64,000 nt of DNA, taken from positions 62,001 through 126,000 of IMG/VR virus record IMGVR_UViG_3300050821_002957. One strand, given 5' to 3'. The position numbers were made by a program, and so were the translations under genes. Below, piece after piece: positions 1 through 64,000 of this stretch (positions are counted from its first letter, which is position 1; each line of letters begins with the position of its first letter). A model generated the notes under the pieces. The model ran no database searches and was not told the origin of the DNA. It saw only the letters and a list, made by a program, of their open reading frames with translations.

Positions 1-1
1 G

Positions 2-145
2 GGCGCAGCGTATGACGGTGGCGTCAATGTGTGGGTGAAAGATTTCGGCCAGTCCATGCAGCGCAAAGAGGCATTTGCTTATGCCTTCGCCGACGTGTTG
101 AACAAAGCTGGAATCAAGGCTTACGCCCAAAGTCGGATGGACTAA
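2..145 (+). CDS. C-terminal part of a conserved T4-like phage hypothetical protein (5' truncated)
   Basis: Manual translation of frame 2: GAAYDGGVNVWVKDFGQSMQRKEAFAYAFADVLNKAGIKAYAQSRMD*; abuts the next ATG at 147. Confidence 0.65.
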   Translation, partial: GAAYDGGVNVWVKDFGQSMQRKEAFAYAFADVLNKAGIKAYAQSRMD

Positions 146-146
146 T

Positions 147-680
147 ATGGACCTCGAAAAAGCATTCTTTGCCATTCAAGATCAACTTCGTATCGCCGAG
201 ATGGAATACACCAAAACTCAACTTGGTCTCCGTCAAGAGGTTGAACGAAACATCAATCGCTTCATGGCTACTCTTGACATCACGAAAACTGTCGCCGATC
301 TACGTGAGGCCCATGTCAAAGCGGGAAAACTCATGATTGAAGAGAAGGAACGCAAAGCACAGGCCGGGGAAAATGCACCGTACCCAATCGGCACCAAAAT
401 GAAATGCACGAAACTAGTTCGTCGTCATGGTCGTTATCGTGGCGACGAAACTACGATCTACGGCGTCGTCGAAGGCGTGACTCGTGATACAGTTTTGCCT
501 ATGACAATGGGATGCCGGTCGTGGCGTAAACCAGCCATCGGCAGCTACATCGTTCGTATTCTGAAAGCTGATGGGACACCTGGGAAAAATTTTGAAGAAC
601 TTTATGATCGCTGGACTCCGATGGACGAAACCATCCAGCGCAACGTGCCGGTTCTTCAAGTCACAGAGGAAATGCTTTAA
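147..680 (+). CDS. hypothetical protein (N-terminal coiled coil)
   Basis: 177-aa ORF tightly packed in the early gene run. Confidence 0.75.
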   Translation: MDLEKAFFAIQDQLRIAEMEYTKTQLGLRQEVERNINRFMATLDITKTVADLREAHVKAGKLMIEEKERKAQAGENAPYPIGTKMKCTKLVRRHGRYRGDETTIYGVVEGVTRDTVLPMTMGCRSWRKPAIGSYIVRILKADGTPGKNFEELYDRWTPMDETIQRNVPVLQVTEEML

Positions 681-682
681 CT

Positions 683-889
683 ATGACACCAGCACTTACC
701 GAATACCTTAAGACCGATTATCTGACCATTCTCGATCATCCGGCGCTTTCTCTCGACATGAAAGTCGGCTACCTGATGGCCGTCGTCAACATCGATCCGG
801 CTGCACACGGAGCGTCTCATCTACCTTTACGGGAACTTGCAAAGGCTATGAGAACGTTCGTCAGTGCATACACGACAGGAAGCTGGTAA
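683..889 (+). CDS. hypothetical protein
   Basis: 68-aa ORF with tight spacing to neighbours. Confidence 0.65.
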   Translation: MTPALTEYLKTDYLTILDHPALSLDMKVGYLMAVVNIDPAAHGASHLPLRELAKAMRTFVSAYTTGSW

Positions 890-890
890 A

Positions 891-1127
891 ATGCTACTTC
901 ATTCCGAATTACAAGGCACACACGACGCCTACGGCCCAGCCATGACGATTCAGGAAATGCTTGACCTCCTGAGATCAATTCCACGGCAGGCTCGTCAAAA
1001 TTACTTGTCGATGGTGGACAAAGATGGTAACATTGTCGATGTCACCGGGCTGCATTTTGCCCAGAGCGACCAAGCAGAGAAGTGGGAATTCAAAGTTTAC
1101 GTCGTGACATCAAACAGCAAGGAATGA
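891..1127 (+). CDS. hypothetical protein
   Basis: ATG at 891 just after the previous stop. Confidence 0.65.
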   Translation: MLLHSELQGTHDAYGPAMTIQEMLDLLRSIPRQARQNYLSMVDKDGNIVDVTGLHFAQSDQAEKWEFKVYVVTSNSKE

Positions 1128-1128
1128 C

Positions 1129-1602
1129 ATGAAAAAATTATCCAAAGTCCATCTGAACAATCGAGACATCGTTACGGCAGCATTGCGTGAAACCTTACAG
1201 ACGTTCACTGAGGCGGTCGGTGAATACAATACAGAAGAGCAAGAGGCATTTGAGGTTCTTCAGACTGCCATCACTGCCTACAATGAACGCATGGTCGAAG
1301 CCTGGGAAAAGGTCGAAACAGCACAGACGGCGCACAACGAATCGATAGACGCCGCCAATGAGTGGATGGGCCAGATTGTTTCAGACATCGACGAATACAT
1401 GTCGGGCAAGTCTGAAAAATGGCAAGACGGTGACGCAGCACAGGCGTACTCTGAATGGAAAGCTGCGTTTGAAGAAGACCTCGAACAAGAAGACATGGAA
1501 CAACCGGAACAAATCGAAATCGAACAACCGGATGAACTCTCTCTTAACAGCGACGAAGATCCGGCTGATAAACTGGAACAACTACCCGAAGAATTGGGAT
1601 GA
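1129..1602 (+). CDS. acidic helical hypothetical protein
   Basis: 157 aa, E/D-rich, AAGGA Shine-Dalgarno. Confidence 0.75.
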   Translation: MKKLSKVHLNNRDIVTAALRETLQTFTEAVGEYNTEEQEAFEVLQTAITAYNERMVEAWEKVETAQTAHNESIDAANEWMGQIVSDIDEYMSGKSEKWQDGDAAQAYSEWKAAFEEDLEQEDMEQPEQIEIEQPDELSLNSDEDPADKLEQLPEELG

Positions 1603-1772
1603 TCTTTCAGAAGAGAAAAGACGGTCTGATTGAAGCCATCATTGCCTGGAAGAGCTATATTGTCGTTGGATATGGCTCTTCGGAAGAAAAGGCAGCGCTT
1701 AATGCATACCGAGCGATTTGCAACTCCATACTTGATTGACAAAAATCCAATCAATGCGACACTAAATACGCA

Positions 1773-2273
1773 TTGGTGGATGATCGCATACGTCAAAAAC
1801 TCGCTAATCTAGTTCGTCTGGCGAAGCGACCCGGTAACCCTCATGAGGGCGAAGCCGCTCGACTTGCTGCTATTCGACTGTCTCTGAAATATGGGATAGC
1901 GTGTGAATTTACTGCAAGCGGTACAAATCATACCAGTACTCGACCCACAGCGAGTGCGCCGCCGCAAAGTTCGACACAGGAGACCCCTGTTTCTGACGAT
2001 GTGATCTTCTACCAATGGATCAAAGCTCTAGCCAAACTTGGTTGGGGAATCCACGACTGCATCGACACCAAAATTGGACGCCAGATAAAATTCCGCAAAG
2101 CTGGTTACAATTCTGAATTACGAGTCACACAGAGGGCCAAGGGCAACGGTCAAGACTTTGAGGCCGAGCACATTAAACGTCCTGATTCAATCAATGGCGA
2201 GGATGTTTCCTTTTGCATTTTTATGACGATCCATCTTGGCGAACTCATCCGGCATATTTCATACACTAAATAG
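1773..2273 (+). CDS. protein with DUF2786-like N-terminus
   Basis: RIRQKLANLVRLAKRPGNPHEGEAARLAAIRL resembles the DUF2786 motif; CTAAATA upstream. Confidence 0.6.
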   Translation: MVDDRIRQKLANLVRLAKRPGNPHEGEAARLAAIRLSLKYGIACEFTASGTNHTSTRPTASAPPQSSTQETPVSDDVIFYQWIKALAKLGWGIHDCIDTKIGRQIKFRKAGYNSELRVTQRAKGNGQDFEAEHIKRPDSINGEDVSFCIFMTIHLGELIRHISYTK

Positions 2274-2277
2274 CATC

Positions 2278-2538
2278 ATGAAATCCAAGTCTCTAATCCT
2301 TTGGGCAGCGATCCTTTTCGCATTGGGGCGCATATTCATTACGCCTCGCCTGACGAACATTCCCACGGTGACGGGAACTTACGAATCACTGGCGCATTTG
2401 TTTGTTGGCTTTTTGATCCTCGTGCCCTTCTATGATCGTAAAGAAGAGCTTGGACCTTCCAAATTGTACGGTTGGATCGGCTGGGGACTAGCGAGCGGGG
2501 AAGCCGTCTGGTTTGCGGTACAAAAAATCCACGGATAA
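2278..2538 (+). CDS. small membrane protein (about 3 TM segments)
   Basis: Hydrophobic segments; ATG 5 nt after CTAAATA (2266-2272). Confidence 0.65.
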   Translation: MKSKSLILWAAILFALGRIFITPRLTNIPTVTGTYESLAHLFVGFLILVPFYDRKEELGPSKLYGWIGWGLASGEAVWFAVQKIHG

Positions 2539-2545
2539 ATAGGGC

Positions 2546-3058
2546 ATGAAACTGAGAGCCGTATTACCATTCTTGCTTTTACCCCTCCTTCTCGTATCAT
2601 CATCCCTATCTGTTGCTGATTCCGAAGCTGCCTCACCACAAGTCATTATGATGATGTATCATCGTGCGTATCCAAAGTACGTACCAGAACACATCACACC
2701 AGAATTTCTGAAAGAAAAACATGAATTAGAACAGGTCTACAAAAAGTGGGCTGTAATCTTTCATATGGAAGATTGGAATACAGAAGTGACGCCGGTCCCG
2801 CTTTCCTTCCTTAAAGAATTTTGTCCGTCTGAATGTTTTGCCGGAAGCAACTGGAACATCTATGACGAAAGCGGTGTAATGTTCATTCTCCAACGATCAG
2901 AATACACTAACGAAATGAAAAAGAGTTTGCGTCAGCGACATGTAAGTATCTGGTCTGATCAACGAAACAGCGTTCTTCATGAAATTCTTCACAATGTAAT
3001 TGAACATGGATACGAAGAAGCCGTAGTCAGCACACTTGCAAATTTGTTGAATCCCTGA
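2546..3058 (+). CDS. secreted protein with HExxH motif (putative zincin metallopeptidase)
   Basis: Signal peptide MKLRAVLPFLLLPLLLVSSSLSVA; LHEILH motif; ATAAATA promoter at 2535. Confidence 0.6.
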   Translation: MKLRAVLPFLLLPLLLVSSSLSVADSEAASPQVIMMMYHRAYPKYVPEHITPEFLKEKHELEQVYKKWAVIFHMEDWNTEVTPVPLSFLKEFCPSECFAGSNWNIYDESGVMFILQRSEYTNEMKKSLRQRHVSIWSDQRNSVLHEILHNVIEHGYEEAVVSTLANLLNP

Positions 3059-3070
3059 TAAGCTCGCTAA

Positions 3071-3895
3071 ATGGGCGTAGACGCACGTATTCTCCTTAAA
3101 ATCACCGATTCTGCCGCATGGCTCGATGCAGCACAACTTAGGAACATCTCAGCTAGGCTTACTGAGGCCATCGGCTACGACCACTTCTTCATCGATACAG
3201 ATGAAGATCGTCATGCAATTTCATTTGTAATCGACGAGAACAAAAAGTATCCCGCCGACTATGAACAGGAACCCGGCAAACCTTTCGATCCGACTGGTCC
3301 TGCGGTCTACGGACAAGATTCCAATGAAGAACCATATTTGATCGCCAAACCGAACGAACAATTTCTTGAAGTGCATCTATTCTCTCGATACTACGGTGAA
3401 GACTATGCTCGTGGGGATTGGCCGATGATCTACTTCACGCTGATGTGGTGCTTTCACAATATTCCTCATTGTGAAGTCTGGTACGGTGGTGATTCCAGCG
3501 GTTGTCTCATGGAACACATGACAGTGGAACGTATGGTCGAAGTGACAAAATTCTTTTTGACAACAGGCTACAAGACATATCGCACTTACGCCCGAGACCA
3601 TGAATACATCTGTGAATTTTGTAAGGTCATAGCTATTAGGTCTGGTGGCGGTGGTGGGACAGATTTTTATTCATGCGATTCCTGCGGCCAACATTGGAAC
3701 ATCGAACATGTAGGTGCATTCAAACGTTTGGTGACCCGGTTTGGAGATGAGCCGACCGACGACAAACACGACAACAAAATCCCGTCGTTTACGATGTCCC
3801 AACAAATGCGAGAAGGAAAACGCACACTCTATCCATTCGATGGCATTTTCCGCAAAAGATACGCTCCAAAGGTTGAAAAACAGACCGTTCAATAG
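3071..3895 (+). CDS. hypothetical protein with CxxC...CxxC zinc ribbon
   Basis: 274 aa; CEFC and CDSC motifs. Confidence 0.7.
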   Translation: MGVDARILLKITDSAAWLDAAQLRNISARLTEAIGYDHFFIDTDEDRHAISFVIDENKKYPADYEQEPGKPFDPTGPAVYGQDSNEEPYLIAKPNEQFLEVHLFSRYYGEDYARGDWPMIYFTLMWCFHNIPHCEVWYGGDSSGCLMEHMTVERMVEVTKFFLTTGYKTYRTYARDHEYICEFCKVIAIRSGGGGGTDFYSCDSCGQHWNIEHVGAFKRLVTRFGDEPTDDKHDNKIPSFTMSQQMREGKRTLYPFDGIFRKRYAPKVEKQTVQ

Positions 3896-3915
3896 CTCCT
3901 ATCTGATAGTGCCAC

Positions 3916-3951
3916 TTGACTTTAGCAGCAAAGTGTGGTAAGATGTATCTA
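3916..3951 (+). promoter_or_regulatory. sigma70-type promoter overlapped by an AGATGTATCTA box
   Basis: TTGACT-17-TAAGAT with TG extension; palindromic box at 3941-3951. Confidence 0.7.
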
Positions 3952-3976
3952 GTGGCGCATCTCAGAAAGGAGCAAT

Positions 3977-4477
3977 ATGCTGCTAAAAAATACATCCCAG
4001 TACAGTGATCAGATAGTACGGTTCATCGTCAAGCACGCCGCCAGCACTATCGATATAAGCAACGTTGCAATCAACGTCAAGAATTCTACTCATCGGTACG
4101 CTGGTCGAGCATTTCCGTACATTCCTTCTGAATCACCTTGGCGGGGAACTCCGAAGGCTCGATACCTGATCGTCTGTCGTGTCGGTGGGCCAAAATTATT
4201 CCCCTATCAATGCAAAGGATACCCCGGACGCAAAATTGAAAATGGTCGCTGGCCGACGCCTTTGCTCGCCGATTGGATGGAATGCATGGTCATGTTGGTT
4301 GCTCATGAACTTTTTCACATTCAGCAATTCCGTGTGAAAGCTCGATGCACCGAACTCGAAACTGAAGCCTTCGGAATGCGCCGCCTGGAAGCGTGGAGAG
4401 AGCTTGTCGCTGCTGGGAAGGTGCCGAGCCTGCCTCTTCAAACGAACGGCTGTAGCGTCTCAGAAGCGCAAGAATGA
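3977..4477 (+). CDS. putative zinc metallopeptidase (HExxH)
   Basis: AHELFH motif plus downstream ELETE; AAGGAG Shine-Dalgarno. Confidence 0.65.
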   Translation: MLLKNTSQYSDQIVRFIVKHAASTIDISNVAINVKNSTHRYAGRAFPYIPSESPWRGTPKARYLIVCRVGGPKLFPYQCKGYPGRKIENGRWPTPLLADWMECMVMLVAHELFHIQQFRVKARCTELETEAFGMRRLEAWRELVAAGKVPSLPLQTNGCSVSEAQE

Positions 4478-4628
4478 GGTATTGGCTGCGAAGCTCGAAC
4501 ATTGCCAAGCCATGCTCCAAAAGAACACGACCAAAATGAAACGTGCCGAGACCATCGTCAAAAAGTGGCGCACCAAAGTCCGATACTACGAAAAAAAGAT
4601 TGATACATCTATTGACATCTCGGTCTGA
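4404..4628 (+). CDS. basic coiled-coil segment, possibly the frameshifted C-terminus of 3977..4477
   Basis: Protein-like helix KLEHCQAMLQKNTTKMKRAETIVKKWRTKVRYYEKK in the +1 frame, with no convincing start. Confidence 0.4.
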   Translation: MSLLGRCRACLFKRTAVASQKRKNEVLAAKLEHCQAMLQKNTTKMKRAETIVKKWRTKVRYYEKKIDTSIDISV

Positions 4629-4647
4629 AGTTGCTATCATAGGTTTA
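4602..4647 (+). promoter_or_regulatory. sigma70-type promoter with GATACATCTA box; leaderless transcript
   Basis: GATACATCTA-TTGACA(4612)-17-TATCAT(4635)-7 nt-ATG(4648). Confidence 0.8.
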
Positions 4648-4767
4648 ATGAAACGCAACGGACACCAAATCAAAAAGATCGGTTACACTCGCAAGGGCTG
4701 GAGCAAAAACTATGCTATCCGTGCCGACCGCCGCAACGGGAAAGCCGCTGCCAAGGACACCAACTAA
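4648..4767 (+). CDS. 39-aa basic peptide
   Basis: MKRNGHQIKKIGYTRKGWSKNYAIRADRRNGKAAAKDTN; ATG at the predicted +1. Confidence 0.6.
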   Translation: MKRNGHQIKKIGYTRKGWSKNYAIRADRRNGKAAAKDTN

Positions 4768-4768
4768 C

Positions 4769-4957
4769 ATGAACAACTTCACCAAACCCTTCATTGTTTG
4801 GTCGATTGGTGATTTTGAAGGATGGATTCCGCAAGAATTCGAGTCCCAGGAAGCCATCGTCGAAGCGATCAAGAAGGGCGAAATCCGTGGTGAATACGCC
4901 GTAACTCGATTAATGCCGGTCAAGGTCACCGTCGATTTGCAAGACTGTGTACGATAA
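4769..4957 (+). CDS. hypothetical protein
   Basis: MNNFTKPF...; tight packing. Confidence 0.6.
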   Translation: MNNFTKPFIVWSIGDFEGWIPQEFESQEAIVEAIKKGEIRGEYAVTRLMPVKVTVDLQDCVR

Positions 4958-4967
4958 AGGAAAAACC

Positions 4968-5132
4968 ATGCAACCAACCATTCGTGAATCTCTTAAAAAC
5001 GCTTTGGAAGCCCTGAAATCCTCAGGCTTCCCTCCGGGCGGCGCAGTGTACGACGATCTGAACCAAGTTCTTCTCGATTTGGGCAACGAAGATATGTATG
5101 GGACGCTGCTTGAAGATCAGTTGACGGCATAA
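4968..5132 (+). CDS. hypothetical protein
   Basis: AAGGA Shine-Dalgarno; MQPTIRE... Confidence 0.6.
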   Translation: MQPTIRESLKNALEALKSSGFPPGGAVYDDLNQVLLDLGNEDMYGTLLEDQLTA

Positions 5133-5133
5133 A

Positions 5134-5183
5134 AGATACATCTACCCATTGACACCAAACAGAGAAATTGGTACACTTTACTC
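5134..5183 (+). promoter_or_regulatory. sigma70-type promoter with AGATACATCTA box; leaderless transcript
   Basis: AGATACATCTA(5134)...TTGACA(5149)-17-TACACT(5172)-6 nt-ATG(5184). Confidence 0.8.
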
Positions 5184-5429
5184 ATGGGACTTGGAAACAA
5201 CAGAGATTATGTCAAGAGCGAACGGAAGATCAAATGCCGTCTCGCTGTCCTCGCACAAAGAACAAAGGAATTGACGGACACTGGCATGGGCTATGGCACT
5301 GCGTTCCGGCAAGCATCCGCAGGACTCAATGCTGGTGAACTGGGAGACCGACTCAAAGCCTGGGTCGATCCGGTCCTAAAGCACAAACGTGAAATCCGTG
5401 CGGCACGAAAGGCGGCAGAAAATGACTAA
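5184..5429 (+). CDS. hypothetical protein
   Basis: 81-aa ORF starting at the promoter +1. Confidence 0.7.
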   Translation: MGLGNNRDYVKSERKIKCRLAVLAQRTKELTDTGMGYGTAFRQASAGLNAGELGDRLKAWVDPVLKHKREIRAARKAAEND

Positions 5430-5592
5430 GCTCCAACACGTTTCAATTTTGAAGAATGGTCTAAAACAATCCGTGATGACCGCCATCGAAGAAGCGGTTT
5501 TCAGCGGTCTCACACCAGAACAAGTCAGTGACGTTTTGACGGAACTGGGCTACGCTCCCAAACTGAATACGAACGAACTCCCGGCATACTAA
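5422..5592 (+). CDS. hypothetical protein
   Basis: Overlapping start MTKLQH... Confidence 0.6.
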   Translation: MTKLQHVSILKNGLKQSVMTAIEEAVFSGLTPEQVSDVLTELGYAPKLNTNELPAY

Positions 5593-5593
5593 C

Positions 5594-5785
5594 ATGAAAC
5601 AATTTCTCCATCTTTCTCTTTCCGGCGACGAAGTTGCTGCGCTCATCATGATCACGCATCAAGCCAGCCAGACAACCTTCATGGATGCTAAGACCCGAGC
5701 CGCCGTCCAACAACTAGGCCAAAAAATCTACAACAAGGCTGGAGTGGACGTAGACAGCACCGACTTACCACTGGGAGATTTTTAA
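5594..5785 (+). CDS. hypothetical protein
   Basis: 63-aa ORF, tight packing. Confidence 0.6.
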   Translation: MKQFLHLSLSGDEVAALIMITHQASQTTFMDAKTRAAVQQLGQKIYNKAGVDVDSTDLPLGDF

Positions 5786-6111
5786 TGAAAAAGTGTCTGA
5801 CCTGTGATCGCAAGCTGACGCCGCCGACAAGTGTGCCTCGATGGAACAGAGAAACACTGGCGGAATCAAGCCGCAAATTTTACGACGAACAAGTTGCCAC
5901 ACGCCAAACTGAAATCGCCGACGAAAAACTTGGTCTGTACGGCGAGAGTCAATTCTGCAACAAAGAATGTGCCGCTTTCTTCGGTCGCACTGCCGTCGCA
6001 ATTTTCGCTCACATGGACTTCATGCCGCCGACCTTTGCCGAGCGCATCACCATGATTCAGAAACTTGCGGAGCGCATGTTCACCTGGGTTCGAGAACGGA
6101 AGACCAAATGA
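5785..6111 (+). CDS. hypothetical zinc-finger protein
   Basis: CLTC...FCNKEC; TAATG coupling. Confidence 0.65.
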   Translation: MKKCLTCDRKLTPPTSVPRWNRETLAESSRKFYDEQVATRQTEIADEKLGLYGESQFCNKECAAFFGRTAVAIFAHMDFMPPTFAERITMIQKLAERMFTWVRERKTK

Positions 6112-6374
6112 CCCTCGCCGAAATAATGCCCTACGAATTCATTCGTGGTGAATACAACGATACACCTGCGTACTTGCTGAAAGACTGCCCGGTGAAGTCT
6201 GTTCACTGCATGGTCAAGGATGGTGAGCACTATAAGCGCTGGCCGGGACCGCACAAGAACGTTGTCACCTGGGTAGTGCTCGACAACGGCAAACTGGTAG
6301 GATGGAACGAAAACGTCGCTCGTGGCTGGAGCTTCCCGGTCCTTCCAGCACGACCGTGGTTGATCGAGGAATAA
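6108..6374 (+). CDS. conserved phage hypothetical protein
   Basis: ATGA overlap; WPGPHKNV..W.VL.NGK.VGWNEN..RGWSFPV motif. Confidence 0.65.
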   Translation: MTLAEIMPYEFIRGEYNDTPAYLLKDCPVKSVHCMVKDGEHYKRWPGPHKNVVTWVVLDNGKLVGWNENVARGWSFPVLPARPWLIEE

Positions 6375-6375
6375 A

Positions 6376-6603
6376 ATGGAACCAATCATCATCACTGGCA
6401 CTGTAGGAGACATCAGCACCGAAGATAGTGGCGCTGCGAAGATTGCCGATCTGGACGACGAAGAATCGACCGGCAGTCCTGAATTTTTCGTGCGCCTGCA
6501 AAGTTATAACGACAATTTTGATAGCACCGACAAGCAAATGCACCCGACGATGGATGCGCTGGCCGGAAAGAAAGTTCGCATCACCGTGGAGGTAATCGAA
6601 TGA
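6376..6603 (+). CDS. hypothetical protein
   Basis: GAGGA Shine-Dalgarno, 75 aa. Confidence 0.65.
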   Translation: MEPIIITGTVGDISTEDSGAAKIADLDDEESTGSPEFFVRLQSYNDNFDSTDKQMHPTMDALAGKKVRITVEVIE

Positions 6604-6776
6604 CCAAATTTTTTGTTATGTGGACCGGAGTGGTCGAAGTCGAAGCAGAGACACATAAAGACGCAGTTGCTTTGGTCAAGAATGATCCAGAGCGTGTGCT
6701 TCATGAAAGTCAATATGGTGCTTCAGATGGAATTACTAGTTACTCTGAGAAACCGGGGCCAATGGCATTCTCATGA
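6600..6776 (+). CDS. 58-aa hypothetical protein (below the ORF-track cutoff)
   Basis: MTKFFVMWTGVVEVEAETHKDAVALVK...; ATGA overlaps at both ends; GGAGG Shine-Dalgarno. Confidence 0.6.
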   Translation: MTKFFVMWTGVVEVEAETHKDAVALVKNDPERVLHESQYGASDGITSYSEKPGPMAFS

Positions 6777-6994
6777 AACTCGTCCAAAAAATGCACAAAG
6801 GCGAAATTTGCTGGTTCGCCATATTCGACAACTATCCTAGATGCAATTCTTGGCTTATCGGACGAGTCTGGAAGATGCCAACTGTAGCCGATGCTATGCG
6901 AATTGTGAACGCTTGGAAAATTCTGGTGATCGATGGACGCCCGTATTACTTCGACAAATGGCGTACAAACACCCGGAAAGCATACGGCACATAA
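6773..6994 (+). CDS. hypothetical protein
   Basis: 73 aa, last gene of the + strand run. Confidence 0.55.
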   Translation: MKLVQKMHKGEICWFAIFDNYPRCNSWLIGRVWKMPTVADAMRIVNAWKILVIDGRPYYFDKWRTNTRKAYGT

Positions 6995-7020
6995 AACGCT
7001 CCCAGGACATTTCGACATAG

Positions 7021-7054
7021 AAAAGGCCCATCGGTGTCATCCGGTGGGCCAAAA
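7021..7054 (-). terminator. intrinsic terminator between converging transcription units
   Basis: GGCCCACCGG/CCGATGGGCC stem followed by TTTT on the minus strand. Confidence 0.75.
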
Positions 7055-7087
7055 TCGTTTATAGAGCGTTTCTGAGCGAAGAAAAGG

Positions 7088-9538
7088 CTACTTGGTGAAG
7101 TCTGAGAGCTTCATGTTGTCGCCCTGATCCTTCACAAATGGCTTCTTTGCTGCCCCACCATGCTTTGGACAGTTGCCGCCACCCGTTCTGTAAAGACATT
7201 TCTTGTCGCCGCAATACAAATGTGGATTCTTTTCTTTGTTGAGTCGAACTTTCATTGCTGTCGAGTCCCGACCGGCTTCAGCCAAGACAGCTTTGAGCAG
7301 ATTCATGTTCACTTCTTCGTAGTATGTTCCGCCCTGTGCGCCTCTGACTCGCTTCAATCCAAGGCTCGTCAGCGCATTATGTCTTGCTTTTGCATTTCCG
7401 GCACTCTTTTTACGAGATGCAATTTTGTTTAAGTGTTGATCAAGAGACTTAGCCGAGCTTCCTTCGTTCGGCGTCAAGCTCTTATTCGGACCACGATGTT
7501 TCCAGCTTCCTTCTGGTGAAAGATGAACTGACGATGTGTCCTTATGACGATATGTCGAATAGTGTTCTGGATCGCTACTGACGTGACTGTAACCATGCTT
7601 CTTCAAAACCTCATGATGTTGAGCATTGTACATCGCATGGTGTTCCATTTCCGATTCGTCAAACCGTTCTTTGTACTTCGCTGGTTTATCCTTTTTCGAC
7701 CGGATGACTTTCTTTGCAGGTGGCATTCCGACCGCAGCTTTTGATCTACGCTTCATGTCTTCCGGCGTATCTTTGATCGTCATCGTATTGCTTTTGAACT
7801 TGGCGAACTTATTCTTGCCTTCAGACACGTCACCTTTCCAGAAACCAGGATGATGTGTACCAACTTTCTTTTCGTACTTCTCTTGATCATCTGCATCGGT
7901 TGGATGAATTGCTGTTCCGAAAGATCCGTGCTTGACGTGGAGCTTCGATCCATCATGATGACGATATTCTGGTGTCTTATTTTCGTTCGATCCCATGTAC
8001 ATGTAATGCTTATCGTCCGAATCCTTTCTGATTAATGGATGCAAAATCGGCTTATCGACACTATGATCATAGTATCTGGTCTCATCGACTTTTTTGATCG
8101 ACCCCCAAGCAGCAGAGTCTTTCATCTTGGCTTTGTCGTTGTCGGCGAGGAGCTTCTTATCCGGGCACGGCATATCAACAGCGTGCATTCTTCCACAGGC
8201 TTCACACTTCTCTAGCTTGTTTGCTCTTTGGATGTCCTTCGAGTCAGCTTCTTTTAATTTTTCCCAACCAGTCTTCGCTTTTTTTCGTGCTTCCTGTCTA
8301 CGTTCGTTAGCTTTTTCAACATCATCGTCGGACCACATTTCTGGTGTGCTCTTACGATAAGAATCATACGGCGGATAACCAGTTTTGAGATGCCGTGTGC
8401 GCTCTTGCGTCTTGACATCCGGGTAACCTTCAGTGACAAGCTCATGATGCCATTCATGCCCACCATTTCCCTTTTGTGCAGCGGCTTGACGATTCAAATG
8501 ATCGACATAATCTTGTGGCTTCGGATACTTGTGCTGTACGTTTCCACCAAATTTTTTTGGGAGTTCATGGAAACGATCTTGGTGAGCAATGCTGTGCAAG
8601 TGATCGTTGGTAATGTCAGCAGTACGGCTCTTTCCAGTCGGAACGTGAGTAACTTTCATTTTACCAAGAACAGCCTTGTCATTACTTGTTGACTCCTTCA
8701 ATTCTGCCTTATGCATTTTTGCTTGCTTGTCGTGATGATTCCAACGATTTACGTTAGGTTGGAAATTGGAGCCTTTAGGTGGTTGCGGAGCAAATTCACT
8801 ACCTCTCGCTTTCAAATGAGCATTCATTGCCGAACGATGATCTTCTGGCTTGTTAGTTTTGTACGCCAGTCGAGTTGCTTTAGCTGCTAAAAGAGAATGT
8901 CCAGGATTTGCATCTGATCCAATCTCAATAGAGCCATTGCTAAATCCGCCACTTTCATTAACATTGTTCTCTGGGCCGAGCGCACGAGCAGTGTGAATCG
9001 ACTGAGGATGATCAGTAGTAGGATGACGGTCGCCGCAGACTGCACAGTGAGTGCTCTGATCTGCTTCTTCAACCTTTTTGACTCGACCACCACCATGACA
9101 AGTATGACAATCCGTAGCGTCATTCTTGCCTCTGAGTGAACCAACACCATGACACGTCGGACAAGGAGTGTATCCAGGTGCAGCCGTCCATGAATTGGTG
9201 TGCTTGCTGGCATCTTTCACCCATGCGGTAGCTTCTGACAAAACATTTTTTAACAGAACTTCGGTCTCTTCTCTAACAGTGTGAAAGCGAGTGTCATGAC
9301 CGGCTTTTTTCATAGCTGTCTTTGCTGCCTTTTCGGTCGCAGCATGAACGGTATCTACGTGTCTGTTGCTGGTCATGTCAATAACTCTCCACGGCTTCTT
9401 TGGCGTATTCTCTTTTTCATGCACATGAGTCACATCGCCATAGTCACCAGTAGCGTAGGCTGTATCGTTTTTGAAGCGATGAGCCATACTGGTCATTTGG
9501 GTGTCCGCTTGATTCTTGCGCTTTGAAGTATAGTTCAT
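7088..9538 (-). CDS. His/Lys-rich putative head-internal polyprotein
   Basis: 816 aa of short modules, several with CxxC, separated by (V/L)-x-E-(A/S/G/T) sites typical of T4-type prohead protease substrates. Confidence 0.6.
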   Translation of the reverse strand: MNYTSKRKNQADTQMTSMAHRFKNDTAYATGDYGDVTHVHEKENTPKKPWRVIDMTSNRHVDTVHAATEKAAKTAMKKAGHDTRFHTVREETEVLLKNVLSEATAWVKDASKHTNSWTAAPGYTPCPTCHGVGSLRGKNDATDCHTCHGGGRVKKVEEADQSTHCAVCGDRHPTTDHPQSIHTARALGPENNVNESGGFSNGSIEIGSDANPGHSLLAAKATRLAYKTNKPEDHRSAMNAHLKARGSEFAPQPPKGSNFQPNVNRWNHHDKQAKMHKAELKESTSNDKAVLGKMKVTHVPTGKSRTADITNDHLHSIAHQDRFHELPKKFGGNVQHKYPKPQDYVDHLNRQAAAQKGNGGHEWHHELVTEGYPDVKTQERTRHLKTGYPPYDSYRKSTPEMWSDDDVEKANERRQEARKKAKTGWEKLKEADSKDIQRANKLEKCEACGRMHAVDMPCPDKKLLADNDKAKMKDSAAWGSIKKVDETRYYDHSVDKPILHPLIRKDSDDKHYMYMGSNENKTPEYRHHDGSKLHVKHGSFGTAIHPTDADDQEKYEKKVGTHHPGFWKGDVSEGKNKFAKFKSNTMTIKDTPEDMKRRSKAAVGMPPAKKVIRSKKDKPAKYKERFDESEMEHHAMYNAQHHEVLKKHGYSHVSSDPEHYSTYRHKDTSSVHLSPEGSWKHRGPNKSLTPNEGSSAKSLDQHLNKIASRKKSAGNAKARHNALTSLGLKRVRGAQGGTYYEEVNMNLLKAVLAEAGRDSTAMKVRLNKEKNPHLYCGDKKCLYRTGGGNCPKHGGAAKKPFVKDQGDNMKLSDFTK

Positions 9539-11290
9539 TTACTTCTTCTTGCCCACCATGCCCACGTTCCACTTAACGTGTTGTTTGCATTTTTCATTCG
9601 GATGTTCAGCAGCAACCTTTCCACAATTGTTGCAAATTGGATCTTTGAGCTTCTTCTTTTGATCGGCTGTCAAACCTTCCGCCATCAACTTGGCGTACTC
9701 TTGTGAAATAGTTACCGACTCAGTTTTGACTCCACCCGGTTTGTCGCCCGGAAAGCCAGTTTTCTTTTTTGCTGCGGTATGCTTTACGTAATTCTTCTCG
9801 TCAACCAAACCAGGAGTGCCATGTTTGCCGCCCATATTGAGAACCCACCCGCCATGACTAGAACGCATGACAGCTTTGCCTCTTTGTGTTTGACCTTGAG
9901 GAGTTTTGATGTGAACTGTGTCACCGTGACCAATTTCATTAAAGGCTTCGACGATTTCTTCTTCGGCCATATCATTGTGCGAGTCTGGTCCACTGTAATG
10001 CTGACACATTGGGCTGTGCTTCTCATTATCATGGCAAGAGCTTACGCAATCTTTGGTTGGTTTGAATTTTCCAACAGCAAGTCCTTGAGAACGAGACGAC
10101 CGCATAAGTGCTGCTTTGTCGTCAGAAACGTCTTCTACGATTGCACTAACTTTTTTTTTAGGATCTACAGATTCCATAAGACCGGCCACTTCAGCACGGT
10201 GTTTGATGTAACCAGCAGCCGCAGCAATGATCGGATCGACTTCTTCATTCTGAGAAGCAGTATCGTTCATTCCCTTCATGCGATTATTGGCTTTTTGAAT
10301 TGCCTTTGGTCCCTTGTCTTCCGGGTCGGCCTGCATGTTTGAAAATGCATTCGCCGGATTGTACATAATTGCTGATGCATGTGAGATCACGTCCGCATCG
10401 CCACCAGGAGTCTGTGGATAAGCAGTAGGAATGTGAGCCTGTTGTGTCACACCGAAATCATCAGCTTCATTCTTTGATGTTGGGCACATGCACATCGAGC
10501 CATTGCAAGATTTCGGCATATTACCACTGGAGCCACCACATGTCGGGCAATAGCTGCATGGACAATTTTTTGTGGTACAAGTATTTTTTGCTTTCTCATC
10601 TTCAGTCATACCGACCATTGCATCATTGGCATCTTGAAAATTTGCAGCTTCACCCTCGTAGGTTGCGCCTTCTGGGTTATTTGCATAATCAGCTTGAGGA
10701 TTGTTGAATCCAATCTCACCTTCGCCCATAACACGCTTTATTTGTGCTTGTGCTCTACGACGCTTCGGGACAACTTTGTTTGCAACTTTGTTTACGACGC
10801 CCTTCATCTTATTCAAAATTTCGCCTTCATAAGTTGCGCCCTTTGGATTTTTTGCATAATCGGCTTCCGGGTCTTTGAATTCAATGTCGGTCTCACCCAT
10901 CATGTCAGGAGAGGAAGACTCTTCATCTTCACCAAGAGAATGATGATTCTTGGCTGCGCTCTTCATAGCCTTTGCGCCGTACTTTTCTACACCGACCTTG
11001 TGAGCGATGGCACCTGCGTAAGCAGCACTCTTTCCACCAGCTTCGAGCTTACCTACGAGCTTCTTGAAACCAATATGCTTCTCAGCTACGAAGACTTCTA
11101 CTAACTGTTTTGCCGTTTCAAACGCAATGCCCTGTGCAATACGAATGCCCATACGTTGCTGATTGTTATTGTACACCGATTCATAGATGTCGTTGACTTC
11201 CTTACGAACATCTTCAGGCAAAGAAGCGTAAGCCGGATATTTTGCAATGTCATTGGTCTCGACATCGTTCATGTTTCTAAAAAAGCTCAT
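9539..11290 (-). CDS. putative head-internal polyprotein or scaffold-like protein
   Basis: 583 aa with frequent hydrophobic-x-E sites; internal repeat GE.EI.F..P.ADYA.NP.GATYEGE; late promoter at 11321-11327. Confidence 0.6.
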   Translation of the reverse strand: MSFFRNMNDVETNDIAKYPAYASLPEDVRKEVNDIYESVYNNNQQRMGIRIAQGIAFETAKQLVEVFVAEKHIGFKKLVGKLEAGGKSAAYAGAIAHKVGVEKYGAKAMKSAAKNHHSLGEDEESSSPDMMGETDIEFKDPEADYAKNPKGATYEGEILNKMKGVVNKVANKVVPKRRRAQAQIKRVMGEGEIGFNNPQADYANNPEGATYEGEAANFQDANDAMVGMTEDEKAKNTCTTKNCPCSYCPTCGGSSGNMPKSCNGSMCMCPTSKNEADDFGVTQQAHIPTAYPQTPGGDADVISHASAIMYNPANAFSNMQADPEDKGPKAIQKANNRMKGMNDTASQNEEVDPIIAAAAGYIKHRAEVAGLMESVDPKKKVSAIVEDVSDDKAALMRSSRSQGLAVGKFKPTKDCVSSCHDNEKHSPMCQHYSGPDSHNDMAEEEIVEAFNEIGHGDTVHIKTPQGQTQRGKAVMRSSHGGWVLNMGGKHGTPGLVDEKNYVKHTAAKKKTGFPGDKPGGVKTESVTISQEYAKLMAEGLTADQKKKLKDPICNNCGKVAAEHPNEKCKQHVKWNVGMVGKKK

Positions 11291-11323
11291 TGTATAGGTC
11301 TCCCACGTAGGTGCTAGTCGTAT

Positions 11324-11914
11324 TTAGAGTTTTGACAACCTACAATGTCTGCTATTAAACATTTTTTCTTTTGTAGTTTCTGACAAAATTTTCCCTTTAT
11401 GAGCACGACCGATAGCTGCTTTGGCTTCATCTGAGTGCGAATAGGTCATTCCAACTGCGTACTGATTTCCTCTCATCTGTTCCCGTTTTCGTGCCCGACC
11501 TTCTTCAGTGAGCTTTGCTTGCTTTGCCCATTCAGCGGCCTGGAGTCTGGCCTCAGGATGTTTTTGAAAGTAAACCACCCTGCACTCTCGAAGTTTTTGT
11601 TTAGTCGCTTCAGAATGTTTGTGACCGTAACCTTCACCACCCGGCTTCATGTTATAGCCTGTTTCTATTGTGTTGAGTTTAACGATCCAATCTCGTTCTT
11701 TCTGATTGAGTGATTCTTTATCAGTAGCGACATCTATTGTTTCGATCAGAAAGACTTCAGAACCATATTTTCGGATCGCACGATGAATGGTAGTTTGAGA
11801 GCCTTTTCGTACTTCTGATTTATGTTGCTGAAATCGCTTCATTGCAGTAACCATCGTTTTGCCAACGTACTGCTTTCCATTGATTGTGTTTGTAAGAGTG
11901 TAAATAATCATCAC
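11324..11914 (-). CDS. GIY-YIG homing endonuclease with NUMOD3 motifs (Seg-like)
   Basis: IIYTLTNTINGKQYVGKT...RFQQH...E...N; HSEATKQK, HSDEAKAA and LSETTKEK repeats. Confidence 0.9.
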   Translation of the reverse strand: MMIIYTLTNTINGKQYVGKTMVTAMKRFQQHKSEVRKGSQTTIHRAIRKYGSEVFLIETIDVATDKESLNQKERDWIVKLNTIETGYNMKPGGEGYGHKHSEATKQKLRECRVVYFQKHPEARLQAAEWAKQAKLTEEGRARKREQMRGNQYAVGMTYSHSDEAKAAIGRAHKGKILSETTKEKMFNSRHCRLSKL

Positions 11915-11941
11915 TCTTATATAGGCTCAATGAAGAATTGA

Positions 11942-12685
11942 CTACCCCATGATAAAATCTATAGGCAATTGGAATTCGTCGTGAACTTGCTGTTCTAACT
12001 TTTCGATATTGTCGAGTGCTTTTTGGTAAATGTCGGCACCGTTTAAAGTTACACCACCGAGCAGGGCAACTCCTTGATATTTAATCAGGTTCTCACCCCA
12101 CTGACGCCGTAGCAATTCAGTCGTATAGGCCATCAGCCAACGATCTCGATAGACATCTGGGTAAACATCCGGGTCCAAAATTCTATAACATTCAATAATG
12201 TAGTAATCGCCGACAGAGACCGACGACCAATCCAACAGAATGCGAAGTTGCATCTGGTGACGAACAAACAAGATACCAGGGTCCGCATTGAACTCAAATT
12301 CCAAGAGTGCAAGATGCTTCTGCATGATGTCGTAGTGAATGATCGATGTACTCGTAAAAGTATACAAGTCATTCAAGCGCATCTGATATTGAACGTCGAA
12401 CAACCCGATGTTGCTGGCATTTGAATTTGCAGTCGGCAAAACACGAGTAACAGAGATGATCGGGGCCGGAATCGGAATGTACTCATTTGTAATATCCTGA
12501 GCCGTCATTTGATGGGCAAGATACACTCTTTCTACGCCGTCGAAGTGATAGTCTTGAAAGTAGAGAAAGGCATCATCTACACGGTCTTCAATTTGCCCTG
12601 GATCGAGGTTAATTTCGATTACAGGAGCACCAAGTCTACGTAAGCAATAGTCGATCAGTTCTTGTCGGTTTGTTGGTAACGCCAT
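11942..12685 (-). CDS. gp13: neck protein, T4 gp13 homologue
   Basis: LIDYCLRRLGAPVIEINLD..QIEDRVDDA..YFQDYHFDG; QWGENLIKY.GV.L.GGVTLNG. Confidence 0.92.
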   Translation of the reverse strand: MALPTNRQELIDYCLRRLGAPVIEINLDPGQIEDRVDDAFLYFQDYHFDGVERVYLAHQMTAQDITNEYIPIPAPIISVTRVLPTANSNASNIGLFDVQYQMRLNDLYTFTSTSIIHYDIMQKHLALLEFEFNADPGILFVRHQMQLRILLDWSSVSVGDYYIIECYRILDPDVYPDVYRDRWLMAYTTELLRRQWGENLIKYQGVALLGGVTLNGADIYQKALDNIEKLEQQVHDEFQLPIDFIMG

Positions 12686-12693
12686 ATCACTAT

Positions 12694-13779
12694 TTATTGC
12701 CAGCTTACTAAGGTAACAGAAGTAGACAAACCAGTTCCAGTATCAGGGCCAACAAAAAATCCTAACGTTGCAGGCATTCCAGTGTATGTGGTCCTAGCCA
12801 GTGTTCTGAAAGGTAGAAAAACCAAGCCATCCATTGAATAGGTGTATGTGATGTTTACACCATCGTCGGAAACTCTGAACCACATTATTGGCCCTACATA
12901 GTTACCGTTCGGAGCAGTTGCATCTAAACCACCCCAACTATTTGGACCACTCCAATGTTCTGTTGCTAACATATAATTGGTGGTTCCTTGATTCACCAAT
13001 CCCATGCTGAAAAATGCTCCCGTTGAATCTGAGACCATAATACCTAAATTAGACCAGGCTCCGTTCGATTGAGCTAACATGAAACCGGCTGTTCTTGTAT
13101 ATGGTGTAGACGGCAAAGGAATTGTAGCACCTACAATCATGTTACAAGATGATGCTGTTCCAGTCAGAGTCATAACTCCATTCGTCACCAAAGTTCCAGC
13201 ACCACCACAATTACCTGCCAAATTCAAAGGAGTCCACGAAAGGTTGCTAGGAAGAGTTACCGGAAAACCCAACACCCAATCTGCCCAAGTAAAACCATCG
13301 CATTCACTTACATCTGGTATATCAGTTGAATAATACAGAGCACCTGCGGAAGCACATGTAGGACGAGCAGAAAATGTTCCTCTAGTAGCACTGGAGCCTC
13401 CTCCACCACCACCGGAAGCATTGATCGTAATGCTCGCTAGACCACCGCTAAAAGATGGTGTAAGGGAAATACCAGAACCAGGAACTAAATTAAAAGTCGT
13501 AGCCGTACCCACAGCGGAACCATTACTCTGAATCGGCAAAGAACCAGGAGGCGTAGCAGTGATAATGGTCTGATTGTTTACAGAATCGTCGGTGCAAGTC
13601 GTGCCAGTGCTACAGTTCAACACAGGTCTTGGTGTTAACATGCTACCTGCATTCTTGATGATATAATATGCAGCCTGTGTGATCCCACTTCCTTTGACTT
13701 CAAGATTGACTGCCGCAATCAATACCATAATGCTAACGATGAATGCGATTGTATGTTTGATGTTGAACCGATTTTTCAT
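12694..13779 (-). CDS. fibre-like protein with N-terminal signal or TM segment and C-terminal beta-sandwich
   Basis: Hydrophobic N-terminus, Gly/Thr-rich linkers, lectin-like C-terminus. Confidence 0.6.
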   Translation of the reverse strand: MKNRFNIKHTIAFIVSIMVLIAAVNLEVKGSGITQAAYYIIKNAGSMLTPRPVLNCSTGTTCTDDSVNNQTIITATPPGSLPIQSNGSAVGTATTFNLVPGSGISLTPSFSGGLASITINASGGGGGGSSATRGTFSARPTCASAGALYYSTDIPDVSECDGFTWADWVLGFPVTLPSNLSWTPLNLAGNCGGAGTLVTNGVMTLTGTASSCNMIVGATIPLPSTPYTRTAGFMLAQSNGAWSNLGIMVSDSTGAFFSMGLVNQGTTNYMLATEHWSGPNSWGGLDATAPNGNYVGPIMWFRVSDDGVNITYTYSMDGLVFLPFRTLARTTYTGMPATLGFFVGPDTGTGLSTSVTLVSWQ

Positions 13780-13781
13780 AT

Positions 13782-15380
13782 TTAATGTGCTCCCATTCCG
13801 TACACTGCAACATATCCGCTGTTGGTGGTTACGAATATTTTACCATCGGCCACTAAAGGTGATACATATTTAGCCATGCTTCCTAACGCATCACCAACTA
13901 CATTAGTGCTGTTCCAATATTCCGACAACGTTACGGGATTATAAGCGTATAATACTCCCGACCGTATTGAACCGAATGCTCCTCCAGCGGTCGTGGCTAC
14001 AAACCACAATATTCCATTGAAGGCACCCATTGAAGAAATCGTCATAGCACTCGCACCAGGGAAAGAAAAATTCGTTCCTGAAATTGTAGGTGTGGTGTTA
14101 AATGTTGTTCCACTATACGTAAAAGCGTAGATTGGACCACCAGTGATTGGAAGGTACAAAGTATTCAAACCAAAAGCGCCGCCATAAGAGCCGGAAGAAC
14201 CTCCGTAAATATTATTACCTGTAGTCGTAAAATTCTGTAGCGGACACCCCGAAGAACCTTGCAAATGTCCCATACACGAAGTACTGACATTATACACACT
14301 AAAATCTTTACCAGCGATCTCTAATTGACCTCCAGGTAACAGCATAACTCGCCCTGAACTAAGGTCTGCATCCGAGCCATTTAAAGCTGCATAGTTAGCT
14401 GGAGTAAACCAATCCACAACAGCAAGTGTCGGACTCAACTTGACCACCGACTCACCATAATTGGTAGTACCATCATAGGTTCCGTTGCCAGTTGCTACGT
14501 ACAAATTCCCTGAGGCATCTACAGCAGGACCACCGCCAGCCATCCAAACCCCGCCGCCATAGCCATTAGGTGTAGAGCACCAAATACCAATTTGCGATAA
14601 ACTGGTAGTCGAATAACCCACTACCCATCCGTGATAAACACCATTGTCTTCTGGCATCCCAGCAAATGCTACATAAACATTTCCGTTAGCCAAAGTAATG
14701 GATGATCTACCGTTTGCAAGAAAGCTGTTTAACACTACATTAGATCCGCTTAGATCATCCCCGCCTCCGGGATTACCACCGCCTACTACCGTTCCTGACA
14801 CCACGATTGTATTTAAGAGTGTTCCAGTGGTCAAACTTAAAATTCTGATTTGCCACGAAGGTGAAGTAGCGTCTCCACATAACAAGTAAAGTTTTTGAGC
14901 TACAACATCTACTGCCGGGGTCGCAATACAACCTAAATGTCCTTGATAATAACCTTCAGATCCAGACGAACCTGGATATGAGGCAATAGAGTTTCCTATC
15001 ACATTGGTCCAAACAGATGTGAAACGATTGGCATCATAAGCATAGACCCGATTTTCAGCGGTAGCCACGATGATCAAATCTTGTTGACCAGAAGATGTAA
15101 CGACACCAGGGACAAACAAAGGCTGAGTCCATGCATCTCCAATTATTGGTAATGTAGTGAGTAGCCCAAAATGTCCTCCAGTGACATTCGCTGGAGTTAA
15201 CACAAATTCTAGATTATTCCAACTTCTTCTATTGGTGTCCCAATGCCCTGTAAGCATTGATATGGGGGCTTGAGGTACAGCCACCGGACTAAAGACATTT
15301 GATTGTGCCCCGAGAGGCAAACTATTTGAGTTGGAAAAAATAAGAAGAAAAACGATCCATTTAATAAGAGTACGTGACAA
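13782..15380 (-). CDS. secreted PQQ-like beta-propeller protein
   Basis: Signal peptide; [31 protein letters not shown]...L...DADL.S and P.VADGK.FV motifs. Confidence 0.75.
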
Positions 15381-16641
15381 TGCCGCCTCCTACTACTGCA
15401 CTTCCCAAGTTTACACACACAGCTTGACTAACTGGTGTCGGTTGTAATTGAAATGTGCTATCAATGGTGATACCGCCGAGGGGAGGCATTACACCTGTGA
15501 TGGATGTAGTGCCAGTACCACAATTAGACCCGGTTCCATATACAAGTTGGAAAGAAACTGCACTGGCAAAATTGATCATAATACCACAAATCGTAACTGG
15601 GTTACCTGTTGACACCGCAATAATCTGAGTCAAACCTGAAGCAGAAAGTGTAATCGGCGCACTGCTTGTACAAGTTACTCCACCGCCGCCAGCCCCTAAG
15701 CCAGCGATTACATCTTGAACATAGTGAGTCGTTGCAAAATTTGTCGAGTCATCGGAGTCCGAAGGATTTGGTCCAGAAACAGTCCCACTAAACTGACAGT
15801 TGTCATTCAGCGGACAAAGATTGCTACCTGTAGCGCCGACACCTTGAGTTGCTGCTGCTCCTAAACCTAGATTCGTTCTCGCTGTTGCAGCATTTGCCAA
15901 ATCCGAAAGATTGTTTGCTGCGGCTGCAAAATCGGTTGTAGGATGAGTTGCAATGGAACCAAGTCCCAGATTAGTTCTTGCCGTCGATGCTGATCCCAAA
16001 TCCGAAAGATTGTTGCTTGCCAAAAGACGAAGACCAAGAGCAGTTTGAAGATCAGTCTGTGAACCAATTGTTCCACCAATCGAACCCCAATTTGCACCAC
16101 CACCACCCCCGGCTGCACCCACCTGAGTAGCCGCTGTAACTCGACCGTCTAGACCAATCGTGATCTGTGGAATATGTGTAGAATCGCCATACGTGCCATT
16201 GGTGACACCACTGTTGGCAATCGTGGGATTAGGGTAGTTACCCGCCAACGATCCGCCTGCACTCGCTGTAGCACCGAGGAAGGCACTGGTGTTCTGAACT
16301 GCTGCCGATCCCAAACCTAAATTTGTTCTTGCCGTCGATGCTGATCCCAAATCCGAAAGATTATTACCTGCTACCAAGAAATAAGAAGCTGGATGAATCG
16401 CTGCTGTCCCGATTCCCAAATTAGCCAGAGTTGTAGAGACACTTGCTACGTCAGACAAATTGTTCGCAGGGTTCAACGGAGTGTATCCTAGGAGATTCTG
16501 TTTTAGGGCAATAGCATTGAAAGCCGCAGTGATGTTGCTGTTGACAGCCGAAGGAATATTCTTGATTGCAATGTTATTTGGAAGTGGTGTTTGTGCTGAA
16601 AGGGTAGCCACACAAAAAGCTAAGAGTAAGAGTTTTTTCAT
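15361..16641 (-). CDS. fibre-like protein with signal peptide and NNLSD...ARTNLGLG repeats
   Basis: Start [17 protein letters not shown] at 16641; four NNLSD repeats typical of phage tail fibres. Confidence 0.7.
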
Positions 16642-16931
16642 TAGAATTGATCCGCCGTCGCTGCTACTATGTTTGCAGCCAATTGTGCTTCGTCTGCCGT
16701 CATATTTAGTGACCGATACAGATACCATGTACCGTTGTAAAAATATCCAACCGATTGCGATCCTGACAAACTTACTGTGTCAGCAGGTGTTACGGTTTTC
16801 CATGCATTGTTATAAGCTGTTCCCGGATTTGAGTCGTTCCCATTGTAAGGATCGACGTAAAAATTATACGTCGTATTTACGGTGGCCTGTCCTGAGAACA
16901 CAGCCTTGACAGCATACAACGGTATAAACAT
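16641..16931 (-). CDS. small protein with YVDP..GND.N.G...AWKT motif
   Basis: Motif typical of the N-terminus of beta-helix (DUF1565-like) proteins. Confidence 0.55.
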
Positions 16932-16933
16932 GA

Positions 16934-17272
16934 TTACAGTGATCCGTAAATCGGAATGACTTGTGTCAAAGAACCTTGATCAACCGGAGAACCAGAAAGT
17001 CCCGATACCAACTTCAACCATCTCAGCTTGCCTACCGTGGCAATCATATTCGGCGGCAACATAGAAACCATGTACTGTGTATACGACGGAATCGTGATGT
17101 TAAGCTCATCTCCAGTGTCATCATAAACAGGGCCAAAATTTATACCATCGGTCGATGATTGGAACGCCAAGGTTGCCGATGTCCATCCTGTAATGAATTG
17201 AAATCCAATAATGGTGTTCCCTGTCAAAAACAACGAACTGGATATAGCTGTACCAGAGGTAAATGTCATCAT
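16934..17272 (-). CDS. small beta-rich virion-associated protein
   Basis: WTSATLAFQSSTDG..F..VYD motif; ATAAATA promoter upstream. Confidence 0.6.
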   Translation of the reverse strand: MMTFTSGTAISSSLFLTGNTIIGFQFITGWTSATLAFQSSTDGINFGPVYDDTGDELNITIPSYTQYMVSMLPPNMIATVGKLRWLKLVSGLSGSPVDQGSLTQVIPIYGSL

Positions 17273-17281
17273 AACCTGTAT

Positions 17282-17689
17282 TTATCTCACTGCAATTGTC
17301 TTTTGGTAGTTCTTTCCGTCAACCGTAGTCTGCCATCCAATATGATAAGCTACTGAACTAGTTTGAGCCTGGACGTATCCCAAAGTCACGGCTTCTGTGC
17401 GCCGACGAAAATAGACTAGTCGATATTTGGCGTCAGGGGGCAAGTCTTCTTTGTCATGAATCGTAAAAGCCAATCCATCAATCTCAAAATGTCCATCTCG
17501 AAGATCCACCGAGTAAGTGTGATTGGGGTCTACGATGCCAAAGACAATCACATCATCGATTCGCTGCATCACATCATAGAATGCAGATTTGTGTTCTTCC
17601 GAAGATGCGATCTGTGAAACATCCTCTGCCGTCTGTTGAAGCATCGTGCCATCACTGAAGTGGCATTCAAAAAGGTATCCTAATTCCAT
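17282..17689 (-). CDS. conserved phage hypothetical protein (possible fibre chaperone)
   Basis: VDLRDGHFEIDG...RLVYFRR...YHIGWQ motifs. Confidence 0.65.
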   Translation of the reverse strand: MELGYLFECHFSDGTMLQQTAEDVSQIASSEEHKSAFYDVMQRIDDVIVFGIVDPNHTYSVDLRDGHFEIDGLAFTIHDKEDLPPDAKYRLVYFRRRTEAVTLGYVQAQTSSVAYHIGWQTTVDGKNYQKTIAVR

Positions 17690-17698
17690 TGCTCATAT

Positions 17699-18796
17699 CT
17701 ATACGAGCGGATTTGGACCTCGAACCAAGAGAAGATTGTGAGCAAACTTAAACAAATGGCCCATCTGCCCGTTAGTAATGTCTCCTTGGAGCAATGCAAA
17801 GTAAATCATCGTTCCACGAATGTTTCCTATCAGACCACTGTCACCAATGAACTTTGGTAGAGCTTCTTCAGACAAATCATAAATGCCGACTTTTGTTGCA
17901 ACATTAGAATTAACCGAAAGACGAGTGTCTAGCTGCTGGTCGGTTGGGTTGTAACGTTGAACTACGACAAAGGGAACATTCACGGTTGGAAAAAATTTTC
18001 CGGTCCATGCTTCTACTTGAAGGTCAACTGCGAAGCCGATATCAGTGTTGTAACGTAGTTTGTAGTAACCATCTGTACCACCTTCACCCCAGACAGCAAT
18101 CACATCGTCAGAAGTATCCAATGTCTCTGGTTGAACAATTGCAAAGACCGTATACGTCGAAGTACTTGCCATGTGACCTGCAATCAAAGGTATGTTCGAC
18201 GATGTGATGTATTGTGATCCATCCAATCGTAATCCTAAATTCGTGTACACGCCTGGAGCCGACAACGTACCATCGATTCCATTGCCCGACAAATCTTTGA
18301 TCGTAGTTGGGTTAGAACCTTCATAAAATCCGTATTCGACCAGCAAATTTGGAAGATTAATGGTATAGGCAATGACAGCAGAACCTAGTTGTGTCTGTTG
18401 TGTCGTCACTTGAACAGTGCTATTGGCTAATTGGGTCTGTATCGTCGTATTGCGAACCGACGTGTTTCCGATTTGCGGTCTGACCGTCGTATTTTGAATA
18501 TCTGCTCCACCAACTTGTGAAGCATCAAAAGTTACTTGAAATCTGGAAATACCCGGCTGTGTTTGGGCTGTTGTATTTTGAATTGCAGCCCCGCCAGCCT
18601 GTTGCTTTGGATTGGTAGTCTGAATACGTGCCTTGCCGGTCTGACAGCGTTGTAGCCCCGTTCCAGGCCCAACACGGTCCTCTTCTCCTTGCATGGCGAC
18701 CAACAGTTCTCCGTTCGTCGAATCCAACCAACCTTGTTTCGTCAGTTCGGCTTCAGGATAGAACGTCGGTGGGGTGTCCAGAGTCCATAGAGGCAT
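17699..18796 (-). CDS. virion protein with 14-aa repeats and a LamG/ConA-like domain
   Basis: About 7 TTxQTQxGxAxIQ repeats followed by DLSGNG.DGTL; late promoter at 18803-18809. Confidence 0.65.
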   Translation of the reverse strand: MPLWTLDTPPTFYPEAELTKQGWLDSTNGELLVAMQGEEDRVGPGTGLQRCQTGKARIQTTNPKQQAGGAAIQNTTAQTQPGISRFQVTFDASQVGGADIQNTTVRPQIGNTSVRNTTIQTQLANSTVQVTTQQTQLGSAVIAYTINLPNLLVEYGFYEGSNPTTIKDLSGNGIDGTLSAPGVYTNLGLRLDGSQYITSSNIPLIAGHMASTSTYTVFAIVQPETLDTSDDVIAVWGEGGTDGYYKLRYNTDIGFAVDLQVEAWTGKFFPTVNVPFVVVQRYNPTDQQLDTRLSVNSNVATKVGIYDLSEEALPKFIGDSGLIGNIRGTMIYFALLQGDITNGQMGHLFKFAHNLLLVRGPNPLV

Positions 18797-18918
18797 TTGC
18801 AGTATTTAGAGTCAAACCCAATCAACTCTGCACGCATCAAAAAGTCTTCAAAACTAATTTGTAATCATCAAGATGCAGCGACCGAACATTGCACGAAGAG
18901 AAATTTTAAACAGAACAC

Positions 18919-18947
18919 TTGACAGTATTTTAGGAATGTGAGACACT
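18919..18947 (+). promoter_or_regulatory. sigma70-type promoter for the inverted gene
   Basis: TTGACA-17-GACACT with TG extension. Confidence 0.55.
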
Positions 18948-18985
18948 CGTGATTGTCGGACACATTCTGACACACAAAGGACAAA

Positions 18986-20005
18986 ATGACGCTTATTACT
19001 GATATTGATCTCGCTCAACGGGCAACGCACAGTAAAATCACCGTACATAAAGGATCAACCGAAAACATCCTTCGCACAATGCCCAAACAACGGGACTTCC
19101 GTATCAATAGCTGTCTCGAATTAAAAACAGCTATTGAACAAGGAACCTTCCGATACTTACCCGGACAAGCGATCCACTTCGATAATGAAGGCCATCTGCG
19201 TAACGGACAACATCGTCTTTTAGCGCTCTCTATGGCAGACGGTGGCGAATCCGAACCCTTCATTGAAGTTGACGTGATTTCGGGTGCCACAGAAGACGAG
19301 ATCGAAACCCTCGATCAAGGCGTCCCTCGAAACACCGCCGATGTATTGGCGATGGAATTAGCAAAACGTGGAATCATCATCGATGACCATCGAGTAATCA
19401 CGGCTACTGGTCGGTGTATGATGTTGTTCGATACATTAATGACCAATGACTCGAACACCGCCACTCGGATCGGTATTGAAGCAGCGATTGCTGGTAAAGG
19501 TTCAGCAGGCGTTACGAAAGATCAGGAACTTAACTACATTCGTGAACATCTCAACGAATTGATTCCTGCCGCAAAGTATGCTAACCGTGGCCGGGGCGAC
19601 CGCAAAGATGAAGAAGCCTCAAAAGTACCGTTAGCTCCCCGTATTGCTGGAATGGTGTATGTGTTACTTGCTCGCACCACAGATCAAACCAAAGCACTCG
19701 CATTCTTAGAATCACTGGCGACCGGCGAAAAACTAGAAAAGGGTTCTCCGGTTTTAGTTCTTCGCAACCGCCTGAAGGATAATCCGCCGAAGCCTCGTGA
19801 AACTGCATTACTTACGCTGAAGGCGTGGAATCAATTCTGCGAGGGGAAGGTTGTTGGGCAGACTAAATTGGCAGCAGAAGAGACTGTCGAAATCACCAAC
19901 ATGCCGCAAACGCCTGCGACCAATATTCAGATCGTTTATTCCAGCAGTAAGACCAAAAAAGCACTCCGGGAAAAGCTCAACTCACAAATCGCAGTGAGTG
20001 CCTAA
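18986..20005 (+). CDS. DGQHR/ParB-Srx-like domain protein
   Basis: IHFDNEGHLRNGQHRLLA and D.G.PR...D motifs. Confidence 0.65.
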   Translation: MTLITDIDLAQRATHSKITVHKGSTENILRTMPKQRDFRINSCLELKTAIEQGTFRYLPGQAIHFDNEGHLRNGQHRLLALSMADGGESEPFIEVDVISGATEDEIETLDQGVPRNTADVLAMELAKRGIIIDDHRVITATGRCMMLFDTLMTNDSNTATRIGIEAAIAGKGSAGVTKDQELNYIREHLNELIPAAKYANRGRGDRKDEEASKVPLAPRIAGMVYVLLARTTDQTKALAFLESLATGEKLEKGSPVLVLRNRLKDNPPKPRETALLTLKAWNQFCEGKVVGQTKLAAEETVEITNMPQTPATNIQIVYSSSKTKKALREKLNSQIAVSA

Positions 20006-20015
20006 ATTACAACGC

Positions 20016-20049
20016 AAAAGAGCGCCGGGACCGAAATCCAAGCGCTCCT
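20016..20049 (-). terminator. intrinsic terminator
   Basis: GAGCGCTTGGA/TCCCGGCGCTC stem plus TTTT on the minus strand. Confidence 0.55.
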
Positions 20050-20063
20050 CTGATACCTTTTTG

Positions 20064-20624
20064 TTAGTTCTCGTCGTATTGTAATGTTACGGTGATGCTT
20101 GCCATGTCGCCTGCGGACGCTGAAGAAGTCGTCTGAAGCTGCGTTGCGAGATATTGAGTGAAACCACCACCAGATGCCAATGTTGCTCCCGGCGATGCGT
20201 TTGAAGGATCTGCTGCAAACTGAACCGTCTGACCTGAACCAATTGCAACTGCGGTCGTAAAGTTGACCGTCAAAGATGCGTTCGTTGTTGTGGACGGCGT
20301 TGCGTATGTGCTGGTGACTACACCCATCAAGGTCAAACCAGTTGCCAAAGATCCCGAAGGAGCAGTGTGTGCCGACCACTTTCCGTTCAAAATTTCATTG
20401 TACGAACCAGAGAACTGACCGTATTGATACTTCGTGAACGAGTTGTTGCCTGCGACGATAGGAGATGCCGAATAAAGCGTTCCACCTGAGCTAGTCTTTG
20501 CGTCATCAGTATTTTTCCATGATACGTCGGTCGGAGGAGTCGATAACTGTGAACGAGTAGTTCCGTGTGCTGGAGAGCCTGTTGCTGCTCCGTTATCTTC
20601 GCACCAATTGAATGTTGCTGCCAA
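20064..20624 (-). CDS. Thr/Ser/Gly-rich beta-sandwich virion protein (TTG start)
   Basis: 186 aa; AAGGA Shine-Dalgarno; late promoter near 20683. Confidence 0.65.
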   Translation of the reverse strand: MAATFNWCEDNGAATGSPAHGTTRSQLSTPPTDVSWKNTDDAKTSSGGTLYSASPIVAGNNSFTKYQYGQFSGSYNEILNGKWSAHTAPSGSLATGLTLMGVVTSTYATPSTTTNASLTVNFTTAVAIGSGQTVQFAADPSNASPGATLASGGGFTQYLATQLQTTSSASAGDMASITVTLQYDEN

Positions 20625-20685
20625 TGTAGTTTTCCTTACTCTCAGTTAAAGAGAGATTTTGAATTGCATTGTATTGCTAAGATAT

Positions 20686-21078
20686 TTAGATACCACCAAA
20701 GTCGTCAGGAACGTATGGTGTGATGAGTGTGGTATCGGGTCTAGACGTTACGGCAGGGTTGACAGTGACAATTCCTTCAAAAATTTTGGTGATCATTCCA
20801 CTTCCAGTGTTGGTAACGATCAAATCATAGACCCATCGTGTAGAATTCAATCCCATTGTCTGGGCATGTGACAACGTAAGGGTTATGACACCAGCAGTTG
20901 CATTGGTGACTGTCGCTGTAACTGCTACTGCATAGTTTGAACCATATGACAGACGAATCAAACAGGTGGCAGTGTATCCAGTGAGATTCAAAACCGACCC
21001 ATCGGGGTTAGTCACAGGAGGCAACACGGCTACAAAATCGGAACCTTGATCAATATACAAGTCTAGTGATAGAGCCAT
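20686..21078 (-). CDS. virion structural protein (Ig-like, T4-like cyanophage type)
   Basis: IDQGSDF...NLTGYT...YD...KIFEG.VTV.P motif. Confidence 0.8.
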   Translation of the reverse strand: MALSLDLYIDQGSDFVAVLPPVTNPDGSVLNLTGYTATCLIRLSYGSNYAVAVTATVTNATAGVITLTLSHAQTMGLNSTRWVYDLIVTNTGSGMITKIFEGIVTVNPAVTSRPDTTLITPYVPDDFGGI

Positions 21079-21100
21079 GTTGCCTCAATTGTGAGTTAAT

Positions 21101-21637
21101 TTACTTCTTCAAAGCGACGGCGGCGGCGAGTGTCTGAGCAGTCTTCGTCTTGATTTTCTTCAACATCGCTTTGTCAGCCCTGCCCATAGCCATCTTAGGA
21201 GATACGTGCGGAGCCAATTTTGCTAACGACGTAACCGAAGACGAATTGAGTTGAGAGATAAAGATATTGATTGCTGCTGTAACTGCCTGGATTGCTGCAA
21301 GGACTGTCGGTGCATTTGATCCAAATGCAGGTGCCGCAACCTGAGCGAAAGCTGACGTAATGACAGCGATCTTTTCAGCATTGGTATCCTTGGAATCTAG
21401 TTCAGTGGTGGATGTATTGACTGCCGTTGCTACGCTTGTTGCATAGGTGGAGACAAGATTTGCTGTTGCCTGATCGAGCTTACCTGTTGCTACGAGAGCC
21501 TGAGTAACCACGACTGCAACCGAAGCTGCATCCGACACAGCGTTAAGTGCTACTACCAAATTCGACGCTGGTGTTCCGCATCCAACCGATGCCAGACCCA
21601 TCACACACGCCATAAAAACTGCTAAAATGGACTTCAT
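21101..21637 (-). CDS. predicted lipoprotein
   Basis: MKSILAVFMACVMGLASVGC lipobox-like signal; Ala-rich helices. Confidence 0.65.
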   Translation of the reverse strand: MKSILAVFMACVMGLASVGCGTPASNLVVALNAVSDAASVAVVVTQALVATGKLDQATANLVSTYATSVATAVNTSTTELDSKDTNAEKIAVITSAFAQVAAPAFGSNAPTVLAAIQAVTAAINIFISQLNSSSVTSLAKLAPHVSPKMAMGRADKAMLKKIKTKTAQTLAAAVALKK

Positions 21638-21688
21638 TTGTTTTTCCTCTTTTGTGAAGGACTGCCCTCACGTCAGAAGTATATAGCC

Positions 21689-22255
21689 CTACTTCTTGGT
21701 CTTGCTTTTTGTCTTCTTAACTACTTTCTTCTTAGCGGGTTTCTTCTTTGCCGGTTTTTCCAAGTTCTTCTTGGTAGTTGGTTTTTTGGATAGATTTTTC
21801 GCTACTGCGACAACAAGCGGATCTTTTTTCCTTGGTGCTGAAATTTTTGAGCTTAATTTCTCATGTTCGCTCTCTTTGGACAATTCCTTCACAGTAGCAA
21901 GCAACAGAGGATCGGTAGTTTCGACTTCTTCTGGCTTCACTTCCGGTTTGTTCAAAAAAATATCAATGGAAGGCGGCGGGTCGGCTAGAGGTTCGACCTG
22001 TGGTTTGTCCGGTACATTGGCAAACATTTCTTCGACAGCACGGTCAATAGGCCCAGTGTAAGCAGATTCTTCATCGCAACAACGTGGATATAAAATAGCT
22101 GGATTAGGAATGGTGAATGTAGGCGGTGCTGGCTTCACTTCTTCTTCGGTCTTGAGTTCTTTGGCTGCGTTCAATAAATCTGCGGTTGTGCCTTCAAAGA
22201 CCACCGACGCTTCTTTCTTCTTCCAACCAAACCAATCTAAAATTTTGTCAAACAT
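21689..22255 (-). CDS. hypothetical protein with histone-like Lys-rich tail
   Basis: C-terminus KPAKKKPAKKKVVKKTKSKTKK. Confidence 0.65.
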   Translation of the reverse strand: MFDKILDWFGWKKKEASVVFEGTTADLLNAAKELKTEEEVKPAPPTFTIPNPAILYPRCCDEESAYTGPIDRAVEEMFANVPDKPQVEPLADPPPSIDIFLNKPEVKPEEVETTDPLLLATVKELSKESEHEKLSSKISAPRKKDPLVVAVAKNLSKKPTTKKNLEKPAKKKPAKKKVVKKTKSKTKK

Positions 22256-22266
22256 AATATCCTGAT

Positions 22267-22584
22267 TTACGATTCTTCGTAACCGTAAGCTATTGCATTG
22301 ACGCCCGTCGCAGTGCTGAACACATAAATGAACTGTCCTTCATTAAGCACCAATCCAGAGCGTTCGTAAGTCTCATACGGATAGATCGTATAATTGTAAG
22401 CGATGTATTGACCGTTTGAAACTGATGTCGATGTGGTCAGAGCGATGTTCACCTGGACCGGACTTGAAGTGCGGTTGACCATTGAGACTGAGAATGATGC
22501 AACCATTCCCGATGGGCAGGCATAAAGCTGCTCGTTTGTTGATGCATTTGGGATGTCGAGTGTTCCGAGAATTCCTGTAGCCAT
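22267..22584 (-). CDS. small virion structural protein
   Basis: LY.CP...NR...ERSGLVL..GQ...YGYEE motif typical of T4-like tail accessory proteins. Confidence 0.7.
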   Translation of the reverse strand: MATGILGTLDIPNASTNEQLYACPSGMVASFSVSMVNRTSSPVQVNIALTTSTSVSNGQYIAYNYTIYPYETYERSGLVLNEGQFIYVFSTATGVNAIAYGYEES

Positions 22585-22593
22585 ATTTTCCTC

Positions 22594-22881
22594 TTAATAC
22601 AAAATAGTCATCGAGCCTGCAAATCGCATACGACCCTTTGTCGTTCCAAGCCCACCACCAGTAACCGTCACAACACCAGATTCATTGATCGTGATGTCGC
22701 CAGAAGCAGTGACATTGGCATAGTTTGTACCGTTGAACACCAAAATTTGTCCTGGTGACGGACTGGAAGATGAAAGCAAGGTTCCAGCCGATCCTAACGT
22801 GTTTACCACGTCGATCATATCGTTGTCTTTTTGGACCCATTGATCGAAGGTGTCAGTTATTAGAATCTGTGGTATCGGCAT
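22594..22881 (-). CDS. small virion protein
   Basis: TDTFDQW..K.N N-terminal motif common in T4-like fibre proteins. Confidence 0.65.
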   Translation of the reverse strand: MPIPQILITDTFDQWVQKDNDMIDVVNTLGSAGTLLSSSSPSPGQILVFNGTNYANVTASGDITINESGVVTVTGGGLGTTKGRMRFAGSMTILY

Positions 22882-23137
22882 TCTTCTCCTCCAGCAATTT
22901 ATAAACTAGCTTCTTTAATTCCGCTACGTCTGTTCGCAAACTATTTAGTTCTCTATCCTTTGCACGCTGGTCTGCGAGCTTCTTCATCGCATTGTCATGT
23001 GCTCTCTGTGATTTTCTCAGAGCACCGACATTCGTATTAATCACGCCCATACTGAACGTGTCACGCACCAAAGAATTGTTACCATTGATGTTCAAGTACT
23101 TTGGAATAGATGACTTAGGTATTGGTCTTTTACTCAT
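22853..23137 (-). CDS. conserved small protein typically found downstream of DUF4815
   Basis: LVRD..S..VINTN motif plus C-terminal coiled coil. Confidence 0.7.
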   Translation of the reverse strand: MSKRPIPKSSIPKYLNINGNNSLVRDTFSMGVINTNVGALRKSQRAHDNAMKKLADQRAKDRELNSLRTDVAELKKLVYKLLEEKNADTTDSNN

Positions 23138-26100
23138 GAATTTAGGGCAATTCCCTGGAAGTCTTGCATGGTCGGCGGCTGCGAAGAGTTTCCACCACGC
23201 ATTACCAACTTTACCGAAAATGCTGTGAACGAACCAATGTCATTCGCCGAGAAGCTATAGTCTTTGTATTCATCCGGGTTTGACGAGAAGCCTTGGTCAA
23301 CGGTATCGTCAACTGCAATGGCTGTCCACAAAATCGAATCGAATTGCTGTGTACTGTTCGTCGGTAATACTCGATAGTAACAATCGACGAAAGATCCCGG
23401 TGGACGATTGATTGCAAATAGAATGTGCAAACTGTTTGCCGGATTTGCAAGATTAAACTGTCTTGTGATGTAACGAGATGCTGTCGTACAACCATCTGGA
23501 CCACTTTCTGCAACGTAACGATTGTACTGAATAAGCGTCACGTTTGCTTGATTGGTTGCCGGAACGAATGGCTGAGAGACCCCAGTGTTGCAAGTCAAAG
23601 AATTCGGTCCTACAGCTAAGACCAAAACGGGATTGCTGAATGGATAAGGATTTGATGTTGCACCGTCGATCTCCATTACATATCCAGGTTTAAATCCGCT
23701 AAAGTCAAGAACAGAAGACGGATTGGTGATTGTGTTCACATATTGGAAATTGTTGACCGTACCGATTGCAGGTCCAGGAGGCGTCGAATCTGCTCCTGAA
23801 ATTGCTTCCGATACAATAAAGTTTCCAGTTACATTTGACAAGGTTAGGTTTACCGAGTCCCATGCAACAACAGTTCCTTGTGCGCCGCTCGTCTGGCCGG
23901 TGACTGTATCATTCAAAACGAACGGACCACCTGTGACAGCGATAACCTGAACAATGACTTGACTATTGAAGACAAAATAATCTCCAGAGGTCGATGTCAA
24001 TGTCGCACCAGCATCTAATGCCTTAATCGTTCTATTTGCAAATGTTGGATCATCAAGACGAGTGTTTACCAAAATGATCGATGTACGACCAAGGTCAATC
24101 TGTGGCGTCAAATTTTCTGTCGTCGTAGACATGGTTGCTTGCAATTTGAAAGAACGACGATCATAGACTGATGCACCGACAATGCTGGTAGCCTCATTGA
24201 TATCGCTGGCTACCATTCGAGGAGTCAAAAACTCATTGGTAGTATTGATCGGAACCGGCACCCAAGAAGGATCTTGCAAGTATGGTTCCTGTGACGTATA
24301 AGAATTGTTATCTGGTGACTTACCAGAAATACCTTCAAAGGCCCAAGCAATATCAGTTCCGCTTACTGTCAACGTATTTGCAATGATGTCCAAGGCGTCA
24401 TACTGAATGTTCTTGGTTGCAACAATTCCTTCCGGTCCAACACGACCTGTCCCGCTTGCTGCCGTTCCTGCTACTGTAATTGTGTAGTCATCCAAAGTTA
24501 CGTTGTCAATCGAAAATGTTCCATTTAATTGAACATCAGTCAAACCATTATAAGTTCCCGGAGGAATGTTCGAGAGAGTTACGACACTATTGACATTTTC
24601 GCCCTTTGGCATTCCATGATTTGGATGAAGCACACGAACAATGTTTTGTCCCGTTGCAGTCTGAAGCGGCAACGATCCCAATGTGTCTGGTTGTACAGAT
24701 GAATTAGTAAAGTACACTTCACCGTCCACAGTTGGATCGAACTGTGCCTGATAGCAAGTGAACTTCATATTCTGTGTCGGATCAGCAACCCATGTCGAAG
24801 CGTTCTGCGATTTAAAAATGCTTCCAAGATACGGAGGCGTGCTTACAATATTGGTCGAGCCGATGATTGTGTCACCTAAAACTGCGGTGTAGACATTATA
24901 CTGAATCGAATTTGCAATCAAGACAATAGCATACTCTGTACCATCATTCAAATAGATCGGAGTATCGAAGACGAATTGTGTCGGCACCGAAGCATCTTGC
25001 GAAGTGTTAATTACAGCGTTAGTGTATGGCGACGGATAGTCAAGCACACCAGAAGAATTGATTGCACTCAAAATCGGATTATTTGGATAGAGTGTTTTCT
25101 GAGAATATGGAACAACATCCTGTGATGGATAACCATTGACCATACTACGAATTTGCATCGTGACGGGAACTGACGGATCAGCCGACTGGAAGTAAACATC
25201 GACCGCAGTCAAGAATAGACCGCCAGCCGACTTAACCAAGAACGACTGAGCAAGCGGATCAACCCACAATGTCAAGTCAACTACTTCAGGACTACCACTT
25301 GTTTGTGCAACCGCAGTCTGTTGTGATGTTGTCGTCGTCGAACCGAGATTCTGAGTGACAATCTGTGACTGGCTGACCTGTTGTGTCTGAATTTGTGGTG
25401 TGGCAATCGACGTAATGGTTTCTTGGTTCTGATCAACAATACCAGACGCATTGTAAGTAGCATCACCGTATGTCGAAGCAGTTGCAGCATTCGTCAAACT
25501 TGAGGTTAAACGGAACACACGAGCACCGACACGAAATTCATTTGCAGTATTGCACGGAATTTCAAAGAATAAAGTTATGCTTCCGGTTGCATCGGTGACC
25601 AAAGGATCATTCAAAGCACCAACCAAAAGTGTAGCTGTCTGATCAGTATCGGTAGGATCTTCAGATACACCTTCGTCAATGTTGTCTTGAGGGCTATAAT
25701 CTCCACCCCATGTAATCGTTATCGTTTCCCAATCTGCTGTTGACGGTGCATTTGGTGTGATTTGAGGATCAAGATAAGGACGACAGAAAGCCGACACCAA
25801 TGTTCCATCAAAGAATGGATACAAAGTTGTACTTGGCTTAAAGTGCGTACCAATAACTTTGATACGGCGACTTCTAATGTAAGGAGTCAGGCTGACATTA
25901 ACGACAGAATTGTTGACTGTCTGAGTAATATTAGCCGTGACCATCGTCTGAATACCAGTACGAGTTTGGCTGATTTGCTGTGACGTGCTGACCGTTGTGT
26001 TCGTTGTTGTCGTAGACGATGTAGAAGCGCCTGGACCCTGAACAGTATAAGGAACCTGGACAGAGTTTTGACCATTCCATTCAGGACTCGTCGAATATGG

Positions 26101-29100
26101 AGAACCATTGATGTAAATGACGGTGTGTGAATACTCGTCTCCTTCGCTCGAACCGGCGTTTGCTGTGTTGTTCGTATAGGTCCAGCTACCAGGAGTTGCG
26201 ATAAGATTTGCAATGACATCCTGAGGATTCGTGCTACCACTACCAGCAGTTGATGATGGTGTTGAAGAGGTCGATACCGTAGATGATGTGGTGCTTACAG
26301 GCGTACCGACCCAATTAGTCTGCCAGTCACCCCAAGTTACTCCGCTCCATTGATTGACGTACTGATAACCATCCATTGCCGAGTTATCTGTCAAATTAAT
26401 AACTGGACGTTGGACCGTAGAATACCATGTATCAGTCGGCGGAACTAACGAAACACTGCCATAATACGTGAAAACGGCGAATGGATTGATATTGATTGTG
26501 TCGGTAGCAAAGCCTTGCGTAATTGCCGGGATTTGAGTGTACGGCAAAACGCAGATGTTGTCTCGAACCACATATCCCGACGAACCTGTTGCATAAAAAT
26601 CAAGGTTGTTAGAATTTTGAATAAAGGTTGGACGTAAAGTTCCCGAACCAGGATCTACAGAACATGCAAAGTCAGGATCAAAAACATCTCCGACACCCAT
26701 GCCTTGGAAATTGTCTACGACGAATCCATTTTGGAAACGATCCAATCCAGTTGCCGTGTTTGTTACGGTATAATTGGCTGCGCTTGTCTCAAGTTGGTTT
26801 AAACTGACATAGTATTCAAGGTTAGCAATACGCTGTTCGAGCTTACCAATGTCCTGCATAGTGTATGAAGGGTTATTGGTCGTAATCCAAGAAAGGTCTG
26901 TTGTAGAAAGTGTGTACGGATTAAGAGTAATCGTGTACAACATCATACCATCGAGAGGATCTGCTGGCGGTAGAGGAGCCAACGCCGGGGTTCCTGTGAT
27001 GTCATCAAAATTGCCGTATCTATCGACGTAAATTTTATCGATACGTCCGAGATAGTATTGGAAATCAGCAATGATATTATTCGATGTCTGGAGAGGAGCC
27101 GAATAGCTTCCGCCCGTTCCAGAGAATCCCAGTCCATCATCTTCGAGGCGAGGACGGAAATCCATACAGTCACGAAGGACCATAAAACTTCCATTAGAGG
27201 CCGGATAAACAGGGATATTGTTATAAGAAACTTGGTTAGTGTAGCTATCGACCGAGAAGTAGTCACCAGATCCCGAGTGGGCAAAGTATTTGAACGAAAT
27301 CAAAACACGGCCACCTGGATTCGGTGCTCCCGGTGAAAGGATTATTCGACCGATGTCATAGTAATAGTCACGTTGACCACCATCCAAGACATAACGACCG
27401 CTAATGTCCATGTCGCTTGTAGTTGCATCAACACCAGGATCTCCTGAGTCATAAACATTTAAAAGCGAATACACATCACCTTTTGAAAGTGACATGATCG
27501 GAGTTGGATTTGGAAATGCAATTGTTGCTGTGGTTAGAGCCTTGAGTTTCTCTTGTGCTCCCGTCTTGTAAAGTGTAGCCATCAACTTTACAGTCGTTCC
27601 GGTAATACCACCCAAGATTCCAGCATTGAAAATTGTAAACGTAAGCTGAGTGCCTGCTGGACTTCCGCCGAAATTCCCCGAGTTGATGTACTGGTCAAGA
27701 TCAATGATCTTACCAATCTGTCCCGAGTTGGAACATGCTACGATGACAGCCATATAATCAATGTTGTTATATGGTGCAAATGTTGCTGTTGGTGAAGTGT
27801 TGAAGATGTACTGTCCAGAACTGTTGCTGGTTGCAATGAAGGTCTGACGAACATAGTAATTGGTTCGGCAAGTAGTGTCAGATGCACGAATGGTCGAAAC
27901 CAATTGGATCGGCATTTGATAGACCAACAGAGCTAATGACGAATTGAAAATTTGACGACGATTAGCTAAAGTTCCTGTTGTAGAACTTGGTGCCGTGAAC
28001 TGACCGCTCGACAAAATTTGAAGTGCGTTTGTATTGTTTGGTTCAGTGATGATGATATTGTTAATTGCATCGTACTCATCCAGAATTTCAGTTCCGATTC
28101 CACTTGGGCCGGTAATCGTTGCACCTGGAACTAGACCTGTACCGTTGATGTTTGTTGCATCGAACATGGTGCAAACGTCACCCCAGCACGCTAGACCATT
28201 GTTATTGTTGTGTGAGGAATCGTTTACTAAGTAGAACGAACGAACGTTATCGATGTTCACACCAGGGTTCAAATTGATGTCAAAAATGAACAGCTTAAAC
28301 AGAGCACTTGGATCACCAGCATTAAGTCCACTGTAGTATTCCATTGCATGAATTCTGGCTGTTCCTAATCCGTTCGTAGCAAGATCAAAAGAACCATTGC
28401 TCTTCCGATTTGAAAAATTGATTGTCAAAAAGTTTTTCGGAACGCTAGAATCCGGCAATGGGAAATTTGAAATGTTCTTGACCAGAAGATAATTTCCAAT
28501 GGGCGCTGCAACCTGAGCACTTACTGCCTGGGCTGTCGTTCTTGCCTTAGCAACTGTCACAAATTGGGTGGACAAAGTGTCGATACGATAACCATCTACA
28601 TATGCACGACCAGACTCCATTCCGACAGCCAACTTCGTAATGTCTCCGATTCCAAACGGTGGTGGAGGATAAACTCCGTTGTTAACCATCGTCGGATCAG
28701 ACACAATGTACGTTGTAGTCGTGTCAGGAACTTTGTTTGCTGCAAAAGGATTGTCAATAACTGCTATCTTCGTTGCTCCAGTGTATCCAGTGATGGTGAA
28801 ATTTTGTCCTGCACCTGTGCCATTGGAAAGGTAGATTTGATTATTGACATAAGCACCATCGACGGCTGAGGCTGATGTCGCCAACATGATAGATGCTGGT
28901 GCTGCCGGTCCAGGATTAGATCCTACAGCTTGCGTTGCACCGGCCACCTGTCCTTCAGTTACAAAGGATGTGTCTAAGTGTTCACGCACATTGATTTGGA
29001 AATTACGAACTGCAAAGTCACCTGCGCTGTCGGCAACATATCCGGCAAGCTCTTGAGCAATAACACTGTAAGTATCAGTCTTTACCTGAGTCTGAGTAAT

Positions 29101-29919
29101 GCTGTTCAAAAGACGAACAAGCTCGATGAAATTTGGATTTGTCGGTGGATTTAATGTCACCGAAGCAGAAACCGGAACGCTGGTCAAAATCAAATCAATT
29201 TTGTAACGATCCGCACCAGGAGCCGCATAATTTGGGCTACCGGCTGCATTGTCCAAAAGAGAAGAATCTGATGCCGATGTCACAATACTTTCGACAATCT
29301 GCAAACCTACTGCACAAGAAACAAGATTGCTGTACTTGTTCAAAAGAATATACTGTGCTTCTACACGAACAAAATAGCCCCAAATGTAGTAGACACCTTC
29401 GTCAATTTGAGCCGAAATACAAAGACCTGTTCCGTTCGATGCCTGAACTGTTGCCAATCCAGTGGTCGATCCTTGCAATGTCAAAACTTCGCCGCCAGCA
29501 AACACTTCTGCGCCTGCTATTCCAGTATTCAAATACTTTACAAATAGCGTCGGATTGTCTGAGTTGACAGCCGGGGTAGAATATACAACTTGTGCCTGAA
29601 GACCTGTGGTTTGTCCGACGACGATTTGACCTGTAAAAAGTGCAAGATTGACTGGAATCGGGTTTGGCCCAAGCATTCCATAAGTCGGATTCAAAATGAC
29701 ATAAGCAGTCATTGGATCAGTTGCAATCTGACCAGGGAGAACCATTGATCCATTTTGATAGATGGAATCGCCAAGATTTTTGATTTGTTGCTGGAGGATA
29801 CTTTGTTCGGTCGTAAGTTCACGAGCCTGGACAGCTACCGCAGGCTTGAACAGCACTCGGTAGAAATGCTTCGTATCGCTGAAGTCATCATTGTACGGCG
29901 AAATATTGAAATTTAACAT
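23134..29919 (-). CDS. large virion structural protein, DUF4815/VrlC-like
   Basis: 2261 aa; PY.DDF...FYRVLFKP..AVQARELT, APGADRYKI, LEQRI.NLEYY.SL, DRF.NGFVVDNF, NINPFAV, DPLAQSF. Confidence 0.9.
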   Translation of the reverse strand: MLNFNISPYNDDFSDTKHFYRVLFKPAVAVQARELTTEQSILQQQIKNLGDSIYQNGSMVLPGQIATDPMTAYVILNPTYGMLGPNPIPVNLALFTGQIVVGQTTGLQAQVVYSTPAVNSDNPTLFVKYLNTGIAGAEVFAGGEVLTLQGSTTGLATVQASNGTGLCISAQIDEGVYYIWGYFVRVEAQYILLNKYSNLVSCAVGLQIVESIVTSASDSSLLDNAAGSPNYAAPGADRYKIDLILTSVPVSASVTLNPPTNPNFIELVRLLNSITQTQVKTDTYSVIAQELAGYVADSAGDFAVRNFQINVREHLDTSFVTEGQVAGATQAVGSNPGPAAPASIMLATSASAVDGAYVNNQIYLSNGTGAGQNFTITGYTGATKIAVIDNPFAANKVPDTTTTYIVSDPTMVNNGVYPPPPFGIGDITKLAVGMESGRAYVDGYRIDTLSTQFVTVAKARTTAQAVSAQVAAPIGNYLLVKNISNFPLPDSSVPKNFLTINFSNRKSNGSFDLATNGLGTARIHAMEYYSGLNAGDPSALFKLFIFDINLNPGVNIDNVRSFYLVNDSSHNNNNGLACWGDVCTMFDATNINGTGLVPGATITGPSGIGTEILDEYDAINNIIITEPNNTNALQILSSGQFTAPSSTTGTLANRRQIFNSSLALLVYQMPIQLVSTIRASDTTCRTNYYVRQTFIATSNSSGQYIFNTSPTATFAPYNNIDYMAVIVACSNSGQIGKIIDLDQYINSGNFGGSPAGTQLTFTIFNAGILGGITGTTVKLMATLYKTGAQEKLKALTTATIAFPNPTPIMSLSKGDVYSLLNVYDSGDPGVDATTSDMDISGRYVLDGGQRDYYYDIGRIILSPGAPNPGGRVLISFKYFAHSGSGDYFSVDSYTNQVSYNNIPVYPASNGSFMVLRDCMDFRPRLEDDGLGFSGTGGSYSAPLQTSNNIIADFQYYLGRIDKIYVDRYGNFDDITGTPALAPLPPADPLDGMMLYTITLNPYTLSTTDLSWITTNNPSYTMQDIGKLEQRIANLEYYVSLNQLETSAANYTVTNTATGLDRFQNGFVVDNFQGMGVGDVFDPDFACSVDPGSGTLRPTFIQNSNNLDFYATGSSGYVVRDNICVLPYTQIPAITQGFATDTININPFAVFTYYGSVSLVPPTDTWYSTVQRPVINLTDNSAMDGYQYVNQWSGVTWGDWQTNWVGTPVSTTSSTVSTSSTPSSTAGSGSTNPQDVIANLIATPGSWTYTNNTANAGSSEGDEYSHTVIYINGSPYSTSPEWNGQNSVQVPYTVQGPGASTSSTTTTNTTVSTSQQISQTRTGIQTMVTANITQTVNNSVVNVSLTPYIRSRRIKVIGTHFKPSTTLYPFFDGTLVSAFCRPYLDPQITPNAPSTADWETITITWGGDYSPQDNIDEGVSEDPTDTDQTATLLVGALNDPLVTDATGSITLFFEIPCNTANEFRVGARVFRLTSSLTNAATASTYGDATYNASGIVDQNQETITSIATPQIQTQQVSQSQIVTQNLGSTTTTSQQTAVAQTSGSPEVVDLTLWVDPLAQSFLVKSAGGLFLTAVDVYFQSADPSVPVTMQIRSMVNGYPSQDVVPYSQKTLYPNNPILSAINSSGVLDYPSPYTNAVINTSQDASVPTQFVFDTPIYLNDGTEYAIVLIANSIQYNVYTAVLGDTIIGSTNIVSTPPYLGSIFKSQNASTWVADPTQNMKFTCYQAQFDPTVDGEVYFTNSSVQPDTLGSLPLQTATGQNIVRVLHPNHGMPKGENVNSVVTLSNIPPGTYNGLTDVQLNGTFSIDNVTLDDYTITVAGTAASGTGRVGPEGIVATKNIQYDALDIIANTLTVSGTDIAWAFEGISGKSPDNNSYTSQEPYLQDPSWVPVPINTTNEFLTPRMVASDINEATSIVGASVYDRRSFKLQATMSTTTENLTPQIDLGRTSIILVNTRLDDPTFANRTIKALDAGATLTSTSGDYFVFNSQVIVQVIAVTGGPFVLNDTVTGQTSGAQGTVVAWDSVNLTLSNVTGNFIVSEAISGADSTPPGPAIGTVNNFQYVNTITNPSSVLDFSGFKPGYVMEIDGATSNPYPFSNPVLVLAVGPNSLTCNTGVSQPFVPATNQANVTLIQYNRYVAESGPDGCTTASRYITRQFNLANPANSLHILFAINRPPGSFVDCYYRVLPTNSTQQFDSILWTAIAVDDTVDQGFSSNPDEYKDYSFSANDIGSFTAFSVKLVMRGGNSSQPPTMQDFQGIALNS

Positions 29920-29962
29920 GGGTACTCAGTCGGTATTTAGGCTGCTTGAAAACGCCTGTCAA

Positions 29963-31519
29963 TCAGAACTGGATCAAAATTTTGGAATCCTCAATCTGAT
30001 CACTTGCACGCTCTACTGGACGACGATTTTCAAGATAAAGAATTTTACCAGAATACGGTAAAATATCCGGCTTGATGATACTTGCAATCGTAAAGACACT
30101 AGTATTATCTGGCGGTGTAGTCCAAGTCGTGCTTACCGTTGCTGTACGACTGATGCCCACATAAGCTGAAATAAGTCTCGTTTGACCACTACCTGTTCCT
30201 GCTGTAATCTTAATGGTCTGTCCGTTATAAAAACTATTGACACTCGATGCGCCAGCCGGAAACACAATGGTTGTTCCTGTGCCACTCGACGCTGTTGCTG
30301 CATAAGTCGAAAGAACACCTGTTGCATCTGCTCCAATAACCGTTTCGCCCGGTATAAAGGTTCCAAGACACTGAACCAGACGAAGAGTTTTTGCCGCAGG
30401 CCCATCAGGTACAACAGTAGTTGGGGTCCAATCAAGAACCACACCAGTCGCTCCACTAGTGCTGCCAGTCACAATTTCGTCAGGATTGAAAATGGTTCCA
30501 CTGACTGAACTAAAATTGAGTCGAACAGCCTGATCATAATCGGTAGCTGTTGCTGGATCGCCGCTGCCATCATTCAAAATTGGATTTGACAACAAACCAA
30601 GTACACGATAGTCGTTCGATACCGTAAAGTTTCCGTTTTCGTCATAGATCAACTGAACGTCAACTAACACATTGAAACCACCAAGCTCAGTGACCGGATC
30701 TGATCCATGACCACCAAAAGGACTGATTGTTGCCGTCGCCGTCGCACCGTTGGAAGACACACCACCATTCGTAATCGCTACGTTTGCATAGGTGTAACCG
30801 GAACCTGTTGCCGTCATATTGATGCCTGTCACGTTGCCGCCTGCAATTGTTGCTGTGGCCGTTGCACCAGTTCCATCTCCAGTAATCGTGATCGTCGGCA
30901 CCTGAGTGTACGATGTGCCTGCTGTTACGATATTGATTCGATCAACTGTTCCGGGAACTGCTGCCGTCTGGACTTGCCATTGAGACGATCCATCATTTGA
31001 TGCCAAAGTTGAAACCGGAATCCAATTGGTCGTGACGAAACTTACTACATCGGCTGAGTTGACCGTGTACATGTACTTCCACTGATAGCCATCTGCGCTC
31101 GTAACCACACTTGTCGAAGTTCCTGATGGTTGGACCGTCGAAGGCACTCCATTATTGTTGTTCAGACACTTATAAACCTGCAAATTGGTGTTGGTTACAT
31201 AAAATGGCGGATTTGGAGAAGCTGGATCGAACAAATCGATGGTATTGTCGTATTGTGAATAAGTCGTGTTGACCACCCAGGTATTTCTTGGAATAGCCAA
31301 ACTCACATTGTTTGCTGTGATGTTTTTAAGAGACAACATATTTCTATATGCTGTCGAAAGGTTTAACTCACAATCAATCGGTGACGGCGGCGAGTTATCA
31401 TCAACCCACGGCAATGTGCCAGCGATAAAAAGGTACATGTACTCACCTGACGTGGCAAAGCTGTCTTCAAACTGTGAAGCGGCGTAAATTCGGCAATTGG
31501 TTGTGACTATAGCAGCCAT
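29963..31519 (-). CDS. gp8: baseplate wedge subunit gp8
   Basis: VYKCLNNN...STVQP, DGYQWKYMY, GHGSDPV.ELG, YSG.ILYLENR.P..R..DQ.ED. Confidence 0.9.
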   Translation of the reverse strand: MAAIVTTNCRIYAASQFEDSFATSGEYMYLFIAGTLPWVDDNSPPSPIDCELNLSTAYRNMLSLKNITANNVSLAIPRNTWVVNTTYSQYDNTIDLFDPASPNPPFYVTNTNLQVYKCLNNNNGVPSTVQPSGTSTSVVTSADGYQWKYMYTVNSADVVSFVTTNWIPVSTLASNDGSSQWQVQTAAVPGTVDRINIVTAGTSYTQVPTITITGDGTGATATATIAGGNVTGINMTATGSGYTYANVAITNGGVSSNGATATATISPFGGHGSDPVTELGGFNVLVDVQLIYDENGNFTVSNDYRVLGLLSNPILNDGSGDPATATDYDQAVRLNFSSVSGTIFNPDEIVTGSTSGATGVVLDWTPTTVVPDGPAAKTLRLVQCLGTFIPGETVIGADATGVLSTYAATASSGTGTTIVFPAGASSVNSFYNGQTIKITAGTGSGQTRLISAYVGISRTATVSTTWTTPPDNTSVFTIASIIKPDILPYSGKILYLENRRPVERASDQIEDSKILIQF

Positions 31520-31546
31520 TTTTATTCTCCGTTCCTATTTAGTAAG

Positions 31547-34500
31547 CTAGGAAATGTGTGATACGCCTAAAATTGTCCGAGGCGTCGTGATCTGAATTCT
31601 TGAAACTCCGAGTTGGATCTGCAAATCCGTCGTTCGGATATCTGCACTACCTGCAATGGTCTTCGGTCCAGTTGTCACCTGAAGACGAGCAACACCGCTT
31701 TGTGTCTTGGCGGTTAAGATTGTGATTCTTGCTGTACCACTTTGTGTCTGAGTTGTTGCCGCAGTGATCAACGAGAGACCAATCATAGTTCTCTCATTAC
31801 CAGCAATCTGAATACGAGCCTTACCCAACTGTGTCAAGAACTCTGTCTTGTAGATGTCGGCGCTGCCCATGATATTATGAGCGTTATTGGAAACTGTGAT
31901 TCTTGTTACGCCGCTTTGAGTTTTGAGCGTCGTATTGCGGATTGCTGTATTTCCGATTTGTGTTCTATCTGTCGTATTGCGAAGGTTTGCCAATCCGGTA
32001 ATGACATGAGGCGTTGTGATCTGAAGACGAGACAAACCAGTAAGGGTCTGTGTTGCTCCATGTTGAATGTTTGCTGCACCAATCTGAGTTTGAACTGTTG
32101 TAACTTGAAGACGAGTCAAACCAGTAATAGTGTGTAATTCAGCACCACGTTGAATACGAGCTACACCATTCTGAGTCTTGAGACGAGTAAGTTTGAGGTA
32201 AGCGCCACCAAGCTGAGTCTGTTGTGTTGTTCTTCTGATTGCAGCGGAACCCTGTTGTGTCTGGGAAACTGTTCCAGCATTGAGGTTAACGCCACGCTCA
32301 TTGAACAATTCAACACTAAGCTGGTTATAAATGGTGTCTAGTTCATAATCAAACAAGGCACGATCATAAAAGAGCGCATAGGCCAAATATCCATCAAAAT
32401 AGCCCATTGTCGTCGGACTTGCAGATACTTCGGTCTGACCAAATTTACTTGAACCAAAAGTCGAATTTTTAAACAATGCAGCATTCTGAGCCACCGGAAC
32501 AAATTCTACCGAAGGCTGACCAAAATACCATCCATCTGAATTTGTAGTTGGATTGATCGGATAGGTAGAAAATGTCGCCGAAATACTATCTGTCGTCTGA
32601 AGAGTCTGAACCGTTTCGACGTTACCAGTGATAATCCCGTCATTGAAGCGCAAAGCCGCCATGAAGAAGTTTCCACTTCCGATGGATGCTGGTGGGAAAT
32701 TAACGGTTTCTTCTACGCCGTCATATCGTGCTCGGAAAGAGACTGCGCCGCCTGTTCTTAGATCGATTGCAAATCCGTTATTACCGGAATCTGGAATCAT
32801 GCCAACCAAAGTGGTGTTTTGGCTGACATCATTAGCACTGGCAATGACTACGACAGTGCATTCTTTCAAATTGACAGGAACACCAGTTGCATTTACAATT
32901 TCGCTGTTGGTCGCATTAAGATGGACACCCTGACTTACAAAGGTTCCATCGTTAGACTCAGACAGAATACTTGTACCTAAAGTGCCATCATACGGCTCAG
33001 TACCGGAATAATTTGGGCTAACATTATAGACGATTTGCGGATTGATACCTTCCAAAAACGAATAGATGACTTGATTTCCAACGGCTGGAATGGATTGTTG
33101 GTTATTAGTGATCAACAACGAACTGTCTATACAAATGTTCGAGCGAATGCTACGTGGGTCAGTGAGCACGTCGCCAATCACAAGATTTGCGAACATACTT
33201 AACTGTGTATTACCATAACCACCAAGACTTCCGGCCCAGTAATTTTGATTTGGCGATGGGTAAGTCTCGTTGAATCCTTCGTAAGGAGGGAATCCTATGA
33301 AACGAAATTGAGAAAGCGTACCAAGATTCGGACCAAGAACACCAACTTCAGTGAGTGAGTTACCATTTGTGATCACCACGTAGGCGTCTGCATTGATCTT
33401 CGTGCGGCGTTCTGGGAAATTGATGATCGAGCCAATGACTACGTTCTGAAAATTACTGATTTGCGTATTACCAGGACCATTAGTGCTCCAGTAGTTTTGG
33501 TTCGGAAATGGATAAATCCGATTGAACGTATAGTTTGGTGGGAATGCATAGAACTTCATTGCATCCAAATCTTTGTTTCGAGCACCTACCACACAAGGAG
33601 TCAGAGTGTTGAATTGCAGCGTGAACGTATTGTCTACTTCAAGGGATAGATCAAAAAATTTAACTCCAATAAGAAGAGTAAAGACACGAACAAGCTCCAA
33701 AAAATTGGTTTCTGGCTCATTGAACGAAACAACGGTTCCGAACATTTTAAGCCCAGCCGGATGCAACAACGTTTTTACGATGTCACGGTACTTGTCGATA
33801 GTCTCACCAACTCGCAAGTCATATGAAAAATCTTGCCAGTAAAACGAATCTTGAATGATCTTATTTGAGCTTGCAAAGCTGTCCGTTGTGGTCGGTGCAT
33901 CTCCAATTCCACCTGCTTTGCCCGGAAGCCACATTCCTGCGGTATTAGCAGTAATTCCCAACATCGGAGGTAAGACTGCGCCGGAACCTTCTGCTGTATG
34001 AATGGTCACCGTTGGATTGGTCAAGAAACCCAAACCAAAATTTGTAATTGCAATCGATTGAATTCCGCCCTTTACGTGAGTGATCGAATATTCAGTAGTG
34101 CCATCCGGGATTACCGTCCAGGCCGTAGCGACCGTAGCTACCTTAGTTGTGCCATTGTACGAGACGATTGTATTGCGTTGGCCTTGACCTGTGCCGCCAA
34201 TCAAATCGATTTCATCGCCTGCAAAAAAATTGTCTTGAGTAGGTGAATTGGCCGACAACAAAATTTGTGTTGCGTTTAAAAGATCACCACTGGAAAAATC
34301 TGAGTGTACATCCGAAAAATAATAAAGACCAGGGATACAAACACCATCCGTCTGTGGATCGGGATTTGTGTTCACAGTATCATCTGGACCAAAATATGGT
34401 TCCAAATAAAATGTCGTCGGAGGAGGCTGGCAACCACCGACATAGATCGTCTGAAAAATTGACGTAATGACAGCCGTCGCCGGGGCCAGTTCTCCACCAC

Positions 34501-35578
34501 CACTGATCGTGATAGTTTCGCCTACCTGATAGTTTTCCCCTGGCGTGTTAATTAGAAGCTGCTGGAGCAATTGATAAGCCTGCTCCCACTGAACGTCCGT
34601 CGATGGCTCTTCAAGGTCTTGTACGTCGCCTAAATCGCTTTGCGGGGGTGGTGCGACAGGATAGGAAATCTTGACTTGTTCTGGAAGATTTGTATTTGGA
34701 TCGATCTGAAATGTGCCATTGACGCTCGAAAGGGTCAATTCAGTAATCGTTCCCCCAGCGACATATTGTTGTGTTGCAGATTCGACACTTGCAGTTGCGC
34801 CCGAATAGACACCAACCAATTGACGATTTACGTATCCGAATGTATCCGTCGTTGTCGTGGTCTTCATGATGGTCTGAACGTACCAAACTCCATCAGAAGC
34901 CCGGAACAAGTCAACCTTTGGATAGTAAAACTCCATCTCCTGGTTGAAAAGAATACGGAACAAGAAACGGAAAGAATTTTCAGTGCCTCGTGCTTGATAA
35001 AAATCTTTAATGTGTTTCAGGATGTTTCGTTTGTCAGCCAGGATGTTACCTGGAATCTCGTACATGAAATCATCACGGAAGTAGTCGATAAACCGATCAA
35101 TTGTGGTGTCAATGTCTCGGTACTGAAGCAAAGTTCGAGGATAGAGAGCATCACGAATCGAAATCCTGGTGTTCGGCAACGGAATAAACGAAGAGTCCCA
35201 GGCATCGACCGTCGCAATCATAGTGACAGGATCGTATGCAGTAATTTTTCTGGTGTAACCTTTCGTCGGGCCGTTGGTACAGACTACATGCATTCCTACA
35301 TAAGCGTCGATTTTCGTAGAAGGTGCATTCAAAGCGATATTTGATGAAACCTCTAGCGGAATAGGATTCAAAGTTACAGACGTAAGCGTGGCATCAATAA
35401 TTTTGCAGGCGTATGCTTCTTCACCATTCTTTTCCAACCATTCATAATATGCTTTCAAAAACGCAATGAACGTAGGATCAGCATCACGAACAAAGTCAGG
35501 AAGCTGTGTCTCGATGATTTGTGAGATCGTTCTTTGCGGATTAGGAAGACTCAGTGGGAGCGAAGGAATTGTTGGCAT
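31547..35578 (-). CDS. gp7: baseplate wedge initiator gp7 with LamG-like domain and C-terminal 14-aa repeats
   Basis: QLPDFVR...FI.FLKAYYEWLE, KDFY.ARGT..S..FLFRILF, IQDS.YWQDFSY, LLHPAG.K.FG. Confidence 0.88.
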   Translation of the reverse strand: MPTIPSLPLSLPNPQRTISQIIETQLPDFVRDADPTFIAFLKAYYEWLEKNGEEAYACKIIDATLTSVTLNPIPLEVSSNIALNAPSTKIDAYVGMHVVCTNGPTKGYTRKITAYDPVTMIATVDAWDSSFIPLPNTRISIRDALYPRTLLQYRDIDTTIDRFIDYFRDDFMYEIPGNILADKRNILKHIKDFYQARGTENSFRFLFRILFNQEMEFYYPKVDLFRASDGVWYVQTIMKTTTTTDTFGYVNRQLVGVYSGATASVESATQQYVAGGTITELTLSSVNGTFQIDPNTNLPEQVKISYPVAPPPQSDLGDVQDLEEPSTDVQWEQAYQLLQQLLINTPGENYQVGETITISGGGELAPATAVITSIFQTIYVGGCQPPPTTFYLEPYFGPDDTVNTNPDPQTDGVCIPGLYYFSDVHSDFSSGDLLNATQILLSANSPTQDNFFAGDEIDLIGGTGQGQRNTIVSYNGTTKVATVATAWTVIPDGTTEYSITHVKGGIQSIAITNFGLGFLTNPTVTIHTAEGSGAVLPPMLGITANTAGMWLPGKAGGIGDAPTTTDSFASSNKIIQDSFYWQDFSYDLRVGETIDKYRDIVKTLLHPAGLKMFGTVVSFNEPETNFLELVRVFTLLIGVKFFDLSLEVDNTFTLQFNTLTPCVVGARNKDLDAMKFYAFPPNYTFNRIYPFPNQNYWSTNGPGNTQISNFQNVVIGSIINFPERRTKINADAYVVITNGNSLTEVGVLGPNLGTLSQFRFIGFPPYEGFNETYPSPNQNYWAGSLGGYGNTQLSMFANLVIGDVLTDPRSIRSNICIDSSLLITNNQQSIPAVGNQVIYSFLEGINPQIVYNVSPNYSGTEPYDGTLGTSILSESNDGTFVSQGVHLNATNSEIVNATGVPVNLKECTVVVIASANDVSQNTTLVGMIPDSGNNGFAIDLRTGGAVSFRARYDGVEETVNFPPASIGSGNFFMAALRFNDGIITGNVETVQTLQTTDSISATFSTYPINPTTNSDGWYFGQPSVEFVPVAQNAALFKNSTFGSSKFGQTEVSASPTTMGYFDGYLAYALFYDRALFDYELDTIYNQLSVELFNERGVNLNAGTVSQTQQGSAAIRRTTQQTQLGGAYLKLTRLKTQNGVARIQRGAELHTITGLTRLQVTTVQTQIGAANIQHGATQTLTGLSRLQITTPHVITGLANLRNTTDRTQIGNTAIRNTTLKTQSGVTRITVSNNAHNIMGSADIYKTEFLTQLGKARIQIAGNERTMIGLSLITAATTQTQSGTARITILTAKTQSGVARLQVTTGPKTIAGSADIRTTDLQIQLGVSRIQITTPRTILGVSHIS

Positions 35579-35586
35579 TGCTTACC

Positions 35587-37410
35587 TTACAAAACAGTGG
35601 TCGTCGGGACCGGAACAGCTACGACCGCAACATCTGTCGGCTGAATGAAGAGAATATTGTTGAGGCTTGGTGACACATCATTCAGTTGTGGAGTCATGAT
35701 CAAATTAATGTTTCCATTTGCGTTCGCCTGATACGGCATGAACGAAGTCAAATTTAGAACTCCATTCGTATAATCGACAGTCCCCACTTTTCTGACCGAA
35801 GTCGTCGCAATACCAATTCCTTGCTGAAACAAAAGTAAATTACCATTTCTGTCGTCATTGATATAGTATGTGTTTCCATTTTGATACGGAACCAAAAGCA
35901 ATGGATCTTGAACGACAACGAATGTACTTGAAGTCACCGATCCCGGCAGAATTGCATTGTAAGTTTGGAACGTATAGTTCGTCGCAACGTTCAATACTGG
36001 CTGAAACTGTTTGTACATTTGAATCGAAGTCTGGTTATTGGTAATGCTCGGATCGCTGTTGTCGATTGCCGCCAGGAGCTTCGAGTAACGAAATTCCAAA
36101 TTGAACTTATCCAGATCAGAGGTTGCATAGTTTACGATTGCATTGTACGCCCCGGTCTGAATGTCACCATCGGTCTTAAAAGTGTTCGCTGGGTTATACT
36201 TGACCGAACAATTTACGATAATGAACGTATAGTCAGGGTCAACAAACTCAGGAATTACGGAAACTATGTTGTATTGTCTGATGATATTATTGACGACCAA
36301 AGTCTTTGCTGCTTCAGTGATGACAAAACCATCTACTGGTTTGATCGAAATGAAAACTTTTCCATATTGTGGCGGAACTGCATCCTCGCCGCCCCACACC
36401 GTGCATGAGTCAGTATTTGTATATTGTTGAGTGATCGTCAGAATATAGTCAGACACCGTAACTGCTCGACCCTGCGCCTGATAGTTCTTGGGAGCCGTAA
36501 ATCGAATTTCATCGGTTGTCTCGGGATCTAATCCGCCAGCCGCAGGAATAAGCGTCGTAACTGTCGTGAGATTTTGTGGGTAACCTGCCAATGGTGCGGT
36601 CGGATAGAACGTCGTAGCACTATTTGCAACAGAACCATCTGACAAAATGTAATCGATGATGATAATGTTGCCGTCAACTAGAGCTTGACCAATGACACCA
36701 TCGCCAAAGACAAGTTCAAACTGCTGATTCTCAACTTCTTGTAAAAAGTAAGCCGTTGTTGTGCTGGTCAGCGTGATTAAGTCAGTCGCCAGAACAAAGG
36801 TCGTAAGCGTCGTGTCCGTCGTAGAATTTTGAACACGAACCGAAAGCGTAGAAGTATCGATACTCGGGTTCGGTAGAATAAATCTTTGGTTTGGAATCGA
36901 ATTGTCTACCGTGATTCTGAACGTATAAGCCAATCCTTCGATCAACGTAATATTTGGAAAATAATACTTGCCGCTGGAAAGTGTCGCTCCATAGGTCGCC
37001 GCCGCCACAAAATTGTAAGTCGTTCCGTCCACGTTTGCAGAAAATGGTGTGTTTTGCTCGATCACTGCGACCGGAGCCGAATTATTTGAAGTGATTGTTA
37101 CACTGATGTTCGCCTGGGCGCTGGTGACCGAACGTGGTGTATAGTTCAACATCTTCGCCAATGAGACAACCGAAGAGCGCAAATTGGCCGAATCCAAGAA
37201 CATTTCATTACCAATCATGTTCATGTAAAAGCCAAAGTAATGTGTATTGTACGTCAGGATGTCAAGAAGTACGGCAAGGCCAGATCCTTCAAAATCATAA
37301 TCTTTGAAGACTGCCTGACTACGAAGGTAATCTCGCAGCGACATCTTGATCGTGTCAAAATCAAGGTATCCAATATTCAGCTTTGAGGAAGTCGCAGGTG
37401 CATTAGGCAT
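35587..37410 (-). CDS. gp6: baseplate wedge subunit gp6
   Basis: LDFD.IK.SL..YL..Q..F.DYDFEGS, FLDSA.LRSSVVSLAK, Q.RAVT..DY, WGGED. Confidence 0.95.
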   Translation of the reverse strand: MPNAPATSSKLNIGYLDFDTIKMSLRDYLRSQAVFKDYDFEGSGLAVLLDILTYNTHYFGFYMNMIGNEMFLDSANLRSSVVSLAKMLNYTPRSVTSAQANISVTITSNNSAPVAVIEQNTPFSANVDGTTYNFVAAATYGATLSSGKYYFPNITLIEGLAYTFRITVDNSIPNQRFILPNPSIDTSTLSVRVQNSTTDTTLTTFVLATDLITLTSTTTAYFLQEVENQQFELVFGDGVIGQALVDGNIIIIDYILSDGSVANSATTFYPTAPLAGYPQNLTTVTTLIPAAGGLDPETTDEIRFTAPKNYQAQGRAVTVSDYILTITQQYTNTDSCTVWGGEDAVPPQYGKVFISIKPVDGFVITEAAKTLVVNNIIRQYNIVSVIPEFVDPDYTFIIVNCSVKYNPANTFKTDGDIQTGAYNAIVNYATSDLDKFNLEFRYSKLLAAIDNSDPSITNNQTSIQMYKQFQPVLNVATNYTFQTYNAILPGSVTSSTFVVVQDPLLLVPYQNGNTYYINDDRNGNLLLFQQGIGIATTSVRKVGTVDYTNGVLNLTSFMPYQANANGNINLIMTPQLNDVSPSLNNILFIQPTDVAVVAVPVPTTTVL

Positions 37411-37411
37411 G

Positions 37412-37825
37412 TTATCTCAATCTCTCAAGGAAAAAATCTACGGTCTGTAAGTCTCGAACATTCAACACATAAAATGTAATCGTTGCGTTGTATCCGTTGT
37501 TGTCCGGGTCCGCAACTACCGCAACCGTTTGCAGTTGGACTCGCTTCTCAAAATTTGTGATCACATTTTGTATTGAAGTTTTAATGCCCAATGCCGTGAT
37601 CGGACTGATGTTTTCAAACAAAAGTGCTGTCGCATTGCAGCCGATCTCTGGATGAAACGGGCGCTCATAGTTTTTTGTCAAAACTAGATTCACCACGGCT
37701 TGCTTCACAGCATCGGCATCGTACAGAATACCGATATCTTTTCGCACTGGATTGGCGATAAAGGAAAGGTTTAGATCAGAGTAACGATTGGTGATAGTCT
37801 GCGGCACAAGACTATTTAGTGCCAC
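37412..37825 (-). CDS. gp25: baseplate wedge subunit gp25 (true start may be GTG at 37807)
   Basis: YSDL.LSF..NP...AVKQAV.NLVLT..YERPFHP.IG...LLFE...FLERLR; late promoter at 37813-37819. Confidence 0.93.
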   Translation of the reverse strand: MALNSLVPQTITNRYSDLNLSFIANPVRKDIGILYDADAVKQAVVNLVLTKNYERPFHPEIGCNATALLFENISPITALGIKTSIQNVITNFEKRVQLQTVAVVADPDNNGYNATITFYVLNVRDLQTVDFFLERLR

Positions 37826-37840
37826 TGACTTGCGAGGATA

Positions 37841-38266
37841 TTAAGGCTTGTACTGTTCCAAAATGTTAGGAAGCCAGAACATGTTGTGTCTGTCCCGGAG
37901 TGGTAGCCATTTGTTCACTTTGTCGGTGGTGTTGTGATTACCTACATCCAATAGCGCCATTTTTTCAATACCAACATCAAGAAGGGCCACGGCGAGCACA
38001 CTTACAGGAACGTCGTTTGGATTTGCGTACTTTTCTTCAAACGGAGTTGCCATCAACCGTCGAAAGTATATGCCGATCTTACCAGAATAAAGATCCTGAT
38101 CGAACTTTAGACATTCCATTAGCAATTTGTACGGTGGGGAATTACGTGCGGCCAGAATAAAATTTCTAGTTCCGGCAACCACTTCAATCTCGACCGCAAA
38201 CTGAACTGTAGTAAGCTCTTTGATCGCTGCTCTCAGCTTCTCGTCGTACTCATCGGTGGGTAACAT
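37841..38266 (-). CDS. hypothetical protein
   Basis: ORF MLPTDEYDE... Confidence 0.6.
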   Translation of the reverse strand: MLPTDEYDEKLRAAIKELTTVQFAVEIEVVAGTRNFILAARNSPPYKLLMECLKFDQDLYSGKIGIYFRRLMATPFEEKYANPNDVPVSVLAVALLDVGIEKMALLDVGNHNTTDKVNKWLPLRDRHNMFWLPNILEQYKP

Positions 38267-38615
38267 GATGTACCAGGGCAACGATGAACCCAATCACCGC
38301 TGCTGTCGTCAAAACTTTTGCGATCCGAACGCTCACGTCGCCATCCCGGTAGAAAAATCCGATGTCCGACACACGTAAGTACAAACCAGTCGCTTGATAG
38401 AACACAAATCGAAATACTCGAAATGGTATGCAGACAATCCACCAAATGATCCGAAACGGAAGTGTCACGAGAAACCAGAGCACTTCCATCATATGGCTAC
38501 CACACCACCAAAGACCAATCAACAAGATCGCAGCAAGCTCAAAAACAAATTTGAGGTTGAAAAGAATGACCAATCCAATGATAACAGCAATGATGACAGA
38601 TATCGTAAGCAGCAT
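38250..38615 (-). CDS. hydrophobic membrane protein
   Basis: Several TM-like segments. Confidence 0.6.
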   Translation of the reverse strand: MLLTISVIIAVIIGLVILFNLKFVFELAAILLIGLWWCGSHMMEVLWFLVTLPFRIIWWIVCIPFRVFRFVFYQATGLYLRVSDIGFFYRDGDVSVRIAKVLTTAAVIGFIVALVHHVTHR

Positions 38616-38633
38616 GTTAACAATTATATCAGA

Positions 38634-40220
38634 TCAACAATCGCTTTGGTTTGGACAGGTCGTCGGATTCACATCAGGCTGCGTTTCCTTCACCGGCTCT
38701 GGACCAGTTTCGTTTCTGGTTTCGATGATGCCAGTCGGGTCCGGGAAGGGAGGAATGACCGGCGCTGAAGGCGATCCAGGAGAAGATGGACTGCTCGGAC
38801 TGTGTGGCGAACCTGGATGCGGACTACCAGATGGAGTCACAATTGCATTTGCTAACCACGTCCATCCACCAGCACCACCAACAATAGCCGAAGCGGTCAC
38901 ACCAAACTGACCTCCCGCCGAAGATTCAATTTCACCATCGGCATTCATTTCAATCGTAGCGGCGCTTTCAGAATAGGAACCACCGATTTTCACATCGTAA
39001 CTGCCGCCAGCACTCAACGAATCAGAATCACCAATGTTCGTCGTTCTGGAATCGCCAATGTGCAACGTCTCTCCGTTACCAATTTTTGTAGTTCGACCAT
39101 CACCAATATTCACGGTCTCCCCGTTGCCGATATTTGTGGTCCGTCCTTCGCCCACGTCCAATTCTTCCGATTCAGCAATTCGGACGATACGCTTTCCACC
39201 GATATCAGTAAAATAATCACCACCGATCTTCTCAGTATAGTCGCCCTGGACATGGACATTCATATCACCATCGGCTTGAACATTGATGGTATCTTGGCAA
39301 TAAAAATTCACTTCACCACGTACTGTGACGTTCAGCGTATTTTGGTGCTGGATGTATGAATTCTCCATGTGAATTTCAAAAGTCTTCCCGACGATCTTCA
39401 TTCCAAAATCGCCACTCAGACCAGGATTGTCTTCTTGTCCAGTTCCAATTTCGATGTACGTACCAGAACGATGATAGATGTGAATTCGTTCGGCATTCGG
39501 TGTATCGTCAACTTCCAAAATATGACCAGACTCCGATTCATAGACGTGATTGTACGGATAAGCAGAGTCGTACCCCGGCAATGGTTCGTTGAATTGTCGG
39601 CCAGGAGTCGTATGAGCAAATGCAATAGGAACACCAACTGCACGCTGTCTCTGTCGAACGCCAATGATCGTATCGCTAATATTTTCTGCTCGGGCGAGAC
39701 GGTTCACATCCGATTCGCCAATGATGCAACCCCAAGGATGAGTTTGGCGGGGATACAACGATGCCTGTGACTCGTTTGTGTTCTGTGCGCCGGTTCCGTC
39801 ATTCGGATAATAACGAATACGAGTCTTCCTTGGTGCATTTTGAAGATCGTGGAATGGTGTGGACGGATCGTAGAACCCAATGCAAGGTTGTGGCTGCTCT
39901 TCGGGAATGCCAGCAATGGTTCCAAGCACGACTGGATCTTGAGCACTTTCATTATCTTTGAAAAATCCCCAGACCCATGTTCCTTCTGCTGGTCCTGTCG
40001 GAGAGTGACCAAGGCCATTCATTGCCTGATTCCAAGTAATTGGCTGATAGACGTAAGCCCATTGCAATTCGCACGTCGGAATCAACTGCTTGTTTTCTGT
40101 ATGTGCTCCCAAAATGCGAACACGTAGCCGACCCAACATAACTGGATCATTACGATCTTCGACAACTCCCATCCACCAGTAGAAGGAGTCTTTGCCCATA
40201 AAATTCGGCTCTATCTTCAT
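38634..40220 (-). CDS. gp5: baseplate hub/spike gp5 (OB-fold plus beta-helix, no lysozyme domain)
   Basis: WWMGVVEDRNDP..LGRLRVRILG.H, EGTWVWGFF.D, YPYNHVYESESGH..E.DDTP..ERI..YHRSGT; 8-residue beta-helix repeats. Confidence 0.93.
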   Translation of the reverse strand: MKIEPNFMGKDSFYWWMGVVEDRNDPVMLGRLRVRILGAHTENKQLIPTCELQWAYVYQPITWNQAMNGLGHSPTGPAEGTWVWGFFKDNESAQDPVVLGTIAGIPEEQPQPCIGFYDPSTPFHDLQNAPRKTRIRYYPNDGTGAQNTNESQASLYPRQTHPWGCIIGESDVNRLARAENISDTIIGVRQRQRAVGVPIAFAHTTPGRQFNEPLPGYDSAYPYNHVYESESGHILEVDDTPNAERIHIYHRSGTYIEIGTGQEDNPGLSGDFGMKIVGKTFEIHMENSYIQHQNTLNVTVRGEVNFYCQDTINVQADGDMNVHVQGDYTEKIGGDYFTDIGGKRIVRIAESEELDVGEGRTTNIGNGETVNIGDGRTTKIGNGETLHIGDSRTTNIGDSDSLSAGGSYDVKIGGSYSESAATIEMNADGEIESSAGGQFGVTASAIVGGAGGWTWLANAIVTPSGSPHPGSPHSPSSPSSPGSPSAPVIPPFPDPTGIIETRNETGPEPVKETQPDVNPTTCPNQSDC

Positions 40221-40237
40221 GCACATATATAGTGGTG

Positions 40238-40780
40238 ATGCTTTACTACGTTTACGCTTACTACGATCCTATTACCAATTTGCCGTTCTACATCGGCAAA
40301 GGTCACGGCGCACGAGCGCACTCTCATTTGAGCGAATTAAAAACTACTACCAAAAACATTCGGAAATGGAACAAAATCAATTCTATCAGAAAACACGGCC
40401 ACGAACCTGAAGTAAGAATATTGAAAACTGATCTTACTGAAGACGCTGCATACGACCTTGAAGAAAAACTCATCCGTACCTGGGGTCGGAAACGAATTGA
40501 TCAGAATGGTGTGCTAACTAACATCTGCCTTGATGCTCGTCCACCAGGAAATCCTACAGCACATCTAGGAAAAAAACATTCGACGGCGACTAAGAAAGTA
40601 ATGGCAGAACGCAAAGCAAAAGATTGGCGCATCACTTCACCAGATGGCGTAGTGGAGACTATTACAAATCTTCGAGAATTTTGTCGTTCTCGACAATTGA
40701 ATCAGTCAACACTCGTCAAAATTGCTCACGGCCAGCAACAGAAATCCCACAAAGGATACTACTGCGAATTGGTCACGTAG
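40238..40780 (+). CDS. GIY-YIG-like homing endonuclease with NUMOD3 motif
   Basis: YYVYAY.DP....PFYIGKG...RA.SH...E..LI...G...G.LTN; HSTATKK. Confidence 0.85.
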   Translation: MLYYVYAYYDPITNLPFYIGKGHGARAHSHLSELKTTTKNIRKWNKINSIRKHGHEPEVRILKTDLTEDAAYDLEEKLIRTWGRKRIDQNGVLTNICLDARPPGNPTAHLGKKHSTATKKVMAERKAKDWRITSPDGVVETITNLREFCRSRQLNQSTLVKIAHGQQQKSHKGYYCELVT

Positions 40781-40823
40781 GATATCATCTCACTTTCATT
40801 TAGACCATACAATTTTGAAGAAC

Positions 40824-40859
40824 TTGACGAAAGATGCATCTTTGTGCTAGGGTCAGTTC
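40824..40859 (+). promoter_or_regulatory. sigma70-like promoter with AAGATGCATCTT palindrome in the spacer
   Basis: TTGACG-18-TAGGGT-6 nt-ATG. Confidence 0.55.
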
Positions 40860-41207
40860 ATGGACTTTCAAATTGAATTTCATGAAGCACCAAACGGAGA
40901 CCTTTTGTTGTCGGTCGATTCCAAAACACAAATGATGCTTCAGGTGATCAAAGGTATCGATCCAATTGCGTTCGCCACCAGCGTTACTCAATTTGACATC
41001 TTCGGTTGGTTCATTACAAATACTGAATATTCCTGGATTACACCGGAAGAGATCGACGCCTTTACCGATGCTCCGATTCTTGGTATCAAAGGATCGAACG
41101 AATATGGCGATGTGATCCGGGCCTGGGCGTTCATGGATTTTGAATCACGGTCACCCCAAGATGATTTGGCCGATAAAGGCCGGGTTCGATTTACTGGAAA
41201 CGACTAA
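40860..41207 (+). CDS. hypothetical protein
   Basis: 115 aa; TDAPILG...W.FMD motif. Confidence 0.7.
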   Translation: MDFQIEFHEAPNGDLLLSVDSKTQMMLQVIKGIDPIAFATSVTQFDIFGWFITNTEYSWITPEEIDAFTDAPILGIKGSNEYGDVIRAWAFMDFESRSPQDDLADKGRVRFTGND

Positions 41208-41209
41208 TT

Positions 41210-41256
41210 TAGATACATCTATTGACATTCGCACTCGATCCTGCTACTATGGATTC
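41210..41256 (+). promoter_or_regulatory. sigma70 promoter with TAGATACATCTA box; leaderless transcript
   Basis: TAGATACATCTA-TTGACA-17-TACTAT-6 nt-ATG. Confidence 0.85.
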
Positions 41257-41409
41257 ATGAGCAACGAACTAGACGATCTGATCCGGTTGAGTCCTGAAGA
41301 AGTCTACGGCGCAGAGCCAACCGAACTCGAAAAGGCCGAAATGTTCAATGCCGCAGAAGACATTCGCATCGAGCGCTACATGATTGAACGTCACCTGGGA
41401 GGCAAGTAA
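41257..41409 (+). CDS. 50-aa hypothetical protein
   Basis: MSNELDDLIRL... starting at the promoter +1. Confidence 0.65.
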   Translation: MSNELDDLIRLSPEEVYGAEPTELEKAEMFNAAEDIRIERYMIERHLGGK

Positions 41410-41715
41410 ATGCCAACCAAACACAAGCCTGACACCACGATTCCCTGCAACATCTGCAAAGGAACAAAGCGCAACGGCAACCATGAATGCGGGGCCTGCT
41501 TTGGCACTGGTCTTTCGACGGCATCTTACGATCAGCGCCGAAACGCCACCACGATTACGGTATGGGAAGGCGAAAAAATGCCCGATATGGAAGGGCTGGA
41601 AGTTCATTCTCGACGGGCAACCAATCGTACAAATGGCTCGACTGTGATGCCCAAAATTCAACACGGCGTCATCATGCTCATCTCCTGGACGAATAAGGAT
41701 TATCGAGGCGAATAA
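41410..41715 (+). CDS. protein with DnaJ-type CxxCxGxG zinc finger
   Basis: CNICKGT...CGACFGTG; GGAGG Shine-Dalgarno. Confidence 0.7.
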   Translation: MPTKHKPDTTIPCNICKGTKRNGNHECGACFGTGLSTASYDQRRNATTITVWEGEKMPDMEGLEVHSRRATNRTNGSTVMPKIQHGVIMLISWTNKDYRGE

Positions 41716-41717
41716 TT

Positions 41718-41764
41718 TAGATACATCTATTGACTTAAAGACCTGAAACTGGTATTCTTAACTC
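41718..41764 (+). promoter_or_regulatory. sigma70 promoter with TAGATACATCTA box; leaderless transcript
   Basis: TAGATACATCTA-TTGACT-17-TATTCT-6 nt-ATG. Confidence 0.85.
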
Positions 41765-42130
41765 ATGAACAGCGCACAACGAGATTGGATGATTCGGATG
41801 GAAGCGAATGTCGGAACGCTACGAGAACAGTATCACGGTGCCTCAGCATTTGATAATGAACTTCTCGCCGAAACGCTTCGCAAGGTTCGTGAAGCTGTGC
41901 GCCGCCTGAAGCTGAAAGTGGTCGATGAGGTACAAAATGCCATCGATAACGAATTCTGGGACGGCGAGGCCGATTCTCGTGTCGAATGGCTGGCCGAAGC
42001 TCTTCGCATCATCAGCATCTACACTGCGGAGCCGGATGACGACGGATTCAACGAAGAAGTAGAGTACGAACAGGAAATGGATCGCCGGTATCATTTACTT
42101 CATGGCGGCGACCCGGAGTGGGCACAATGA
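41765..42130 (+). CDS. hypothetical protein
   Basis: 121-aa ORF starting at the promoter +1. Confidence 0.7.
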   Translation: MNSAQRDWMIRMEANVGTLREQYHGASAFDNELLAETLRKVREAVRRLKLKVVDEVQNAIDNEFWDGEADSRVEWLAEALRIISIYTAEPDDDGFNEEVEYEQEMDRRYHLLHGGDPEWAQ

Positions 42131-42357
42131 CGGAACAAGAAACAGCCTTTGTCGAAATGGTCTCCAAGCACGATTTGACCTTCGACTACTCAGACGACTT
42201 TCGATGCTGGAAAGCTGGCAATGCTTCTCTGGCGGCGATCCACGAAGCTGCAAAATCGCTTCCTCGTGATTTCGTTGTTGAAACGTGGAATGCTGCCGTA
42301 GACAAGAAGATCGTCCCCGGTCGGCGTGAACAGTGGTATTGGAAGGAAACAGTATGA
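42127..42357 (+). CDS. conserved phage hypothetical protein
   Basis: HD..FDYSDD.R.W..G motif; ATGA overlap. Confidence 0.7.
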   Translation: MTEQETAFVEMVSKHDLTFDYSDDFRCWKAGNASLAAIHEAAKSLPRDFVVETWNAAVDKKIVPGRREQWYWKETV

Positions 42358-42644
42358 AAGCAATTCGATGTGACAGTGGAAACCCTTTTGAAGTCCTGCG
42401 GTCGTTTGTGACGAAAAATCCAGACTTCTTGCCGGTCTCGATGATCATGGACATTGGTTATGCTTCGACGCTGGTGACGATCAACAAACTAGAAGACATA
42501 GACGGGATTGAGGCGTTTCAACAAAAAATGCGTGAGACCGATCCAGTCAGAGATGCGCTGGGAATGGCGATGAAAGCGAGCCAGCCGAATACCGTGTACT
42601 CTTCCGATTTGAAACTCTTGGTGAAGAACGGGAAGTTCGTATGA
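42354..42644 (+). CDS. hypothetical protein
   Basis: ATGA overlap; AAGGA Shine-Dalgarno. Confidence 0.6.
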   Translation: MKAIRCDSGNPFEVLRSFVTKNPDFLPVSMIMDIGYASTLVTINKLEDIDGIEAFQQKMRETDPVRDALGMAMKASQPNTVYSSDLKLLVKNGKFV

Positions 42645-42749
42645 CCTGTTCCAAAAACTTCAAGAAGGTGCGTTGGTCGAACGTATTTGTTGACACAAGA
42701 CCTCGGCCTACCTGTGTACGTATTGATCGGTGTCGCCGCAGGATACGTT

Positions 42750-43346
42750 CTAATCGAATTTCTTGATCGTTAAAGGCGGATCGGACGCAGCAAGAGGCAT
42801 TGTCTGCCAGCTACCATTCGCATTTGTAATCATCAGAGGCGTAGCCGGAATGTTCACATAAGGTCCCAACTTCGTTCCATCGGCAAGCACAAGCTGGATC
42901 ATCTGAAGACCGGCGCAATTCCATCCCAGAGGGCCATCCACAATCGTAACCGTCAAAACATCGCCGACAGTATACCCAGATGCAAACGGCGCAGCCAACC
43001 CAGTTATGACCCCATTCGTGAAATAAACTGTGATGCTTCCTGCTGTACCAGTCCCGCCCGTAATCGTTATTTGTGGATTGACGTAGCTGGAGCCGCCCGA
43101 ACCGACAACCAGGGTCAACACTGAAGCAGACACCACCGACGCCGTAGCGCTCGCCCCAGTGCCAGCAGCAGGCTTTGTAACGCCACTTCCAACACACTGC
43201 CACCGTTGGACAGAAGCGATTGGCGAAACCATCAAATTTTTGACTTGTGATTGTCCGTCAGCCAACGTTTGTGCATTGCTTTGCTGAATGATGAGAACGA
43301 TTAATGCAAGAAAAAGAATCAACCATACAACTCTAAGTGTTTTCAT
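42750..43346 (-). CDS. secreted protein with virion-type GSGY module
   Basis: Signal peptide MKTLRVVWLILFLALIVLIIQQSNAQ; module shared with 43357..44229 and gp8. Confidence 0.65.
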   Translation of the reverse strand: MKTLRVVWLILFLALIVLIIQQSNAQTLADGQSQVKNLMVSPIASVQRWQCVGSGVTKPAAGTGASATASVVSASVLTLVVGSGGSSYVNPQITITGGTGTAGSITVYFTNGVITGLAAPFASGYTVGDVLTVTIVDGPLGWNCAGLQMIQLVLADGTKLGPYVNIPATPLMITNANGSWQTMPLAASDPPLTIKKFD

Positions 43347-43356
43347 GTCGTCTTTC

Positions 43357-44229
43357 CTAATAGAGATAAGCAACTGTGATGTAATCGTCCAAATTCCACG
43401 CTACAAGCGCCCCAGAAGCATCTTGATAGAGAACTGGGATAATGTAGCCAGTCGTCGTATTGAGCGTATAGTCGGGACCGAGACGCTGTAGAAGGCCATT
43501 CCGCCAGACCTGGACGTTGCGCCCCGGCTTCGGATACTTCCATGTCTGTGGAATGTCCGTGATCGTTACTGTCAGAACGTCGCCAATCGTGTAGCCAGTG
43601 GCATTGGGTGCATTAATCGCTGTGATGACCCCTCCAACGACAGTAGCAGTGACATTCCCAGGAGTGCCGGTGCCGCCAGTGATCGAGACCATCGGTAAAA
43701 CGTAGCCACTTCCACCGCTGACACTTGTGAACGACAATGACGTGAGTGTTGTTGTTCCAGGCGGATTAAAAACAACTCCCTGGAAAACGGCACCTGTCCC
43801 AAATGGACCGTTATTGACAACAGCAATTTGATTCACATACTGTGTCGGAAAAATCCCACGAAGCTGACCCCCAGAACATGCAGGCGAACATGATGCACCT
43901 GATGCAAATTCAATCCAGACACCTAGTGGAAAGGTCTGAACAGTGCCATCACTCATGAGCACTTGAACACCAACTGGAGTAGGAGCAGCACCACCAACAA
44001 CTGCCCGAGACACTTTGTTCTCAAACATTCGCATGAACCAATTTGGTTTTTGAACCTTGGCCGGTGCTGGCGGTGCGATTGGCGGCGGCGGTTCTTCAGA
44101 CGCAGCGACCACTAAGGGAAAGGGCGCTGTAATATTGCTTTTTTGTTTTGTCTGTTGTGCGCTCAGTGTAAGCGAAAGAATGGTCGCTGTGAGTCCTGTT
44201 GCTCGAAGTATGACTTTCATCAAAGACAT
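43357..44229 (-). CDS. secreted protein with virion-type modules
   Basis: Signal peptide; GGSGY module; C-terminal V.RNGLLQR.G.DYT motif typical of fibre proteins. Confidence 0.65.
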   Translation of the reverse strand: MSLMKVILRATGLTATILSLTLSAQQTKQKSNITAPFPLVVAASEEPPPPIAPPAPAKVQKPNWFMRMFENKVSRAVVGGAAPTPVGVQVLMSDGTVQTFPLGVWIEFASGASCSPACSGGQLRGIFPTQYVNQIAVVNNGPFGTGAVFQGVVFNPPGTTTLTSLSFTSVSGGSGYVLPMVSITGGTGTPGNVTATVVGGVITAINAPNATGYTIGDVLTVTITDIPQTWKYPKPGRNVQVWRNGLLQRLGPDYTLNTTTGYIIPVLYQDASGALVAWNLDDYITVAYLY

Positions 44230-44486
44230 TTAGTTCGTTCCTTTTCTGATGGCAAGGATTCCCGATTCTCCACCTTGCATTTCCCGCTGAGAGATTTTAC
44301 CCCTACTGGCCAACTCTTGACGGAGTGACATTAAGCTGCGGACGTGCTAATTTGTGGATCGTTTCTTACGCCCTGTGGATTCATGTATTATCCCACAGTC
44401 CGTGCCGAGTCAAGCTCGATCTTTGCACCACATCAGGCTTTCATCTTCGCATAGAGTGGGTTAAGGTGTCAAGGCTATATACTGCC

Positions 44487-44681
44487 ATGAAAAACCATCA
44501 TCACCAAACAATGCAACTCAGAGTATGGCTGGAGAAAATTCTAGGACCAACCGCAAGGGTTTCTGAATGCTCGGATCGTCGAGTAAGAGAACGGGCCTGG
44601 ACAGTCAAGAATTTTTATGGCAGTTCGATCTTGGAAAAATGGGGATACCCGCTTCCATTTGACGAACCGATTTTGAATTAG
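44487..44681 (+). CDS. hypothetical protein
   Basis: ATG 5 nt after CTATATA (late-type promoter variant). Confidence 0.5.
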   Translation: MKNHHHQTMQLRVWLEKILGPTARVSECSDRRVRERAWTVKNFYGSSILEKWGYPLPFDEPILN

Positions 44682-44687
44682 AAATTT

Positions 44688-44762
44688 TGGAGCGAAGAGT
44701 GGGAGTCGAACCCACCTACACTTGATTGGCAACCAAGGGCACAGCCGCTATACCATCCTCGC
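44688..44762 (-). tRNA. tRNA-Gly(GCC)
   Basis: Cloverleaf; anticodon loop TT-GCC-AA; U73; encoded CCA. Confidence 0.93.
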
Positions 44763-45128
44763 ATACCTACGCTTTCGACCTTTGCCTCTATTCAGGCTAC
44801 CATAAGTCGGCGTCAAACTATCACAACAAGGACAAAGCAATTCCAAATTTGACTCTGATGAATCTTCCGAATTGCCATCGATATGATTCACAACGAGAGG
44901 GATCTTCCCAGTCGTAGGATTCACTTCTGCCCACCCACACTTACAACATTTTGAGTCATACTTCTCGAACAAGTAGCGCCGCACATGAGCACTAATTTGT
45001 TCACTCACCATCGAGCCAGATTCCTCTCCCCGTTTCCACCTTGCGATGTACTCTGTGAATTGAAATCTCTGCTGACAGCGGTAGCTACAATAGACATCCG
45101 CTGCTCTTGTACAGGGCGTGCGTAGCAC
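44748..45128 (-). CDS. HNH endonuclease (start uncertain, possibly decaying)
   Basis: CCKCG...LVVNHIDGN..D....NL.LLCP.C; stop codon lies inside tRNA-Gly(GCC). Confidence 0.8.
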   Translation of the reverse strand: MLRTPCTRAADVYCSYRCQQRFQFTEYIARWKRGEESGSMVSEQISAHVRRYLFEKYDSKCCKCGWAEVNPTTGKIPLVVNHIDGNSEDSSESNLELLCPCCDSLTPTYGSLNRGKGRKRRYARMV

Positions 45129-45148
45129 CGTTTAAGACACGGCAAAAT

Positions 45149-45223
45149 TGGAGCGGGGTACGAGAGTCGAACTCGTCTACTCTTACTTGGAAGGCAAGGG
45201 CACAGCCGCTATACCAACCCCGC
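45149..45223 (-). tRNA. tRNA-Gly(TCC)
   Basis: Cloverleaf; loop CT-TCC-AA; CCA. Confidence 0.93.
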
Positions 45224-45231
45224 AATAAAAT

Positions 45232-45534
45232 CTATTTAGCACTGGACAAAACGACCGGCATCAAAGAGATTTGCCGCCAGATCGCAAGGATATTCCAGGC
45301 GACCAACACTAGAAATGCAATGTTGATCTTGGTCAGCTTGTTTCCTCGAAGATACCAGACGGTTCCGAAGACGATCCCAAACACTTTTACGAGAGCCAAA
45401 CTGACGACCGGCGAGAACAAATGCAAAAGCATACGAACAGCCGGGTTACCTTCTTGGACGCCAATTGCAAGAAAAAGCAGAGTGGAAGCGATGTCTGCCA
45501 CCTGGAGAATCACGAAGAGCGTCAAGCTGTTCAT
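45232..45534 (-). CDS. small membrane protein (DUF5658-like)
   Basis: AD..ST......G..EGNP motif; leaderless from TTGACA-17-TACTAT (45570-45542). Confidence 0.7.
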   Translation of the reverse strand: MNSLTLFVILQVADIASTLLFLAIGVQEGNPAVRMLLHLFSPVVSLALVKVFGIVFGTVWYLRGNKLTKINIAFLVLVAWNILAIWRQISLMPVVLSSAK

Positions 45535-45574
45535 GAGGACCATAGTACCAAAACAAAGGGTCTATGTCAAGAGC

Positions 45575-45790
45575 CTACTTGATCCATCGAGCGGCTGGCT
45601 TTGGATGGGAATCCCGATATTGTCTGCGCCACTCAGCTTCATCTGCATCCGTCGCTGGCTTCATGACAACGTTTGTGCATCCGCAGACGTTCAGAAAACA
45701 TCCGCCAGCGATCAACGTCTTTCGAGCTTCGTCCAGCGAATGGATCAAATCTGGCTGATCACGTCCAGAAACTTCAATCAAAAATTTCAT
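45575..45790 (-). CDS. hypothetical protein
   Basis: MKFLIEVSG...; ATGA overlap. Confidence 0.55.
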   Translation of the reverse strand: MKFLIEVSGRDQPDLIHSLDEARKTLIAGGCFLNVCGCTNVVMKPATDADEAEWRRQYRDSHPKPAARWIK

Positions 45791-45987
45791 GGCTCTCGCT
45801 TTCGCAAACCCAATGTGAGAAAATGTCCCAGGCCAACCCACATGACTTTCGAGTAGTGAGCGTATCCCTTTGCATGAGTCCCCATGATCAAGTTCGTCAA
45901 AAAAGGGAGAACGAGCATGACCCCAAGAAATGCGAAGACCCAATACAAAATATGATAAAGTAGTAGGCCGAAGCCGATCTGAAGCAT
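45787..45987 (-). CDS. small membrane protein
   Basis: Hydrophobic 66 aa; GGAG Shine-Dalgarno. Confidence 0.55.
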   Translation of the reverse strand: MLQIGFGLLLYHILYWVFAFLGVMLVLPFLTNLIMGTHAKGYAHYSKVMWVGLGHFLTLGLRKREP

Positions 45988-46014
45988 AATAATCTCCAGT
46001 CCAAGAATACCTTA

Positions 46015-47004
46015 CTACTCACCGATTGTCAAGCATTTTTGCGCCGTGATGGAATTGAACGAAGCGGCTTTCTTCACGATGTATGTACCCTGCTCGGTAA
46101 CAATTTTTCCGGTCTTCTTGTTGGCCGTCTTGATGTAGCCGTAGTCGTGATACGTGCTGCCGAATTCCTTGAAGCGCAATTCGTACTGAACACGGAACGG
46201 GTCCAAGTAATCAGCGATAACATACTTCAATAGTTCATTGCCTTCTGCATCAAACACGTCCCAACGAACATGATTGTACATCGTGACGTTTAAAATGTCC
46301 TTGAACTTTTGCGGCGGTTCGTTAAACAGATTGACTTCTTTCACCACCGTCTTCACAATATCAATAGTAATGATGTCAAGAGCCGCCAAGTATTCGACCA
46401 CTTCGGTGCGAAAATCCTGGTTCTCTAACATGTCATCGACCACTTCACCGATCACTGGGATTCCAAGATTTGCAAATTTCTTCAAATAATGGATGCGGCT
46501 TGGCCGGTCGATCAGTGCCTCGGAGACATTCATCGTGTTGGCTGTGAGAACGAACAGACGCCTGGAAGGTGCATTCAGTGCTCCATCCATGATTGCCAGC
46601 AATGCATCAGACTTTCCAAAAATTTTCTCGTACTCATCGATCATCACAACGACTTCCTGATCGATGTAACTGAGGAAGTTGATCAGATCCGCACCTTTGT
46701 TGTAGTCCTGCGCCACCAAGATTACAGGTAGCTTGGAGTAGTTGCAAATCTGTTCGGCTTGGACGGTCTTGCCAGTTCCCTTGAGGCCGCACAACATCAC
46801 ACCAAGATTTCCCGTCTTGGCTTTGAACGATTTGATGACTCGATCAGGAAACCCATCACTACCGTAGAGCTTGTACGGAAAGACAAATTCTTCCTTCATC
46901 CTATCGAGATACATTGATCCAAAAGGACCGTATTCCAGAGTGTAGACGCCTACCGGCAATCTCTCTAGCTCTTCGCTCTTTTCAAAAAACCATTTTGTGA
47001 CCAC
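46015..47004 (-). CDS. AAA+ ATPase
   Basis: Walker A GLKGTGKT; Walker B VMIDEYE; sensor 1 LTAN; DRPSRI arginine finger. Confidence 0.9.
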   Translation of the reverse strand: MVTKWFFEKSEELERLPVGVYTLEYGPFGSMYLDRMKEEFVFPYKLYGSDGFPDRVIKSFKAKTGNLGVMLCGLKGTGKTVQAEQICNYSKLPVILVAQDYNKGADLINFLSYIDQEVVVMIDEYEKIFGKSDALLAIMDGALNAPSRRLFVLTANTMNVSEALIDRPSRIHYLKKFANLGIPVIGEVVDDMLENQDFRTEVVEYLAALDIITIDIVKTVVKEVNLFNEPPQKFKDILNVTMYNHVRWDVFDAEGNELLKYVIADYLDPFRVQYELRFKEFGSTYHDYGYIKTANKKTGKIVTEQGTYIVKKAASFNSITAQKCLTIGE

Positions 47005-47021
47005 ATGTGTTCTATTCTCTC

Positions 47022-47471
47022 TTATTTTCCGGCGTTGTCAAGCAACTCTCGGATTTTTTCTGGCACAAGTTTCGGGTCCAATACTATCATCCGGCTAGGA
47101 AACTGAAGAGTCCCCTTTCGCAGGAGTGACGGTTCGTCATCTGGTGACCAATTATCGTTCATTTCTACGCCCTGTACTGAGATTCGATAGTCGGCAGTAT
47201 CATAGTCTTCGTAAACGTTTTCTTGAGTGACAGGATCACGCCCTTTCCATCGCCGTGAGGTTTTTGGTATGACCTTAAGTGCCAGCACCTTGCCTAACTG
47301 GAGAGCGGCACACCGTCCTAGAGCGTGTCCATAGACGATGATTGAACCAATCTCAACCTTCTGCCCGATCTTATCGAAAACATCCGGTGCCTCCTTTTCC
47401 GGCTTGATTTCGTCTACTTCCTTGGCTGTAATCTCTAAAATTTTGTGGACTTTCCGATGGTCGAGTTTCAT
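47022..47471 (-). CDS. hypothetical protein (SH3/YopX-like)
   Basis: D..GQ.VE.G..IVY motif. Confidence 0.65.
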   Translation of the reverse strand: MKLDHRKVHKILEITAKEVDEIKPEKEAPDVFDKIGQKVEIGSIIVYGHALGRCAALQLGKVLALKVIPKTSRRWKGRDPVTQENVYEDYDTADYRISVQGVEMNDNWSPDDEPSLLRKGTLQFPSRMIVLDPKLVPEKIRELLDNAGK

Positions 47472-47827
47472 ACTCTTTTCCGCACTACAATGACGTTAAT
47501 ATCTGCTGCCATTGACTTTGGATCATTCATCTTCGGAATGTCAGCGACTTCTTTGTACCGACCCAGGATCTCACCGTCGTCGGTAATCACGATGTAATCC
47601 TGTTCCCATCCCAAGTCTTTAATAACCGCCTGGAGAGCAAACGACAGCGTGAATGGATCGACACCCATAAACTTACGAGAGATTTCTTTGACGTTAGCTT
47701 CATGGACATCATCGTCCACAAACCATCGGATAATCTTCTCGTATGCTTCTTGAATCTGCTTGTATTCGGTCTCTTCATCGACCTTTTTGAGCTTGGTGAA
47801 AAAGTGGTCAATTTGATCTTGGGTCAT
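47468..47827 (-). CDS. hypothetical protein
   Basis: Leaderless ATG 6 nt after extended -10 TGG-TACAAT. Confidence 0.65.
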   Translation of the reverse strand: MTQDQIDHFFTKLKKVDEETEYKQIQEAYEKIIRWFVDDDVHEANVKEISRKFMGVDPFTLSFALQAVIKDLGWEQDYIVITDDGEILGRYKEVADIPKMNDPKSMAADINVIVVRKRV

Positions 47828-47845
47828 CAATTTATTGTACCACAA

Positions 47846-47882
47846 AATACAAAACGGGATGGTTCCGACACCATCCCGTTCG
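47846..47882 (-). terminator. intrinsic terminator after the MVP gene
   Basis: AACGGGATGGT/ACCATCCCGTT stem followed by TTGTATTT. Confidence 0.8.
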
Positions 47883-47906
47883 ATCAAACCAGAACGAAGA
47901 AAGGAA

Positions 47907-50495
47907 CTACTTCGATACTGCTTTGACTTTGCTGAGGTTCGCAATGTTGGAAACCATGCCTTCGAGAGGGGTTCCAGCGAACATCTGAGTGAGCGTACCG
48001 GAGAGGCTTTCGCCACGAACGATGGACAACGGAGCCAGATGCTCTGCAATCTTCTCGAACATGCCTTCTTGTGCCATTCCGACCAGAGCTTCGACCAGCG
48101 CCGGTTGCACAGACTTCATGCGTACATCGCTTGCCTTGGCTTCTTCGACCAAGAGACTGATCTTACGATCCAGTTCTTGTTGAGCGACCGCCTGCTTGTG
48201 TTCGTCAGCAGCTTTGGTCGTTTCCAGATACAACGCCTGTGTTATTTTGGCGATTTCGGCTGCATCTTGCTCGCCCTTCTTGCGGAGAACAGAAGCAGCA
48301 TTTTCAGCTTCGATTTGTGCCCGATTGTTAGTAGCAGAACGAGCAACAGCATCAGCAGCGATCTTATCTTTCATCTCTGCTGTGATTGAATATTCCGTTT
48401 CAATCTGGCGTTGAACATTCTCTTTGCCCTTGACGAGCGTGAGTTTGTTTTGAGTACGTTCAAGTTCGATGGCTTCCGAAAGAATGTCTTGGCGAGACTT
48501 GGAAAGCATGTTCGCCACTTCATTGTCTCTGACCGTAATCGTGATCAATTCCAAATCGTAGACAGTCATGCCGTTTTCGGAGAAGTGCTTGAGAGGCCGT
48601 TCGCTGGTGGTTGCCTTCGTGCCCAGGACAGTATCCCGCAGAATGTTCGCTGCGTTGCTGTAAAATTCCTGGACGCCGATGTTGCGAACAGCATTGCCAA
48701 TCAGAGAGCGAAGATGATCAACCATGTACTGGACATAATTGTCAACAGAGAACCACTTGTTCTTGTCGGCTTCGTCGAACCGCACAAGATACTTAACCTG
48801 GATATCGACATTCACCAAATCCTGAGTCTTCAGGCTGATAATGTCGGACACCGGATTCGAGATGTAACGCAGATACGCCGTAGGCATACGAGTGTCATTG
48901 TTCTTCGGCTTGCCCTTCGACAAAGACAGACGTTCCAGACCTTCGTCGTATTGCAGAAGAACAGTCTGTGGACCAACGACAGTGCGCCGGTCACCTTTGC
49001 TGTTTACGACTTGAACTGCAAAACCAGACCACGGTGAAATACGAACTGCACCGTCGTACTTGGTGTTGAGCGTAATGGTGCGTGGTGGCGTGTACTTCGT
49101 ACCACGATTCATCACATCGCCAGCGAGACCCTTACCAACAGCTTCACGAACCGGATCGGAATACGAAGCTGCCATGAACGACCGAGTAGACATACGTGTG
49201 TCTTCCAAGGCCGATTCCAGGCCACGATAACTAGCCGCCGCAGGAGCAGCGCCGCCAGCATTGCCGTAGAAATTACCAGGATTAGCGTCACGAAGTTCAC
49301 GATTGATGTCCAGAACTTCTGCATTGCCAGGATAGTACAGTTCACATTCGCTGTCGCTTAACGCACGACGAACTACAACTTCCTTACGAGGGTCGGGCAA
49401 GAACATTCTCGGCCCTTCGACAAGGTTTACTTCGCCGGTCTCACGATTCAGAACATAACGACCTTCACCGGCAGGAATTGCAACGGCGAATGACTTTGCG
49501 AAACCGCCGTACATAATCGTCGAATGCTCTTCACGAGGATAATAAATCGGTTGATCTTCGCCCGTAATGAAAAGTTCTTGACCAGCGGTGTACTTCGTTC
49601 CGCCTGTCACGGTGCCGTCTTCATTGGTCACGCCGCCTTCGACATAATCGGCAATGACTTTGATGTGCATACCAGTGGTCGGCTGCAATTCTTCCGCACG
49701 AAATTTGCGAGCGCCGTCTTTGGTATAGAATTGCTGAGTGGGAGTCGGGAAAACTACATCGGGACCGATCTTGTATTCCTTGTTCCCGCTTTCACCCAAC
49801 AAGATAGCGTATTCAAGGCGTTCGAGCGTCACAGCATCACGAATGTACTTGCTGTTTTCGTCGGTTAGAACTTCGACGCCGGTAGGAGGGATATAAAAGG
49901 CAACGGCAGTTCCCTTGATAACCAAGAGTTGCCCGGTTACCAGAGTGTCTTTGTTGATGCCCAAGACATTGGTGGTTTCGACGTTTGTAGTCGTATCGTC
50001 AGTGGTTGCGCCCTTGACGACAGACTTGTCCCAATTTGCTTTTGCAGCTTCGTCGTCATAGACCCTAACCATCAAATACTGATTACTGCGAAGATGGTGG
50101 CCTTTGATGACAGTTGCGACTTGACCCGGCCACAGTGCGAACGACTTCGGCCCAGGAAGGTTTTCAATTTGGCCCATCTTGAGCGAGCCAACGGTCATTG
50201 TTTCGGTCTTGCCTGCTTCTGGCTGCTTACCAGTGGATGCAGGGTTTTCCAGAACCACATAACTGCCCTTCGGGACCAGAATGTCGGTTTGGATTGCGGT
50301 TGCTTGGTCTCGTGCGGGAACGAATTTCTTTGAATCCGCATTGTACGTTACGAGTTGATCGGTGTTGCTGAGTGACGACTTGTACGGCCCACAGTACGTG
50401 TTAATGTTGCCCTTGGTATTGTCTTGGACATACGCAAACACGCCTGGAGGAAGCACTAACTCAGTATCACGACCTTGCTTATAGTCTTCTGCCAT
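47907..50495 (-). CDS. major vault protein (MVP) homologue, full length
   Basis: Vault repeats (LPPGVFAYVQDNTKG...GP; IPAGEGRYVLNRETGEV..V.GP; AVQV......RTVVGP..V.L...E....LSLS.GKPK); shoulder (D.I..KT.D...FSV.NYV......RS.I..AV......EF..N...I.R..V.G, F.ENGM.V); long cap helix. Confidence 0.85.
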   Translation of the reverse strand: MAEDYKQGRDTELVLPPGVFAYVQDNTKGNINTYCGPYKSSLSNTDQLVTYNADSKKFVPARDQATAIQTDILVPKGSYVVLENPASTGKQPEAGKTETMTVGSLKMGQIENLPGPKSFALWPGQVATVIKGHHLRSNQYLMVRVYDDEAAKANWDKSVVKGATTDDTTTNVETTNVLGINKDTLVTGQLLVIKGTAVAFYIPPTGVEVLTDENSKYIRDAVTLERLEYAILLGESGNKEYKIGPDVVFPTPTQQFYTKDGARKFRAEELQPTTGMHIKVIADYVEGGVTNEDGTVTGGTKYTAGQELFITGEDQPIYYPREEHSTIMYGGFAKSFAVAIPAGEGRYVLNRETGEVNLVEGPRMFLPDPRKEVVVRRALSDSECELYYPGNAEVLDINRELRDANPGNFYGNAGGAAPAAASYRGLESALEDTRMSTRSFMAASYSDPVREAVGKGLAGDVMNRGTKYTPPRTITLNTKYDGAVRISPWSGFAVQVVNSKGDRRTVVGPQTVLLQYDEGLERLSLSKGKPKNNDTRMPTAYLRYISNPVSDIISLKTQDLVNVDIQVKYLVRFDEADKNKWFSVDNYVQYMVDHLRSLIGNAVRNIGVQEFYSNAANILRDTVLGTKATTSERPLKHFSENGMTVYDLELITITVRDNEVANMLSKSRQDILSEAIELERTQNKLTLVKGKENVQRQIETEYSITAEMKDKIAADAVARSATNNRAQIEAENAASVLRKKGEQDAAEIAKITQALYLETTKAADEHKQAVAQQELDRKISLLVEEAKASDVRMKSVQPALVEALVGMAQEGMFEKIAEHLAPLSIVRGESLSGTLTQMFAGTPLEGMVSNIANLSKVKAVSK

Positions 50496-50538
50496 AGTTG
50501 CTTTCCTTTTGAACAGCTTGAAAATCGGCTGCTCCCCA

Positions 50539-50568
50539 ACTATAGCTCTTCATCCAAAAAAATGTCAA
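50539..50568 (-). promoter_or_regulatory. sigma70 promoter of the MVP gene
   Basis: TTGACA-18-TATAGT; AAAGGA Shine-Dalgarno before the ATG. Confidence 0.75.
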
Positions 50569-50631
50569 CTGAAATTTTTCGCTAAATGCAAGATTCTAAT
50601 GATACATCTAGATTATTAGATGCAACTAATT

Positions 50632-50778
50632 ATGAACATCACCGATCTGCACTTTGAGATCGGGACGCAGCGAAACGTGCATGGCAGGTTCTTCGACGGT
50701 ATAGTGATCGTCATCCTCTGTGGTACTTTGGATCTGTACCGCAAGTACTATAATCGCATCCTTCGGGAGTACCTGTAA
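50632..50778 (+). CDS. 48-aa hypothetical protein divergent from MVP
   Basis: MNITDLHFEIG...; preceded by GATACATCTA and TAGATGCAACTA boxes. Confidence 0.4.
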   Translation: MNITDLHFEIGTQRNVHGRFFDGIVIVILCGTLDLYRKYYNRILREYL

Positions 50779-50927
50779 CTCTTTTCTAAGTTGAGCTACG
50801 GTCATTTCCTAATTGTTTTTAAACTCCGGTCGATGAGACTATTTAGTTATGCATACCGAATATTGCGACAACGGACACCTTTGTGTATTCCAAGAAGACG
50901 GAGCGCCGGTAATGATTTTAGAAAAAC

Positions 50928-51293
50928 CTATAGATTTTCTAATGTTATTAGGGGTGGATCAAGCAATTTGCACCGACTCGTATCCACCAGAAACTCTTGT
51001 TCTTTCGGAGCACCGTTCAATTCCAAAAGAGTGTCCAGACGAGAAAAGTCCGTCCAAATCTCACCAGGATATGACGGGTGAAGCGGAATCGTAATACCCT
51101 GTTGCTTTAGACAATCCAGATACGTGTAGCCACCAACGAACGTGTGCCAATAGACGCCTCGCCTCGGATCTTTGATGATGAGATAACAATCTTCGTCTGT
51201 CTCGCCATATCCAATGCAGCGACCCAAATCAAAACCCATCAAAATTGGTTCGTTGAAATGGAGCTTGGCTTCGTCATGAAGATTCTGTTGCAT
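50928..51293 (-). CDS. conserved phage hypothetical protein
   Basis: RCIGYGE...DCYLI...WHT.VGG motif. Confidence 0.65.
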   Translation of the reverse strand: MQQNLHDEAKLHFNEPILMGFDLGRCIGYGETDEDCYLIIKDPRRGVYWHTFVGGYTYLDCLKQQGITIPLHPSYPGEIWTDFSRLDTLLELNGAPKEQEFLVDTSRCKLLDPPLITLENL

Positions 51294-51634
51294 TAGCAGT
51301 TTCCGTGCGGCTGATCATCATCTAGTGAAGGCGACAACCAATCAAAAACGTATCGTACAAAATCGTCGGCGCTGTGTGTATCGTTCTTTTGGTCGTATGC
51401 TTCACTCAACTGAATCAACTGAGGGACTGAAATGTATTGTTGCATTTGACCTCTTTACTTATGATCGTCTACAAACATATTCAAAACTTTACTGTACGCC
51501 GGGAGTGTTATTTGATACCACTTGTCCCGATGGTATTGTGAGAGGTTCGACCAACCCGGAGCGTCCTGTGCAAACGTGTTCCGATGTTCCTCGTATGTCA
51601 ATTCGGCATAAGTGTAATCCTTGTCCATAAAATT

Positions 51635-51722
51635 TGGCGGAAGGAGAGGGAGTCGAACCCTCAAGCCCTTTCGGAACGACTCTTTTCGAGAGAGTCCCCG
51701 TCACCCATCGGTGTGCCCTTCC
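51635..51722 (-). tRNA. tRNA-Ser(CGA)
   Basis: ACTCT-CT-CGA-AA-AGAGT; long V-arm; G73; CCA. Confidence 0.9.
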
Positions 51723-51724
51723 AT

Positions 51725-52165
51725 TTAAAAAATTCCTAAAACCTTCTGGCGCTTTGCTGGTGCTTGGGACGGATTTTCCAATTTCTTCTTTGCTTCGGCC
51801 TGCCCTTTTTGAAGTCGATCAAGAGCCGCTTTGGTCTCTTGAAATTTTAACTCAGCATCGTCCATGCGCTTTTGTAGCTCATCTCGTGTCGCCTCGTGCT
51901 GACCAATGATCACATCACGATTTGTATTTCCTTCCTTGATCAAAGTTTCACGAGTTTTTTCCATCTCTACCTGGACAACTTTCGGAATCGATTTAATACT
52001 TCGATCCATGTCATCCGCAGCCACGAACAGCGAAATAACAAGAAAAACAACAATGAAAATCAGAACCGATGCCATTACTGCCGGGATTACATAAAGATAA
52101 CGCCCAATCAGATCATCGATACTAACAACAAGATTTCTCCAGACATTCAATAGCCAGCTTCTCAT
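51725..52165 (-). CDS. TM plus coiled-coil protein with late promoter
   Basis: CTAAATA then ATG at 52165; one TM segment then a coiled coil. Confidence 0.6.
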   Translation of the reverse strand: MRSWLLNVWRNLVVSIDDLIGRYLYVIPAVMASVLIFIVVFLVISLFVAADDMDRSIKSIPKVVQVEMEKTRETLIKEGNTNRDVIIGQHEATRDELQKRMDDAELKFQETKAALDRLQKGQAEAKKKLENPSQAPAKRQKVLGIF

Positions 52166-52173
52166 GTACCTAT

Positions 52174-52458
52174 TTAGTGTTTGAGAATCCAATAATGGTT
52201 ACACCAACCGTGAAGATATGACCGACGAGGCTCAGGGGCGTAGCTGTAATGAGCATCACTCCATCCGACCTTCATATACCGATTGGCAAGCTCGGCCTTG
52301 TCGTTTGTTTTGAGACCGTCACCAACTTGCTTATTGAGAAGAATAGAAATGCTACCACTGCCACCAGAATAATCCAATAAATAAGCATCGATGAAATGTT
52401 CCAAATCATCGACCAATTTTTTGTTGTACTTCGGAACGCTTTCAGGACTTGTTGCCAT
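52174..52458 (-). CDS. hypothetical protein
   Basis: 94-aa ORF in the tRNA-interspersed operon. Confidence 0.6.
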   Translation of the reverse strand: MATSPESVPKYNKKLVDDLEHFIDAYLLDYSGGSGSISILLNKQVGDGLKTNDKAELANRYMKVGWSDAHYSYAPEPRRSYLHGWCNHYWILKH

Positions 52459-52783
52459 CTACCACCCACTTCCCCGGCTGATACGAATTCTTTGATTTCG
52501 GATCAATGAAAACGATGTTGACTCGCTTCGCATTCGAGCCGCTGCCACAAAGCACATACTTTACGCCTTTGGAGTCGATCTTCATGCGAAATCCACTATG
52601 CGATTTTTGCAAAGAGCGCAGTCGAGCGTGCTTACCTTTACATCGGTTTTCATAGTATTCCATCACAATCTCTGCTGCCCAACCAGATGCTTTCGACGAA
52701 CCACAACTGATTTCCAGCGGACTTTCGCAGTCAATCTCCCAGCCGTCTTTCTCGAACATCTTGAGGGCTTCAGATGACATCAT
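52442..52783 (-). CDS. hypothetical protein
   Basis: GWEI.CESPLEI...S.ASG.AA motif. Confidence 0.65.
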   Translation of the reverse strand: MMSSEALKMFEKDGWEIDCESPLEISCGSSKASGWAAEIVMEYYENRCKGKHARLRSLQKSHSGFRMKIDSKGVKYVLCGSGSNAKRVNIVFIDPKSKNSYQPGKWVVDGNKS

Positions 52784-53013
52784 AGGTATTGACTCATTAT
52801 GTCCACGCCGTCAGCAATGAGGCGCATACCATCATCAATATGCTCGACCGCATCGTCCATCGAATTTAGAATGTCTTCCAAATCGGAAACCAGCGCCCGG
52901 AGCTTGTCACAATCATCTGTCAACTTGACCTTCATTTTTTCGATAGCTTCAAGTTGCTTCAATATTTTACTGCGTTGCTTTGCAGTCATCTTCGGCAAAC
53001 GCTCGATTCGCAT
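52780..53013 (-). CDS. coiled-coil hypothetical protein
   Basis: AAGGA Shine-Dalgarno; MRIERLPK... Confidence 0.6.
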   Translation of the reverse strand: MRIERLPKMTAKQRSKILKQLEAIEKMKVKLTDDCDKLRALVSDLEDILNSMDDAVEHIDDGMRLIADGVDIMSQYL

Positions 53014-53027
53014 AATTTCCTTTATTT

Positions 53028-53118
53028 TGGCAGAGGGAGTCGGAATTGAACCCACGCATCCCTTTTGGAGATGGCCTCCCGCTTCCAACGGGGCACATTA
53101 CCACTCTGTCATCCCTCT
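53028..53118 (-). tRNA. tRNA-Ser(GGA)
   Basis: Loop TT-GGA-AG; long V-arm; G73; CCA. Confidence 0.88.
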
Positions 53119-53121
53119 GTA

Positions 53122-53322
53122 TTATACATCTTCATGGTTTACTGTCAACGTGCATGGAACCACTTTGCACTTCTTCCAACGATTTGCACATGCCGACGCC
53201 GTATTCTTCTTGGAAAAGATTTTGGCGTCTTCTAGCGGCACCATACGATAGCTACTACAATGAAGCCAACGATTCATACTATGGTTCCAGACGACGTAAA
53301 CTTGATGCTTGACGTTCTTCAT
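53122..53322 (-). CDS. hypothetical protein
   Basis: 66-aa ORF filling the inter-tRNA gap. Confidence 0.55.
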   Translation of the reverse strand: MKNVKHQVYVVWNHSMNRWLHCSSYRMVPLEDAKIFSKKNTASACANRWKKCKVVPCTLTVNHEDV

Positions 53323-53328
53323 AAATTT

Positions 53329-53419
53329 TGGCGGAAGGTGGAGGGATCGAACCTCCGCATCCTTTTTGGGGCTGGCCTCGGTTTAGCAAACCGGCACATT
53401 GCCACTCTGTCAACCTTCC
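53329..53419 (-). tRNA. tRNA-Ser(GCT)
   Basis: Loop TT-GCT-AA; long V-arm; G73; CCA. Confidence 0.92.
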
Positions 53420-53425
53420 GTATTT

Positions 53426-53743
53426 TCAATCAAATTCTTTGTTCACAGAATACATGAACTCTAAAAAATCGGCCCAATTCATCTTGATCGACAACTTTGA
53501 TTCATCGACCCATTGAGCATGTCTACTACCTTTCTTCAACAGGTACATCCATTGTGATCCCAGAATACCCATGTCGTTCGGTTCAACTTCTACCGCCCAT
53601 CCATGCAGAATACACCACCTGTACACACGAAGAAAAATATCTTCATGCCTAGACAATGCAAATTTGAACGACGAAAGGAACGCCCAGGCCCTTCCGATGC
53701 TCGTAAACAAGACCGCCGCCAAAAATGCAAGTGCGTACATCAA
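53426..53743 (-). CDS. hypothetical protein with hydrophobic N-terminus
   Basis: 105 aa, overlapping start. Confidence 0.55.
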   Translation of the reverse strand: MMYALAFLAAVLFTSIGRAWAFLSSFKFALSRHEDIFLRVYRWCILHGWAVEVEPNDMGILGSQWMYLLKKGSRHAQWVDESKLSIKMNWADFLEFMYSVNKEFD

Positions 53744-53961
53744 ATGTCTGATGCCTTTCGTTGAGTCAAATAGTTCCGCTCGTGCTCTTTCAAATAAGCA
53801 CCGTCGATACGATTTGCAAAGACCGACTTTACTTGCCAGCCATCTTCATCCTTGAGACGCAAGTATTTATCGAGAACAGCGAACTGCTCGGGAATCCACG
53901 CAATCTGTGAGATCGTCCCCTTGGTCATCGTACATTGTCTAAAAAATTGTTGCTGTGCCAT
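53740..53961 (-). CDS. hypothetical protein
   Basis: QC...K.....AWIP..FA...R.ASDI motif; TGATG coupling. Confidence 0.6.
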   Translation of the reverse strand: MAQQQFFRQCTMTKGTISQIAWIPEQFAVLDKYLRLKDEDGWQVKSVFANRIDGAYLKEHERNYLTQRKASDI

Positions 53962-54146
53962 CACACTTTCACCAAACTTTCCAGCACCCAACCCCGAATG
54001 CCATTTAATCGTGCCTCGTAGATAGGAGCATAACCGGGTAACAAAGGTTCAGCATTGTTACGAAAAACTTGTCCCGGCTCTAGAAACACTTCTTTACTGT
54101 CTACGATTGTACCATCCCAATCTGTGTAAACTTCTTCAAGCCTCAT
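53961..54146 (-). CDS. hypothetical protein
   Basis: 61 aa, coupled to neighbours. Confidence 0.55.
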   Translation of the reverse strand: MRLEEVYTDWDGTIVDSKEVFLEPGQVFRNNAEPLLPGYAPIYEARLNGIRGWVLESLVKV

Positions 54147-54543
54147 TTAGAACCTTTAAATTCTTGTGATACGTCATGTGCTGATGAGCCTTTTCGGTTC
54201 CTTCAATCGGCCAACCACTTCCTACTTCAGTCGCCCAGCCAGGAGGACAAATCCACTTGTTACAATGTTCATCAAAGAACCAACCTTCCTTAAGCAATTC
54301 TTCGGCCATACGCTGCTCACTCAACTGTTTCTTCCAGGAGTCCACAAGCGCCATATGCTTCCGAATCCAACGCATGAAAAAGATGCCCTTGTCTTCAGCA
54401 CGAAAAATTCCTGTGCCGGTATCAGAAGCGGCGACCGGGAATTCAAATCCGTCTGCCGTCTTGTACCACAGTTCTCCCTCTCGGAAATACTGGAATGTCA
54501 CGTTCTGTTGGACTCTCTCTTTCAATGTCATATTCACTCCCAC
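54136..54543 (-). CDS. conserved phage hypothetical protein
   Basis: V.F.Y.R.G.LWY.T..GF.FPV...D.G...F...DK...FMRWIRK motif. Confidence 0.7.
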   Translation of the reverse strand: MGVNMTLKERVQQNVTFQYFREGELWYKTADGFEFPVAASDTGTGIFRAEDKGIFFMRWIRKHMALVDSWKKQLSEQRMAEELLKEGWFFDEHCNKWICPPGWATEVGSGWPIEGTEKAHQHMTYHKNLKVLNEA

Positions 54544-55178
54544 ATAATGCCACCACCATTCAGGTAGATGTCCGTATAAACTTCTTGTTCTTTCGCTCGC
54601 AACGCCTCGTCAAAATCTCTGGCGATCTGTTCCTTTATTTCTTTCTCTGCCTGCTTTCGTGTCTCAATCTCCAAAGCGATCCTCTTAAATGTTTCAAACT
54701 CGCTCTGCTGAAGCTCCGACTTACTCATCGGTGGACTCGGCTTCCGGTTCCCAATTTCAATGGCGATCTTCCGTAACGATTCAAATTCGCTCCGCTTCAT
54801 TCTCATGGTCGGAGTAATTTGGATGATTTCGTCGGGATCTTCAAGCTCTATCGCCACCACACGGAAAATTTCTTCTCGTTTCAAATTCTCCAGCATCTCA
54901 ACGAATTCTGCGTGCTCTCCAGCTTTCCTGCCGCATGTCGCACACAATCTAGTGTCTAAGCTAGGGAAAGATGACTGATCGTCATAATCAAGAAGTAGAC
55001 AATCACAGGCTTTCATTCTAGCCTCCTTTATTTCCACTTCGGTGTTCATCGGAGTCGCCAAACAAATTCCACGATGATGACATTGATCCCAGGTCGGGCA
55101 ATTTACCTGTCCCTTTGCGTCGATACAATACTTTCTCAATTGTTTTCCTTTTACATCTGGAACAACGGAGTCACCCAA
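54534..55178 (-). CDS. hypothetical protein (start uncertain)
   Basis: Internal repeat SEFESLRKIAIEI / SEFETFKRIALEI. Confidence 0.55.
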   Translation of the reverse strand: MGDSVVPDVKGKQLRKYCIDAKGQVNCPTWDQCHHRGICLATPMNTEVEIKEARMKACDCLLLDYDDQSSFPSLDTRLCATCGRKAGEHAEFVEMLENLKREEIFRVVAIELEDPDEIIQITPTMRMKRSEFESLRKIAIEIGNRKPSPPMSKSELQQSEFETFKRIALEIETRKQAEKEIKEQIARDFDEALRAKEQEVYTDIYLNGGGIMWE

Positions 55179-55525
55179 CGTTCAACCTGATACCTAGCAA
55201 AAACTACTGCACCGATCACTCTAATATTCGTCTGTGATTTTTCTTGAACTTCTCTACCATATTGTCTCATCGATCCGCCCGTTGTCCAGACATCATCGAC
55301 AATCAGTACAGTACTACTTCCCGGCGTCCAATATTTTTGCATTTTCTCGGCCAACTTCAACCCACCCCTCGGGACACCTTCACAGTAACCAAATGGATCT
55401 AGCTTCTGAAACAACAGGTACGCAATACACGTCCAATCATCGTCAGTTAGCGCATCACATTCAATTTTGTACGACGCTTCCATGCCACTTGTCAGCCGAA
55501 AACTTCCCATCTGAAAAAGATTCAT
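55151..55525 (-). CDS. type I phosphoribosyltransferase (orotate PRTase-like)
   Basis: G.F.L.SG; GVPRGG; PRPP loop VLIVDDVWTTGGSM. Confidence 0.85.
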   Translation of the reverse strand: MNLFQMGSFRLTSGMEASYKIECDALTDDDWTCIAYLLFQKLDPFGYCEGVPRGGLKLAEKMQKYWTPGSSTVLIVDDVWTTGGSMRQYGREVQEKSQTNIRVIGAVVFARYQVERWVTPLFQM

Positions 55526-55619
55526 CTCACCTTCTCCACGGCTTCGGCGCAATGATGATCAACACCAAAAGTATCGTCCAGAAAAACAACAAAATTGCAT
55601 CATCTTCTCTCATAAATTT

Positions 55620-55704
55620 TGGTAGCCAAGGACGGACTCGAACCGTCACGTCTTTCGACAACGCATTTTAAGTGCGCCGGGTCTGCCAGTTCCCCCACTC
55701 GGCC
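55620..55704 (-). tRNA. tRNA-Leu(TAA)
   Basis: GCGCA-CT-TAA-AA-TGCGT; V-arm; A73; CCA. Confidence 0.92.
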
Positions 55705-55707
55705 ATG

Positions 55708-55920
55708 TTATTTGATGATCTCGAATGGTGACAATTTATCCATTCGTGGACCCATCAAATTCTTTTGCATCCATTCGGGATCAGCAGCCATTTTCATTTC
55801 GACCAACTGATACACACGAAGCGCACTGATGATCACACGTTGCGGCGACAATTCTTTATCAACCGCCAGACCCATCAACACGCCAGCTTCACGCTCTTCA
55901 AAATCAACTGTGACTTTCAT
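55708..55920 (-). CDS. small RHH-like protein
   Basis: MKVTVDF...LA....SP..VI..AL pattern. Confidence 0.5.
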   Translation of the reverse strand: MKVTVDFEEREAGVLMGLAVDKELSPQRVIISALRVYQLVEMKMAADPEWMQKNLMGPRMDKLSPFEIIK

Positions 55921-55926
55921 AAAATT

Positions 55927-56012
55927 TGGTGGGCAAGGTGGGAGTCGAACCCACATGTCCTTACGGACGGTGGCTTTTGAGGCCACTGCGTCTGCCATTC
56001 CGCCACTCGCCC
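55927..56012 (-). tRNA. tRNA-Leu(CAA)
   Basis: GTGGC-CT-CAA-AA-GCCAC; A73; CCA. Confidence 0.93.
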
Positions 56013-56329
56013 AAACTTTTTAGTGCTCGTCGGTACGCACAGCAGCTACAACTTTCACTGCTACGCTTTCCCAGGCGGCTTTGTTTTGATCCGACAGTCT
56101 TAACCACGGACAGGTCAATCCCACGCCTGCTGCAAATGCGTCATATGCGATTTCACCCAAAGTTTTCATACATCATCTCCTGGATCAAATCTAACACATC
56201 CACAGCCATCAATCAAGCAGGGAAGATCGCACGAGCCACACATACAACACATTCGATGCTCGTCATTCCGATGTCCACACCGAACGCACAACAGCGCCCA
56301 ATATTCTTCAACCGTTTCCCACTCAGGCA

Positions 56330-56521
56330 TTATCCTTTCCGTATGCTAAAGTACCCAGGACCAAATTTTCCATTCAACACGTCAAGAATTTCATTCAACG
56401 AAACCGGCTTCCCTCGAAAATCATGACGCTCACAACTACATCCAAAGCAACAAGAAAATCCATTGCCGGGATAATCGTTTAGATGTATTTCCTTCGTCCT
56501 GTCAAATACTATTGCTTGCAT
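56330..56521 (-). CDS. hypothetical protein
   Basis: GAGGA Shine-Dalgarno, 63 aa. Confidence 0.55.
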   Translation of the reverse strand: MQAIVFDRTKEIHLNDYPGNGFSCCFGCSCERHDFRGKPVSLNEILDVLNGKFGPGYFSIRKG

Positions 56522-56539
56522 ACTTCCTCTTCAAAATTT

Positions 56540-56623
56540 TGGTGGCCCCGGAGAGATTCGCACTCTCACGTCTTTCGACACTGGTTTCTAAGACCAGCGG
56601 GTCTGCTGTTCCCCCACAGGGCC
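56540..56623 (-). tRNA. tRNA-Leu(TAG)
   Basis: CTGGT-CT-TAG-AA-ACCAG; atypical T-loop TGCGAAT; CCA. Confidence 0.9.
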
Positions 56624-56630
56624 AAAATCA

Positions 56631-56936
56631 TTAATCGTAGCTCGAAAAATCTACTCGAAGCCTCTCGAACTCGATATCCTGCCACTTCAAATTCGACAAA
56701 TCCGTCATAGATTCACCGAAGCTCACATCACAATTACATGAGCATCCACCTGAGTGGCACGAAAAAACCATTCCTTCAGCATCTACACCAATGCCTTCAT
56801 AGCAATGGTGGCCGTAACCCTCGTCCCAATTGTTGATCTCTTCTACGATGACCAACTCTTTTTCAGAACCATGATCAATAAAGGTGCTCTTCGGCAACTT
56901 GCCATAGTTCTTCTTCACATACGTCTGTATCGTCAT
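56631..56936 (-). CDS. hypothetical protein
   Basis: GAGG Shine-Dalgarno; GCSC motif. Confidence 0.55.
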   Translation of the reverse strand: MTIQTYVKKNYGKLPKSTFIDHGSEKELVIVEEINNWDEGYGHHCYEGIGVDAEGMVFSCHSGGCSCNCDVSFGESMTDLSNLKWQDIEFERLRVDFSSYD

Positions 56937-57693
56937 ATTCGTCTGCCTCCGAATCGTCAAATAGCTTTTCGTGTACTTCACCCAACTTTCTCTCCAATGC
57001 CGCTTCAGACCGGAGCCAACGAGTTTTTACTCCATGACAATTTGAACAGCGAATCCTAAGATTCTCAAGTTCATTATTCATAGGATTACTATCAATATGA
57101 TCCAACTCAAGCGGAGCCGGATATCCTCTCCAGTCACTAATTCCACAATCCTCACATTTTCTTTGCTTGATACCTTCTTGTATCAAACGTTCTCGCAAAG
57201 CCGCTGAACTTATTGTGGAACCAATACACAAATATTCTGTAATTGCTTTTCGTTTATACGGCGGTTTCTCAATAAAATGAGAATGTTCTACCCCCAGTTC
57301 TATAACTCTACGACGCAATTTGTTAAAATTGTTATTTCCTGGCTGGATCTTAACCAACGTACACAATTCTAACCATGTCTGTGATGCAGCTACCAATGGA
57401 ACCAAATATTCCTTTGTATATTTTCTCTTCGCACCCAGTGACTTAATAAGCGCCGCATCTAGATGTTCAAAAGAAATCCCAAAAAATTTAGCACGCCCTC
57501 GAAGATAGGTATACCGAGAACCACACACCTGCACTCCCAAAACTAAGCAAACTTCACGCCACGTTTGATTGCCAGAAATTGCTCTACTCAATTCATCAAA
57601 AGAATATTTACGATTACGTGTGTGGTAACATGGTTGACACGTTTTCGCTTTTCCTGTTGATATGATCCTCCCACAATGCTGACATGTATTCAT
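56875..57693 (-). CDS. HNH homing endonuclease with tandem N-terminal DNA-binding repeats
   Basis: CEDCG..DW.G....LELDHID.N..NN.LENL...C.NCH; two KY(S/T)...L...QTW.E.C repeats. Confidence 0.88.
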   Translation of the reverse strand: MNTCQHCGRIISTGKAKTCQPCYHTRNRKYSFDELSRAISGNQTWREVCLVLGVQVCGSRYTYLRGRAKFFGISFEHLDAALIKSLGAKRKYTKEYLVPLVAASQTWLELCTLVKIQPGNNNFNKLRRRVIELGVEHSHFIEKPPYKRKAITEYLCIGSTISSAALRERLIQEGIKQRKCEDCGISDWRGYPAPLELDHIDSNPMNNELENLRIRCSNCHGVKTRWLRSEAALERKLGEVHEKLFDDSEADEYDDTDVCEEELWQVAEEHLY

Positions 57694-57729
57694 ATCAGCA
57701 TTTAGACACCTAATTTCAGATGTCAAATA

Positions 57730-57815
57730 TGGTCGCCGAGGACGGATTTGAACCGTCACGTCCTTGCGGACACTAGGCCCTCAACCTAGCGTGTCTGCCG
57801 TTTCACCACTCGGCG
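57730..57815 (-). tRNA. tRNA-Leu(GAG)
   Basis: CTAGG-TT-GAG-GG-CCTAG; A73; CCA. Confidence 0.93.
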
Positions 57816-57850
57816 AAAAATGTGCGGGAGCAATGGCTCAACCGCTAATG

Positions 57851-57926
57851 TCAGGAAGGTGAGATTTGAACTCACGAATTTCTCCAATCCGAATGGAGTG
57901 GGGCAACCAGACTCCCCTTCTTCCTG
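57851..57926 (-). tRNA. tRNA-Pro(CGG) with A37, A8 and no encoded CCA
   Basis: CTCCA-TT-CGG-AT-TGGAG; C1-G72; A73. Confidence 0.82.
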
Positions 57927-57930
57927 AAAA

Positions 57931-58021
57931 TGGACCTGAGCATGGGCGGTGCTGTCCTAAGACCCACCATGATTCTCCAGCACCGTGTTTGCTGGCGGCA
58001 TTCCTTTATGCCTACATCAGG
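57931..58021 (-). ncRNA. tRNA-like RNA with expanded T-loop and CCA end
   Basis: Acceptor CCTGA(T)G/CTCAGG-T-CCA; D-arm GGCAT/ATGCC; arm CCAGCA/TGCTGG; T-stem CATGG/CCATG enclosing 21 nt. Confidence 0.7.
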
Positions 58022-58106
58022 ATTTAACTCGGAATGTTGGTAGACCGTTCGGGTAGAAATCTATCCCAACGACGGTCCCTTACTGATTTCATAACCAACA
58101 TAAAAA

Positions 58107-58198
58107 TGGCAGAGGGTAGAATAATCGAAATCCCATCCGGCTCATCACCGGAGCGACGGTTTTCAAGACCGTTGGCACACCAAGCGCCCGTACCCTCT
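58107..58198 (-). tRNA. tRNA-Ser(TGA), can fold as an 8/4 acceptor/T-stem tRNA
   Basis: ACGGT-CT-TGA-AA-ACCGT; AGAGGGTA/TACCCTCT; GGAT/ATTC; G73; CCA. Confidence 0.85.
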
Positions 58199-58205
58199 AA
58201 ACTCG

Positions 58206-58367
58206 TTAAATGTCGTATGCACAACTGCGTTCACAATCAGGACAACAATTACACATCGTCACAGAGTTGGGATGAATTTCTTCGTCAAATGGGCAGGGAT
58301 GTAACTCGACTGTACCCTCATGACCACACCCACTCGGATGCGTACAATAATAATTGTTATCAGTCAT
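58206..58367 (-). CDS. Cys-rich small protein (start approximate)
   Basis: AAGGAAG Shine-Dalgarno; HPCPFDEEI....CNCC.DC...CA.DI motif. Confidence 0.6.
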   Translation of the reverse strand: MTDNNYYCTHPSGCGHEGTVELHPCPFDEEIHPNSVTMCNCCPDCERSCAYDI

Positions 58368-58386
58368 ACAACTTCCTTTCAAACTT

Positions 58387-58463
58387 TGGTTGCCAGGATG
58401 GGACTCTCCCTTACGGGCCGACGATCTCAACGTTGTGCGTCTGCCAAATTCCGCCACCCGGCA
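58387..58463 (-). pseudogene. tRNA-Leu(GAG)-like gene lacking the 5' half of the T-arm
   Basis: Intact acceptor, D, anticodon and V arms and CCA; the V-arm is followed directly by AGAGTCCCAT with no GGTTC. Confidence 0.7.
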
Positions 58464-58469
58464 ATAAAC

Positions 58470-58848
58470 TTGTGGGAGCTTTTCACTCCACTCGACTATT
58501 CTGACACATCAGTACAGCTACCCTGCTTACGGTCGTTACTCTGAGCCGCCGTAAGAACAAATTTAAATGAGTACGAACAAATAATCGAATAGTCGGATTA
58601 ATACCGCTGCGTCTACCATTCCGCCAACACTCGAAAATTCTGCTTTCGCATGTCGAGTGCCCTGGACTTGAACCAGGACGCCCCAGAGGGACGGCGGTGC
58701 CTGATAACCAACTACCTACGGCTCGTACTCAAACTCATTGGCTTCGGGTAATGACGACATAAATGCAGTCTTCGCCTCTCTTCGATCCCATCAGAGTTAT
58801 CCTGATGAAATGCCTCACGCCGCTTATTAGACGGCCTACATCAAACTG
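58470..58848 (-). ncRNA. structured RNA containing a circularly permuted tRNA-Leu (core 58601-58704)
   Basis: 3' half (anticodon 3' strand, V-arm, T-arm, acceptor, A73) precedes the 5' half (acceptor, D-arm, anticodon 5' strand); the flanks base-pair. Confidence 0.8.
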
Positions 58849-58850
58849 TG

Positions 58851-58931
58851 TAGCCAAGGAGGGACTCGAACCCTCAACCCTTGCGGGAACCGCTTCTGAG
58901 ACGGCTGCGTATGCCATTCCGCCACTCGGCT
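58851..58931 (-). tRNA. tRNA-Leu(CAG) with A37 and no encoded CCA
   Basis: GCCGT-CT-CAG-AA-GCGGT; V-arm; A73. Confidence 0.9.
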
Positions 58932-59097
58932 AAAATGAAGGTTGCCCAGTCCACAATACAGGTCATACCTACAATCCCTCTAGCTTCGATAAGCGGAGCA
59001 CACTTCGCTCGACGCTTGATGTCAGCCTACTTCGATTCGCACGAAGAACCCCTGAATCCAAATCAGGAAGGATACTCTTTCCCCATAGACTGAAACT

Positions 59098-59173
59098 TGG
59101 TCAGCGTGCTCAGATTTGAACTGAGAATTTACCGCCCCAAACGGCAAGTGATACCAGATTTCACCACACACTG
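59098..59173 (-). tRNA. tRNA-Pro(TGG)
   Basis: TGCCG-TT-TGG-GG-CGGTA; C1-G72; A73; CCA. Confidence 0.92.
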
Positions 59174-59267
59174 GAATTTGTTCATGGTGTACGCTGTCAC
59201 TACAGACACACACGAAACGATATTTTTACTGTTTTGATTTAGCTGTCTCGAAGCAACTCAGGGAGAG

Positions 59268-59363
59268 TTACGACAGCAAACTAGGTAGGCTCGACGGGGA
59301 CAACGGCAAACCTACCACAGTAAGTGGCGATGAGCTTGGCGTTGATAAGAGTACGTTTTTCAT
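59268..59363 (-). CDS. 31-aa Leu/Ser/Pro-rich leader peptide of the tRNA operon
   Basis: MKNVLLSTPSSSPLTVVGLPLSPSSLPSLLS*; GGGA Shine-Dalgarno; first element after the promoter. Confidence 0.7.
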   Translation of the reverse strand: MKNVLLSTPSSSPLTVVGLPLSPSSLPSLLS

Positions 59364-59400
59364 TTTCTTGTTTCCCAGTCGATCTTTAATGATCTGACAC

Positions 59401-59434
59401 TATTTATACTAGCAGTCTTTTGGAATCCTGTCAA
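59401..59434 (-). promoter_or_regulatory. overlapping sigma70 and T4-late promoters of the tRNA operon
   Basis: TTGACA(59434-59429)-17-TAGTAT(59411-59406), overlapping TATAAATA(59408-59401). Confidence 0.8.
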
Positions 59435-59667
59435 GAGGTCTTTTCAGAATTCTTTTTCATAGCATTGAGAATTCGCTGGCGCACCATTCTCATAGAGCCG
59501 TGCCCGAACCCACACGCCCAGTCGGTGTACTTCTGGCCGCATTGGGAGCAAAAGTTTCGCATCGCACGCTCCATCTCTTCGACGGTCAAATCACCTTGGT
59601 ATTCGGCGGCTTGTTCCAATTCGGCGCAGTTGGTCGTAAAATCAAAACTGGTCTTCTCTTCGGTCAT
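59431..59667 (-). CDS. hypothetical zinc-binding protein
   Basis: CSQC......ACG..H; GGAG Shine-Dalgarno. Confidence 0.6.
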   Translation of the reverse strand: MTEEKTSFDFTTNCAELEQAAEYQGDLTVEEMERAMRNFCSQCGQKYTDWACGFGHGSMRMVRQRILNAMKKNSEKTS

Positions 59668-59954
59668 TTTGTTGCGACTCCTGGAGGAAATTTACAATCT
59701 TTGAGCTTAACACCAAACAGGTCACGAATAGGCACGCCACCTTTTGCTGTACACGTCTTGATCTCTTCTTCAAAATGCTGCCGGTACAGGTCGGCCTCGA
59801 TGTCATGCTTGCTGGTAGAAGGATGATTACTGAGAAGATTCACCAAAGCAAAAACCAGAACAACGACACAACAAATTACCAGACCGGACCATCCAATGAT
59901 GCGAACGTTTCTTATGTCTTGTTCTGTGAAAGGCGATCCAGCCATCAGTCCCAC
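59664..59954 (-). CDS. single-TM membrane protein
   Basis: TM segment plus C..KGG.P motif. Confidence 0.6.
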   Translation of the reverse strand: MGLMAGSPFTEQDIRNVRIIGWSGLVICCVVVLVFALVNLLSNHPSTSKHDIEADLYRQHFEEEIKTCTAKGGVPIRDLFGVKLKDCKFPPGVATK

Positions 59955-60244
59955 ACCATAGAAACCAAAAAGACCGCCCAGGCAATCAACGCAAAAACTT
60001 GAATGCCACCACCGATCCAGACGCCAGCACCGAAGACCAAAAACTTTTCGATGAAGTTGGATGGATCAAGAATTTTATAGACGATCAACCAGATCCAAGT
60101 AGGAACTAATGCAAGTACCAATGTACCAAGAGTCCAAAGCCATTGTTCCAATCTCTTTTTGAGAGACGGTCCACGACGAGGGCTAATGGTAACATACTGA
60201 CGATTTAATTGTGGCATTATCTCTTCCTGAATAAAAATACGCAT
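59945..60244 (-). CDS. membrane protein
   Basis: Several hydrophobic segments. Confidence 0.6.
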   Translation of the reverse strand: MRIFIQEEIMPQLNRQYVTISPRRGPSLKKRLEQWLWTLGTLVLALVPTWIWLIVYKILDPSNFIEKFLVFGAGVWIGGGIQVFALIAWAVFLVSMVWD

Positions 60245-60347
60245 AGACCGTCATACAAAAATGGGAAGCACCGTCGAGAAGAACGGATGATCGAATTGCC
60301 AATCAACCTTTACATGTTCCCAATGACGAAGTGCTTCCCACATAAAA

Positions 60348-61013
60348 CTACTTTCGGCTGCTGCGAGACGAACTGGATGAGGCAGGCGATCTCGACGGTG
60401 ATGGTGTCGATGGGCTGCGTGTCATACCGCCACTTTGAGAGCCAAGCTGCGGCTTGCCAGTCGGCTGCGATGACGCAGGACCACGAGTCATTCCACCGGC
60501 TTGAGAACCGAACTGAGGCTTTGTGGTCGTGTTGTTCACCGTGGTGTTATTCACGACTGTCGCAGGACCACGAGTCATTCCACCGGCTTGCTGTCCGAAT
60601 TGGGGTTTGCCGTCTTTCACAGGCGCAGTGTACAGAGGCTTGGAAGGCGCATTCGCAACGACCACCGTGCGCTGTGCAGGCGGAACGATGCGATCATGCT
60701 GGTAATTGTTAACGATGGTTGTGCGATATGTGGTCGAAGTGTGGAACACGCCGCCGACATAGTAACCAGGAACGCCACCGTACATCACCGAGGGATAGAA
60801 GACGTGGCCGGGACCGTAGTAACCGTTGACGCCATTCAGAATCGCCGCCGTCAAAATTGCATCGGCGATCACGTTGTCGGGATTGTAACCGGGATCGTAG
60901 ACCGGAGCACCTTGTCCTTGTGCGACCGGCTGTTGAACGTAAGTCGTGCAGGCGGTGCTCAGAAACACAAGCGCCATGAGTGTTGCGATAGCGAATTTGT
61001 TTGTGGAGGTCAT
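60348..61013 (-). CDS. predicted lipoprotein with KPQFGxQAGGMTR repeats
   Basis: Lipobox-like LSTAC; three repeats; Ser-rich tail; AAGGA Shine-Dalgarno. Confidence 0.7.
   Translation of the reverse strand: MTSTNKFAIATLMALVFLSTACTTYVQQPVAQGQGAPVYDPGYNPDNVIADAILTAAILNGVNGYYGPGHVFYPSVMYGGVPGYYVGGVFHTSTTYRTTIVNNYQHDRIVPPAQRTVVVANAPSKPLYTAPVKDGKPQFGQQAGGMTRGPATVVNNTTVNNTTTKPQFGSQAGGMTRGPASSQPTGKPQLGSQSGGMTRSPSTPSPSRSPASSSSSRSSRK
60474..60590. repeat. 30-bp perfect direct repeat within the lipoprotein gene
   Basis: CGCAGGACCACGAGTCATTCCACCGGCTTG at 60474 and 60561. Confidence 0.85.
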
Positions 61014-61052
61014 GTGTTTTCCTTGATCGGAGATTTCGGAATGACGAAGCCG

Positions 61053-61550
61053 TTAGGCCGTCGCCACTTGCTGCTGCGGAGCCAGGGCATCCAAAGCGTC
61101 ATATGCTTGACTGGCCTTTTCGAGGATGTACTTGCGGGTTTCGCCTTGCGGATCGGTGCTCAACCGCAATTCCACGCCGATGCCTTCGTCGAAGTTGGTT
61201 GCGAGATCGGCCCATTCGATGGAGTCGGTCGGAATGGCTTGGCCGTCGATGGTAACGATGCTGGAGACCTCTTCGCCGGGAAGCAGGAGGGATACGGGAT
61301 TCACGGAAGCGCCATTCACGGTCACGACGATCTTGCTGGGAGCGTTCGGCTTGGGTGCTGGAACGAAGCCCTGAAGCTCCTCATAGACACGAGCAGCAGC
61401 TTGGCCGTCAAAATCGAAAGTGTCGGTCAGAGCGAGAATGGCGACACGGACGATGGATTCATTTGGATTCTTCGGATCGGGCGGTGTGGTGACGGACTTG
61501 ATCTGATTTGCAGGCAGAATCAAATTTTCGAGTCGGAAAAATTCTAGCAT
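61053..61550 (-). CDS. hypothetical protein
   Basis: 165 aa; AAGGA Shine-Dalgarno; TTGACA promoter near 61615. Confidence 0.7.
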   Translation of the reverse strand: MLEFFRLENLILPANQIKSVTTPPDPKNPNESIVRVAILALTDTFDFDGQAAARVYEELQGFVPAPKPNAPSKIVVTVNGASVNPVSLLLPGEEVSSIVTIDGQAIPTDSIEWADLATNFDEGIGVELRLSTDPQGETRKYILEKASQAYDALDALAPQQQVATA

Positions 61551-61812
61551 TGTGTTCCTTTTGTTTTTGAAGTTCGGTCACCAACATCTTTACATAATTT
61601 CAAAAACTTTGTCAAGTACTTTCGTGAAGGCCGACCAGAAATCAATGATCGGGTATTACGTTTTACGCCATACGACCCTTGCGGGGATACACAATACACG
61701 TTACACAATACGCAATACGGTCATATGTTCGAGTATGTAATTTGTCACGCTTGGTTTACGTCGTAGCATCACTTCGACGGATCGTTCGCCTTTAAGCCCG
61801 ACCTCCACGAAA

Positions 61813-61992
61813 CTACTCTAGCACACCTTTTTCGTTCTGTCTAGCGTCCCGTTCAGCGGCAATGGATTCCGATGTCGCTCCACAAGTCGGGCATGGTTTT
61901 CCGACGACGGTCTTACGAATTCCTTCTTTGTGCTTCGGGCACGTCCAGCGGCGGCGATGCACTCCATTTCTCCAGTGTCTATTTTGGCTCAT
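61813..61992 (-). CDS. 59-aa zinc-finger peptide (below the ORF-track cutoff)
   Basis: MSQNRHW...CPKH...CPTCG; ATGA overlap with the endonuclease stop. Confidence 0.5.
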   Translation of the reverse strand: MSQNRHWRNGVHRRRWTCPKHKEGIRKTVVGKPCPTCGATSESIAAERDARQNEKGVLE

Positions 61993-62459
61993 GATTGTTG
62001 TTTCTCCAAATACAATATTGCTTCTTTTAAAATCTTGGGATCATCTTGAACATTCCCCAACAATACATTACATGTTAGACACAAAATCCCTCTGACCTTG
62101 TTAGTTACGTGAGAATGATCCACATTAGGAATCGTTTTCCTAGTGACTCGATCCAATACCACCTTACAAATTGCACAGCAGCCACCTTGTTCTGCAAATA
62201 TCAAATCGAAAGTTTCTGGTGTAATTCCATACTTATGCATTCGTCTAGATTTTGGACCGTTTACCTTACGCCAATGTGCAAGGTAACTTTTATGTCTAGG
62301 CGTTTGTTTCGTTGCTCGTCGGCACGCCACACACTTTTTTGTGCTTACATATCGAGTTGTGGCACCACACTTCACACACGCATGTCCATCAAACGTTTCT
62401 AGTGGTTTTTTCGGTCTGTATTGTTTACACGGTTTGTATTCTTTCATTTTTTTCTTCAA
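61989..62459 (-). CDS. Endonuclease VII-family (His-Me finger) homing-type endonuclease
   Basis: KYGIT...F......QGGCCAIC...VDHSH.T.KVRGILC..CN..LG...D. Confidence 0.88.
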   Translation of the reverse strand: MKKKMKEYKPCKQYRPKKPLETFDGHACVKCGATTRYVSTKKCVACRRATKQTPRHKSYLAHWRKVNGPKSRRMHKYGITPETFDLIFAEQGGCCAICKVVLDRVTRKTIPNVDHSHVTNKVRGILCLTCNVLLGNVQDDPKILKEAILYLEKQQS

Positions 62460-63594
62460 GCAAACTGTCGAACCTAGGACCGCCCTCCACTAAATGAGCC
62501 ACGTATCCAGCGTCTTCGGGACCGATCTTTTTTGGTCGAATCGCAAACAGCACTGCCGGATGATAAACTGTCGTCGGCACCAACGGTATAGAAGATGGCA
62601 TCGAAATTCCAGTTTCAGCCTTCACATTCAAATTGTAAAAAGCATCGAACACAATGAAGACCGGCCATTGCGTATCGGTACGAACGACGGCACGCATTTT
62701 CACTTTTTTCAATGCATCTTCCAATTTCAAAGGGTCCAAAGTCCGATGCTGCCCCAAGTGCAACATGACGATCTTGATGTCTGAATCACCCTTTGTCGAA
62801 TGAGTCTGCAAGAATTTATACACCGACTGTGACAACTTCCCGGCTGGCGACGAATTGAACAATTTTTCCGCTGTCTGATACGCCCATCCAACGGCTTTCG
62901 CTACGGTTCCATGTGTCGGACTTTCGGTGATCAATTTCATGTACCGATCTTCATTGGTCTTGGTCGCCAGGGGAAGCATCAGGCCGACATCCTTCGACTT
63001 AGTTCGTTCGTTGTATCCTTCATTGAACAGGCGTAAAACCGAAGACCAAGAATTACCGCCAACTTGTCCCAGTGTCTTTCCTGATTTCTTGGCACCGGCT
63101 TTCAATGAAATTTTCTCGAAGATGTACTTGTCAGTTTTTACGGTAATATCGGCTTTGGTTCCAGTGTTGTTTGAAATTCCATCAACATCAATCTCAAGTT
63201 TGTTGTCGATGTTGTTCTGATACATCGCTTCGGCCAGAGCTTCAATACGAGGAGAGTTGACATAAGAAGCAGCAGCATCACCGACACGAGCCAGGAGTTT
63301 CAGGTCCAATGCTCTTAAGTCGGCCATCATGCGTTTACCAAGATTCAGCAGGAAGACGATTTTGTCTTTAGCTGTACCGCCCATGTCCATTTTAACTTGA
63401 GACTTGGTGCTGCCTTTTGGTGTGAGAGGAGCCTTCTGCATGACCTTCAGAGCTTTCATGACATCTGAAGACGTGACTTTGCCGATTTGACCGTTTGGCT
63501 TACGGAGAATGAGTTTGGCTACGATGGCGGCACCAAGCACACCTTCTGCTAGATTGCCTTCGTTGACTACTTTGTCTTTTTGTTTGAGTGCCAC
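62425..63594 (-). CDS. late protein with putative PD-(D/E)xK-like fold
   Basis: GN.AEG..GAA, TKADI and ISLK motifs; late promoter CTAAATA at 63606-63600; N-terminal VNE|G site. Confidence 0.6.
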   Translation of the reverse strand: MALKQKDKVVNEGNLAEGVLGAAIVAKLILRKPNGQIGKVTSSDVMKALKVMQKAPLTPKGSTKSQVKMDMGGTAKDKIVFLLNLGKRMMADLRALDLKLLARVGDAAASYVNSPRIEALAEAMYQNNIDNKLEIDVDGISNNTGTKADITVKTDKYIFEKISLKAGAKKSGKTLGQVGGNSWSSVLRLFNEGYNERTKSKDVGLMLPLATKTNEDRYMKLITESPTHGTVAKAVGWAYQTAEKLFNSSPAGKLSQSVYKFLQTHSTKGDSDIKIVMLHLGQHRTLDPLKLEDALKKVKMRAVVRTDTQWPVFIVFDAFYNLNVKAETGISMPSSIPLVPTTVYHPAVLFAIRPKKIGPEDAGYVAHLVEGGPRFDSLLEEKNERIQTV

Positions 63595-63598
63595 ACGC

Positions 63599-64000
63599 CT
63601 ATTTAGAAAGAGCGTGTACTACTTTCTGAGGATTGACGTGATACCAACCGGAACAATGCAGACAGTTGATTTCGCCGACTTTGAGTCCTTTGTCAGTCTT
63701 AAAAATGTCAATGACGTAGCTGTCAGTAGCGAAGGGGAACTTTTCTACCATGCGTTGGGCGTAGCTGGTGACGTACCAATTCTCGTCGGCATTGGAATAC
63801 TGAATGTCACCATTGCGGACGTATTGGGAAGCTGAGACTACTTCACCGTTAATGACCCAGACTCGCCATTCATCAGTGATCGTTTTGACCGGCGCAGTGA
63901 CGAACAGAGAATCGCCATTGATCGGATGCCAGTCGTGATGATGTGGATTAGAATCGTTTTCTCGATCTTCTGTAAAACCACGAACCCAATCCGGCCATGC
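63599..64000 (-). CDS. ATP-grasp protein, DUF4343/R2K-like (start outside the window)
   Basis: Manual translation: EWRVWVINGEVVSASQY...YVIDIFKTDKGLKVGEINCLHCSGWY. Confidence 0.75.
   Translation of the reverse strand, partial: AWPDWVRGFTEDRENDSNPHHHDWHPINGDSLFVTAPVKTITDEWRVWVINGEVVSASQYVRNGDIQYSNADENWYVTSYAQRMVEKFPFATDSYVIDIFKTDKGLKVGEINCLHCSGWYHVNPQKVVHALSK

What the first reader, a model, noticed from the sequence alone, without database searches (positions are those of the whole stretch)
7088..11290. Two large modular proteins punctuated by prohead-protease-type sites: candidate injected-peptide polyproteins
Seen: the 816-aa protein is a string of short basic His-rich or CxxC modules ending in VRE|E, LSE|A, VEE|A, VNE|S, LKE|S, VTE|G, LKE|A, VDE|T, VSE|G, FDE|S and LAE|A. 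The 583-aa protein has IYE|S, MGE|T, MGE|G, MTE|D, LME|S, IVE|D, IVE|A and MAE|G. Both lie behind a late promoter. Established: T4 gp21 cleaves after Glu in (I/L/V)-x-E, and T4 internal proteins are injected and can block restriction enzymes. Inference: one gene yields a library of small packaged effectors or DNA-condensing peptides.
Basis: partly seen in the sequence, partly recalled or inferred. Interest (0 to 1): 0.62.

Follow-up and report, generated by a model that had tools for sequence, protein, structure and literature searches.

The report
Protease-punctuated cassette polyproteins in jumbo phage
Two neighbouring late genes of an uncultivated 405-kb T4-like phage encode strings of small protein cassettes, and in the larger one the cassette joints carry the cutting motif of the phage's head-maturation protease, which suggests (no protein data yet) that one gene supplies a dozen small basic proteins to the virus head.

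Summary

Evidence for the 816-aa protein:
- [ILV]-x-E-[AGST] occurs 9 times against 1.5 expected, the strongest excess among 459 ORFs of the genome.
- The excess is specific for Glu at P1.
- The next most enriched ORFs include the scaffold, the S77 (gp21-type) prohead protease and small core proteins.
- Eleven of the 13 hydrophobic-x-E sites lie within 10 residues of independently defined homology-block boundaries (p<0.0002). The same holds inside 31 homologues (p=0.005).
- Cassettes recur in other orders in relatives and as free-standing small phage genes. Some of these carry short leaders ending in a hydrophobic-x-E site, like the T4 capsid-targeting sequence.

The 583-aa protein is weaker. 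Only a loose motif is enriched and boundaries do not track sites overall, but three joints are conserved.

The "late promoter" is CTAAATA, this phage's own upstream motif, not T4's TATAAATA.

The gene pair sits between gp13 and gp14 in at least six related contigs and varies far more than gp13.

Best reading: prohead-cargo polyproteins cut by the prohead protease. Cleavage, packaging and injection are all untested. No known family matches. I class it as a new variant of a known kind.

The parts
11321..11327 (-). CTAAATA late-promoter-like motif, 37 nt upstream of the 583-aa ATG. It overlaps the stop codon of the GIY-YIG gene.
   Evidence: Sequence read. It is the most enriched upstream 7-mer of the genome (46 vs 5.1 expected). 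48 of 79 genomic copies lie within 100 nt upstream of ORF starts, many of them structural genes.
9539..11290 (-). 583-aa protein (B583): conserved N-terminal helical domain, variable middle, SH3-like module, C-terminal CxxC...CxxH tail.
   Evidence: ORF. 35 homologues. Mosaic domain table. AF2 model with mean pLDDT 60.6.
10928..11290 (-). B583 residues 1-121: conserved folded helical N-terminal domain, ending at LGE|D.
   Evidence: pLDDT 81-95 over residues 10-115. It is N-terminal in at least 12 homologues of different length. Many invariant columns.
10820..10900 (-). B583 residues 131-157: first copy of a 27-aa internal repeat. The copy starts with the MGE motif (P1 Glu at residue 133).
   Evidence: Read directly from the translation. 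Aligned in relatives.
10649..10729 (-). B583 residues 188-214: second copy of the repeat. It also starts with the MGE motif (P1 Glu at residue 190).
   Evidence: Read directly from the translation. Aligned in relatives.
9746..9946 (-). B583 residues 449-515: SH3-like beta module, starting directly after IVE|A (446-448).
   Evidence: pLDDT 90-97. Shared by 32 homologues. ESM Atlas structural matches to free-standing 73-77 aa viral proteins, TM 0.65-0.78. BFVD matches to 53-80 aa phage proteins. Hydrophobic-x-E within 14 aa upstream in 16 of 32 homologues vs 7.2 expected.
7088..9538 (-). 816-aa protein (A816): N-terminal leader plus about 12 cassettes.
   Evidence: ORF. Motif statistics. Module table. 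AF2 model with mean pLDDT 65, beads on a string.
9416..9538 (-). A816 residues 1-41: conserved N-terminal leader, ending VHE|K.
   Evidence: Matches residues 1 to about 40 of at least 10 proteins of 187-576 aa, always at their N-terminus. Invariant columns. These proteins occupy the same locus.
9269..9415 (-). A816 residues 42-90: basic cassette (pI 10.1), ending VRE|E.
   Evidence: Found at the N-terminus of the 108-aa protein P0073 (whose genomic context was not examined), inside P0049, and at the C-terminus of the B-family member P0009.
9233..9268 (-). A816 residues 91-102: 12-aa spacer ending in the conserved LLxxVLxE|A element. The element recurs at residues 745-754.
   Evidence: Conserved in all four A-family sequences.
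9065..9232 (-). A816 residues 103-158: DnaJ-type CxxCxGxG double zinc-finger cassette, ending VEE|A.
   Evidence: Pfam PF00684 below threshold (17.5 vs 32.7 bits). Homology to the small proteins P0062 (99 aa) and P0093 (51 aa), context not examined.
8954..9064 (-). A816 residues 159-195: CxxC...H...H zinc-knuckle cassette, ending VNE|S.
   Evidence: Present at different positions in at least 11 homologues.
8693..8953 (-). A816 residues 196-282: helical basic cassette, ending LKE|S.
   Evidence: pLDDT 86-97. Free-standing homologues P0048, P0050, P0061, P0132-P0134. Four of them have 20-25 aa leaders with hydrophobic-x-E sites. P0133 follows a tail-tube gene, with CTAAATA upstream of its ATG.
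8429..8692 (-). A816 residues 283-370: His-rich cassette, ending VTE|G.
   Evidence: Present in P0003 and absent from L003 and P0002.
8249..8428 (-). A816 residues 371-430: disordered start then helical segment, ending LKE|A.
   Evidence: AF2 helix 404-439. Boundary cluster at residue 430 from 8 hits.
8081..8248 (-). A816 residues 431-486: CxxC...H...C zinc cassette, ending VDE|T.
   Evidence: Shared with P0060, P0063, P0065, P0076 and P0046.
7820..8080 (-). A816 residues 487-573: beta-rich His-rich cassette, ending VSE|G.
   Evidence: pLDDT 84-89. Shared with P0042, P0057 and P0058. The site is conserved in all four A-family sequences.
7655..7819 (-). A816 residues 574-628: Lys-rich cassette (net charge +11), ending FDE|S.
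   Evidence: Free-standing 87-aa gene P0071 has an 11-aa leader ending VLE|A and a stop codon upstream in frame.
7277..7654 (-). A816 residues 629-754: alpha/beta His-rich cassette, ending LAE|A.
   Evidence: pLDDT above 90. Also present in the B-family proteins P0013, P0015 and P0029.
7091..7276 (-). A816 residues 755-816: C-terminal zinc-ribbon cassette.
   Evidence: More than 70 clusters of free-standing 43-133 aa proteins match, mostly from their residue 2-7. The example P0067 lies among small ORFs near recombination genes.
11324..11914 (-). Context: GIY-YIG homing endonuclease inserted between gp13 and B583.
   Evidence: PHROG 314, E=3e-33. Present in two related contigs and absent from L003.
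11942..12685 (-). Context: gp13-type neck protein directly upstream.
   Evidence: PHROG 211, E=2e-38. 84% identical to the L003 gene that carries PF26809 Phage_T4_gp13.

Best explanation
A816, and less certainly B583, are late-expressed cargo polyproteins of the prohead.

Proposed mechanism:
1. The pair is transcribed late from the CTAAATA site, just after the neck gene gp13.
2. A conserved N-terminal leader (A816 1-41; B583 about 1-120) brings the protein into the assembling head core.
3. The phage's S77 (gp21-type) prohead protease cuts after Glu in hydrophobic-x-Glu followed by a small residue, at the cassette joints.
4. About a dozen peptides and mini-proteins of 1.4-14 kDa are released, mostly basic, His-rich or zinc-binding. 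They correspond to the single-cassette internal proteins that other T4-like phages encode as separate genes.
5. These stay with the packaged DNA and probably enter the host with it.

Shown here:
- the ORFs, the motif excess and its Glu specificity;
- the coincidence of sites with cassette boundaries;
- cassette shuffling and free-standing homologues;
- the late-type upstream motif;
- the conserved but hypervariable locus;
- the presence of the protease, with the same motif at the site homologous to the T4 capsid-protein cut and a high motif density in the scaffold.

Inferred: targeting by the leader, actual cleavage, retention in the head, injection, and what the cassettes do. Nucleic-acid or metal binding is only a guess from composition.
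For: Protease and its substrates:
- S77 protease in the genome, 130 bits.
- Capsid-protein propeptide site LME|A.
- Scaffold with 16 sites, and the protease and neighbouring core proteins also motif-rich.

Motif in A816:
- Rank 1 of 459 ORFs, 9 sites vs 1.5 expected.
- P1 Glu-specific and P1' small.

Sites and boundaries:
- Recurrent homology-block boundaries lie 6.8 aa from the nearest site vs 31 for random positions and 29 for random Glu (p<=0.0002).
- Replicated in 31 homologues: 12.7 vs 17.6 aa, p=0.005.
- Sites conserved across the A family although the flanking cassettes come and go.

Cassettes as independent units:
- The same cassettes appear in other orders, and in both the A and B families.
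- Free-standing homologues of the 196-282 cassette have 20-25 aa leaders with hydrophobic-x-E sites. One sits behind CTAAATA after a tail-tube gene in a T4-like contig.
- P0071 has an 11-aa leader ending VLE|A.

Composition:
- Other ORFs of this genome with N-termini like the T4 capsid-targeting sequence are also basic and 8-11% His. A816 is 7% His.
- T4 internal proteins are highly basic (PMC8442874), whereas this phage's scaffold has pI 4.8.

B583 and the locus:
- L-x-E|small directly before the SH3-like module in the T4-type relatives but not in the distant homologues.
- Locus gp13 - B - A conserved in at least six contigs.
- gp13 is 84% identical between two of these phages, B is 52% and A is mosaic.
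Against: - There are no protein data. The phage is a metagenomic record with no cultured relative that carries these genes.
- Neither protein has the T4-type 10-aa capsid-targeting sequence.
- The genes lie about 45 kb from the head module, next to neck and fibre genes.
- For B583 the strict motif is not enriched, and boundaries do not track sites.
- Several A816 sites fall in predicted helices rather than linkers (residues 90, 102, 430, 754).
- In T4, peptides from multiply cut core proteins mostly leave the head.
- Several free-standing cassette homologues have no leader and lie in regions that look early or accessory. A virion role is therefore not intrinsic to the cassettes.
- The homologues are related to each other, so the replicate tests are not fully independent.
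Confidence: 0.55

Rival explanations
1. Sacrificial core or scaffold-accessory proteins. They enter the prohead and are cut at the same sites, but the fragments are expelled before DNA packaging, as for T4 gp22, gp67 and gp68. Their role would be head-size or core assembly in a very large capsid, not delivery of effectors.
For: - Site density is like that of the scaffold.
- In T4 the fragments of multiply cut core proteins mostly leave the head (PMC9026906).
- A 405-kb genome implies a much larger capsid than T4's (inference from genome size).
Against: - A816 is basic (pI 9.4), whereas the scaffold has pI 4.8.
- The cassettes are folded mini-domains with free-standing homologues in many phages.
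- The locus is hypervariable while gp13 next door is 84% conserved. That is unusual for an architectural protein.
- There is no coiled-coil scaffold-like architecture.
Confidence: 0.15
2. Uncleaved multidomain virion or injected proteins of the polyvalent-protein type. Only the leader, or nothing, is removed. The hydrophobic-x-E-small pattern is a feature of the helical ends of cassettes or linkers.
For: - Multi-cassette mosaic architecture in a phage, next to head-completion genes, as described for polyvalent proteins (PMC5512222).
- Some sites lie in predicted helices.
Against: - The excess is specific for Glu (not Asp) and for orientation.
- The same excess marks the ORFs homologous to known protease substrates.
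- Distant homologues of the SH3-like module lack the motif, so the fold does not need it.
- None of the signature polyvalent domains is present.
Confidence: 0.15
3. Late, non-virion proteins, for example zinc-finger or His-rich assembly helpers or regulators acting in the cytoplasm. The motif pattern would then have no link to the protease.
For: - The genes sit outside the head module.
- One cassette resembles the DnaJ zinc finger.
- There is no capsid-targeting sequence of the T4 type.
Against: - Rank 1 motif enrichment in the genome, with sites at cassette boundaries.
- Leader-bearing free-standing homologues.
- Composition shared with ORFs whose N-termini resemble the T4 capsid-targeting sequence.
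Confidence: 0.1

Closest known systems
[quoted passage not shown]
   Same: - Small, highly basic proteins.
- Made late and brought into the prohead core by an N-terminal leader.
- Released by gp21 after L/I-x-E and injected with the DNA.
- Highly diverse between related phages.
- Free-standing homologues of two A816 cassettes have just this layout.
   Different: - Here about 12 cassettes are fused in one 816-aa chain with a site at most joints.
- The leaders (41 aa, and about 120 aa) do not resemble the 10-aa T4 sequence.
- There is no sequence similarity to IPI-III.
- Packaging and injection are not shown.
T4 prohead core proteins gp22, gp67 and gp68
   Same: - Cut at many L/I-x-E sites by the prohead protease into small peptides.
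- This phage's scaffold has 16 such sites.
   Different: - Those proteins are acidic or architectural, lie in the head module, and their fragments mostly leave the head.
- A816 is basic, built of folded zinc or His-rich mini-domains, hypervariable, and lies next to gp13.
Polyvalent proteins of phages and conjugative elements (Iyer et al. 2017, PMC5512222)
   Same: - Many unrelated domains in one polypeptide.
- Mosaic and fast-evolving.
- Predicted to be packaged and delivered with the DNA.
- Release of domains by proteolysis has been proposed.
   Different: - None of the signature domains (zincin-like peptidase, ADP-ribosyltransferase, helicase, methylase and others) is found.
- There is no embedded peptidase; the cut would be made in trans by the head protease.
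- The cassettes are much smaller (37-126 aa).
Ejection and inner-body proteins of phiKZ-like giant phages (SPN3US gp53 and gp54)
   Same: Abundant internal head proteins, cut after Glu at several motif sites by a distant gp21 homologue.
   Different: - There the multiple cuts destroy a long N-terminal propeptide and leave one mature protein.
- The motif differs, and there is no sequence relation.

Membership tests
T4-type internal proteins (CTS-bearing, gp21-processed) | The phage encodes a gp21/S77 prohead protease. | tested here: met
   PF03420, 130 bits, at genome 24478-25206.
T4-type internal proteins (CTS-bearing, gp21-processed) | An N-terminal capsid-targeting sequence of about 10 aa, ending in L/I-x-E. 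| tested here: not met
   - The A816 leader is 41 aa and ends VHE|K. The first motif in B583 is at residue 26.
- Neither resembles MKTYQEFIAE.
- Leaders ending in a hydrophobic-x-E site are present in free-standing cassette homologues (P0048, P0071, P0132-P0134), and CTS-like N-termini in at least 8 other ORFs of this genome.
T4-type internal proteins (CTS-bearing, gp21-processed) | A single cut that leaves one mature basic protein. | tested here: not met
   11-13 candidate sites spread along A816. The predicted products are mostly basic.
T4-type internal proteins (CTS-bearing, gp21-processed) | Present in the mature head and injected. | not testable with these tools
   Metagenomic phage with no proteome.
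Polyvalent proteins (Iyer et al. 2017) | 2-15 distinct domains in one phage or plasmid polypeptide, with mosaic architectures. | tested here: met
   About 12 homology blocks, shuffled among relatives.
Polyvalent proteins (Iyer et al. 2017) | Signature conflict domains (zincin-like peptidase, ART, SNF2, methylase, ParB and others). | tested here: not met
   No Pfam, NCBIfam or PHROG hit apart from a sub-threshold DnaJ zinc finger.
Polyvalent proteins (Iyer et al. 2017) | Linked to the head, portal or packaging genes. | tested here: inconclusive
   The genes directly follow neck gene gp13 behind a late-type motif. They are about 45 kb from the portal and protease.
Prohead scaffold and core proteins (gp22, gp67, gp68) | A high density of prohead-protease sites. 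| tested here: met
Prohead scaffold and core proteins (gp22, gp67, gp68) | Homology to, or position in, the head module between the portal and the capsid protein. | tested here: not met
   No family hit. The scaffold-like gene is elsewhere, at genome 22322-23887.
DnaJ central zinc-finger domain (PF00684), for cassette 103-158 only | A profile match above the curated cut-off. | tested here: inconclusive
   17.5 bits vs 32.7 required. Two CxxCxGxG motifs are visible in the sequence.

The most novel reading that the evidence does not exclude
A clade of T4-like phages (two contigs of 370-405 kb plus shorter fragments) keeps a hypervariable two-gene locus in which internal-protein-like cassettes are strung into polyproteins. 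Other phages encode the same cassettes as single genes, either leader-bearing late genes or small genes in regions that look early. The head-maturation protease then acts as a dispenser that releases a combinatorial set of small zinc or His-rich effectors inside the capsid. They are injected ahead of gene expression and act in host takeover or counter-defence.
Probability: 0.3. Interest if true: 0.8.

Novelty: new variant of a known kind. Interest (0 to 1): 0.66.

Why it matters
If the joints are really cut, this extends the T4 internal-protein scheme from one gene per cargo to one gene for a dozen cargos.

- It would give a simple sequence rule for finding packaged proteins in uncultivated T4-like phages: a leader, cassettes and Glu-specific joints.
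- It points to about 15 uncharacterised small protein families (zinc ribbons, an SH3-like barrel, His-rich domains) as candidates for proteins that act in the first moments of infection.
- It suggests that the same small proteins can be delivered either by early expression or by pre-loading.
- It offers natural leaders and linkers for loading several foreign proteins into T4-type capsids.

Tried and rejected
- Family scans of both proteins and of ten single cassettes (Pfam, PHROGs, NCBIfam, PDB sequences) gave nothing beyond a sub-threshold DnaJ zinc finger and a weak "virion structural protein" PHROG hit for B583 133-234, E=0.002.
- Megablast and tblastn against 50,697 phage records found no match for either gene.
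- Back-translated pattern scans of IMG/VR found none.
- No paralogues exist in the genome.
- Foldseek of the A816 model against the PDB gave a best E of 0.38; weak rows included the T4 MotA C-domain, which I did not use.
- Complex prediction with the protease and A816 residues 80-125 gave no verdict (score 0.01). It counts neither for nor against binding.
- Sigma-70 promoter and terminator scans of 6800-12000 were no better than shuffles.
- I rejected the canonical T4 late promoter TATAAATA, which is absent here.
- I rejected the idea that B583 sites mark boundaries in general (p about 0.3-0.5).
- A neck, whisker or fibre role was considered because of the position next to gp13. It was rejected because there are no fibrous repeats, the composition is basic and zinc or His-rich, and the architecture is mosaic.
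- NCBI-sourced homologues carried no names.
- The reads tools were not used, because RNA or DNA reads cannot show proteolysis.

Full report
**Setting**

The window is bases 62001-126000 of a single 405,631-bp virus record that CheckV rates complete. It is a T4-type myovirus:
- Gp23 capsid protein (PF07068, 468 bits).
- S77/gp21 prohead protease (PF03420, 130 bits).
- gp5, gp6 and gp8 baseplate proteins and a gp13-type neck protein inside the window.

Its capsid protein is closest (61-63% identity) to those of Pelagibacter phage HTVC008M, the Methylophilales Melnitz phages and cyanophages. No cultured phage in the 50,697-record collection carries either gene of the finding.

**The observation**

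Both ORFs are real and lie on the minus strand:
- B583 at 9539-11290.
- A816 at 7088-9538, abutting it.

A816 has pI 9.42 and is 7.0% His against a genome mean of 2.4%. It has four Cys clusters.

The "late promoter" is not T4's TATAAATA, whose only copy in the window is at 59401. It is CTAAATA, 37 nt upstream of the B583 start.
- CTAAATA is the most over-represented 7-mer upstream of ORFs in this genome (46 vs 5.1 expected).
- It precedes the portal, baseplate and fibre genes.
- I read it as this phage's late-promoter element by analogy with T4. That is an inference.

**Is the motif more than chance?**

For A816, yes.
- [ILV]xE occurs 11 times vs 5.4 expected (p=0.011).
- [ILV]xE[AGST] occurs 9 times vs 1.5 expected, and no shuffle reaches it.
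- Across 459 ORFs of at least 100 aa, A816 ranks first (Poisson 3e-5).
- The next ranks are informative. They include the 521-aa scaffold-like protein between the capsid protein and the protease (16 loose sites), the protease itself, and the small proteins beside it. These are the counterparts of the known T4 gp21 substrates gp22, gp21, gp67 and gp68 (PMC9026906).
- The capsid-protein propeptide ends in LME|A, just before the conserved mature N-terminus.
- The excess in A816 is specific. With Asp at P1 the count is 2 vs 1.85 expected. Eight other P1 residues show no significant excess, and the reversed motif gives 1 vs 1.6.
- P1' is small in 10 of 13 sites (p=4.5e-4).

For B583 the strict motif is not enriched (3 vs 1.7). 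Only forms that allow Met or Phe at P3 and acidic P1' are enriched (15 vs 8.5, p=0.011; 11 vs 3.6, p=0.001).

**Anatomy from homology**

The word search found only two partial relatives of A816 but 35 of B583. The exhaustive search with A816 found 96. A domain table resolves A816 into blocks that recur independently.

| Residues | Block |
|---|---|
| 1-41 | N-terminal leader, always at residue 1 of at least 10 proteins of 187-576 aa |
| 48-91 | basic cassette |
| 104-178 | DnaJ-like CxxCxGxG zinc finger |
| 153-200 | CxxC..H..H knuckle |
| 207-289 | helical basic cassette |
| 288-375 | His-rich cassette |
| 427-483 | zinc cassette |
| 486-571 | beta-rich His-rich cassette |
| 569-632 | Lys-rich cassette |
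| 625-754 | alpha/beta His-rich cassette |
| 755-800 | C-terminal zinc ribbon |

Several cassettes also occur in B-family proteins:
- block 625-754 in P0013, P0015 and P0029;
- block 48-91 at the C-terminus of P0009.

So the two genes draw on one cassette pool.

**Do sites coincide with cassette boundaries?**

Boundaries supported by at least 3 independent hits lie on average 6.8 residues from the nearest hydrophobic-x-E. The expectation is 31 for random positions and 29 for randomly chosen Glu residues (p<=0.0002). Eleven of 13 sites are within 10 residues of a recurrent boundary.

Inside 31 homologues, 98 block boundaries lie 12.7 residues from a site against 17.6 for random Glu (p=0.005).

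In the four-sequence A-family alignment the sites at 102, 282, 573, 628 and 754 are kept while the cassettes between them are gained or lost. An LLxxVLxE|A element occurs twice.

For B583 the global test fails (p about 0.3-0.5), but individual joints are conserved:
- xGMTE (230) and GLME|S (373) are invariant in seven sequences.
- L-x-E|small sits directly before the SH3-like module.
- That last motif is present in 16 of 32 homologues (7.2 expected). All 16 are among the closer relatives (P0005-P0029), and the motif is absent from the distant "DAIRxGDRVTI" group. This is a natural control showing that the fold itself does not need the motif.

**Cassettes as independent proteins**

- The C-terminal zinc ribbon matches more than 70 clusters of 43-133-aa proteins, mostly from their residue 2-7.
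- The 196-282 cassette has free-standing homologues of 72-98 aa.
- The 574-628 cassette has an 87-aa homologue with an in-frame stop upstream.
- The B583 SH3-like module matches free-standing viral proteins of 73-77 aa by structure, TM 0.65-0.78.

Some of these small genes lie among small ORFs next to replication or recombination genes, with no leader.

Others look like classical T4 internal proteins:
- P0048, P0132, P0133 and P0134 have 20-25-aa leaders with one or two hydrophobic-x-E sites just before the cassette.
- P0133 follows a tail-tube gene in a T4-like contig, with CTAAATA 15 nt upstream of its ATG.
- P0071 has an 11-aa leader ending VLE|A.

The T4 capsid-targeting sequence is MKTYQEFIAE, and it is cut once (PMC8442874).

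**Structure**

AF2 models are beads on a string.
- A816 has mean pLDDT 65. Confident cassettes are 211-290, 488-560, 630-745 and 760-800. The low-confidence linkers contain sites 41, 158, 195, 370, 486 and 573. Sites 90, 102, 430 and 754 fall in helices.
- B583 has a confident N-terminal helical domain (10-115) and an SH3-like barrel (441-515). The rest is low confidence.
- No PDB fold match was found.

**Locus**

The order gp13 - (GIY-YIG) - B - A - a block of small opposite-strand genes - Ku - RNA 2'-phosphotransferase - gp14 - gp15 recurs in the 370-kb contig L003 and in four shorter contigs.
- A-type genes range from 364 to 889 aa.
- B-type genes range from 221 to 563 aa.
- Between the window and L003, gp13 is 84% identical, B is 52%, and A is mosaic: 59% identity over the C-terminal 345 residues, with other cassettes replaced.

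**Interpretation**

The simplest account of all this is that A816 is a polyprotein of internal-protein-like cassettes, cut at its joints by the prohead protease. B583 would be a related carrier with fewer convincing joints.

This phage also appears to use T4-type targeting widely. At least eight other ORFs begin with CTS-like sequences. Three of them are basic and 8-11% His, the same odd composition as A816.

What happens after cutting is open. T4 precedent shows both retention and injection (the internal proteins and Alt) and expulsion (scaffold fragments). The basic charge and the folded cassettes favour retention. That is inference only.

My estimates:
- about 0.55 that the joints are cut by the head protease;
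- about 0.3 that the products act as injected effectors.

**Comparison and novelty**

The system works like T4 internal proteins multiplied within one chain. It resembles polyvalent proteins in logic (PMC5512222). It fails defining features of both: it has no T4-type targeting sequence and no single cut, and it has no signature domains and no embedded peptidase. I did not find a description of such arrays in the paper searches. I class it as a new variant of a known kind.

Noticed in passing
window 11321-11327 and upstream of the ORFs at 17699-18796, 23134-29919, 29963-31519 and 62425-63594 (all minus strand): CTAAATA is the dominant upstream motif of this genome (46 vs 5.1 expected). It marks structural genes, so it is probably this phage's variant of the T4 late promoter. 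TTGACA-type boxes are the other enriched class.
   Followed up: partly
window 11324-11914 (-): A GIY-YIG homing endonuclease sits between gp13 and B583, and its stop codon overlaps the CTAAATA motif. It is present at the same spot in two related contigs but absent from the 370-kb relative L003. It looks like a mobile insertion into a late operon.
   Followed up: partly
genome (outside the window) 241360-242247, 244266-244733, 244733-245311, 289877-290281, 369676-370587, 376621-377472, 19294-20364: At least eight ORFs start with sequences like the T4 capsid-targeting sequence (for example MKTFLEFILTE, MKTFAQFMTE, MLLTFIQFINE). Several are behind CTAAATA, and three are basic with 8-11% His. They are candidate single-cassette internal proteins.
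   Followed up: partly
genome 281663-282913 (-), locus L013: A poly(A) polymerase or CCA-adding tRNA nucleotidyltransferase (PF01743, E=2e-32) carries a CTS-like leader (MLSFTQFALLRE|S) and a CTAAATA motif. This may be an enzyme pre-loaded into the capsid.
   Followed up: partly
window 62425-63594 (-): A 389-aa protein (PHROG 3560, unknown function) sits behind CTAAATA. It has VVNE|G at residue 12 and ranks among the ORFs most enriched for the motif in the genome. It is another candidate protease substrate.
   Followed up: no
genome 26609-28408 (-), locus L001 (partly): A 599-aa protein lies in the head module, between the small core proteins and a 155-aa ORF upstream of the probable portal gene. 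It has pI 4.05, a run of several hundred residues made almost entirely of Asp and Glu, and two CxxC pairs. It is an unusual acidic core component.
   Followed up: no
window 13782-15380 (-) and 12694-13779 (-): Two proteins between the fibre gene and gp13. The 532-aa one has a weak PQQ/BamB-like beta-propeller signal (PF13360, below cut-off). The 361-aa one matches only an unknown PHROG. They are probably distal fibre or receptor-binding parts.
   Followed up: no
L003 17741-19306, L010 6597-8144: In relatives, Ku and an RNA 2'-phosphotransferase gene lie between the A gene and gp14. Pfam and PHROG scans of the larger plus-strand ORFs in window 147-4477 did not find them.
   Followed up: partly

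Follow-up and report, generated by a model that had tools for sequence, protein, structure and literature searches.

A Recurring Cassette of Fibre-, Propeller-, and Lectin-Like Genes with Predicted Export Signals in the Tail Operon of a Giant T4-Like Soil Phage

Introduction

It is routine to annotate phage tail-module genes as parts of the virion and to predict host range from them. The locus described here raises the question of what such genes do when their products begin with export signals. In the window, a 64,000-nucleotide stretch (positions 62,001 to 126,000 of IMG/VR record IMGVR_UViG_3300050821_002957), a giant T4-like soil (jumbo) phage carries a three-gene cassette embedded in its tail-gene operon; we call the genes A, B, and C.

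Results

Gene Order and Expression Context

Translated ORFs place A, B, and C, as initially annotated, in a tightly packed minus-strand series directly upstream of gp13. Gene A (15361..16641) encodes a fibre-like protein of 426 aa and gene B (13782..15380) an 8-bladed PQQ/BamB-like propeller of 532 aa, both predicted to be exported; gene C (12694..13779) encodes a 361-aa protein with a hydrophobic N terminus, a fibre-type module, and a ConA-like domain. The start codon of A shares bases with the stop of the ORF before it (TAATG), B starts with TTG, 5 nt downstream of an AGGAGG Shine-Dalgarno sequence (15386..15391, minus strand) that lies within the 3' end of gene A, and the ATG of C is 2 nt past the stop of B. 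Eight nucleotides downstream of C, the gene for the gp13 neck protein/head-tail adaptor Ad2 (11942..12685, minus strand; phrog_211 at 2.4e-38, blastn match to cyanophage gp13) anchors the T4-like module. On the other side, a 96-aa minus-strand ORF (16641..16931), whose stop overlaps the start of A, has a weak CBM_6 match and a YVDP..GNDSN.GT motif, which we take to be typical of the start of beta-helix tailspikes; on that assumption, the ORF could be what is left of a truncated gene at the upstream edge of the cassette.

The GC3 of the cassette is 0.33–0.34, compared with 0.47 for gp13 and gp6. There is one copy of the T4 late-promoter motif TATAAATA across the 64 kb, which equals the chance expectation, and sigma-70-type promoters and terminators within 11–23.5 kb are at or below shuffle expectation. 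Taking expression timing from operon packing alone, A, B, and C would share transcripts with the late genes for tail and neck proteins.

Export Signals and Host

Signals were called by home-made hydropathy and −3/−1 rules, together with comparison with homologues. All three products show the positively charged n-region and the h-region of about 7–15 residues that characterize Sec substrates. In A, the n-region MKK (+2) and an 11-residue h-region (mean Kyte-Doolittle 2.85) lead to LSA↓QTP, giving a predicted signal peptide of residues 1–16 (16594..16641, minus strand) with n/h/c anatomy; in B, a +2 n-region and an 8-residue h-region (Kyte-Doolittle 3.19) lead to LGA↓QSN and a predicted signal peptide of residues 1–25 (15306..15380, minus strand). 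Both thus have small or neutral residues at −3 and −1 (L-S-A↓Q and L-G-A↓Q). C has a +3 n-region and a 15-residue h-region, the upper limit, followed by weak candidate sites (I-A-A↓V); its hydrophobic segment (residues 10–24; 13708..13752, minus strand), modelled by AF2 as a helix of residues 7–23, may be a signal peptide or an uncleaved signal anchor. ORFs and n/h/c anatomy therefore bear out the initial annotation, which had seen three consecutive genes with signal-like N termini here. By the same home-made rule, one gene in 174 is signal-like at the three positions that precede gp13 in 80 T4-like loci, against three in three here, and 6 of 887 ORFs across those loci are signal-like overall. 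Three in a row among the 659 ORFs of this genome has p ~0.02, the generous positive set notwithstanding, and the run is not due to chance.

Pfam and NCBIfam searches found no lipobox, no T9SS C-terminal domain (Por_Secre_tail), and no PEP-CTERM signal in A, B, or C, and we rejected them as T9SS or exosortase cargo. B has no Cys at its cleavage site and hence lacks a BamB-type lipobox. T-AAFNA was considered as a conserved motif following the signal and was dropped because it is not general.

PMC5837995 describes a Q-rule in Bacteroidetes, by which cleavage by signal peptidase I exposes Gln. The genome encodes about 12 further signal-bearing proteins or lipoproteins, most with Gln at +1; judged by eye, Gln follows the predicted cut in A, in B, and in about 9 of 12 convincing signal peptides of the genome, with ends A↓Q, G↓Q, and S↓Q. 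One other protein of the genome bears a PEP-CTERM sorting signal, which we regard as atypical for Bacteroidota, and A↓Q also occurs in propeller homologues from Acidobacteriota and in 22 of 90 neighbouring signal-like ORFs. We therefore rejected the Q-rule as a decisive host assignment, and given the PEP-CTERM protein and the +1 Gln in Acidobacteriota, the host of this phage may not belong to the Bacteroidota; Acidobacteriota do not figure in the survey as far as the available part of the Q-rule paper (PMC5837995) goes.

Could the hydrophobic N termini instead be mis-called starts or structural helices of ordinary, cytoplasm-assembled tail proteins? The calls do rest on home-made rules and homologues, A has a longer upstream ATG at 16728, B combines a TTG start with an internal ATG at codon 42, and the segment of C is long for a signal peptide. 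However, a start of A at 16728 would create an 88-nt overlap with the preceding ORF without removing the hydrophobic segment, and the perfect AGGAGG precedes the TTG of B, with no Shine-Dalgarno sequence before codon 42, the next in-frame ATG. Moreover, 102 of 120 relatives of B have signal-like N termini, variable in sequence ahead of a conserved mature start, and these persist there and in the partner families despite sequence drift, as real signals do; positive n-regions would also place the bulk of the proteins outside the cytoplasm. We consider it highly improbable that the three proteins stay inside. Going by sequence, A, B, and C are likely exported, as supported by the variable signals before the conserved mature start of B relatives, by the extracytoplasmic location of all structural neighbours and cellular homologues of B, and by signal N termini on A-like and C-like partner genes in other viruses. 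The A-like partners in L002, L003, L176, L177, and L184 have N-terminal signal peptides that likewise end in A↓Q.

Domain Architecture of the Cassette Proteins

The initial annotation had also named tail-fibre NNLSD repeats, a PQQ-like propeller, and a lectin-like domain, and phrog_2282, AF2 models, and Foldseek searches agree on all three. In A, four NNLSD...ARTNLGLG units (about residues 57–266; 15844..16473, minus strand) match PHROG tail fibres (phrog_2282 at 3e-34) and the solved short tail fibre gp92 (PDB 9zd7; 3.7e-21), and are 51–70% identical to the repeats of signal-bearing fibres in the viral contigs L005 and L006. The C-terminal tip domain (about residues 296–426; 15364..15756, minus strand) contains 4 Cys, resembles small viral proteins in the ESM Atlas (TM 0.69–0.73), and is 31–56% identical to propeller partner proteins in L002, L010, L176, and L177. 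Mature A has 6 Cys, including C276-x5-C282. Signal-like N termini occur in 15 of 120 fibre-repeat relatives of A, and most (105) have long, attachment-type N-terminal domains without a signal; A has an N-terminal signal peptide instead of such a virion- or baseplate-attachment domain.

B belongs to a large extracytoplasmic family (more than 697 homologues) whose cellular members are surface proteins in soil bacteria (Acidobacteriota, Myxococcota, Verrucomicrobiota, and Bacteroidota). Its AF2 model is an 8-bladed propeller (pLDDT 91.2), and Foldseek, VIA, and Atlas comparisons concur: the structural neighbours YxaL, BamB, tetrathionate hydrolase, and PQQ dehydrogenases (Z 31–35, rmsd 2.1–2.7 Å; 10–18% sequence identity to the 8-bladed neighbours) are all extracytoplasmic, and its Atlas neighbours (TM 0.85–0.88) come from bacteria and have adhesin modules (TIG, Big, Invasin, Calx-beta, or BACON) as fusion partners. 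B scores 14.6 bits against the 285-bit cut-off of the BamB equivalog TIGR03300 (NCBIfam). Of its 5 Cys, three (C151, C168, C268) are invariant in the 14 closest sequences and two (C369, C379) at least 90% conserved. For locus scans we used this 14-sequence alignment (A2), as the 71-sequence alignment (A1) was too diverse and the single protein led to one viral locus. No match to B was found among 50,697 GenBank phage records, and no cultured phage was found to carry it.

The N-terminal architecture of C, a hydrophobic segment followed by GSGIT..AAY..NAGS.LT.R..LN, recurs in at least 17 cluster representatives, and phrog_19068 matches C at 1.8e-16. Residues 131–361 (12697..13389, minus strand) form a ConA-like (DUF1349/LamG-type) jelly roll (AF2 pLDDT >90) without a Pfam sequence match; Foldseek relates it to 3mep, 3o12, DUF1349, C-terminal domains of GH43, and legume lectins (E 1e-6, TMt ~0.7), and the Atlas to DUF1349 (TM 0.72). 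The domain is C-terminal in all of its 1350 relatives, about 80% of which lack a hydrophobic N terminus, so that C falls in the minority with one (at least 17 clusters). In GenBank phage records, the domain was found in Mycobacterium cluster phages and one huge uncultured phage only. C has 6 Cys, including C56-x5-C62. Even cysteine numbers and conserved cysteines suggest disulfide folding of the cassette proteins, and no phage-encoded DsbA was found. A complex prediction of B (27–532) with C (25–361) scored 0.00 and favours neither binding nor its absence.

Recurrence of the Cassette in Other Viruses

Trios of an A-tip-like protein, B, and a C-like protein occur in at least five unrelated viral contigs (L002, L010, L176, L177, and L184), and pairs or fused versions in six further ones; B adjoins a signal-bearing ConA-like protein in L008, L011, and L012, and A-like and C-like parts are fused in L175. 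The partners are absent beside the long cellular forms of B, the trio being found only with short virus-borne propellers. One carrier is a provirus that has a tape-measure gene; another is a phage with terminal repeats and a capsid of the HK97 type. The genes neighbouring the cassette in the small carriers have almost no matches in PHROG or Pfam. Recurrence as trio, pair, and fusion, partner-less cellular forms, diverse carriers, and deviant GC3 together indicate that the cassette is horizontally mobile.

An alternative is that the cassette is moron-like cargo of benefit to the host: surface proteins acquired from bacteria that alter adhesion or physiology in infected or lysogenic cells and take no direct part in phage-receptor interplay. 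Many cellular homologues of B are indeed fused to adhesin-type Ig domains, some carriers are temperate (integrase/resolvase) or classed as proviruses, the codon usage of the cassette deviates, and exported auxiliary genes are known in phages, such as pstS in T4-like cyanophages. However, the fibre-type trio accompanies the short virus-borne propellers and not the cellular forms, the partners of B are phage receptor-binding modules, and the cassette sits inside a T4-like late lytic operon; we judge such cargo very unlikely.

Are the Proteins Virion Appendages?

In small carriers such as L180, the late operon ends entirely in genes for fibre-like proteins that bear signals, with no signal-less alternative identified, which would fit true receptor-binding proteins. 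A, B, and C might be appendages that mature in the periplasm, with disulfides, and join fibre-less or part-armed virions at holin opening or after lysis. Such two-compartment assembly, in which some tailed phages of soil bacteria, this one among them, would load Sec-routed receptor-binding subunits onto cytoplasm-built virions when the holin merges the compartments, is not known for Caudoviricetes, and we regard it as improbable. In its favour, the genes immediately precede gp13 within the virion operon, genuine fibre and receptor-binding modules make up A and C, and attachment of the tail fibres is the last step of T4 assembly and spontaneous. However, we know of no precedent in tailed phages for virion appendages matured in the periplasm, the B family is cellular and secreted, and late joining would be inefficient through dilution at lysis. 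A and C, moreover, have no recognizable virion-attachment domain after the signal; bearing an export signal where conventional fibres have such a domain, they do not appear to be ordinary fibres. The phage has conventional, signal-less Mtd_N fibres, which adjoin its sheath, tube, and terminase genes and disfavour appendages added at lysis. Altogether, virion appendages of this sort are quite unlikely, and we think it fairly likely that A, B, and C are not cytoplasm-assembled virion parts. The initial annotation had proposed that the proteins are exported and either added to virions at lysis or displayed on the cell to mask receptors. Export gains from the comparative evidence, whereas addition at lysis loses ground, as export signals replace the attachment domains and conventional fibres are present.

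Discussion

Proposed Function

We propose, at about even confidence, that the cassette is a mobile, Sec-exported, glycan-binding module that acts on the envelope of the infected cell and may mask receptors. After uptake of A, B, and C by the host Sec system, signal peptidase I would cut A and B to leave an N-terminal Gln, and C would either be cut as well or stay attached to the inner membrane, most of the protein lying in the periplasm. The proteins would fold in the oxidizing periplasm, with disulfides in the C-x5-C loops and among the conserved propeller cysteines, and would display a fibre with a binding tip (A), a propeller (B), and a ConA-type lectin domain (C). From outside the cytoplasm, the trio would attach to a polysaccharide or surface receptor on the infected cell and might also process it; with receptors on the dying cell and its debris occupied, progeny virions would be spared and competing phages shut out. 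The analysis directly shows the signal anatomy, the folds, the retention of signals in homologues, the recurring cassette, and the additional conventional fibres; that the proteins are cleaved, form disulfides and a complex, target glycans, and mask receptors is what we infer.

A different use of exported proteins would be as secreted depolymerases or release helpers, with B as the enzyme and A and C as targeting subunits; exported or released, the set would cut or loosen capsule or exopolysaccharide (EPS) so that progeny escape the matrix and get to cells nearby, as a "halo" set. The late-operon position would suit this, and the cassette adjoins lysis genes in L002 and L180 (SLT) and, by sequence reading, in L011 (lysozyme-type endolysin). 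Elsewhere, signal-bearing fibre proteins have as neighbours a GDSL esterase (L006) and, at a distance of a few genes, a pectate-lyase-like protein (L005), the hosts are soil bacteria, and the PEP-CTERM protein points to an EPS-linked sorting system. In B itself, Asp, Lys, and Trp residues are invariant and a His is nearly so (H250, D337, D339, K358), and its 8-bladed neighbour tetrathionate hydrolase is enzymatic. However, no catalytic family matches B: the Pfam family PQQ_2 reaches 21.6 bits, below its cut-off of 27.6, and B has only the fold in common with PQQ-dependent dehydrogenases. No active site was identified in B, and ConA-like domains and fibre tips are binding modules. We consider a depolymerase function unlikely.

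Envelope action with receptor masking is a plausible reading and the one that we prefer, and several observations count against it. The cassette lies in a tight late operon with virion genes, and known exclusion genes such as imm and sp of T4 are early. A and C contain true receptor-binding-protein modules, and their binding domains are unlike those of the phage's own conventional fibres; a decoy that has its binding domain in common with these fibres was rejected, as only the repeats of A match one of them and the tip domains do not. The possibly uncleaved segment of C and the missing lipobox, T9SS, and PEP-CTERM signals of all three proteins also weigh against envelope action. Masking as such is put forward tentatively, as less likely than not.

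Fibre-like and lectin-like "receptor-binding" genes can, on these data, bear export signals and, accompanied by a secreted propeller, pass from one phage to an unrelated one. If masking or processing is true, the cassette would represent a way for phages to remodel the surface of soil bacteria that is new, large, and modular, in hosts from which hardly any phages have been cultured, and also a source of glycan-binding modules. If the proteins are on virions, the textbook rule that virion proteins of tailed phages are cytoplasmic only would need an exception.

Comparison with Known Systems

Each protein resembles a known group and departs from it. Like the phrog_2282 and gp92 (9zd7) fibres, A combines a repeat module with a small beta-rich tip, but phrog_2282 fibres start with a virion-attachment domain, whereas A has a signal peptide and only about 40 residues before its first repeat. 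B has the fold of BamB, YxaL, tetrathionate hydrolase, and PQQ-dependent dehydrogenases, all extracytoplasmic; unlike BamB, YxaL, and the PQQ enzymes, it is virus-borne, has its own invariant residues and fixed partners, and lacks a lipobox. The C-terminal domain of C has the fold and family of ConA-like/DUF1349/LamG tips (phrog_19068; the gp38 region of Mycobacterium phage Thibault; CBM2 of the phage J-1 Dit), and most ConA-like phage tail proteins lack the hydrophobic N terminus that C has. Spanins were also considered and rejected: C shares the TM topology of an i-spanin, yet its model is all-beta and includes a lectin domain instead of a periplasmic coiled coil, and A and B are not lipoproteins as an o-spanin would be.

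Phages of P. gingivalis carry genes with Q-rule signal peptides that are thought to modify the host surface (PMC10367356). A and B are similar in that the predicted cut by signal peptidase I exposes Gln, a feature read there as adaptation to host secretion. Those genes are small, belong to temperate siphoviruses, and have no fibre/propeller/lectin cassette described, and the host here may not be a member of the Bacteroidota.

Receptor-blocking proteins of the Cor and Llp type are small lipobox lipoproteins encoded by single genes, and in T5 llp lies beside the receptor-binding-protein gene. Llp is a superinfection-exclusion protein encoded by T5 (PMC9586334). The cassette is similar in being phage-encoded, in its predicted Sec export, in adjoining receptor-binding genes, and in the proposed neutralization of receptors on cell and debris. 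An exclusion lipoprotein of the Llp/Cor type was rejected for A, B, and C, which lack a lipobox: in place of one small lipoprotein, this phage encodes three large non-lipoproteins (361–532 aa) with fibre, propeller, and lectin modules in a late operon.

Predicted Export Signals and Folds in Three Genes Upstream of gp13

The three minus-strand genes directly upstream of gp13 encode a fibre-like protein (A, 15361-16641, 426 aa), a propeller (B, 13782-15380, 532 aa), and a lectin-like protein (C, 12694-13779, 361 aa). The initial annotation had reported export-signal N-termini on all three, and the anatomy is present in each, with weak -3/-1 sites in C. A begins with MKK, followed by 11 hydrophobic residues and a predicted cleavage site (LSA↓Q); B has an n-region of charge +2, then 8 hydrophobic residues, a polar c-region, and LGA↓Q; and C has an n-region of charge +3 and a hydrophobic stretch of 15 residues, which may form a signal anchor, residues 7-23 being helical in the AF2 model. 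The A ATG overlaps the previous stop as TAATG and the C ATG lies 2 nt past the B stop; B starts at a TTG with AGGAGG upstream at 5-nt spacing, and its next in-frame ATG, at codon 42, is without a Shine-Dalgarno sequence.

Matches to PHROG and PDB entries together with structure comparison show that the domains first read by eye, NNLSD fibre repeats, a PQQ-like propeller, and a lectin-like domain, were all correctly named. In A, four NNLSD...NLGLG fibre repeats (phrog_2282, 3e-34; the solved short tail fibre gp92, 9zd7, 3.7e-21) are followed by a small C-terminal tip resembling viral proteins. The predicted structure of B (pLDDT 91) is an eight-bladed propeller that compares with YxaL, BamB, tetrathionate hydrolase, and PQQ dehydrogenases at Z 31-35, and the C-terminal end of C is a ConA-like jelly roll in the structure model and structure searches. 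Mature A and mature C have six cysteines each, including one C-x5-C loop apiece; among the 14 closest sequences to B, C151, C168, and C268 are invariant and C369 and C379 are at least 90% conserved.

All signal calls and counts come from a single home-made hydropathy and -3/-1 rule. As background we took 80 T4-like loci located via gp13. Of the 174 genes that occupy the three places upstream of gp13 in these loci, a single one, a small lipoprotein, is signal-like, against 3/3 here; among all their ORFs, 6/887 are. Of the 659 ORFs in the phage's own genome, about 23 satisfy the rule from at least one start, giving a run of three p ~0.02. Three signal-like genes in a row upstream of gp13 are more than chance, and we consider A, B, and C probably exported.

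Gene Packing and Transcription

Spacing between genes from 18796 to 11942 is -20 to +9 nt, and promoter- or terminator-like sites in this tight run upstream of gp13 are not above shuffle expectation; from the packing and the lack of such an excess we infer that A, B, and C are almost certainly cotranscribed with gp13. In a soil metatranscriptome, contigs of 100% identity cover parts of gp13, C, A, and the ORF at 16934-17272 (within 12076-17248), which shows presence in an RNA library rather than transcription as such; DNA carry-over is possible. The stop of a 96-aa ORF (16641-16931, minus strand) overlaps the A start. Its YVDP..GNDSN.GT motif is typical of the start of a beta-helix tailspike, and the ORF may be a truncated remnant marking the insertion edge of the A/B/C set. 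Also encoded in this tail-region operon is an Ala-rich protein of 178 aa whose N-terminus resembles that of a lipoprotein (..LASVGC; 21101-21637, minus strand).

Structural Genes and Other Predicted Exported Proteins of the Phage

The source IMG/VR virus record, from a soil metagenome, is 405,631 bp long and rated complete; the window covers its bases 62,001-126,000. Its T4-like module occupies the minus strand at 11.9-40.2 kb of the window and comprises the gp5 hub/lysozyme (38634-40226), gp25 (37412-37825), gp6 (35587-37410), gp7-like (31547-35578) and gp8-like (29963-31519) genes, the gene of a DUF4815 protein of 2261 aa, a series of small genes followed by A/B/C, and gp13 (head-tail adaptor Ad2, 11942-12685). 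Nucleotide similarity to GenBank phages is confined to the gp13 stretch, at ~71% to cyanomyovirus gp13. Directly downstream of gp13 a GIY-YIG and NUMOD3 (SegE-like) homing endonuclease is inserted (11324-11914, minus strand), and at the position where gp14 is expected come 816- and 583-aa Lys/Glu/His-rich proteins with CxxC...CxxC motifs (7088-9538 and 9539-11290, minus strand), for which no family was found. Farther off, an 862-aa protein (47907-50495, minus strand) matches Pfam MVP_shoulder (6.9e-22) and Vault_3 (2.2e-7) and is, by these matches, a predicted phage-encoded major-vault-protein-like protein.

Relatives of A's repeats are mostly ordinary, signal-less fibres with attachment-type N-termini (15 of 120 are signal-like), and A and C have a signal at the place where fibres have the attachment-type domain. 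The phage has two conventional, signal-less Pfam Mtd_N fibres of its own (L173:9725-11053 and L173:11088-12749, a stretch of this genome at 37725-40749), one of which has A's repeat and both of which adjoin the presumed sheath, tube, and terminase genes. Genes resembling those for sheath, tube, terminase, and portal, labelled from their N-terminal sequences only, are located at genome 29-47 kb together with additional fibre genes; structural T4-like genes thus occupy two distant genome regions. A protein of 365 aa encoded just upstream of A/B/C has no signal and, by our reading of its sequence, a LamG-like motif; a Pfam search of it gave no match. Given the Mtd_N fibres and this protein, the phage has fibres independently of A, B, and C. 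That the three proteins are virion appendages is improbable in our judgment, and would be the most novel outcome if true.

Along with A, B, and C as probable exported proteins, the genome encodes about a dozen further signal or lipoprotein proteins, mostly with Gln at +1. Remodelling the host envelope during infection appears to be something this phage does more widely. Two small proteins with clear signal peptides (42750-43346, minus strand, ..SNA↓Q; 2546-3058, plus strand, ..SVA↓D) had no family match. A Gln at +1 corresponds to the Bacteroidetes Q-rule (PMC5837995), which has also been described for Porphyromonas gingivalis phage genes (PMC10367356). We also find it in Acidobacteriota homologues and their neighbouring genes. 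One of the dozen, a 224-aa protein outside the window (L174:4958-5632, equal to G000:C1:172958-173632 of the whole genome), combines a signal peptide with a C-terminal PEP-CTERM sorting signal that scores above the cut-off of Pfam, and PEP-CTERM points to a host having an exosortase system. We assign the host no further than to a soil diderm.

Relatives of the Propeller and the Cassette in Other Viruses

A word search retrieves more than 697 relatives of B, of ~520 aa. Signal-like N-termini occur in 102 of the best 120; their sequences differ while the mature start after them is conserved, and we read them as real because genuine signal peptides evolve in this way. Among species genomes, the family is mostly found in Acidobacteriota, and also in Sorangium, Verrucomicrobiota, Bacteroidota, and others, at 27-36% identity. 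These cellular homologues are usually longer, with lipoprotein or signal N-termini, and the ESM Atlas neighbours of B (TM 0.85-0.88) belong to bacterial clusters that carry fused TIG, Big_1/2, Invasin, Calx-beta, or BACON modules. No B protein was found in GenBank phages. To judge from these relatives, B represents an extracytoplasmic family captured by viruses. A propeller subfamily (P0004, P0006, P0044, P0050, P0085, P0109, L010:9935-11563, and L176:8001-9581) has a conserved WCGRDG motif right after the hydrophobic segment that differs from a canonical lipobox.

The closest relatives of B (40-58% identity) are on virus-like contigs, and in each the propeller is flanked by signal-bearing partners. 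Five contigs (L002, L010, which is also L254, L176, L177, and L184) have the complete trio: first a signal-bearing protein that includes A's tip domain, next the propeller, and last a C-like protein with C's hydrophobic N-terminus and a GSGIT..AAY..NAGS.LT.R..LN module. In L008, L011, and L012 the propeller is paired with a signal-bearing protein carrying a phrog_19068 or LamG ConA-like domain, and in L175 A-like and C-like parts are joined in one 794-aa signal-bearing protein. No A- or C-like neighbours were found beside the long cellular propellers. The carriers are diverse, ranging from this 46%-GC T4-like jumbo phage to 52-61%-GC elements, one of them a provirus carrying a tape-measure gene and another a terminal-repeat phage that has an HK97 capsid; here, GC3 is 0.33-0.34 in the three genes versus 0.47 in gp13 and gp6. 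By this recurring gene order we read A, B, and C as together forming a cassette, of which no published description was found in the literature searched, with incomplete coverage. Runs of signal-bearing proteins also occur on two further phage contigs (L005:9130-12546 and L006:5512-8432), where they comprise a lipoprotein and a fibre-repeat protein, joined in L006 by a GDSL esterase. The L005 run adjoins an Acyl_transf_3 gene, and this suggests that putatively exported tail-module proteins form a wider class.

The lectin domain of C has 1350 relatives, with the domain at the C-terminus in all. Hydrophobic N-termini are present in 29 of the best 149, at least 17 of which have C's exact architecture, and two such proteins end late operons of several signal-bearing proteins, one adjoining an SLT lysin and an integrase. 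Late cotranscription and the adjacency of the cassette to lysis genes in other carriers would both fit a role for A, B, and C as depolymerases or release helpers, which we regard as unlikely.

Proposed Role of the Cassette

Receptor masking is, on our analysis, the most likely purpose of the set, and we propose it tentatively. In the reading that we adopt, A, B, and C would be exported via Sec, with signal peptidase cleaving A and B, and all three would fold oxidatively after export. The fibre, propeller, and lectin set would then act outside the cytoplasm on envelope glycans, occupying receptors both on infected cells and on their debris so that progeny are protected and competitors excluded. 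The proposed role would resemble that of T5 Llp, with which it would share receptor occupation together with progeny protection and competitor exclusion.

Follow-up and report, generated by a model that had tools for sequence, protein, structure and literature searches.

The window analysed here is the whole 64-kb stretch of DNA taken from a 405,631-bp IMG/VR UViG contig, which came from soil and represents a T4-like huge phage. T4-like baseplate genes of the gp5, gp6 and gp7 types are encoded in the same window. As listed in Table 1, a gene for a homologue of major vault protein (MVP) is located on the minus strand within a tRNA array. The earlier note had described this gene as an 862-aa open reading frame (ORF) lying between two tRNA clusters and upstream of an AAA+ ATPase gene, and the tRNA and ORF coordinates agree with this description: the ORF is intact, starts with ATG and contains no internal stop codon.

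Table 1. Features of the MVP locus. Positions are those of the 64-kb window; residues are those of the phage MVP.
Feature	Residues	Positions	Strand	Remarks
Twelve tRNA genes (Ser x4, Leu x5, Pro x3)		51635..59173	-	Upstream of MVP; small ORFs and an HNH endonuclease interspersed
Palindrome GCATCTAATAATCTAGATG		50605..50623	-	37 nt 5′ of the −35 hexamer, directly past the stop codon of a small upstream ORF
Sigma70-like promoter		50539..50568	-	TTGACA, 18-nt spacer, TATAGT; 11/12 matches; about 43 nt 5′ of the MVP ATG
Shine-Dalgarno-like box AAGGAAAG		50501..50508	-	5 nt 5′ of the ATG at 50495; direct sequence reading
MVP homologue coding sequence		47907..50495	-	862 aa and stop codon
R1-R7-like all-beta array	10-378	49362..50468	-	About seven vault repeats in size; AlphaFold, Foldseek
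R8-like segment	379-483	49047..49361	-	Two helices at 381-404; insert of 55 residues at 408-462, disordered and variable
Last vault repeat R9 (Pfam Vault_3)	484-545	48861..49046	-	C-terminal S-x-G-x-P-K "keyhole loop" motif
MVP shoulder, SPFH-like domain	546-656	48528..48860	-	Pfam MVP_shoulder
Cap-helix equivalent	657-795	48111..48527	-	One continuous helix of about 137 residues (AlphaFold helix 658-794)
C-terminal short helices, cap-ring position	796-862	47910..48110	-	AlphaFold helices 798-827, 831-838, 845-854
Intrinsic-terminator-like hairpin		47852..47881	-	12 bp, 6 G-C pairs, then TGTATTTTGT; 26 nt past the MVP stop
AAA ATPase gene		46015..47004	-	Downstream of MVP
Two tRNA-Gly genes (gcc, tcc)		44688..45223	-	Downstream of MVP; HNH endonuclease ORF between them

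The gene had been described as a stand-alone unit with its own sigma70 promoter and terminator. This description has support at the level of the consensus, and the promoter position is kept in two diverged relatives (loci L002 and L004), where a comparable site is found 40-50 nt 5′ of the respective MVP start. In the whole window, 4 promoter sites with at least 11 of 12 matches were found against a mean of 1.1 in shuffled sequences, and the MVP site is one of these 4; a 12/12 consensus promoter is present 5′ of the tRNA-Ser gene at 53148. Position 50568, which the earlier note gave as the end coordinate, is the first base of the MVP promoter-like site on the minus strand. In L002, a hairpin and a T-run are located immediately past the MVP stop codon. 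The palindrome GCATCTAATAATCTAGATG is unique in the window (0.01 chance matches expected) and is conserved in part at L002 and L004; it may serve as an operator or terminate the small upstream ORF. No RNA run containing the MVP sequence was found in the run search.

The domain architecture was deduced from an AlphaFold model based on a 96-sequence alignment (pLDDT 83, pTM 0.60), which supersedes an earlier model based on 21 sequences (pLDDT 61). In this model, strands cover residues 12-375 with pLDDT values above 90, and the N-terminal module to which they belong is the best-conserved region across the family. Self-alignment of the N-terminal repeats gave a weak register shift of about 59 residues, and positions 230-352 showed a weak profile match to rat MVP 294-409. 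The R8-like region varies in family alignments, and its insert has a pLDDT below 50. The keyhole loop that follows is formed by S526, G528, P530 and K531. The cap helix can be aligned with rat MVP as far as residue 802; the C-terminal short helices have pLDDT values of 50-72 and no alignable similarity to eukaryotic MVP. No hydrophobic N-terminal segment or membrane anchor is visible in the protein sequence.

The similarity to MVP was examined by Pfam, profile and structure searches. Residues 548-655 matched positions 4-116 of the 118 positions in Pfam MVP_shoulder (PF11978) with an E-value of 6.9e-22. Because the score was 78.1 bits against a cut-off of 25, this match is far beyond chance, and the same model was matched by all 21 family members scanned. 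Vault_3 was also matched above its cut-off (residues 493-534, 2.2e-7, 31.3 bits against 28.8). Thus, of the Pfam check suggested in the earlier note, the MVP_shoulder and Vault_3 parts held, whereas Vault, Vault_2 and Vault_4 were not significant for the phage MVP (Vault_2, 0.11); therefore, repeats 1-8 rest on the predicted structure and not on sequence profiles. A phmmer search against rat and human MVP gave about 1e-14 (query 491-791 against MVP 465-786), and the profile of the 96-sequence family matched the same proteins collinearly at 1.8e-39. The two peptide comparisons on which the earlier note had relied were both reproduced by HMMER against rat MVP (query 503-531 with MVP 479-506, and query 581-625 with MVP 561-605). 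Among PDB sequences, single-sequence and profile searches matched MVP only. When the AlphaFold model was compared by Foldseek, the top 12 PDB matches were full-length MVP chains (1e-24 to 1e-32), and the murine R1-R7 repeat crystals were matched with an E-value of 2e-13 and a TM-score of 0.56. The next family was that of generic SPFH proteins, the best of which reached only 6e-7. The searches therefore did not end in generic SPFH/Band7 proteins lacking vault repeats: Vault_3 and the R1-R7 crystals were both matched. The protein has the shoulder, an array of about nine repeats, a long cap helix directly after the shoulder and a collinear full-length match. Searches of the protein against PHROGs, PADLOC and NCBIfam gave no match, and neither did a near-identity DNA search against GenBank phages. 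Given the Pfam, family-profile and Foldseek matches to MVP and the much weaker Foldseek matches to generic SPFH proteins, the phage gene, as judged from sequence and predicted structure, encodes a genuine full-length MVP homologue and not a generic Band-7 protein. The central claim of the earlier note, a phage-encoded, collinear MVP with repeats, shoulder and cap helix, is thus borne out.

This gene is not an isolated case. MVP relatives were found at 517 bacterial genome loci and on 243 viral contigs in IMG/VR, one of them that of the 735-kb record phage. The phage MVP is thus a member of a large and diverse family that big phages share with some bacteria. The JGI annotation of the relatives is already "major vault protein". 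In the tree, 64 bacterial rows form a single well-supported clade and the phage rows fall into several deeper clades; the phage clade that is sister to that of the present gene has 22 rows and a support of 100. Two MVPs of about 810 aa and bacterial type were described from the gut phages Caudoviricetes sp. ctOa11 and ct2Ri15 (Santos et al. 2023, bioRxiv 10.1101/2023.11.10.566534). With these contigs, loci, annotations and preprint in view, the rarity that the earlier note implied was overstated; phage vault proteins have been known since the 2023 preprint, and the present gene extends a known observation and opens no new category. Like the soil phage MVP, the ctOa11 and ct2Ri15 proteins are phage-encoded and have predicted repeats, shoulder and cap helix. 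In contrast, these human-gut phages are linked to Bacillota and ours is a 405-kb T4-like soil phage; the comparison was made by description, as the two records are absent from the phage collection searched. Santos et al. make no mention of a tRNA, RNA-repair or jumbo-phage context (bioRxiv 10.1101/2023.11.10.566534).

Compared with eukaryotic MVP (rat, human and rabbit; PDB 4V60, 4HL8, 9BW5 and 9Z4W), the phage MVP has a similar length (862 aa versus 861-893), the same order of beta repeats, shoulder, long cap helix and C-terminal region, and the same G-x-P-K core in the keyhole loop. However, identity in structural alignments is only about 16-18%, and similarity at the sequence level does not extend beyond R9, the shoulder and the cap helix. 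The phage protein differs by the disordered insert in the R8 region and by a C-terminal cap-ring region that cannot be aligned. Furthermore, TEP1, PARP4 and vault RNA are not present near the phage locus, and half of the NAD-pocket residues are replaced. The eukaryotic vault is a 78-mer made of two 39-mer halves; the phage MVP is known here from its gene and predicted structure. Bacterial MVP-like proteins (Daly 2013, PMC3762200; Sokolskyi 2019, bioRxiv 10.1101/872010), which occur in Myxococcota, Cytophagales, Riflebacteria, Sericytochromatia and others, share 41-44% full-length identity and the same Pfam content with the soil-phage MVP and form one family with the phage proteins. A predicted vault protein with predicted vault-like assemblies is also encoded by a Borg, a giant prokaryotic extrachromosomal element (PMC12660748); compared by description, the Borg is an archaeal element in which the vault gene co-occurs with histone genes.

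To survey the neighbours, all ORFs within 10 kb of 78 viral and 80 bacterial MVP loci were clustered by BLAST. No neighbour gene was common to the whole family. Conserved operon partners were rejected, as no ORF family occurred in more than 17 loci and none was found in the bacterial loci. A functional link to the AAA+ ATPase mentioned in the earlier note was not upheld: the ATPase is of a generic phage type (PHROG 2376) that hundreds of phages encode in the absence of MVP, and just one further MVP locus shares it. In the flanking ORFs, Pfam detected HNH, GIY-YIG and endonuclease VII domains only. Counted within the 10-kb flanks alone, tRNA genes were present near MVP in 32 of 65 non-redundant phage loci, in contrast to 6 of 70 bacterial loci. 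Near the phage loci, 208 of 209 tRNA genes are on the MVP strand, and their density around MVP is broad and not peaked. In big phages, accessory genes and homing endonucleases tend to accumulate in tRNA regions. Therefore, the proximity of MVP to tRNA genes may reflect a plastic region and not a shared function.

In the sister clade, MVP is located directly downstream of a gene for a DUF2828/DUF7788 protein. This protein has a match in PHROG 850 ("RNA-binding protein"), and in the Atlas it resembles TROVE and vWA_Ro60; we call it Ro60-like on the basis of a language-model look-alike score and the PHROG name and not of an alignment, and it had no significant match in the PDB by sequence or by profile. 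When the search was started from Ro60-like loci instead, 36 of 60 had an MVP gene within 10 kb downstream. Genes for RlaP nucleotidyltransferase, cREC, RNA ligase, polynucleotide kinase, NADAR and phosphoesterases are also present in the sister clade, and NADAR and cREC genes are found near the MVP gene of the 735-kb phage. This link to RNA repair is found mostly in a single phage clade and therefore represents few independent events. RNA-repair modules with RtcB or ATP-grasp ligases, Pnkp, RlaP and cREC have been surveyed in jumbo phages (PMC7824862). The sister-clade arrangement, in which MVP adjoins the Ro60-like gene and repair enzymes downstream of a tRNA array, resembles Ro60 (TROVE)-Y RNA RNPs with RNA-repair modules and mirrors the eukaryotic vault composition of MVP, TEP1 (TROVE) and a small RNA. 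Burroughs and Aravind (NAR, 2016) are said to cover phage and bacterial RNA-repair modules as well. In the soil-phage window, by contrast, no TROVE-like, PARP or RNA-repair gene was found, and HMMs of the sister-clade neighbours (DUF2828, RNA ligase, PNK, RlaP, cREC, NADAR and phosphoesterases) gave no match in the window or in its own clade, even after three iterations. An Rfam search around MVP for an analogue of vault RNA or Y RNA found tRNAs alone, and no Y-like RNA was detected. A 140-nt "tRNA" beside the Ro60-like gene at locus L059 was considered as a cofactor RNA and rejected: it is a tRNA-Lys with a 68-nt insertion in the anticodon loop, and its counterparts in close relatives are uninterrupted.

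In human MVP, a basic keyhole loop mediates the binding of NAD+, ADP and ADP-ribose at the interface of neighbouring shoulder domains (PMC12280208). The S-x-G-x-P-K core of this loop is kept across the 96 phage and bacterial homologues: K531, the equivalent of human K506, shows no variation at all, and G528 and P530 show almost none. L542, which lies outside the motif, is likewise nearly invariant. The human pocket residues correspond to the phage residues as follows: R504 to K529, K506 to K531, R507 to N532, P508 to N533, H509 to D534, R511 to R536, L517 to L542, D521 to N547, W545 to V571, P565 to D585 and K573 to D593. Thus R504 (as lysine), K506, R511 and L517 are kept and about half of the positions are replaced; P505, which is outside the human pocket list, is kept as P530.

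From these observations, we propose, as the joint reading that we consider probable, that the gene encodes a prokaryote-type MVP which is transcribed early by the host and self-assembles into a soluble cage serving as a scaffold for the translation-maintenance arm of the phage. As for the tRNA genes nearby, transcription by host RNA polymerase would set in early, and the MVP message would be monocistronic and start at the gene's own sigma70-type promoter. Inside the infected cell, contacts between shoulders and cap helices would then close a ring or a half-vault cage that is soluble and free of membrane. This cage may act as a scaffold or container for translation maintenance, namely for tRNAs, repair of damaged RNA and NAD/ADP-ribose handling, and is probably no part of the virion. 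According to published accounts, eukaryotic MVP alone directs vault assembly, and all SPFH-plus-helix structural neighbours found by Foldseek (flotillin, prohibitin, HflK/C, stomatin and erlin) are cage complexes. We infer from homology and from this behaviour of SPFH-plus-helix proteins that phage MVP may self-assemble; the cage is possibly linked to tRNA or RNA maintenance. The role put forward in the earlier note, an early compartment that may shield RNA or defence factors, gains circumstantial support at most from the tRNA and RNA-repair surroundings of MVP in other phages.

Several other explanations have to be weighed against this proposal. The sequence is metagenomic and bacterial homologues with 41-44% identity are known, so that a bacterial gene might have been misjoined to phage DNA during assembly or binning. 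We regard such an artefact as practically negligible, because a second metagenome yielded the same 22,586-bp stretch, phage tRNA genes and baseplate hub gene included, with a single mismatch, error-free pieces of contigs from an independent run span the 3′ junction of the MVP gene, the GC content of the region equals that of the remaining window, the nearest MVP homologues are all on viral contigs, and relatives at 67-70% identity keep the order tRNA-Ser, MVP, tRNA-Gly. These data show that the gene is of phage origin. Comparison with the same relatives (pN 0.18-0.22 versus pS 0.70-0.75), together with 29 invariant columns among 96 homologues, shows that it is under purifying selection. It is highly improbable that the product is a generic SPFH/Band-7 scaffold of the HflK/C, stomatin or flotillin type, which would organise membrane microdomains or regulate a protease. 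The shoulder does have the SPFH fold, Pfam Band_7 was matched by 4 of 21 family members, SPFH cage proteins were significant in Foldseek (6e-7 to 1e-4), and viral SPFH proteins were the main BFVD matches. Furthermore, like MVP, these proteins form closed oligomeric cages from an SPFH fold and a long helix. However, the MVP-specific models are far ahead in the Pfam and Foldseek searches, SPFH proteins have no counterpart to the beta repeats that make up about 540 N-terminal residues, no membrane anchor of the kind that holds those proteins is visible, and no NfeD or FtsH-type partner is encoded nearby. A head-internal, decoration or scaffolding component of the virion, encoded beside the baseplate module, is very unlikely. 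The baseplate hub gene is located 7.7 kb from MVP on the same strand and within 10 kb of it in L002 and L004, and cage-forming proteins could in principle serve as scaffolds. Nevertheless, the MVP gene has a host-type promoter and terminator of its own in a tRNA array, and tRNA genes and endonucleases separate it from the structural genes; other phage clades place MVP in RNA-repair islands, close homologues are chromosomal genes in many bacteria with no phage genes around them, and no PHROG structural family was matched.

Two further explanations concern the function of a cage. In one, which we think unlikely, the shell would be a counter-defence sponge that binds NAD+, ADP-ribose or related signalling nucleotides at the inter-subunit shoulder pockets and buffers or sequesters them against NAD-depleting or nucleotide-signalling defences of the host. 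The human ligands, the conserved keyhole core with its diphosphate-contacting lysine, and the co-occurrence of NADAR and cREC, enzymes of ADP-ribose and cyclic-phosphate processing, with MVP in the sister clade and the 735-kb phage are consistent with this idea. In contrast, the equivalents of R507, P508, H509, K573, W545 and P565 are N, N, D, D, V and D, and therefore the pocket is only partly kept; enzymes of the NADAR or cREC type are absent from the window, and PADLOC contains no related model. The other explanation, which is doubtful, is a minimal phage vault RNP in which an MVP cage, a Ro60/TROVE-like protein and tRNAs or their fragments would form a protected compartment for RNA repair and tRNA safeguarding with a link to NAD/ADP-ribose. 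Such a compartment would counter anticodon nucleases and NAD-depleting defences of the host, the gene in the window would be its stand-alone cage component in a tRNA array, and the eukaryotic vault of MVP, TEP1-TROVE, vault RNA and NAD-using enzymes would descend from a conflict system of this kind.

To our knowledge, the function of vaults is still unknown some 40 years after their discovery. Our results indicate that large phages widely carry a complete MVP homologue as an accessory gene, beyond two gut phages, and that MVPs are more diverse in phages than in bacteria. The repeated occurrence of MVP within tRNA arrays offers a concrete lead, and so do the Ro60/TROVE-like, RNA-repair and ADP-ribose-processing neighbours in one clade. 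These contexts suggest the hypothesis that, during conflict, a cage would be used for maintaining RNA or handling nucleotides. If phage MVP assembles, it would be a new prokaryote-derived protein nanocontainer.

The 862-aa protein encoded in the window is almost certainly homologous to the major vault protein (MVP). Pfam MVP_shoulder matched it at 6.9e-22 (78 bits against a cut-off of 25) and Vault_3 was above its cut-off (2.2e-7); Vault_2 reached only 0.11. When the PDB was searched by sequence, the matches were major vault proteins only, and residues 491-791 of the query were collinear with MVP residues 465-786 (~1e-14). A profile of 96 diverse homologues matched MVP at 1.8e-39, and its positions 230-352 gave a weak 13-bit match to rat repeats R6-R8. 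Searches of PHROGs, PADLOC and NCBIfam with the protein gave no match. AlphaFold gave a poor model from 21 sequences (pLDDT 61) and a better one from 96 sequences (pLDDT 83, pTM 0.60); the domain layout in the table and the fold search are based on the latter. The top Foldseek matches were twelve full-length MVP chains (1e-24 to 1e-32; TM up to 0.53, the protein being elongated), followed by murine R1-R7 crystal structures (2e-13, TM 0.56) and then by SPFH cage proteins (6e-7 and weaker). The earlier note would have abandoned the assignment if only generic SPFH/Band-7 proteins, whose fold is common to the MVP shoulder and membrane cage proteins, were matched and vault repeats were absent. Because MVP chains and R1-R7 rank ahead of SPFH cage proteins, this is not what was found. 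Vault repeats 1-8 appear to be present, as judged from the predicted structure and a weak ~59-residue register signal, not from sequence profiles. Aligning the protein to rat MVP with HMMER reproduced both peptide comparisons made in that note. The identification was correct, and the finding is real.

Features of the MVP gene and its surroundings, of the predicted protein and of the sister-clade island
Feature	Position	Strand	Remark
MVP ORF	47907..50495	-	862 codons without interruption
sigma70-like promoter TTGACA-18-TATAGT	50568..50539	-	11/12 consensus positions; ~43 nt upstream of MVP ATG
AAGGAAAG box (Shine-Dalgarno-like)	5 nt before MVP ATG	-	read from sequence
12-bp hairpin, then T-rich tail	starts 26 nt past MVP stop	-	terminator-like
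14-tRNA array (Gly x2, Ser x4, Leu x5, Pro x3)	44688-59173	-	four amino acids only, nearly all their codon boxes
sigma70 promoter TTGACA-16-TATAAT	53120-53148	-	perfect 12/12; directly upstream of tRNA-Ser(gga)
HNH endonuclease ORFs	44748-45128, 56875-57759		within tRNA array; many small ORFs of unknown function also interspersed
GIY-YIG gene	40232-40780		flanks tRNA array
Endonuclease VII gene	61989-62459		flanks tRNA array
Beta modules, about seven repeats in size	residues 12-375		AlphaFold
Two helices	residues 381-404		AlphaFold
Disordered, variable insert	residues 408-462		AlphaFold
Last beta repeat	residues 492-539		AlphaFold
Alpha/beta shoulder	residues 547-655		AlphaFold
Single continuous helix	residues 658-794		AlphaFold
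Short C-terminal helices	residues 798-854		AlphaFold
DUF2828/DUF7788 protein, 511 aa	directly upstream of sister-clade MVP		matches PHROG 850 'RNA-binding protein'
RlaP nucleotidyltransferase	sister-clade MVP island		
cREC domain protein	sister-clade MVP island		
RNA ligase	sister-clade MVP island		
Polynucleotide kinase	sister-clade MVP island		
NADAR	sister-clade MVP island		
Three metallophosphoesterases	sister-clade MVP island		

As listed in the table, the gene has its own promoter-like site and terminator-like hairpin. Its description as a stand-alone 862-aa gene holds, and the tRNA clusters on either side and the AAA ATPase downstream also lie where they had been placed. Promoter sites of at least 11/12 occur four times in the 64-kb window against a mean of 1.1 in shuffles, and the promoter position is kept in relatives at 67-70% identity. 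Judged by sequence, the gene carries host-type expression signals. Compared with relatives at 67-70% protein identity, pN was 0.18-0.22 and pS 0.70-0.75, which indicates purifying selection on the gene. Between the MVP promoter and a small ORF upstream of the gene lies a palindrome, GCATCTAATAATCTAGATG (50605-50623). It occurs only once in the window (chance expectation 0.01), is partly kept at the same place in two relatives with a comparable promoter site (L002 and L004), and may act as an operator or as a terminator.

The source contig (IMG/VR 3300050821_002957; 405,631 bp) came from a soil sample, and the window is its 62001-126000. The idea that the MVP locus is an assembly artefact is contradicted by independent assemblies. 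In a contig of another metagenome, 22,586 bp of the window was found again with one mismatch, and the 3' end of the MVP gene is bridged by error-free contig pieces from an independent run. Therefore, a chimera is very unlikely. The window contains T4-type baseplate wedge and hub genes (PHROGs 219, 438 and 430; E 1e-80 to 1e-168), the closest cultured relatives of which are in pelagiphage, Methylophilales and cyanophage myoviruses (~40% identity); DNA near-identical to the window was not found among GenBank phages. This huge phage has an MVP homologue that is intact and conserved. Two very large ORFs on the - strand between the wedge genes (2,261 aa, 23134-29919; 1,343 aa, 31547-35578) presumably encode giant baseplate or fibre proteins.

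The MVP of the window is neither unique nor the first of its kind. Bacterial homologues have been known since 2013 (PMC3762200; also bioRxiv 10.1101/872010). 'The first viral MVPs' were described in silico in two human-gut Caudoviricetes in a 2023 preprint, which does not mention a tRNA, RNA-repair or jumbo-phage context (bioRxiv 10.1101/2023.11.10.566534). Borgs too encode a predicted vault protein (PMC12660748). Thus, the gene belongs to a known kind. A jumbo-phage survey mentions neither MVP nor SPFH (PMC7824862). A word-indexed search gave more than 2,034 MVP-related proteins at E ≤1e-5, many of which JGI already calls 'major vault protein' and several of which are encoded on contigs of 370-570 kb. 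Exhaustively searching 1.84 billion representatives of clusters at 50% identity gave 1,693 clusters at E ≤1e-3 and 752 at ≤1e-30. An MVP relative is encoded on 243 viral contigs in IMG/VR and, among GenBank phages, in three huge-phage records only, including a 735,411-bp genome. With one genome per GTDB species, 517 bacterial loci were found (40-44% identity; 55% for one MAG contig), and the lineages include Myxococcota, Cytophagales, Riflebacteria, Sericytochromatia, Vulcanimicrobiota and others. When 145 proteins were placed in a FastTree tree, the 64 bacterial rows formed one supported clade and the phage rows several deeper clades; the clade of the window's MVP is viral except for one 20-kb MAG contig. 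Because this tree is unrooted and made by a fast method, we do not infer the direction of transfer from it. The MAG contig (L079, JAKFUT010000352.1, Candidatus Obscuribacterales; 55% identity), the sole 'genome' sequence in this clade, either is a phage contig that was binned wrongly or hints at the host lineage. In BFVD, a Harvfovirus sp. protein (A0A3G5A4K1, 802 aa, 'prohibitin domain-containing protein') aligned with the MVP model over ~930 columns (E 2.8e-11); this giant virus of eukaryotes may thus encode an MVP-like protein.

Across the MVP family, no gene is a constant neighbour: the most widespread neighbour family is present at 17 of 78 viral loci, and none recurs at the bacterial ones. 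The AAA ATPase downstream of the window's MVP belongs to a generic phage family and, apart from a duplicate contig, is next to MVP at only one other locus (L070). The small ORFs that flank MVP are of no known function, and among them lie HNH, GIY-YIG and endonuclease VII genes. Within 10-kb flanks, tRNA genes are present at 32 of 65 non-redundant viral MVP loci versus 6 of 70 bacterial loci, and 208 of the 209 tRNAs flanking viral MVPs are on the MVP strand. The order tRNA-Ser, MVP, tRNA-Gly is kept in the two nearest relatives; the ORFs between them differ. Because tRNA density, as counted within these 10-kb flanks, is broad and has no peak at MVP, enrichment of tRNAs near phage MVPs is no more than plausible. 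Given the perfect site ahead of tRNA-Ser(gga), the tRNA genes of the window appear to use host-type promoters, like the MVP gene. Rfam matches near MVP were tRNAs only. An element at 58594-58636, to which neither ARAGORN nor Rfam assigned a tRNA, is a tRNA-like 3' half that resembles the 5' part of the tRNA-Leu genes read on the + strand; it may be what is left of a tRNA, or part of an interrupted one. In eight other MVP-bearing phage contigs (L041, L042, L044, L057, L061, L065, L066 and L072), ARAGORN called an amber-reading 'tRNA-Pyl', a hint that these phages have suppressor tRNAs and may recode TAG.

In a clade of 22 rows (support 100), the sister of that of the window's MVP, the MVP gene sits in an RNA-repair island. 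None of the island genes (Ro60-like, ligase, kinase, RlaP, cREC, NADAR and others) is within the window. The DUF2828/DUF7788 protein has the Atlas look-alikes TROVE and vWA_Ro60 (0.92-0.93, a look-alike score with no alignment). Its TROVE/Ro60-like identity is a lead, for which sequence searches of the PDB gave no confirmation. A reverse search found this Ro60-like protein on 258 viral contigs. Among the best 60 loci with enough downstream DNA, MVP follows within 10 kb in 36, mostly within 2.3 kb. Scattered repair genes are also near MVP in other clades and in phages of 462 kb and 735 kb. A 140-nt tRNA-like element beside a Ro60-like gene (L059:8047-8189) proved to be a tRNA-Lys gene with a 68-nt anticodon-loop insertion. 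The insertion bears a T-arm-like hairpin and is also present in L075, L076, L165, L166, L169, L170 and L187; tRNA-Lys is uninterrupted in the close relatives L073, L074 and L054, and in L164 this site bears ~485 nt of inserted sequence. The 68-nt insertion may represent an intron or else a small mobile sequence within a phage tRNA. RAGATH-33 RNAs (Rfam RF03102, above the gathering score) adjoin tRNA arrays upstream of the Ro60-like/MVP gene pair in the phage contigs L046 (2227-2339) and L073 (6150-6278).

We propose that MVP would be transcribed early, as a monocistronic mRNA, by the unmodified host polymerase, as would the adjacent tRNA genes; no RNA-seq run matched the locus sequence. The protein would self-assemble into a closed, soluble cage. 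Since eukaryotic MVP is described as building vaults by itself, and since all the solved SPFH-plus-long-helix proteins among the Foldseek neighbours are cages, assembly of the window's MVP into a cage is, by analogy, somewhat favoured. The protein has a wall of repeats, scores specific to MVP and no anchor, all of which contradicts a generic membrane SPFH scaffold. A virion component is likewise contradicted: the expression signals of the gene, the non-structural context of MVP in other clades and the chromosomal location of the bacterial homologues all speak against it.

The cage might be a scaffold or container tied to tRNA/RNA maintenance or to NAD/ADP-ribose handling. Burroughs and Aravind, in NAR in 2016, are said to have suggested that TROVE and SPFH/Band-7 modules serve RNA-repair systems as scaffolding cofactors. 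In human MVP, the keyhole loop binds NAD+/ADP-ribose (PMC12280208). Its core S-x-G-x-P-K, which includes the lysine that contacts the diphosphate (K531 here), does not vary among the 96 homologues, and six other residues of the human pocket are replaced in the window's MVP. Because it is drawn from genomic context and this partly kept loop, we regard an RNA- or NAD-linked role as a tentative idea, and a nucleotide-sponge cage of the same architecture is a live alternative. As an accessory gene, full-length MVP is widespread among large phages. The finding also offers a testable hypothesis, linked to RNA repair, tRNAs and NAD, for the architecture of the vault, which has long gone unexplained.
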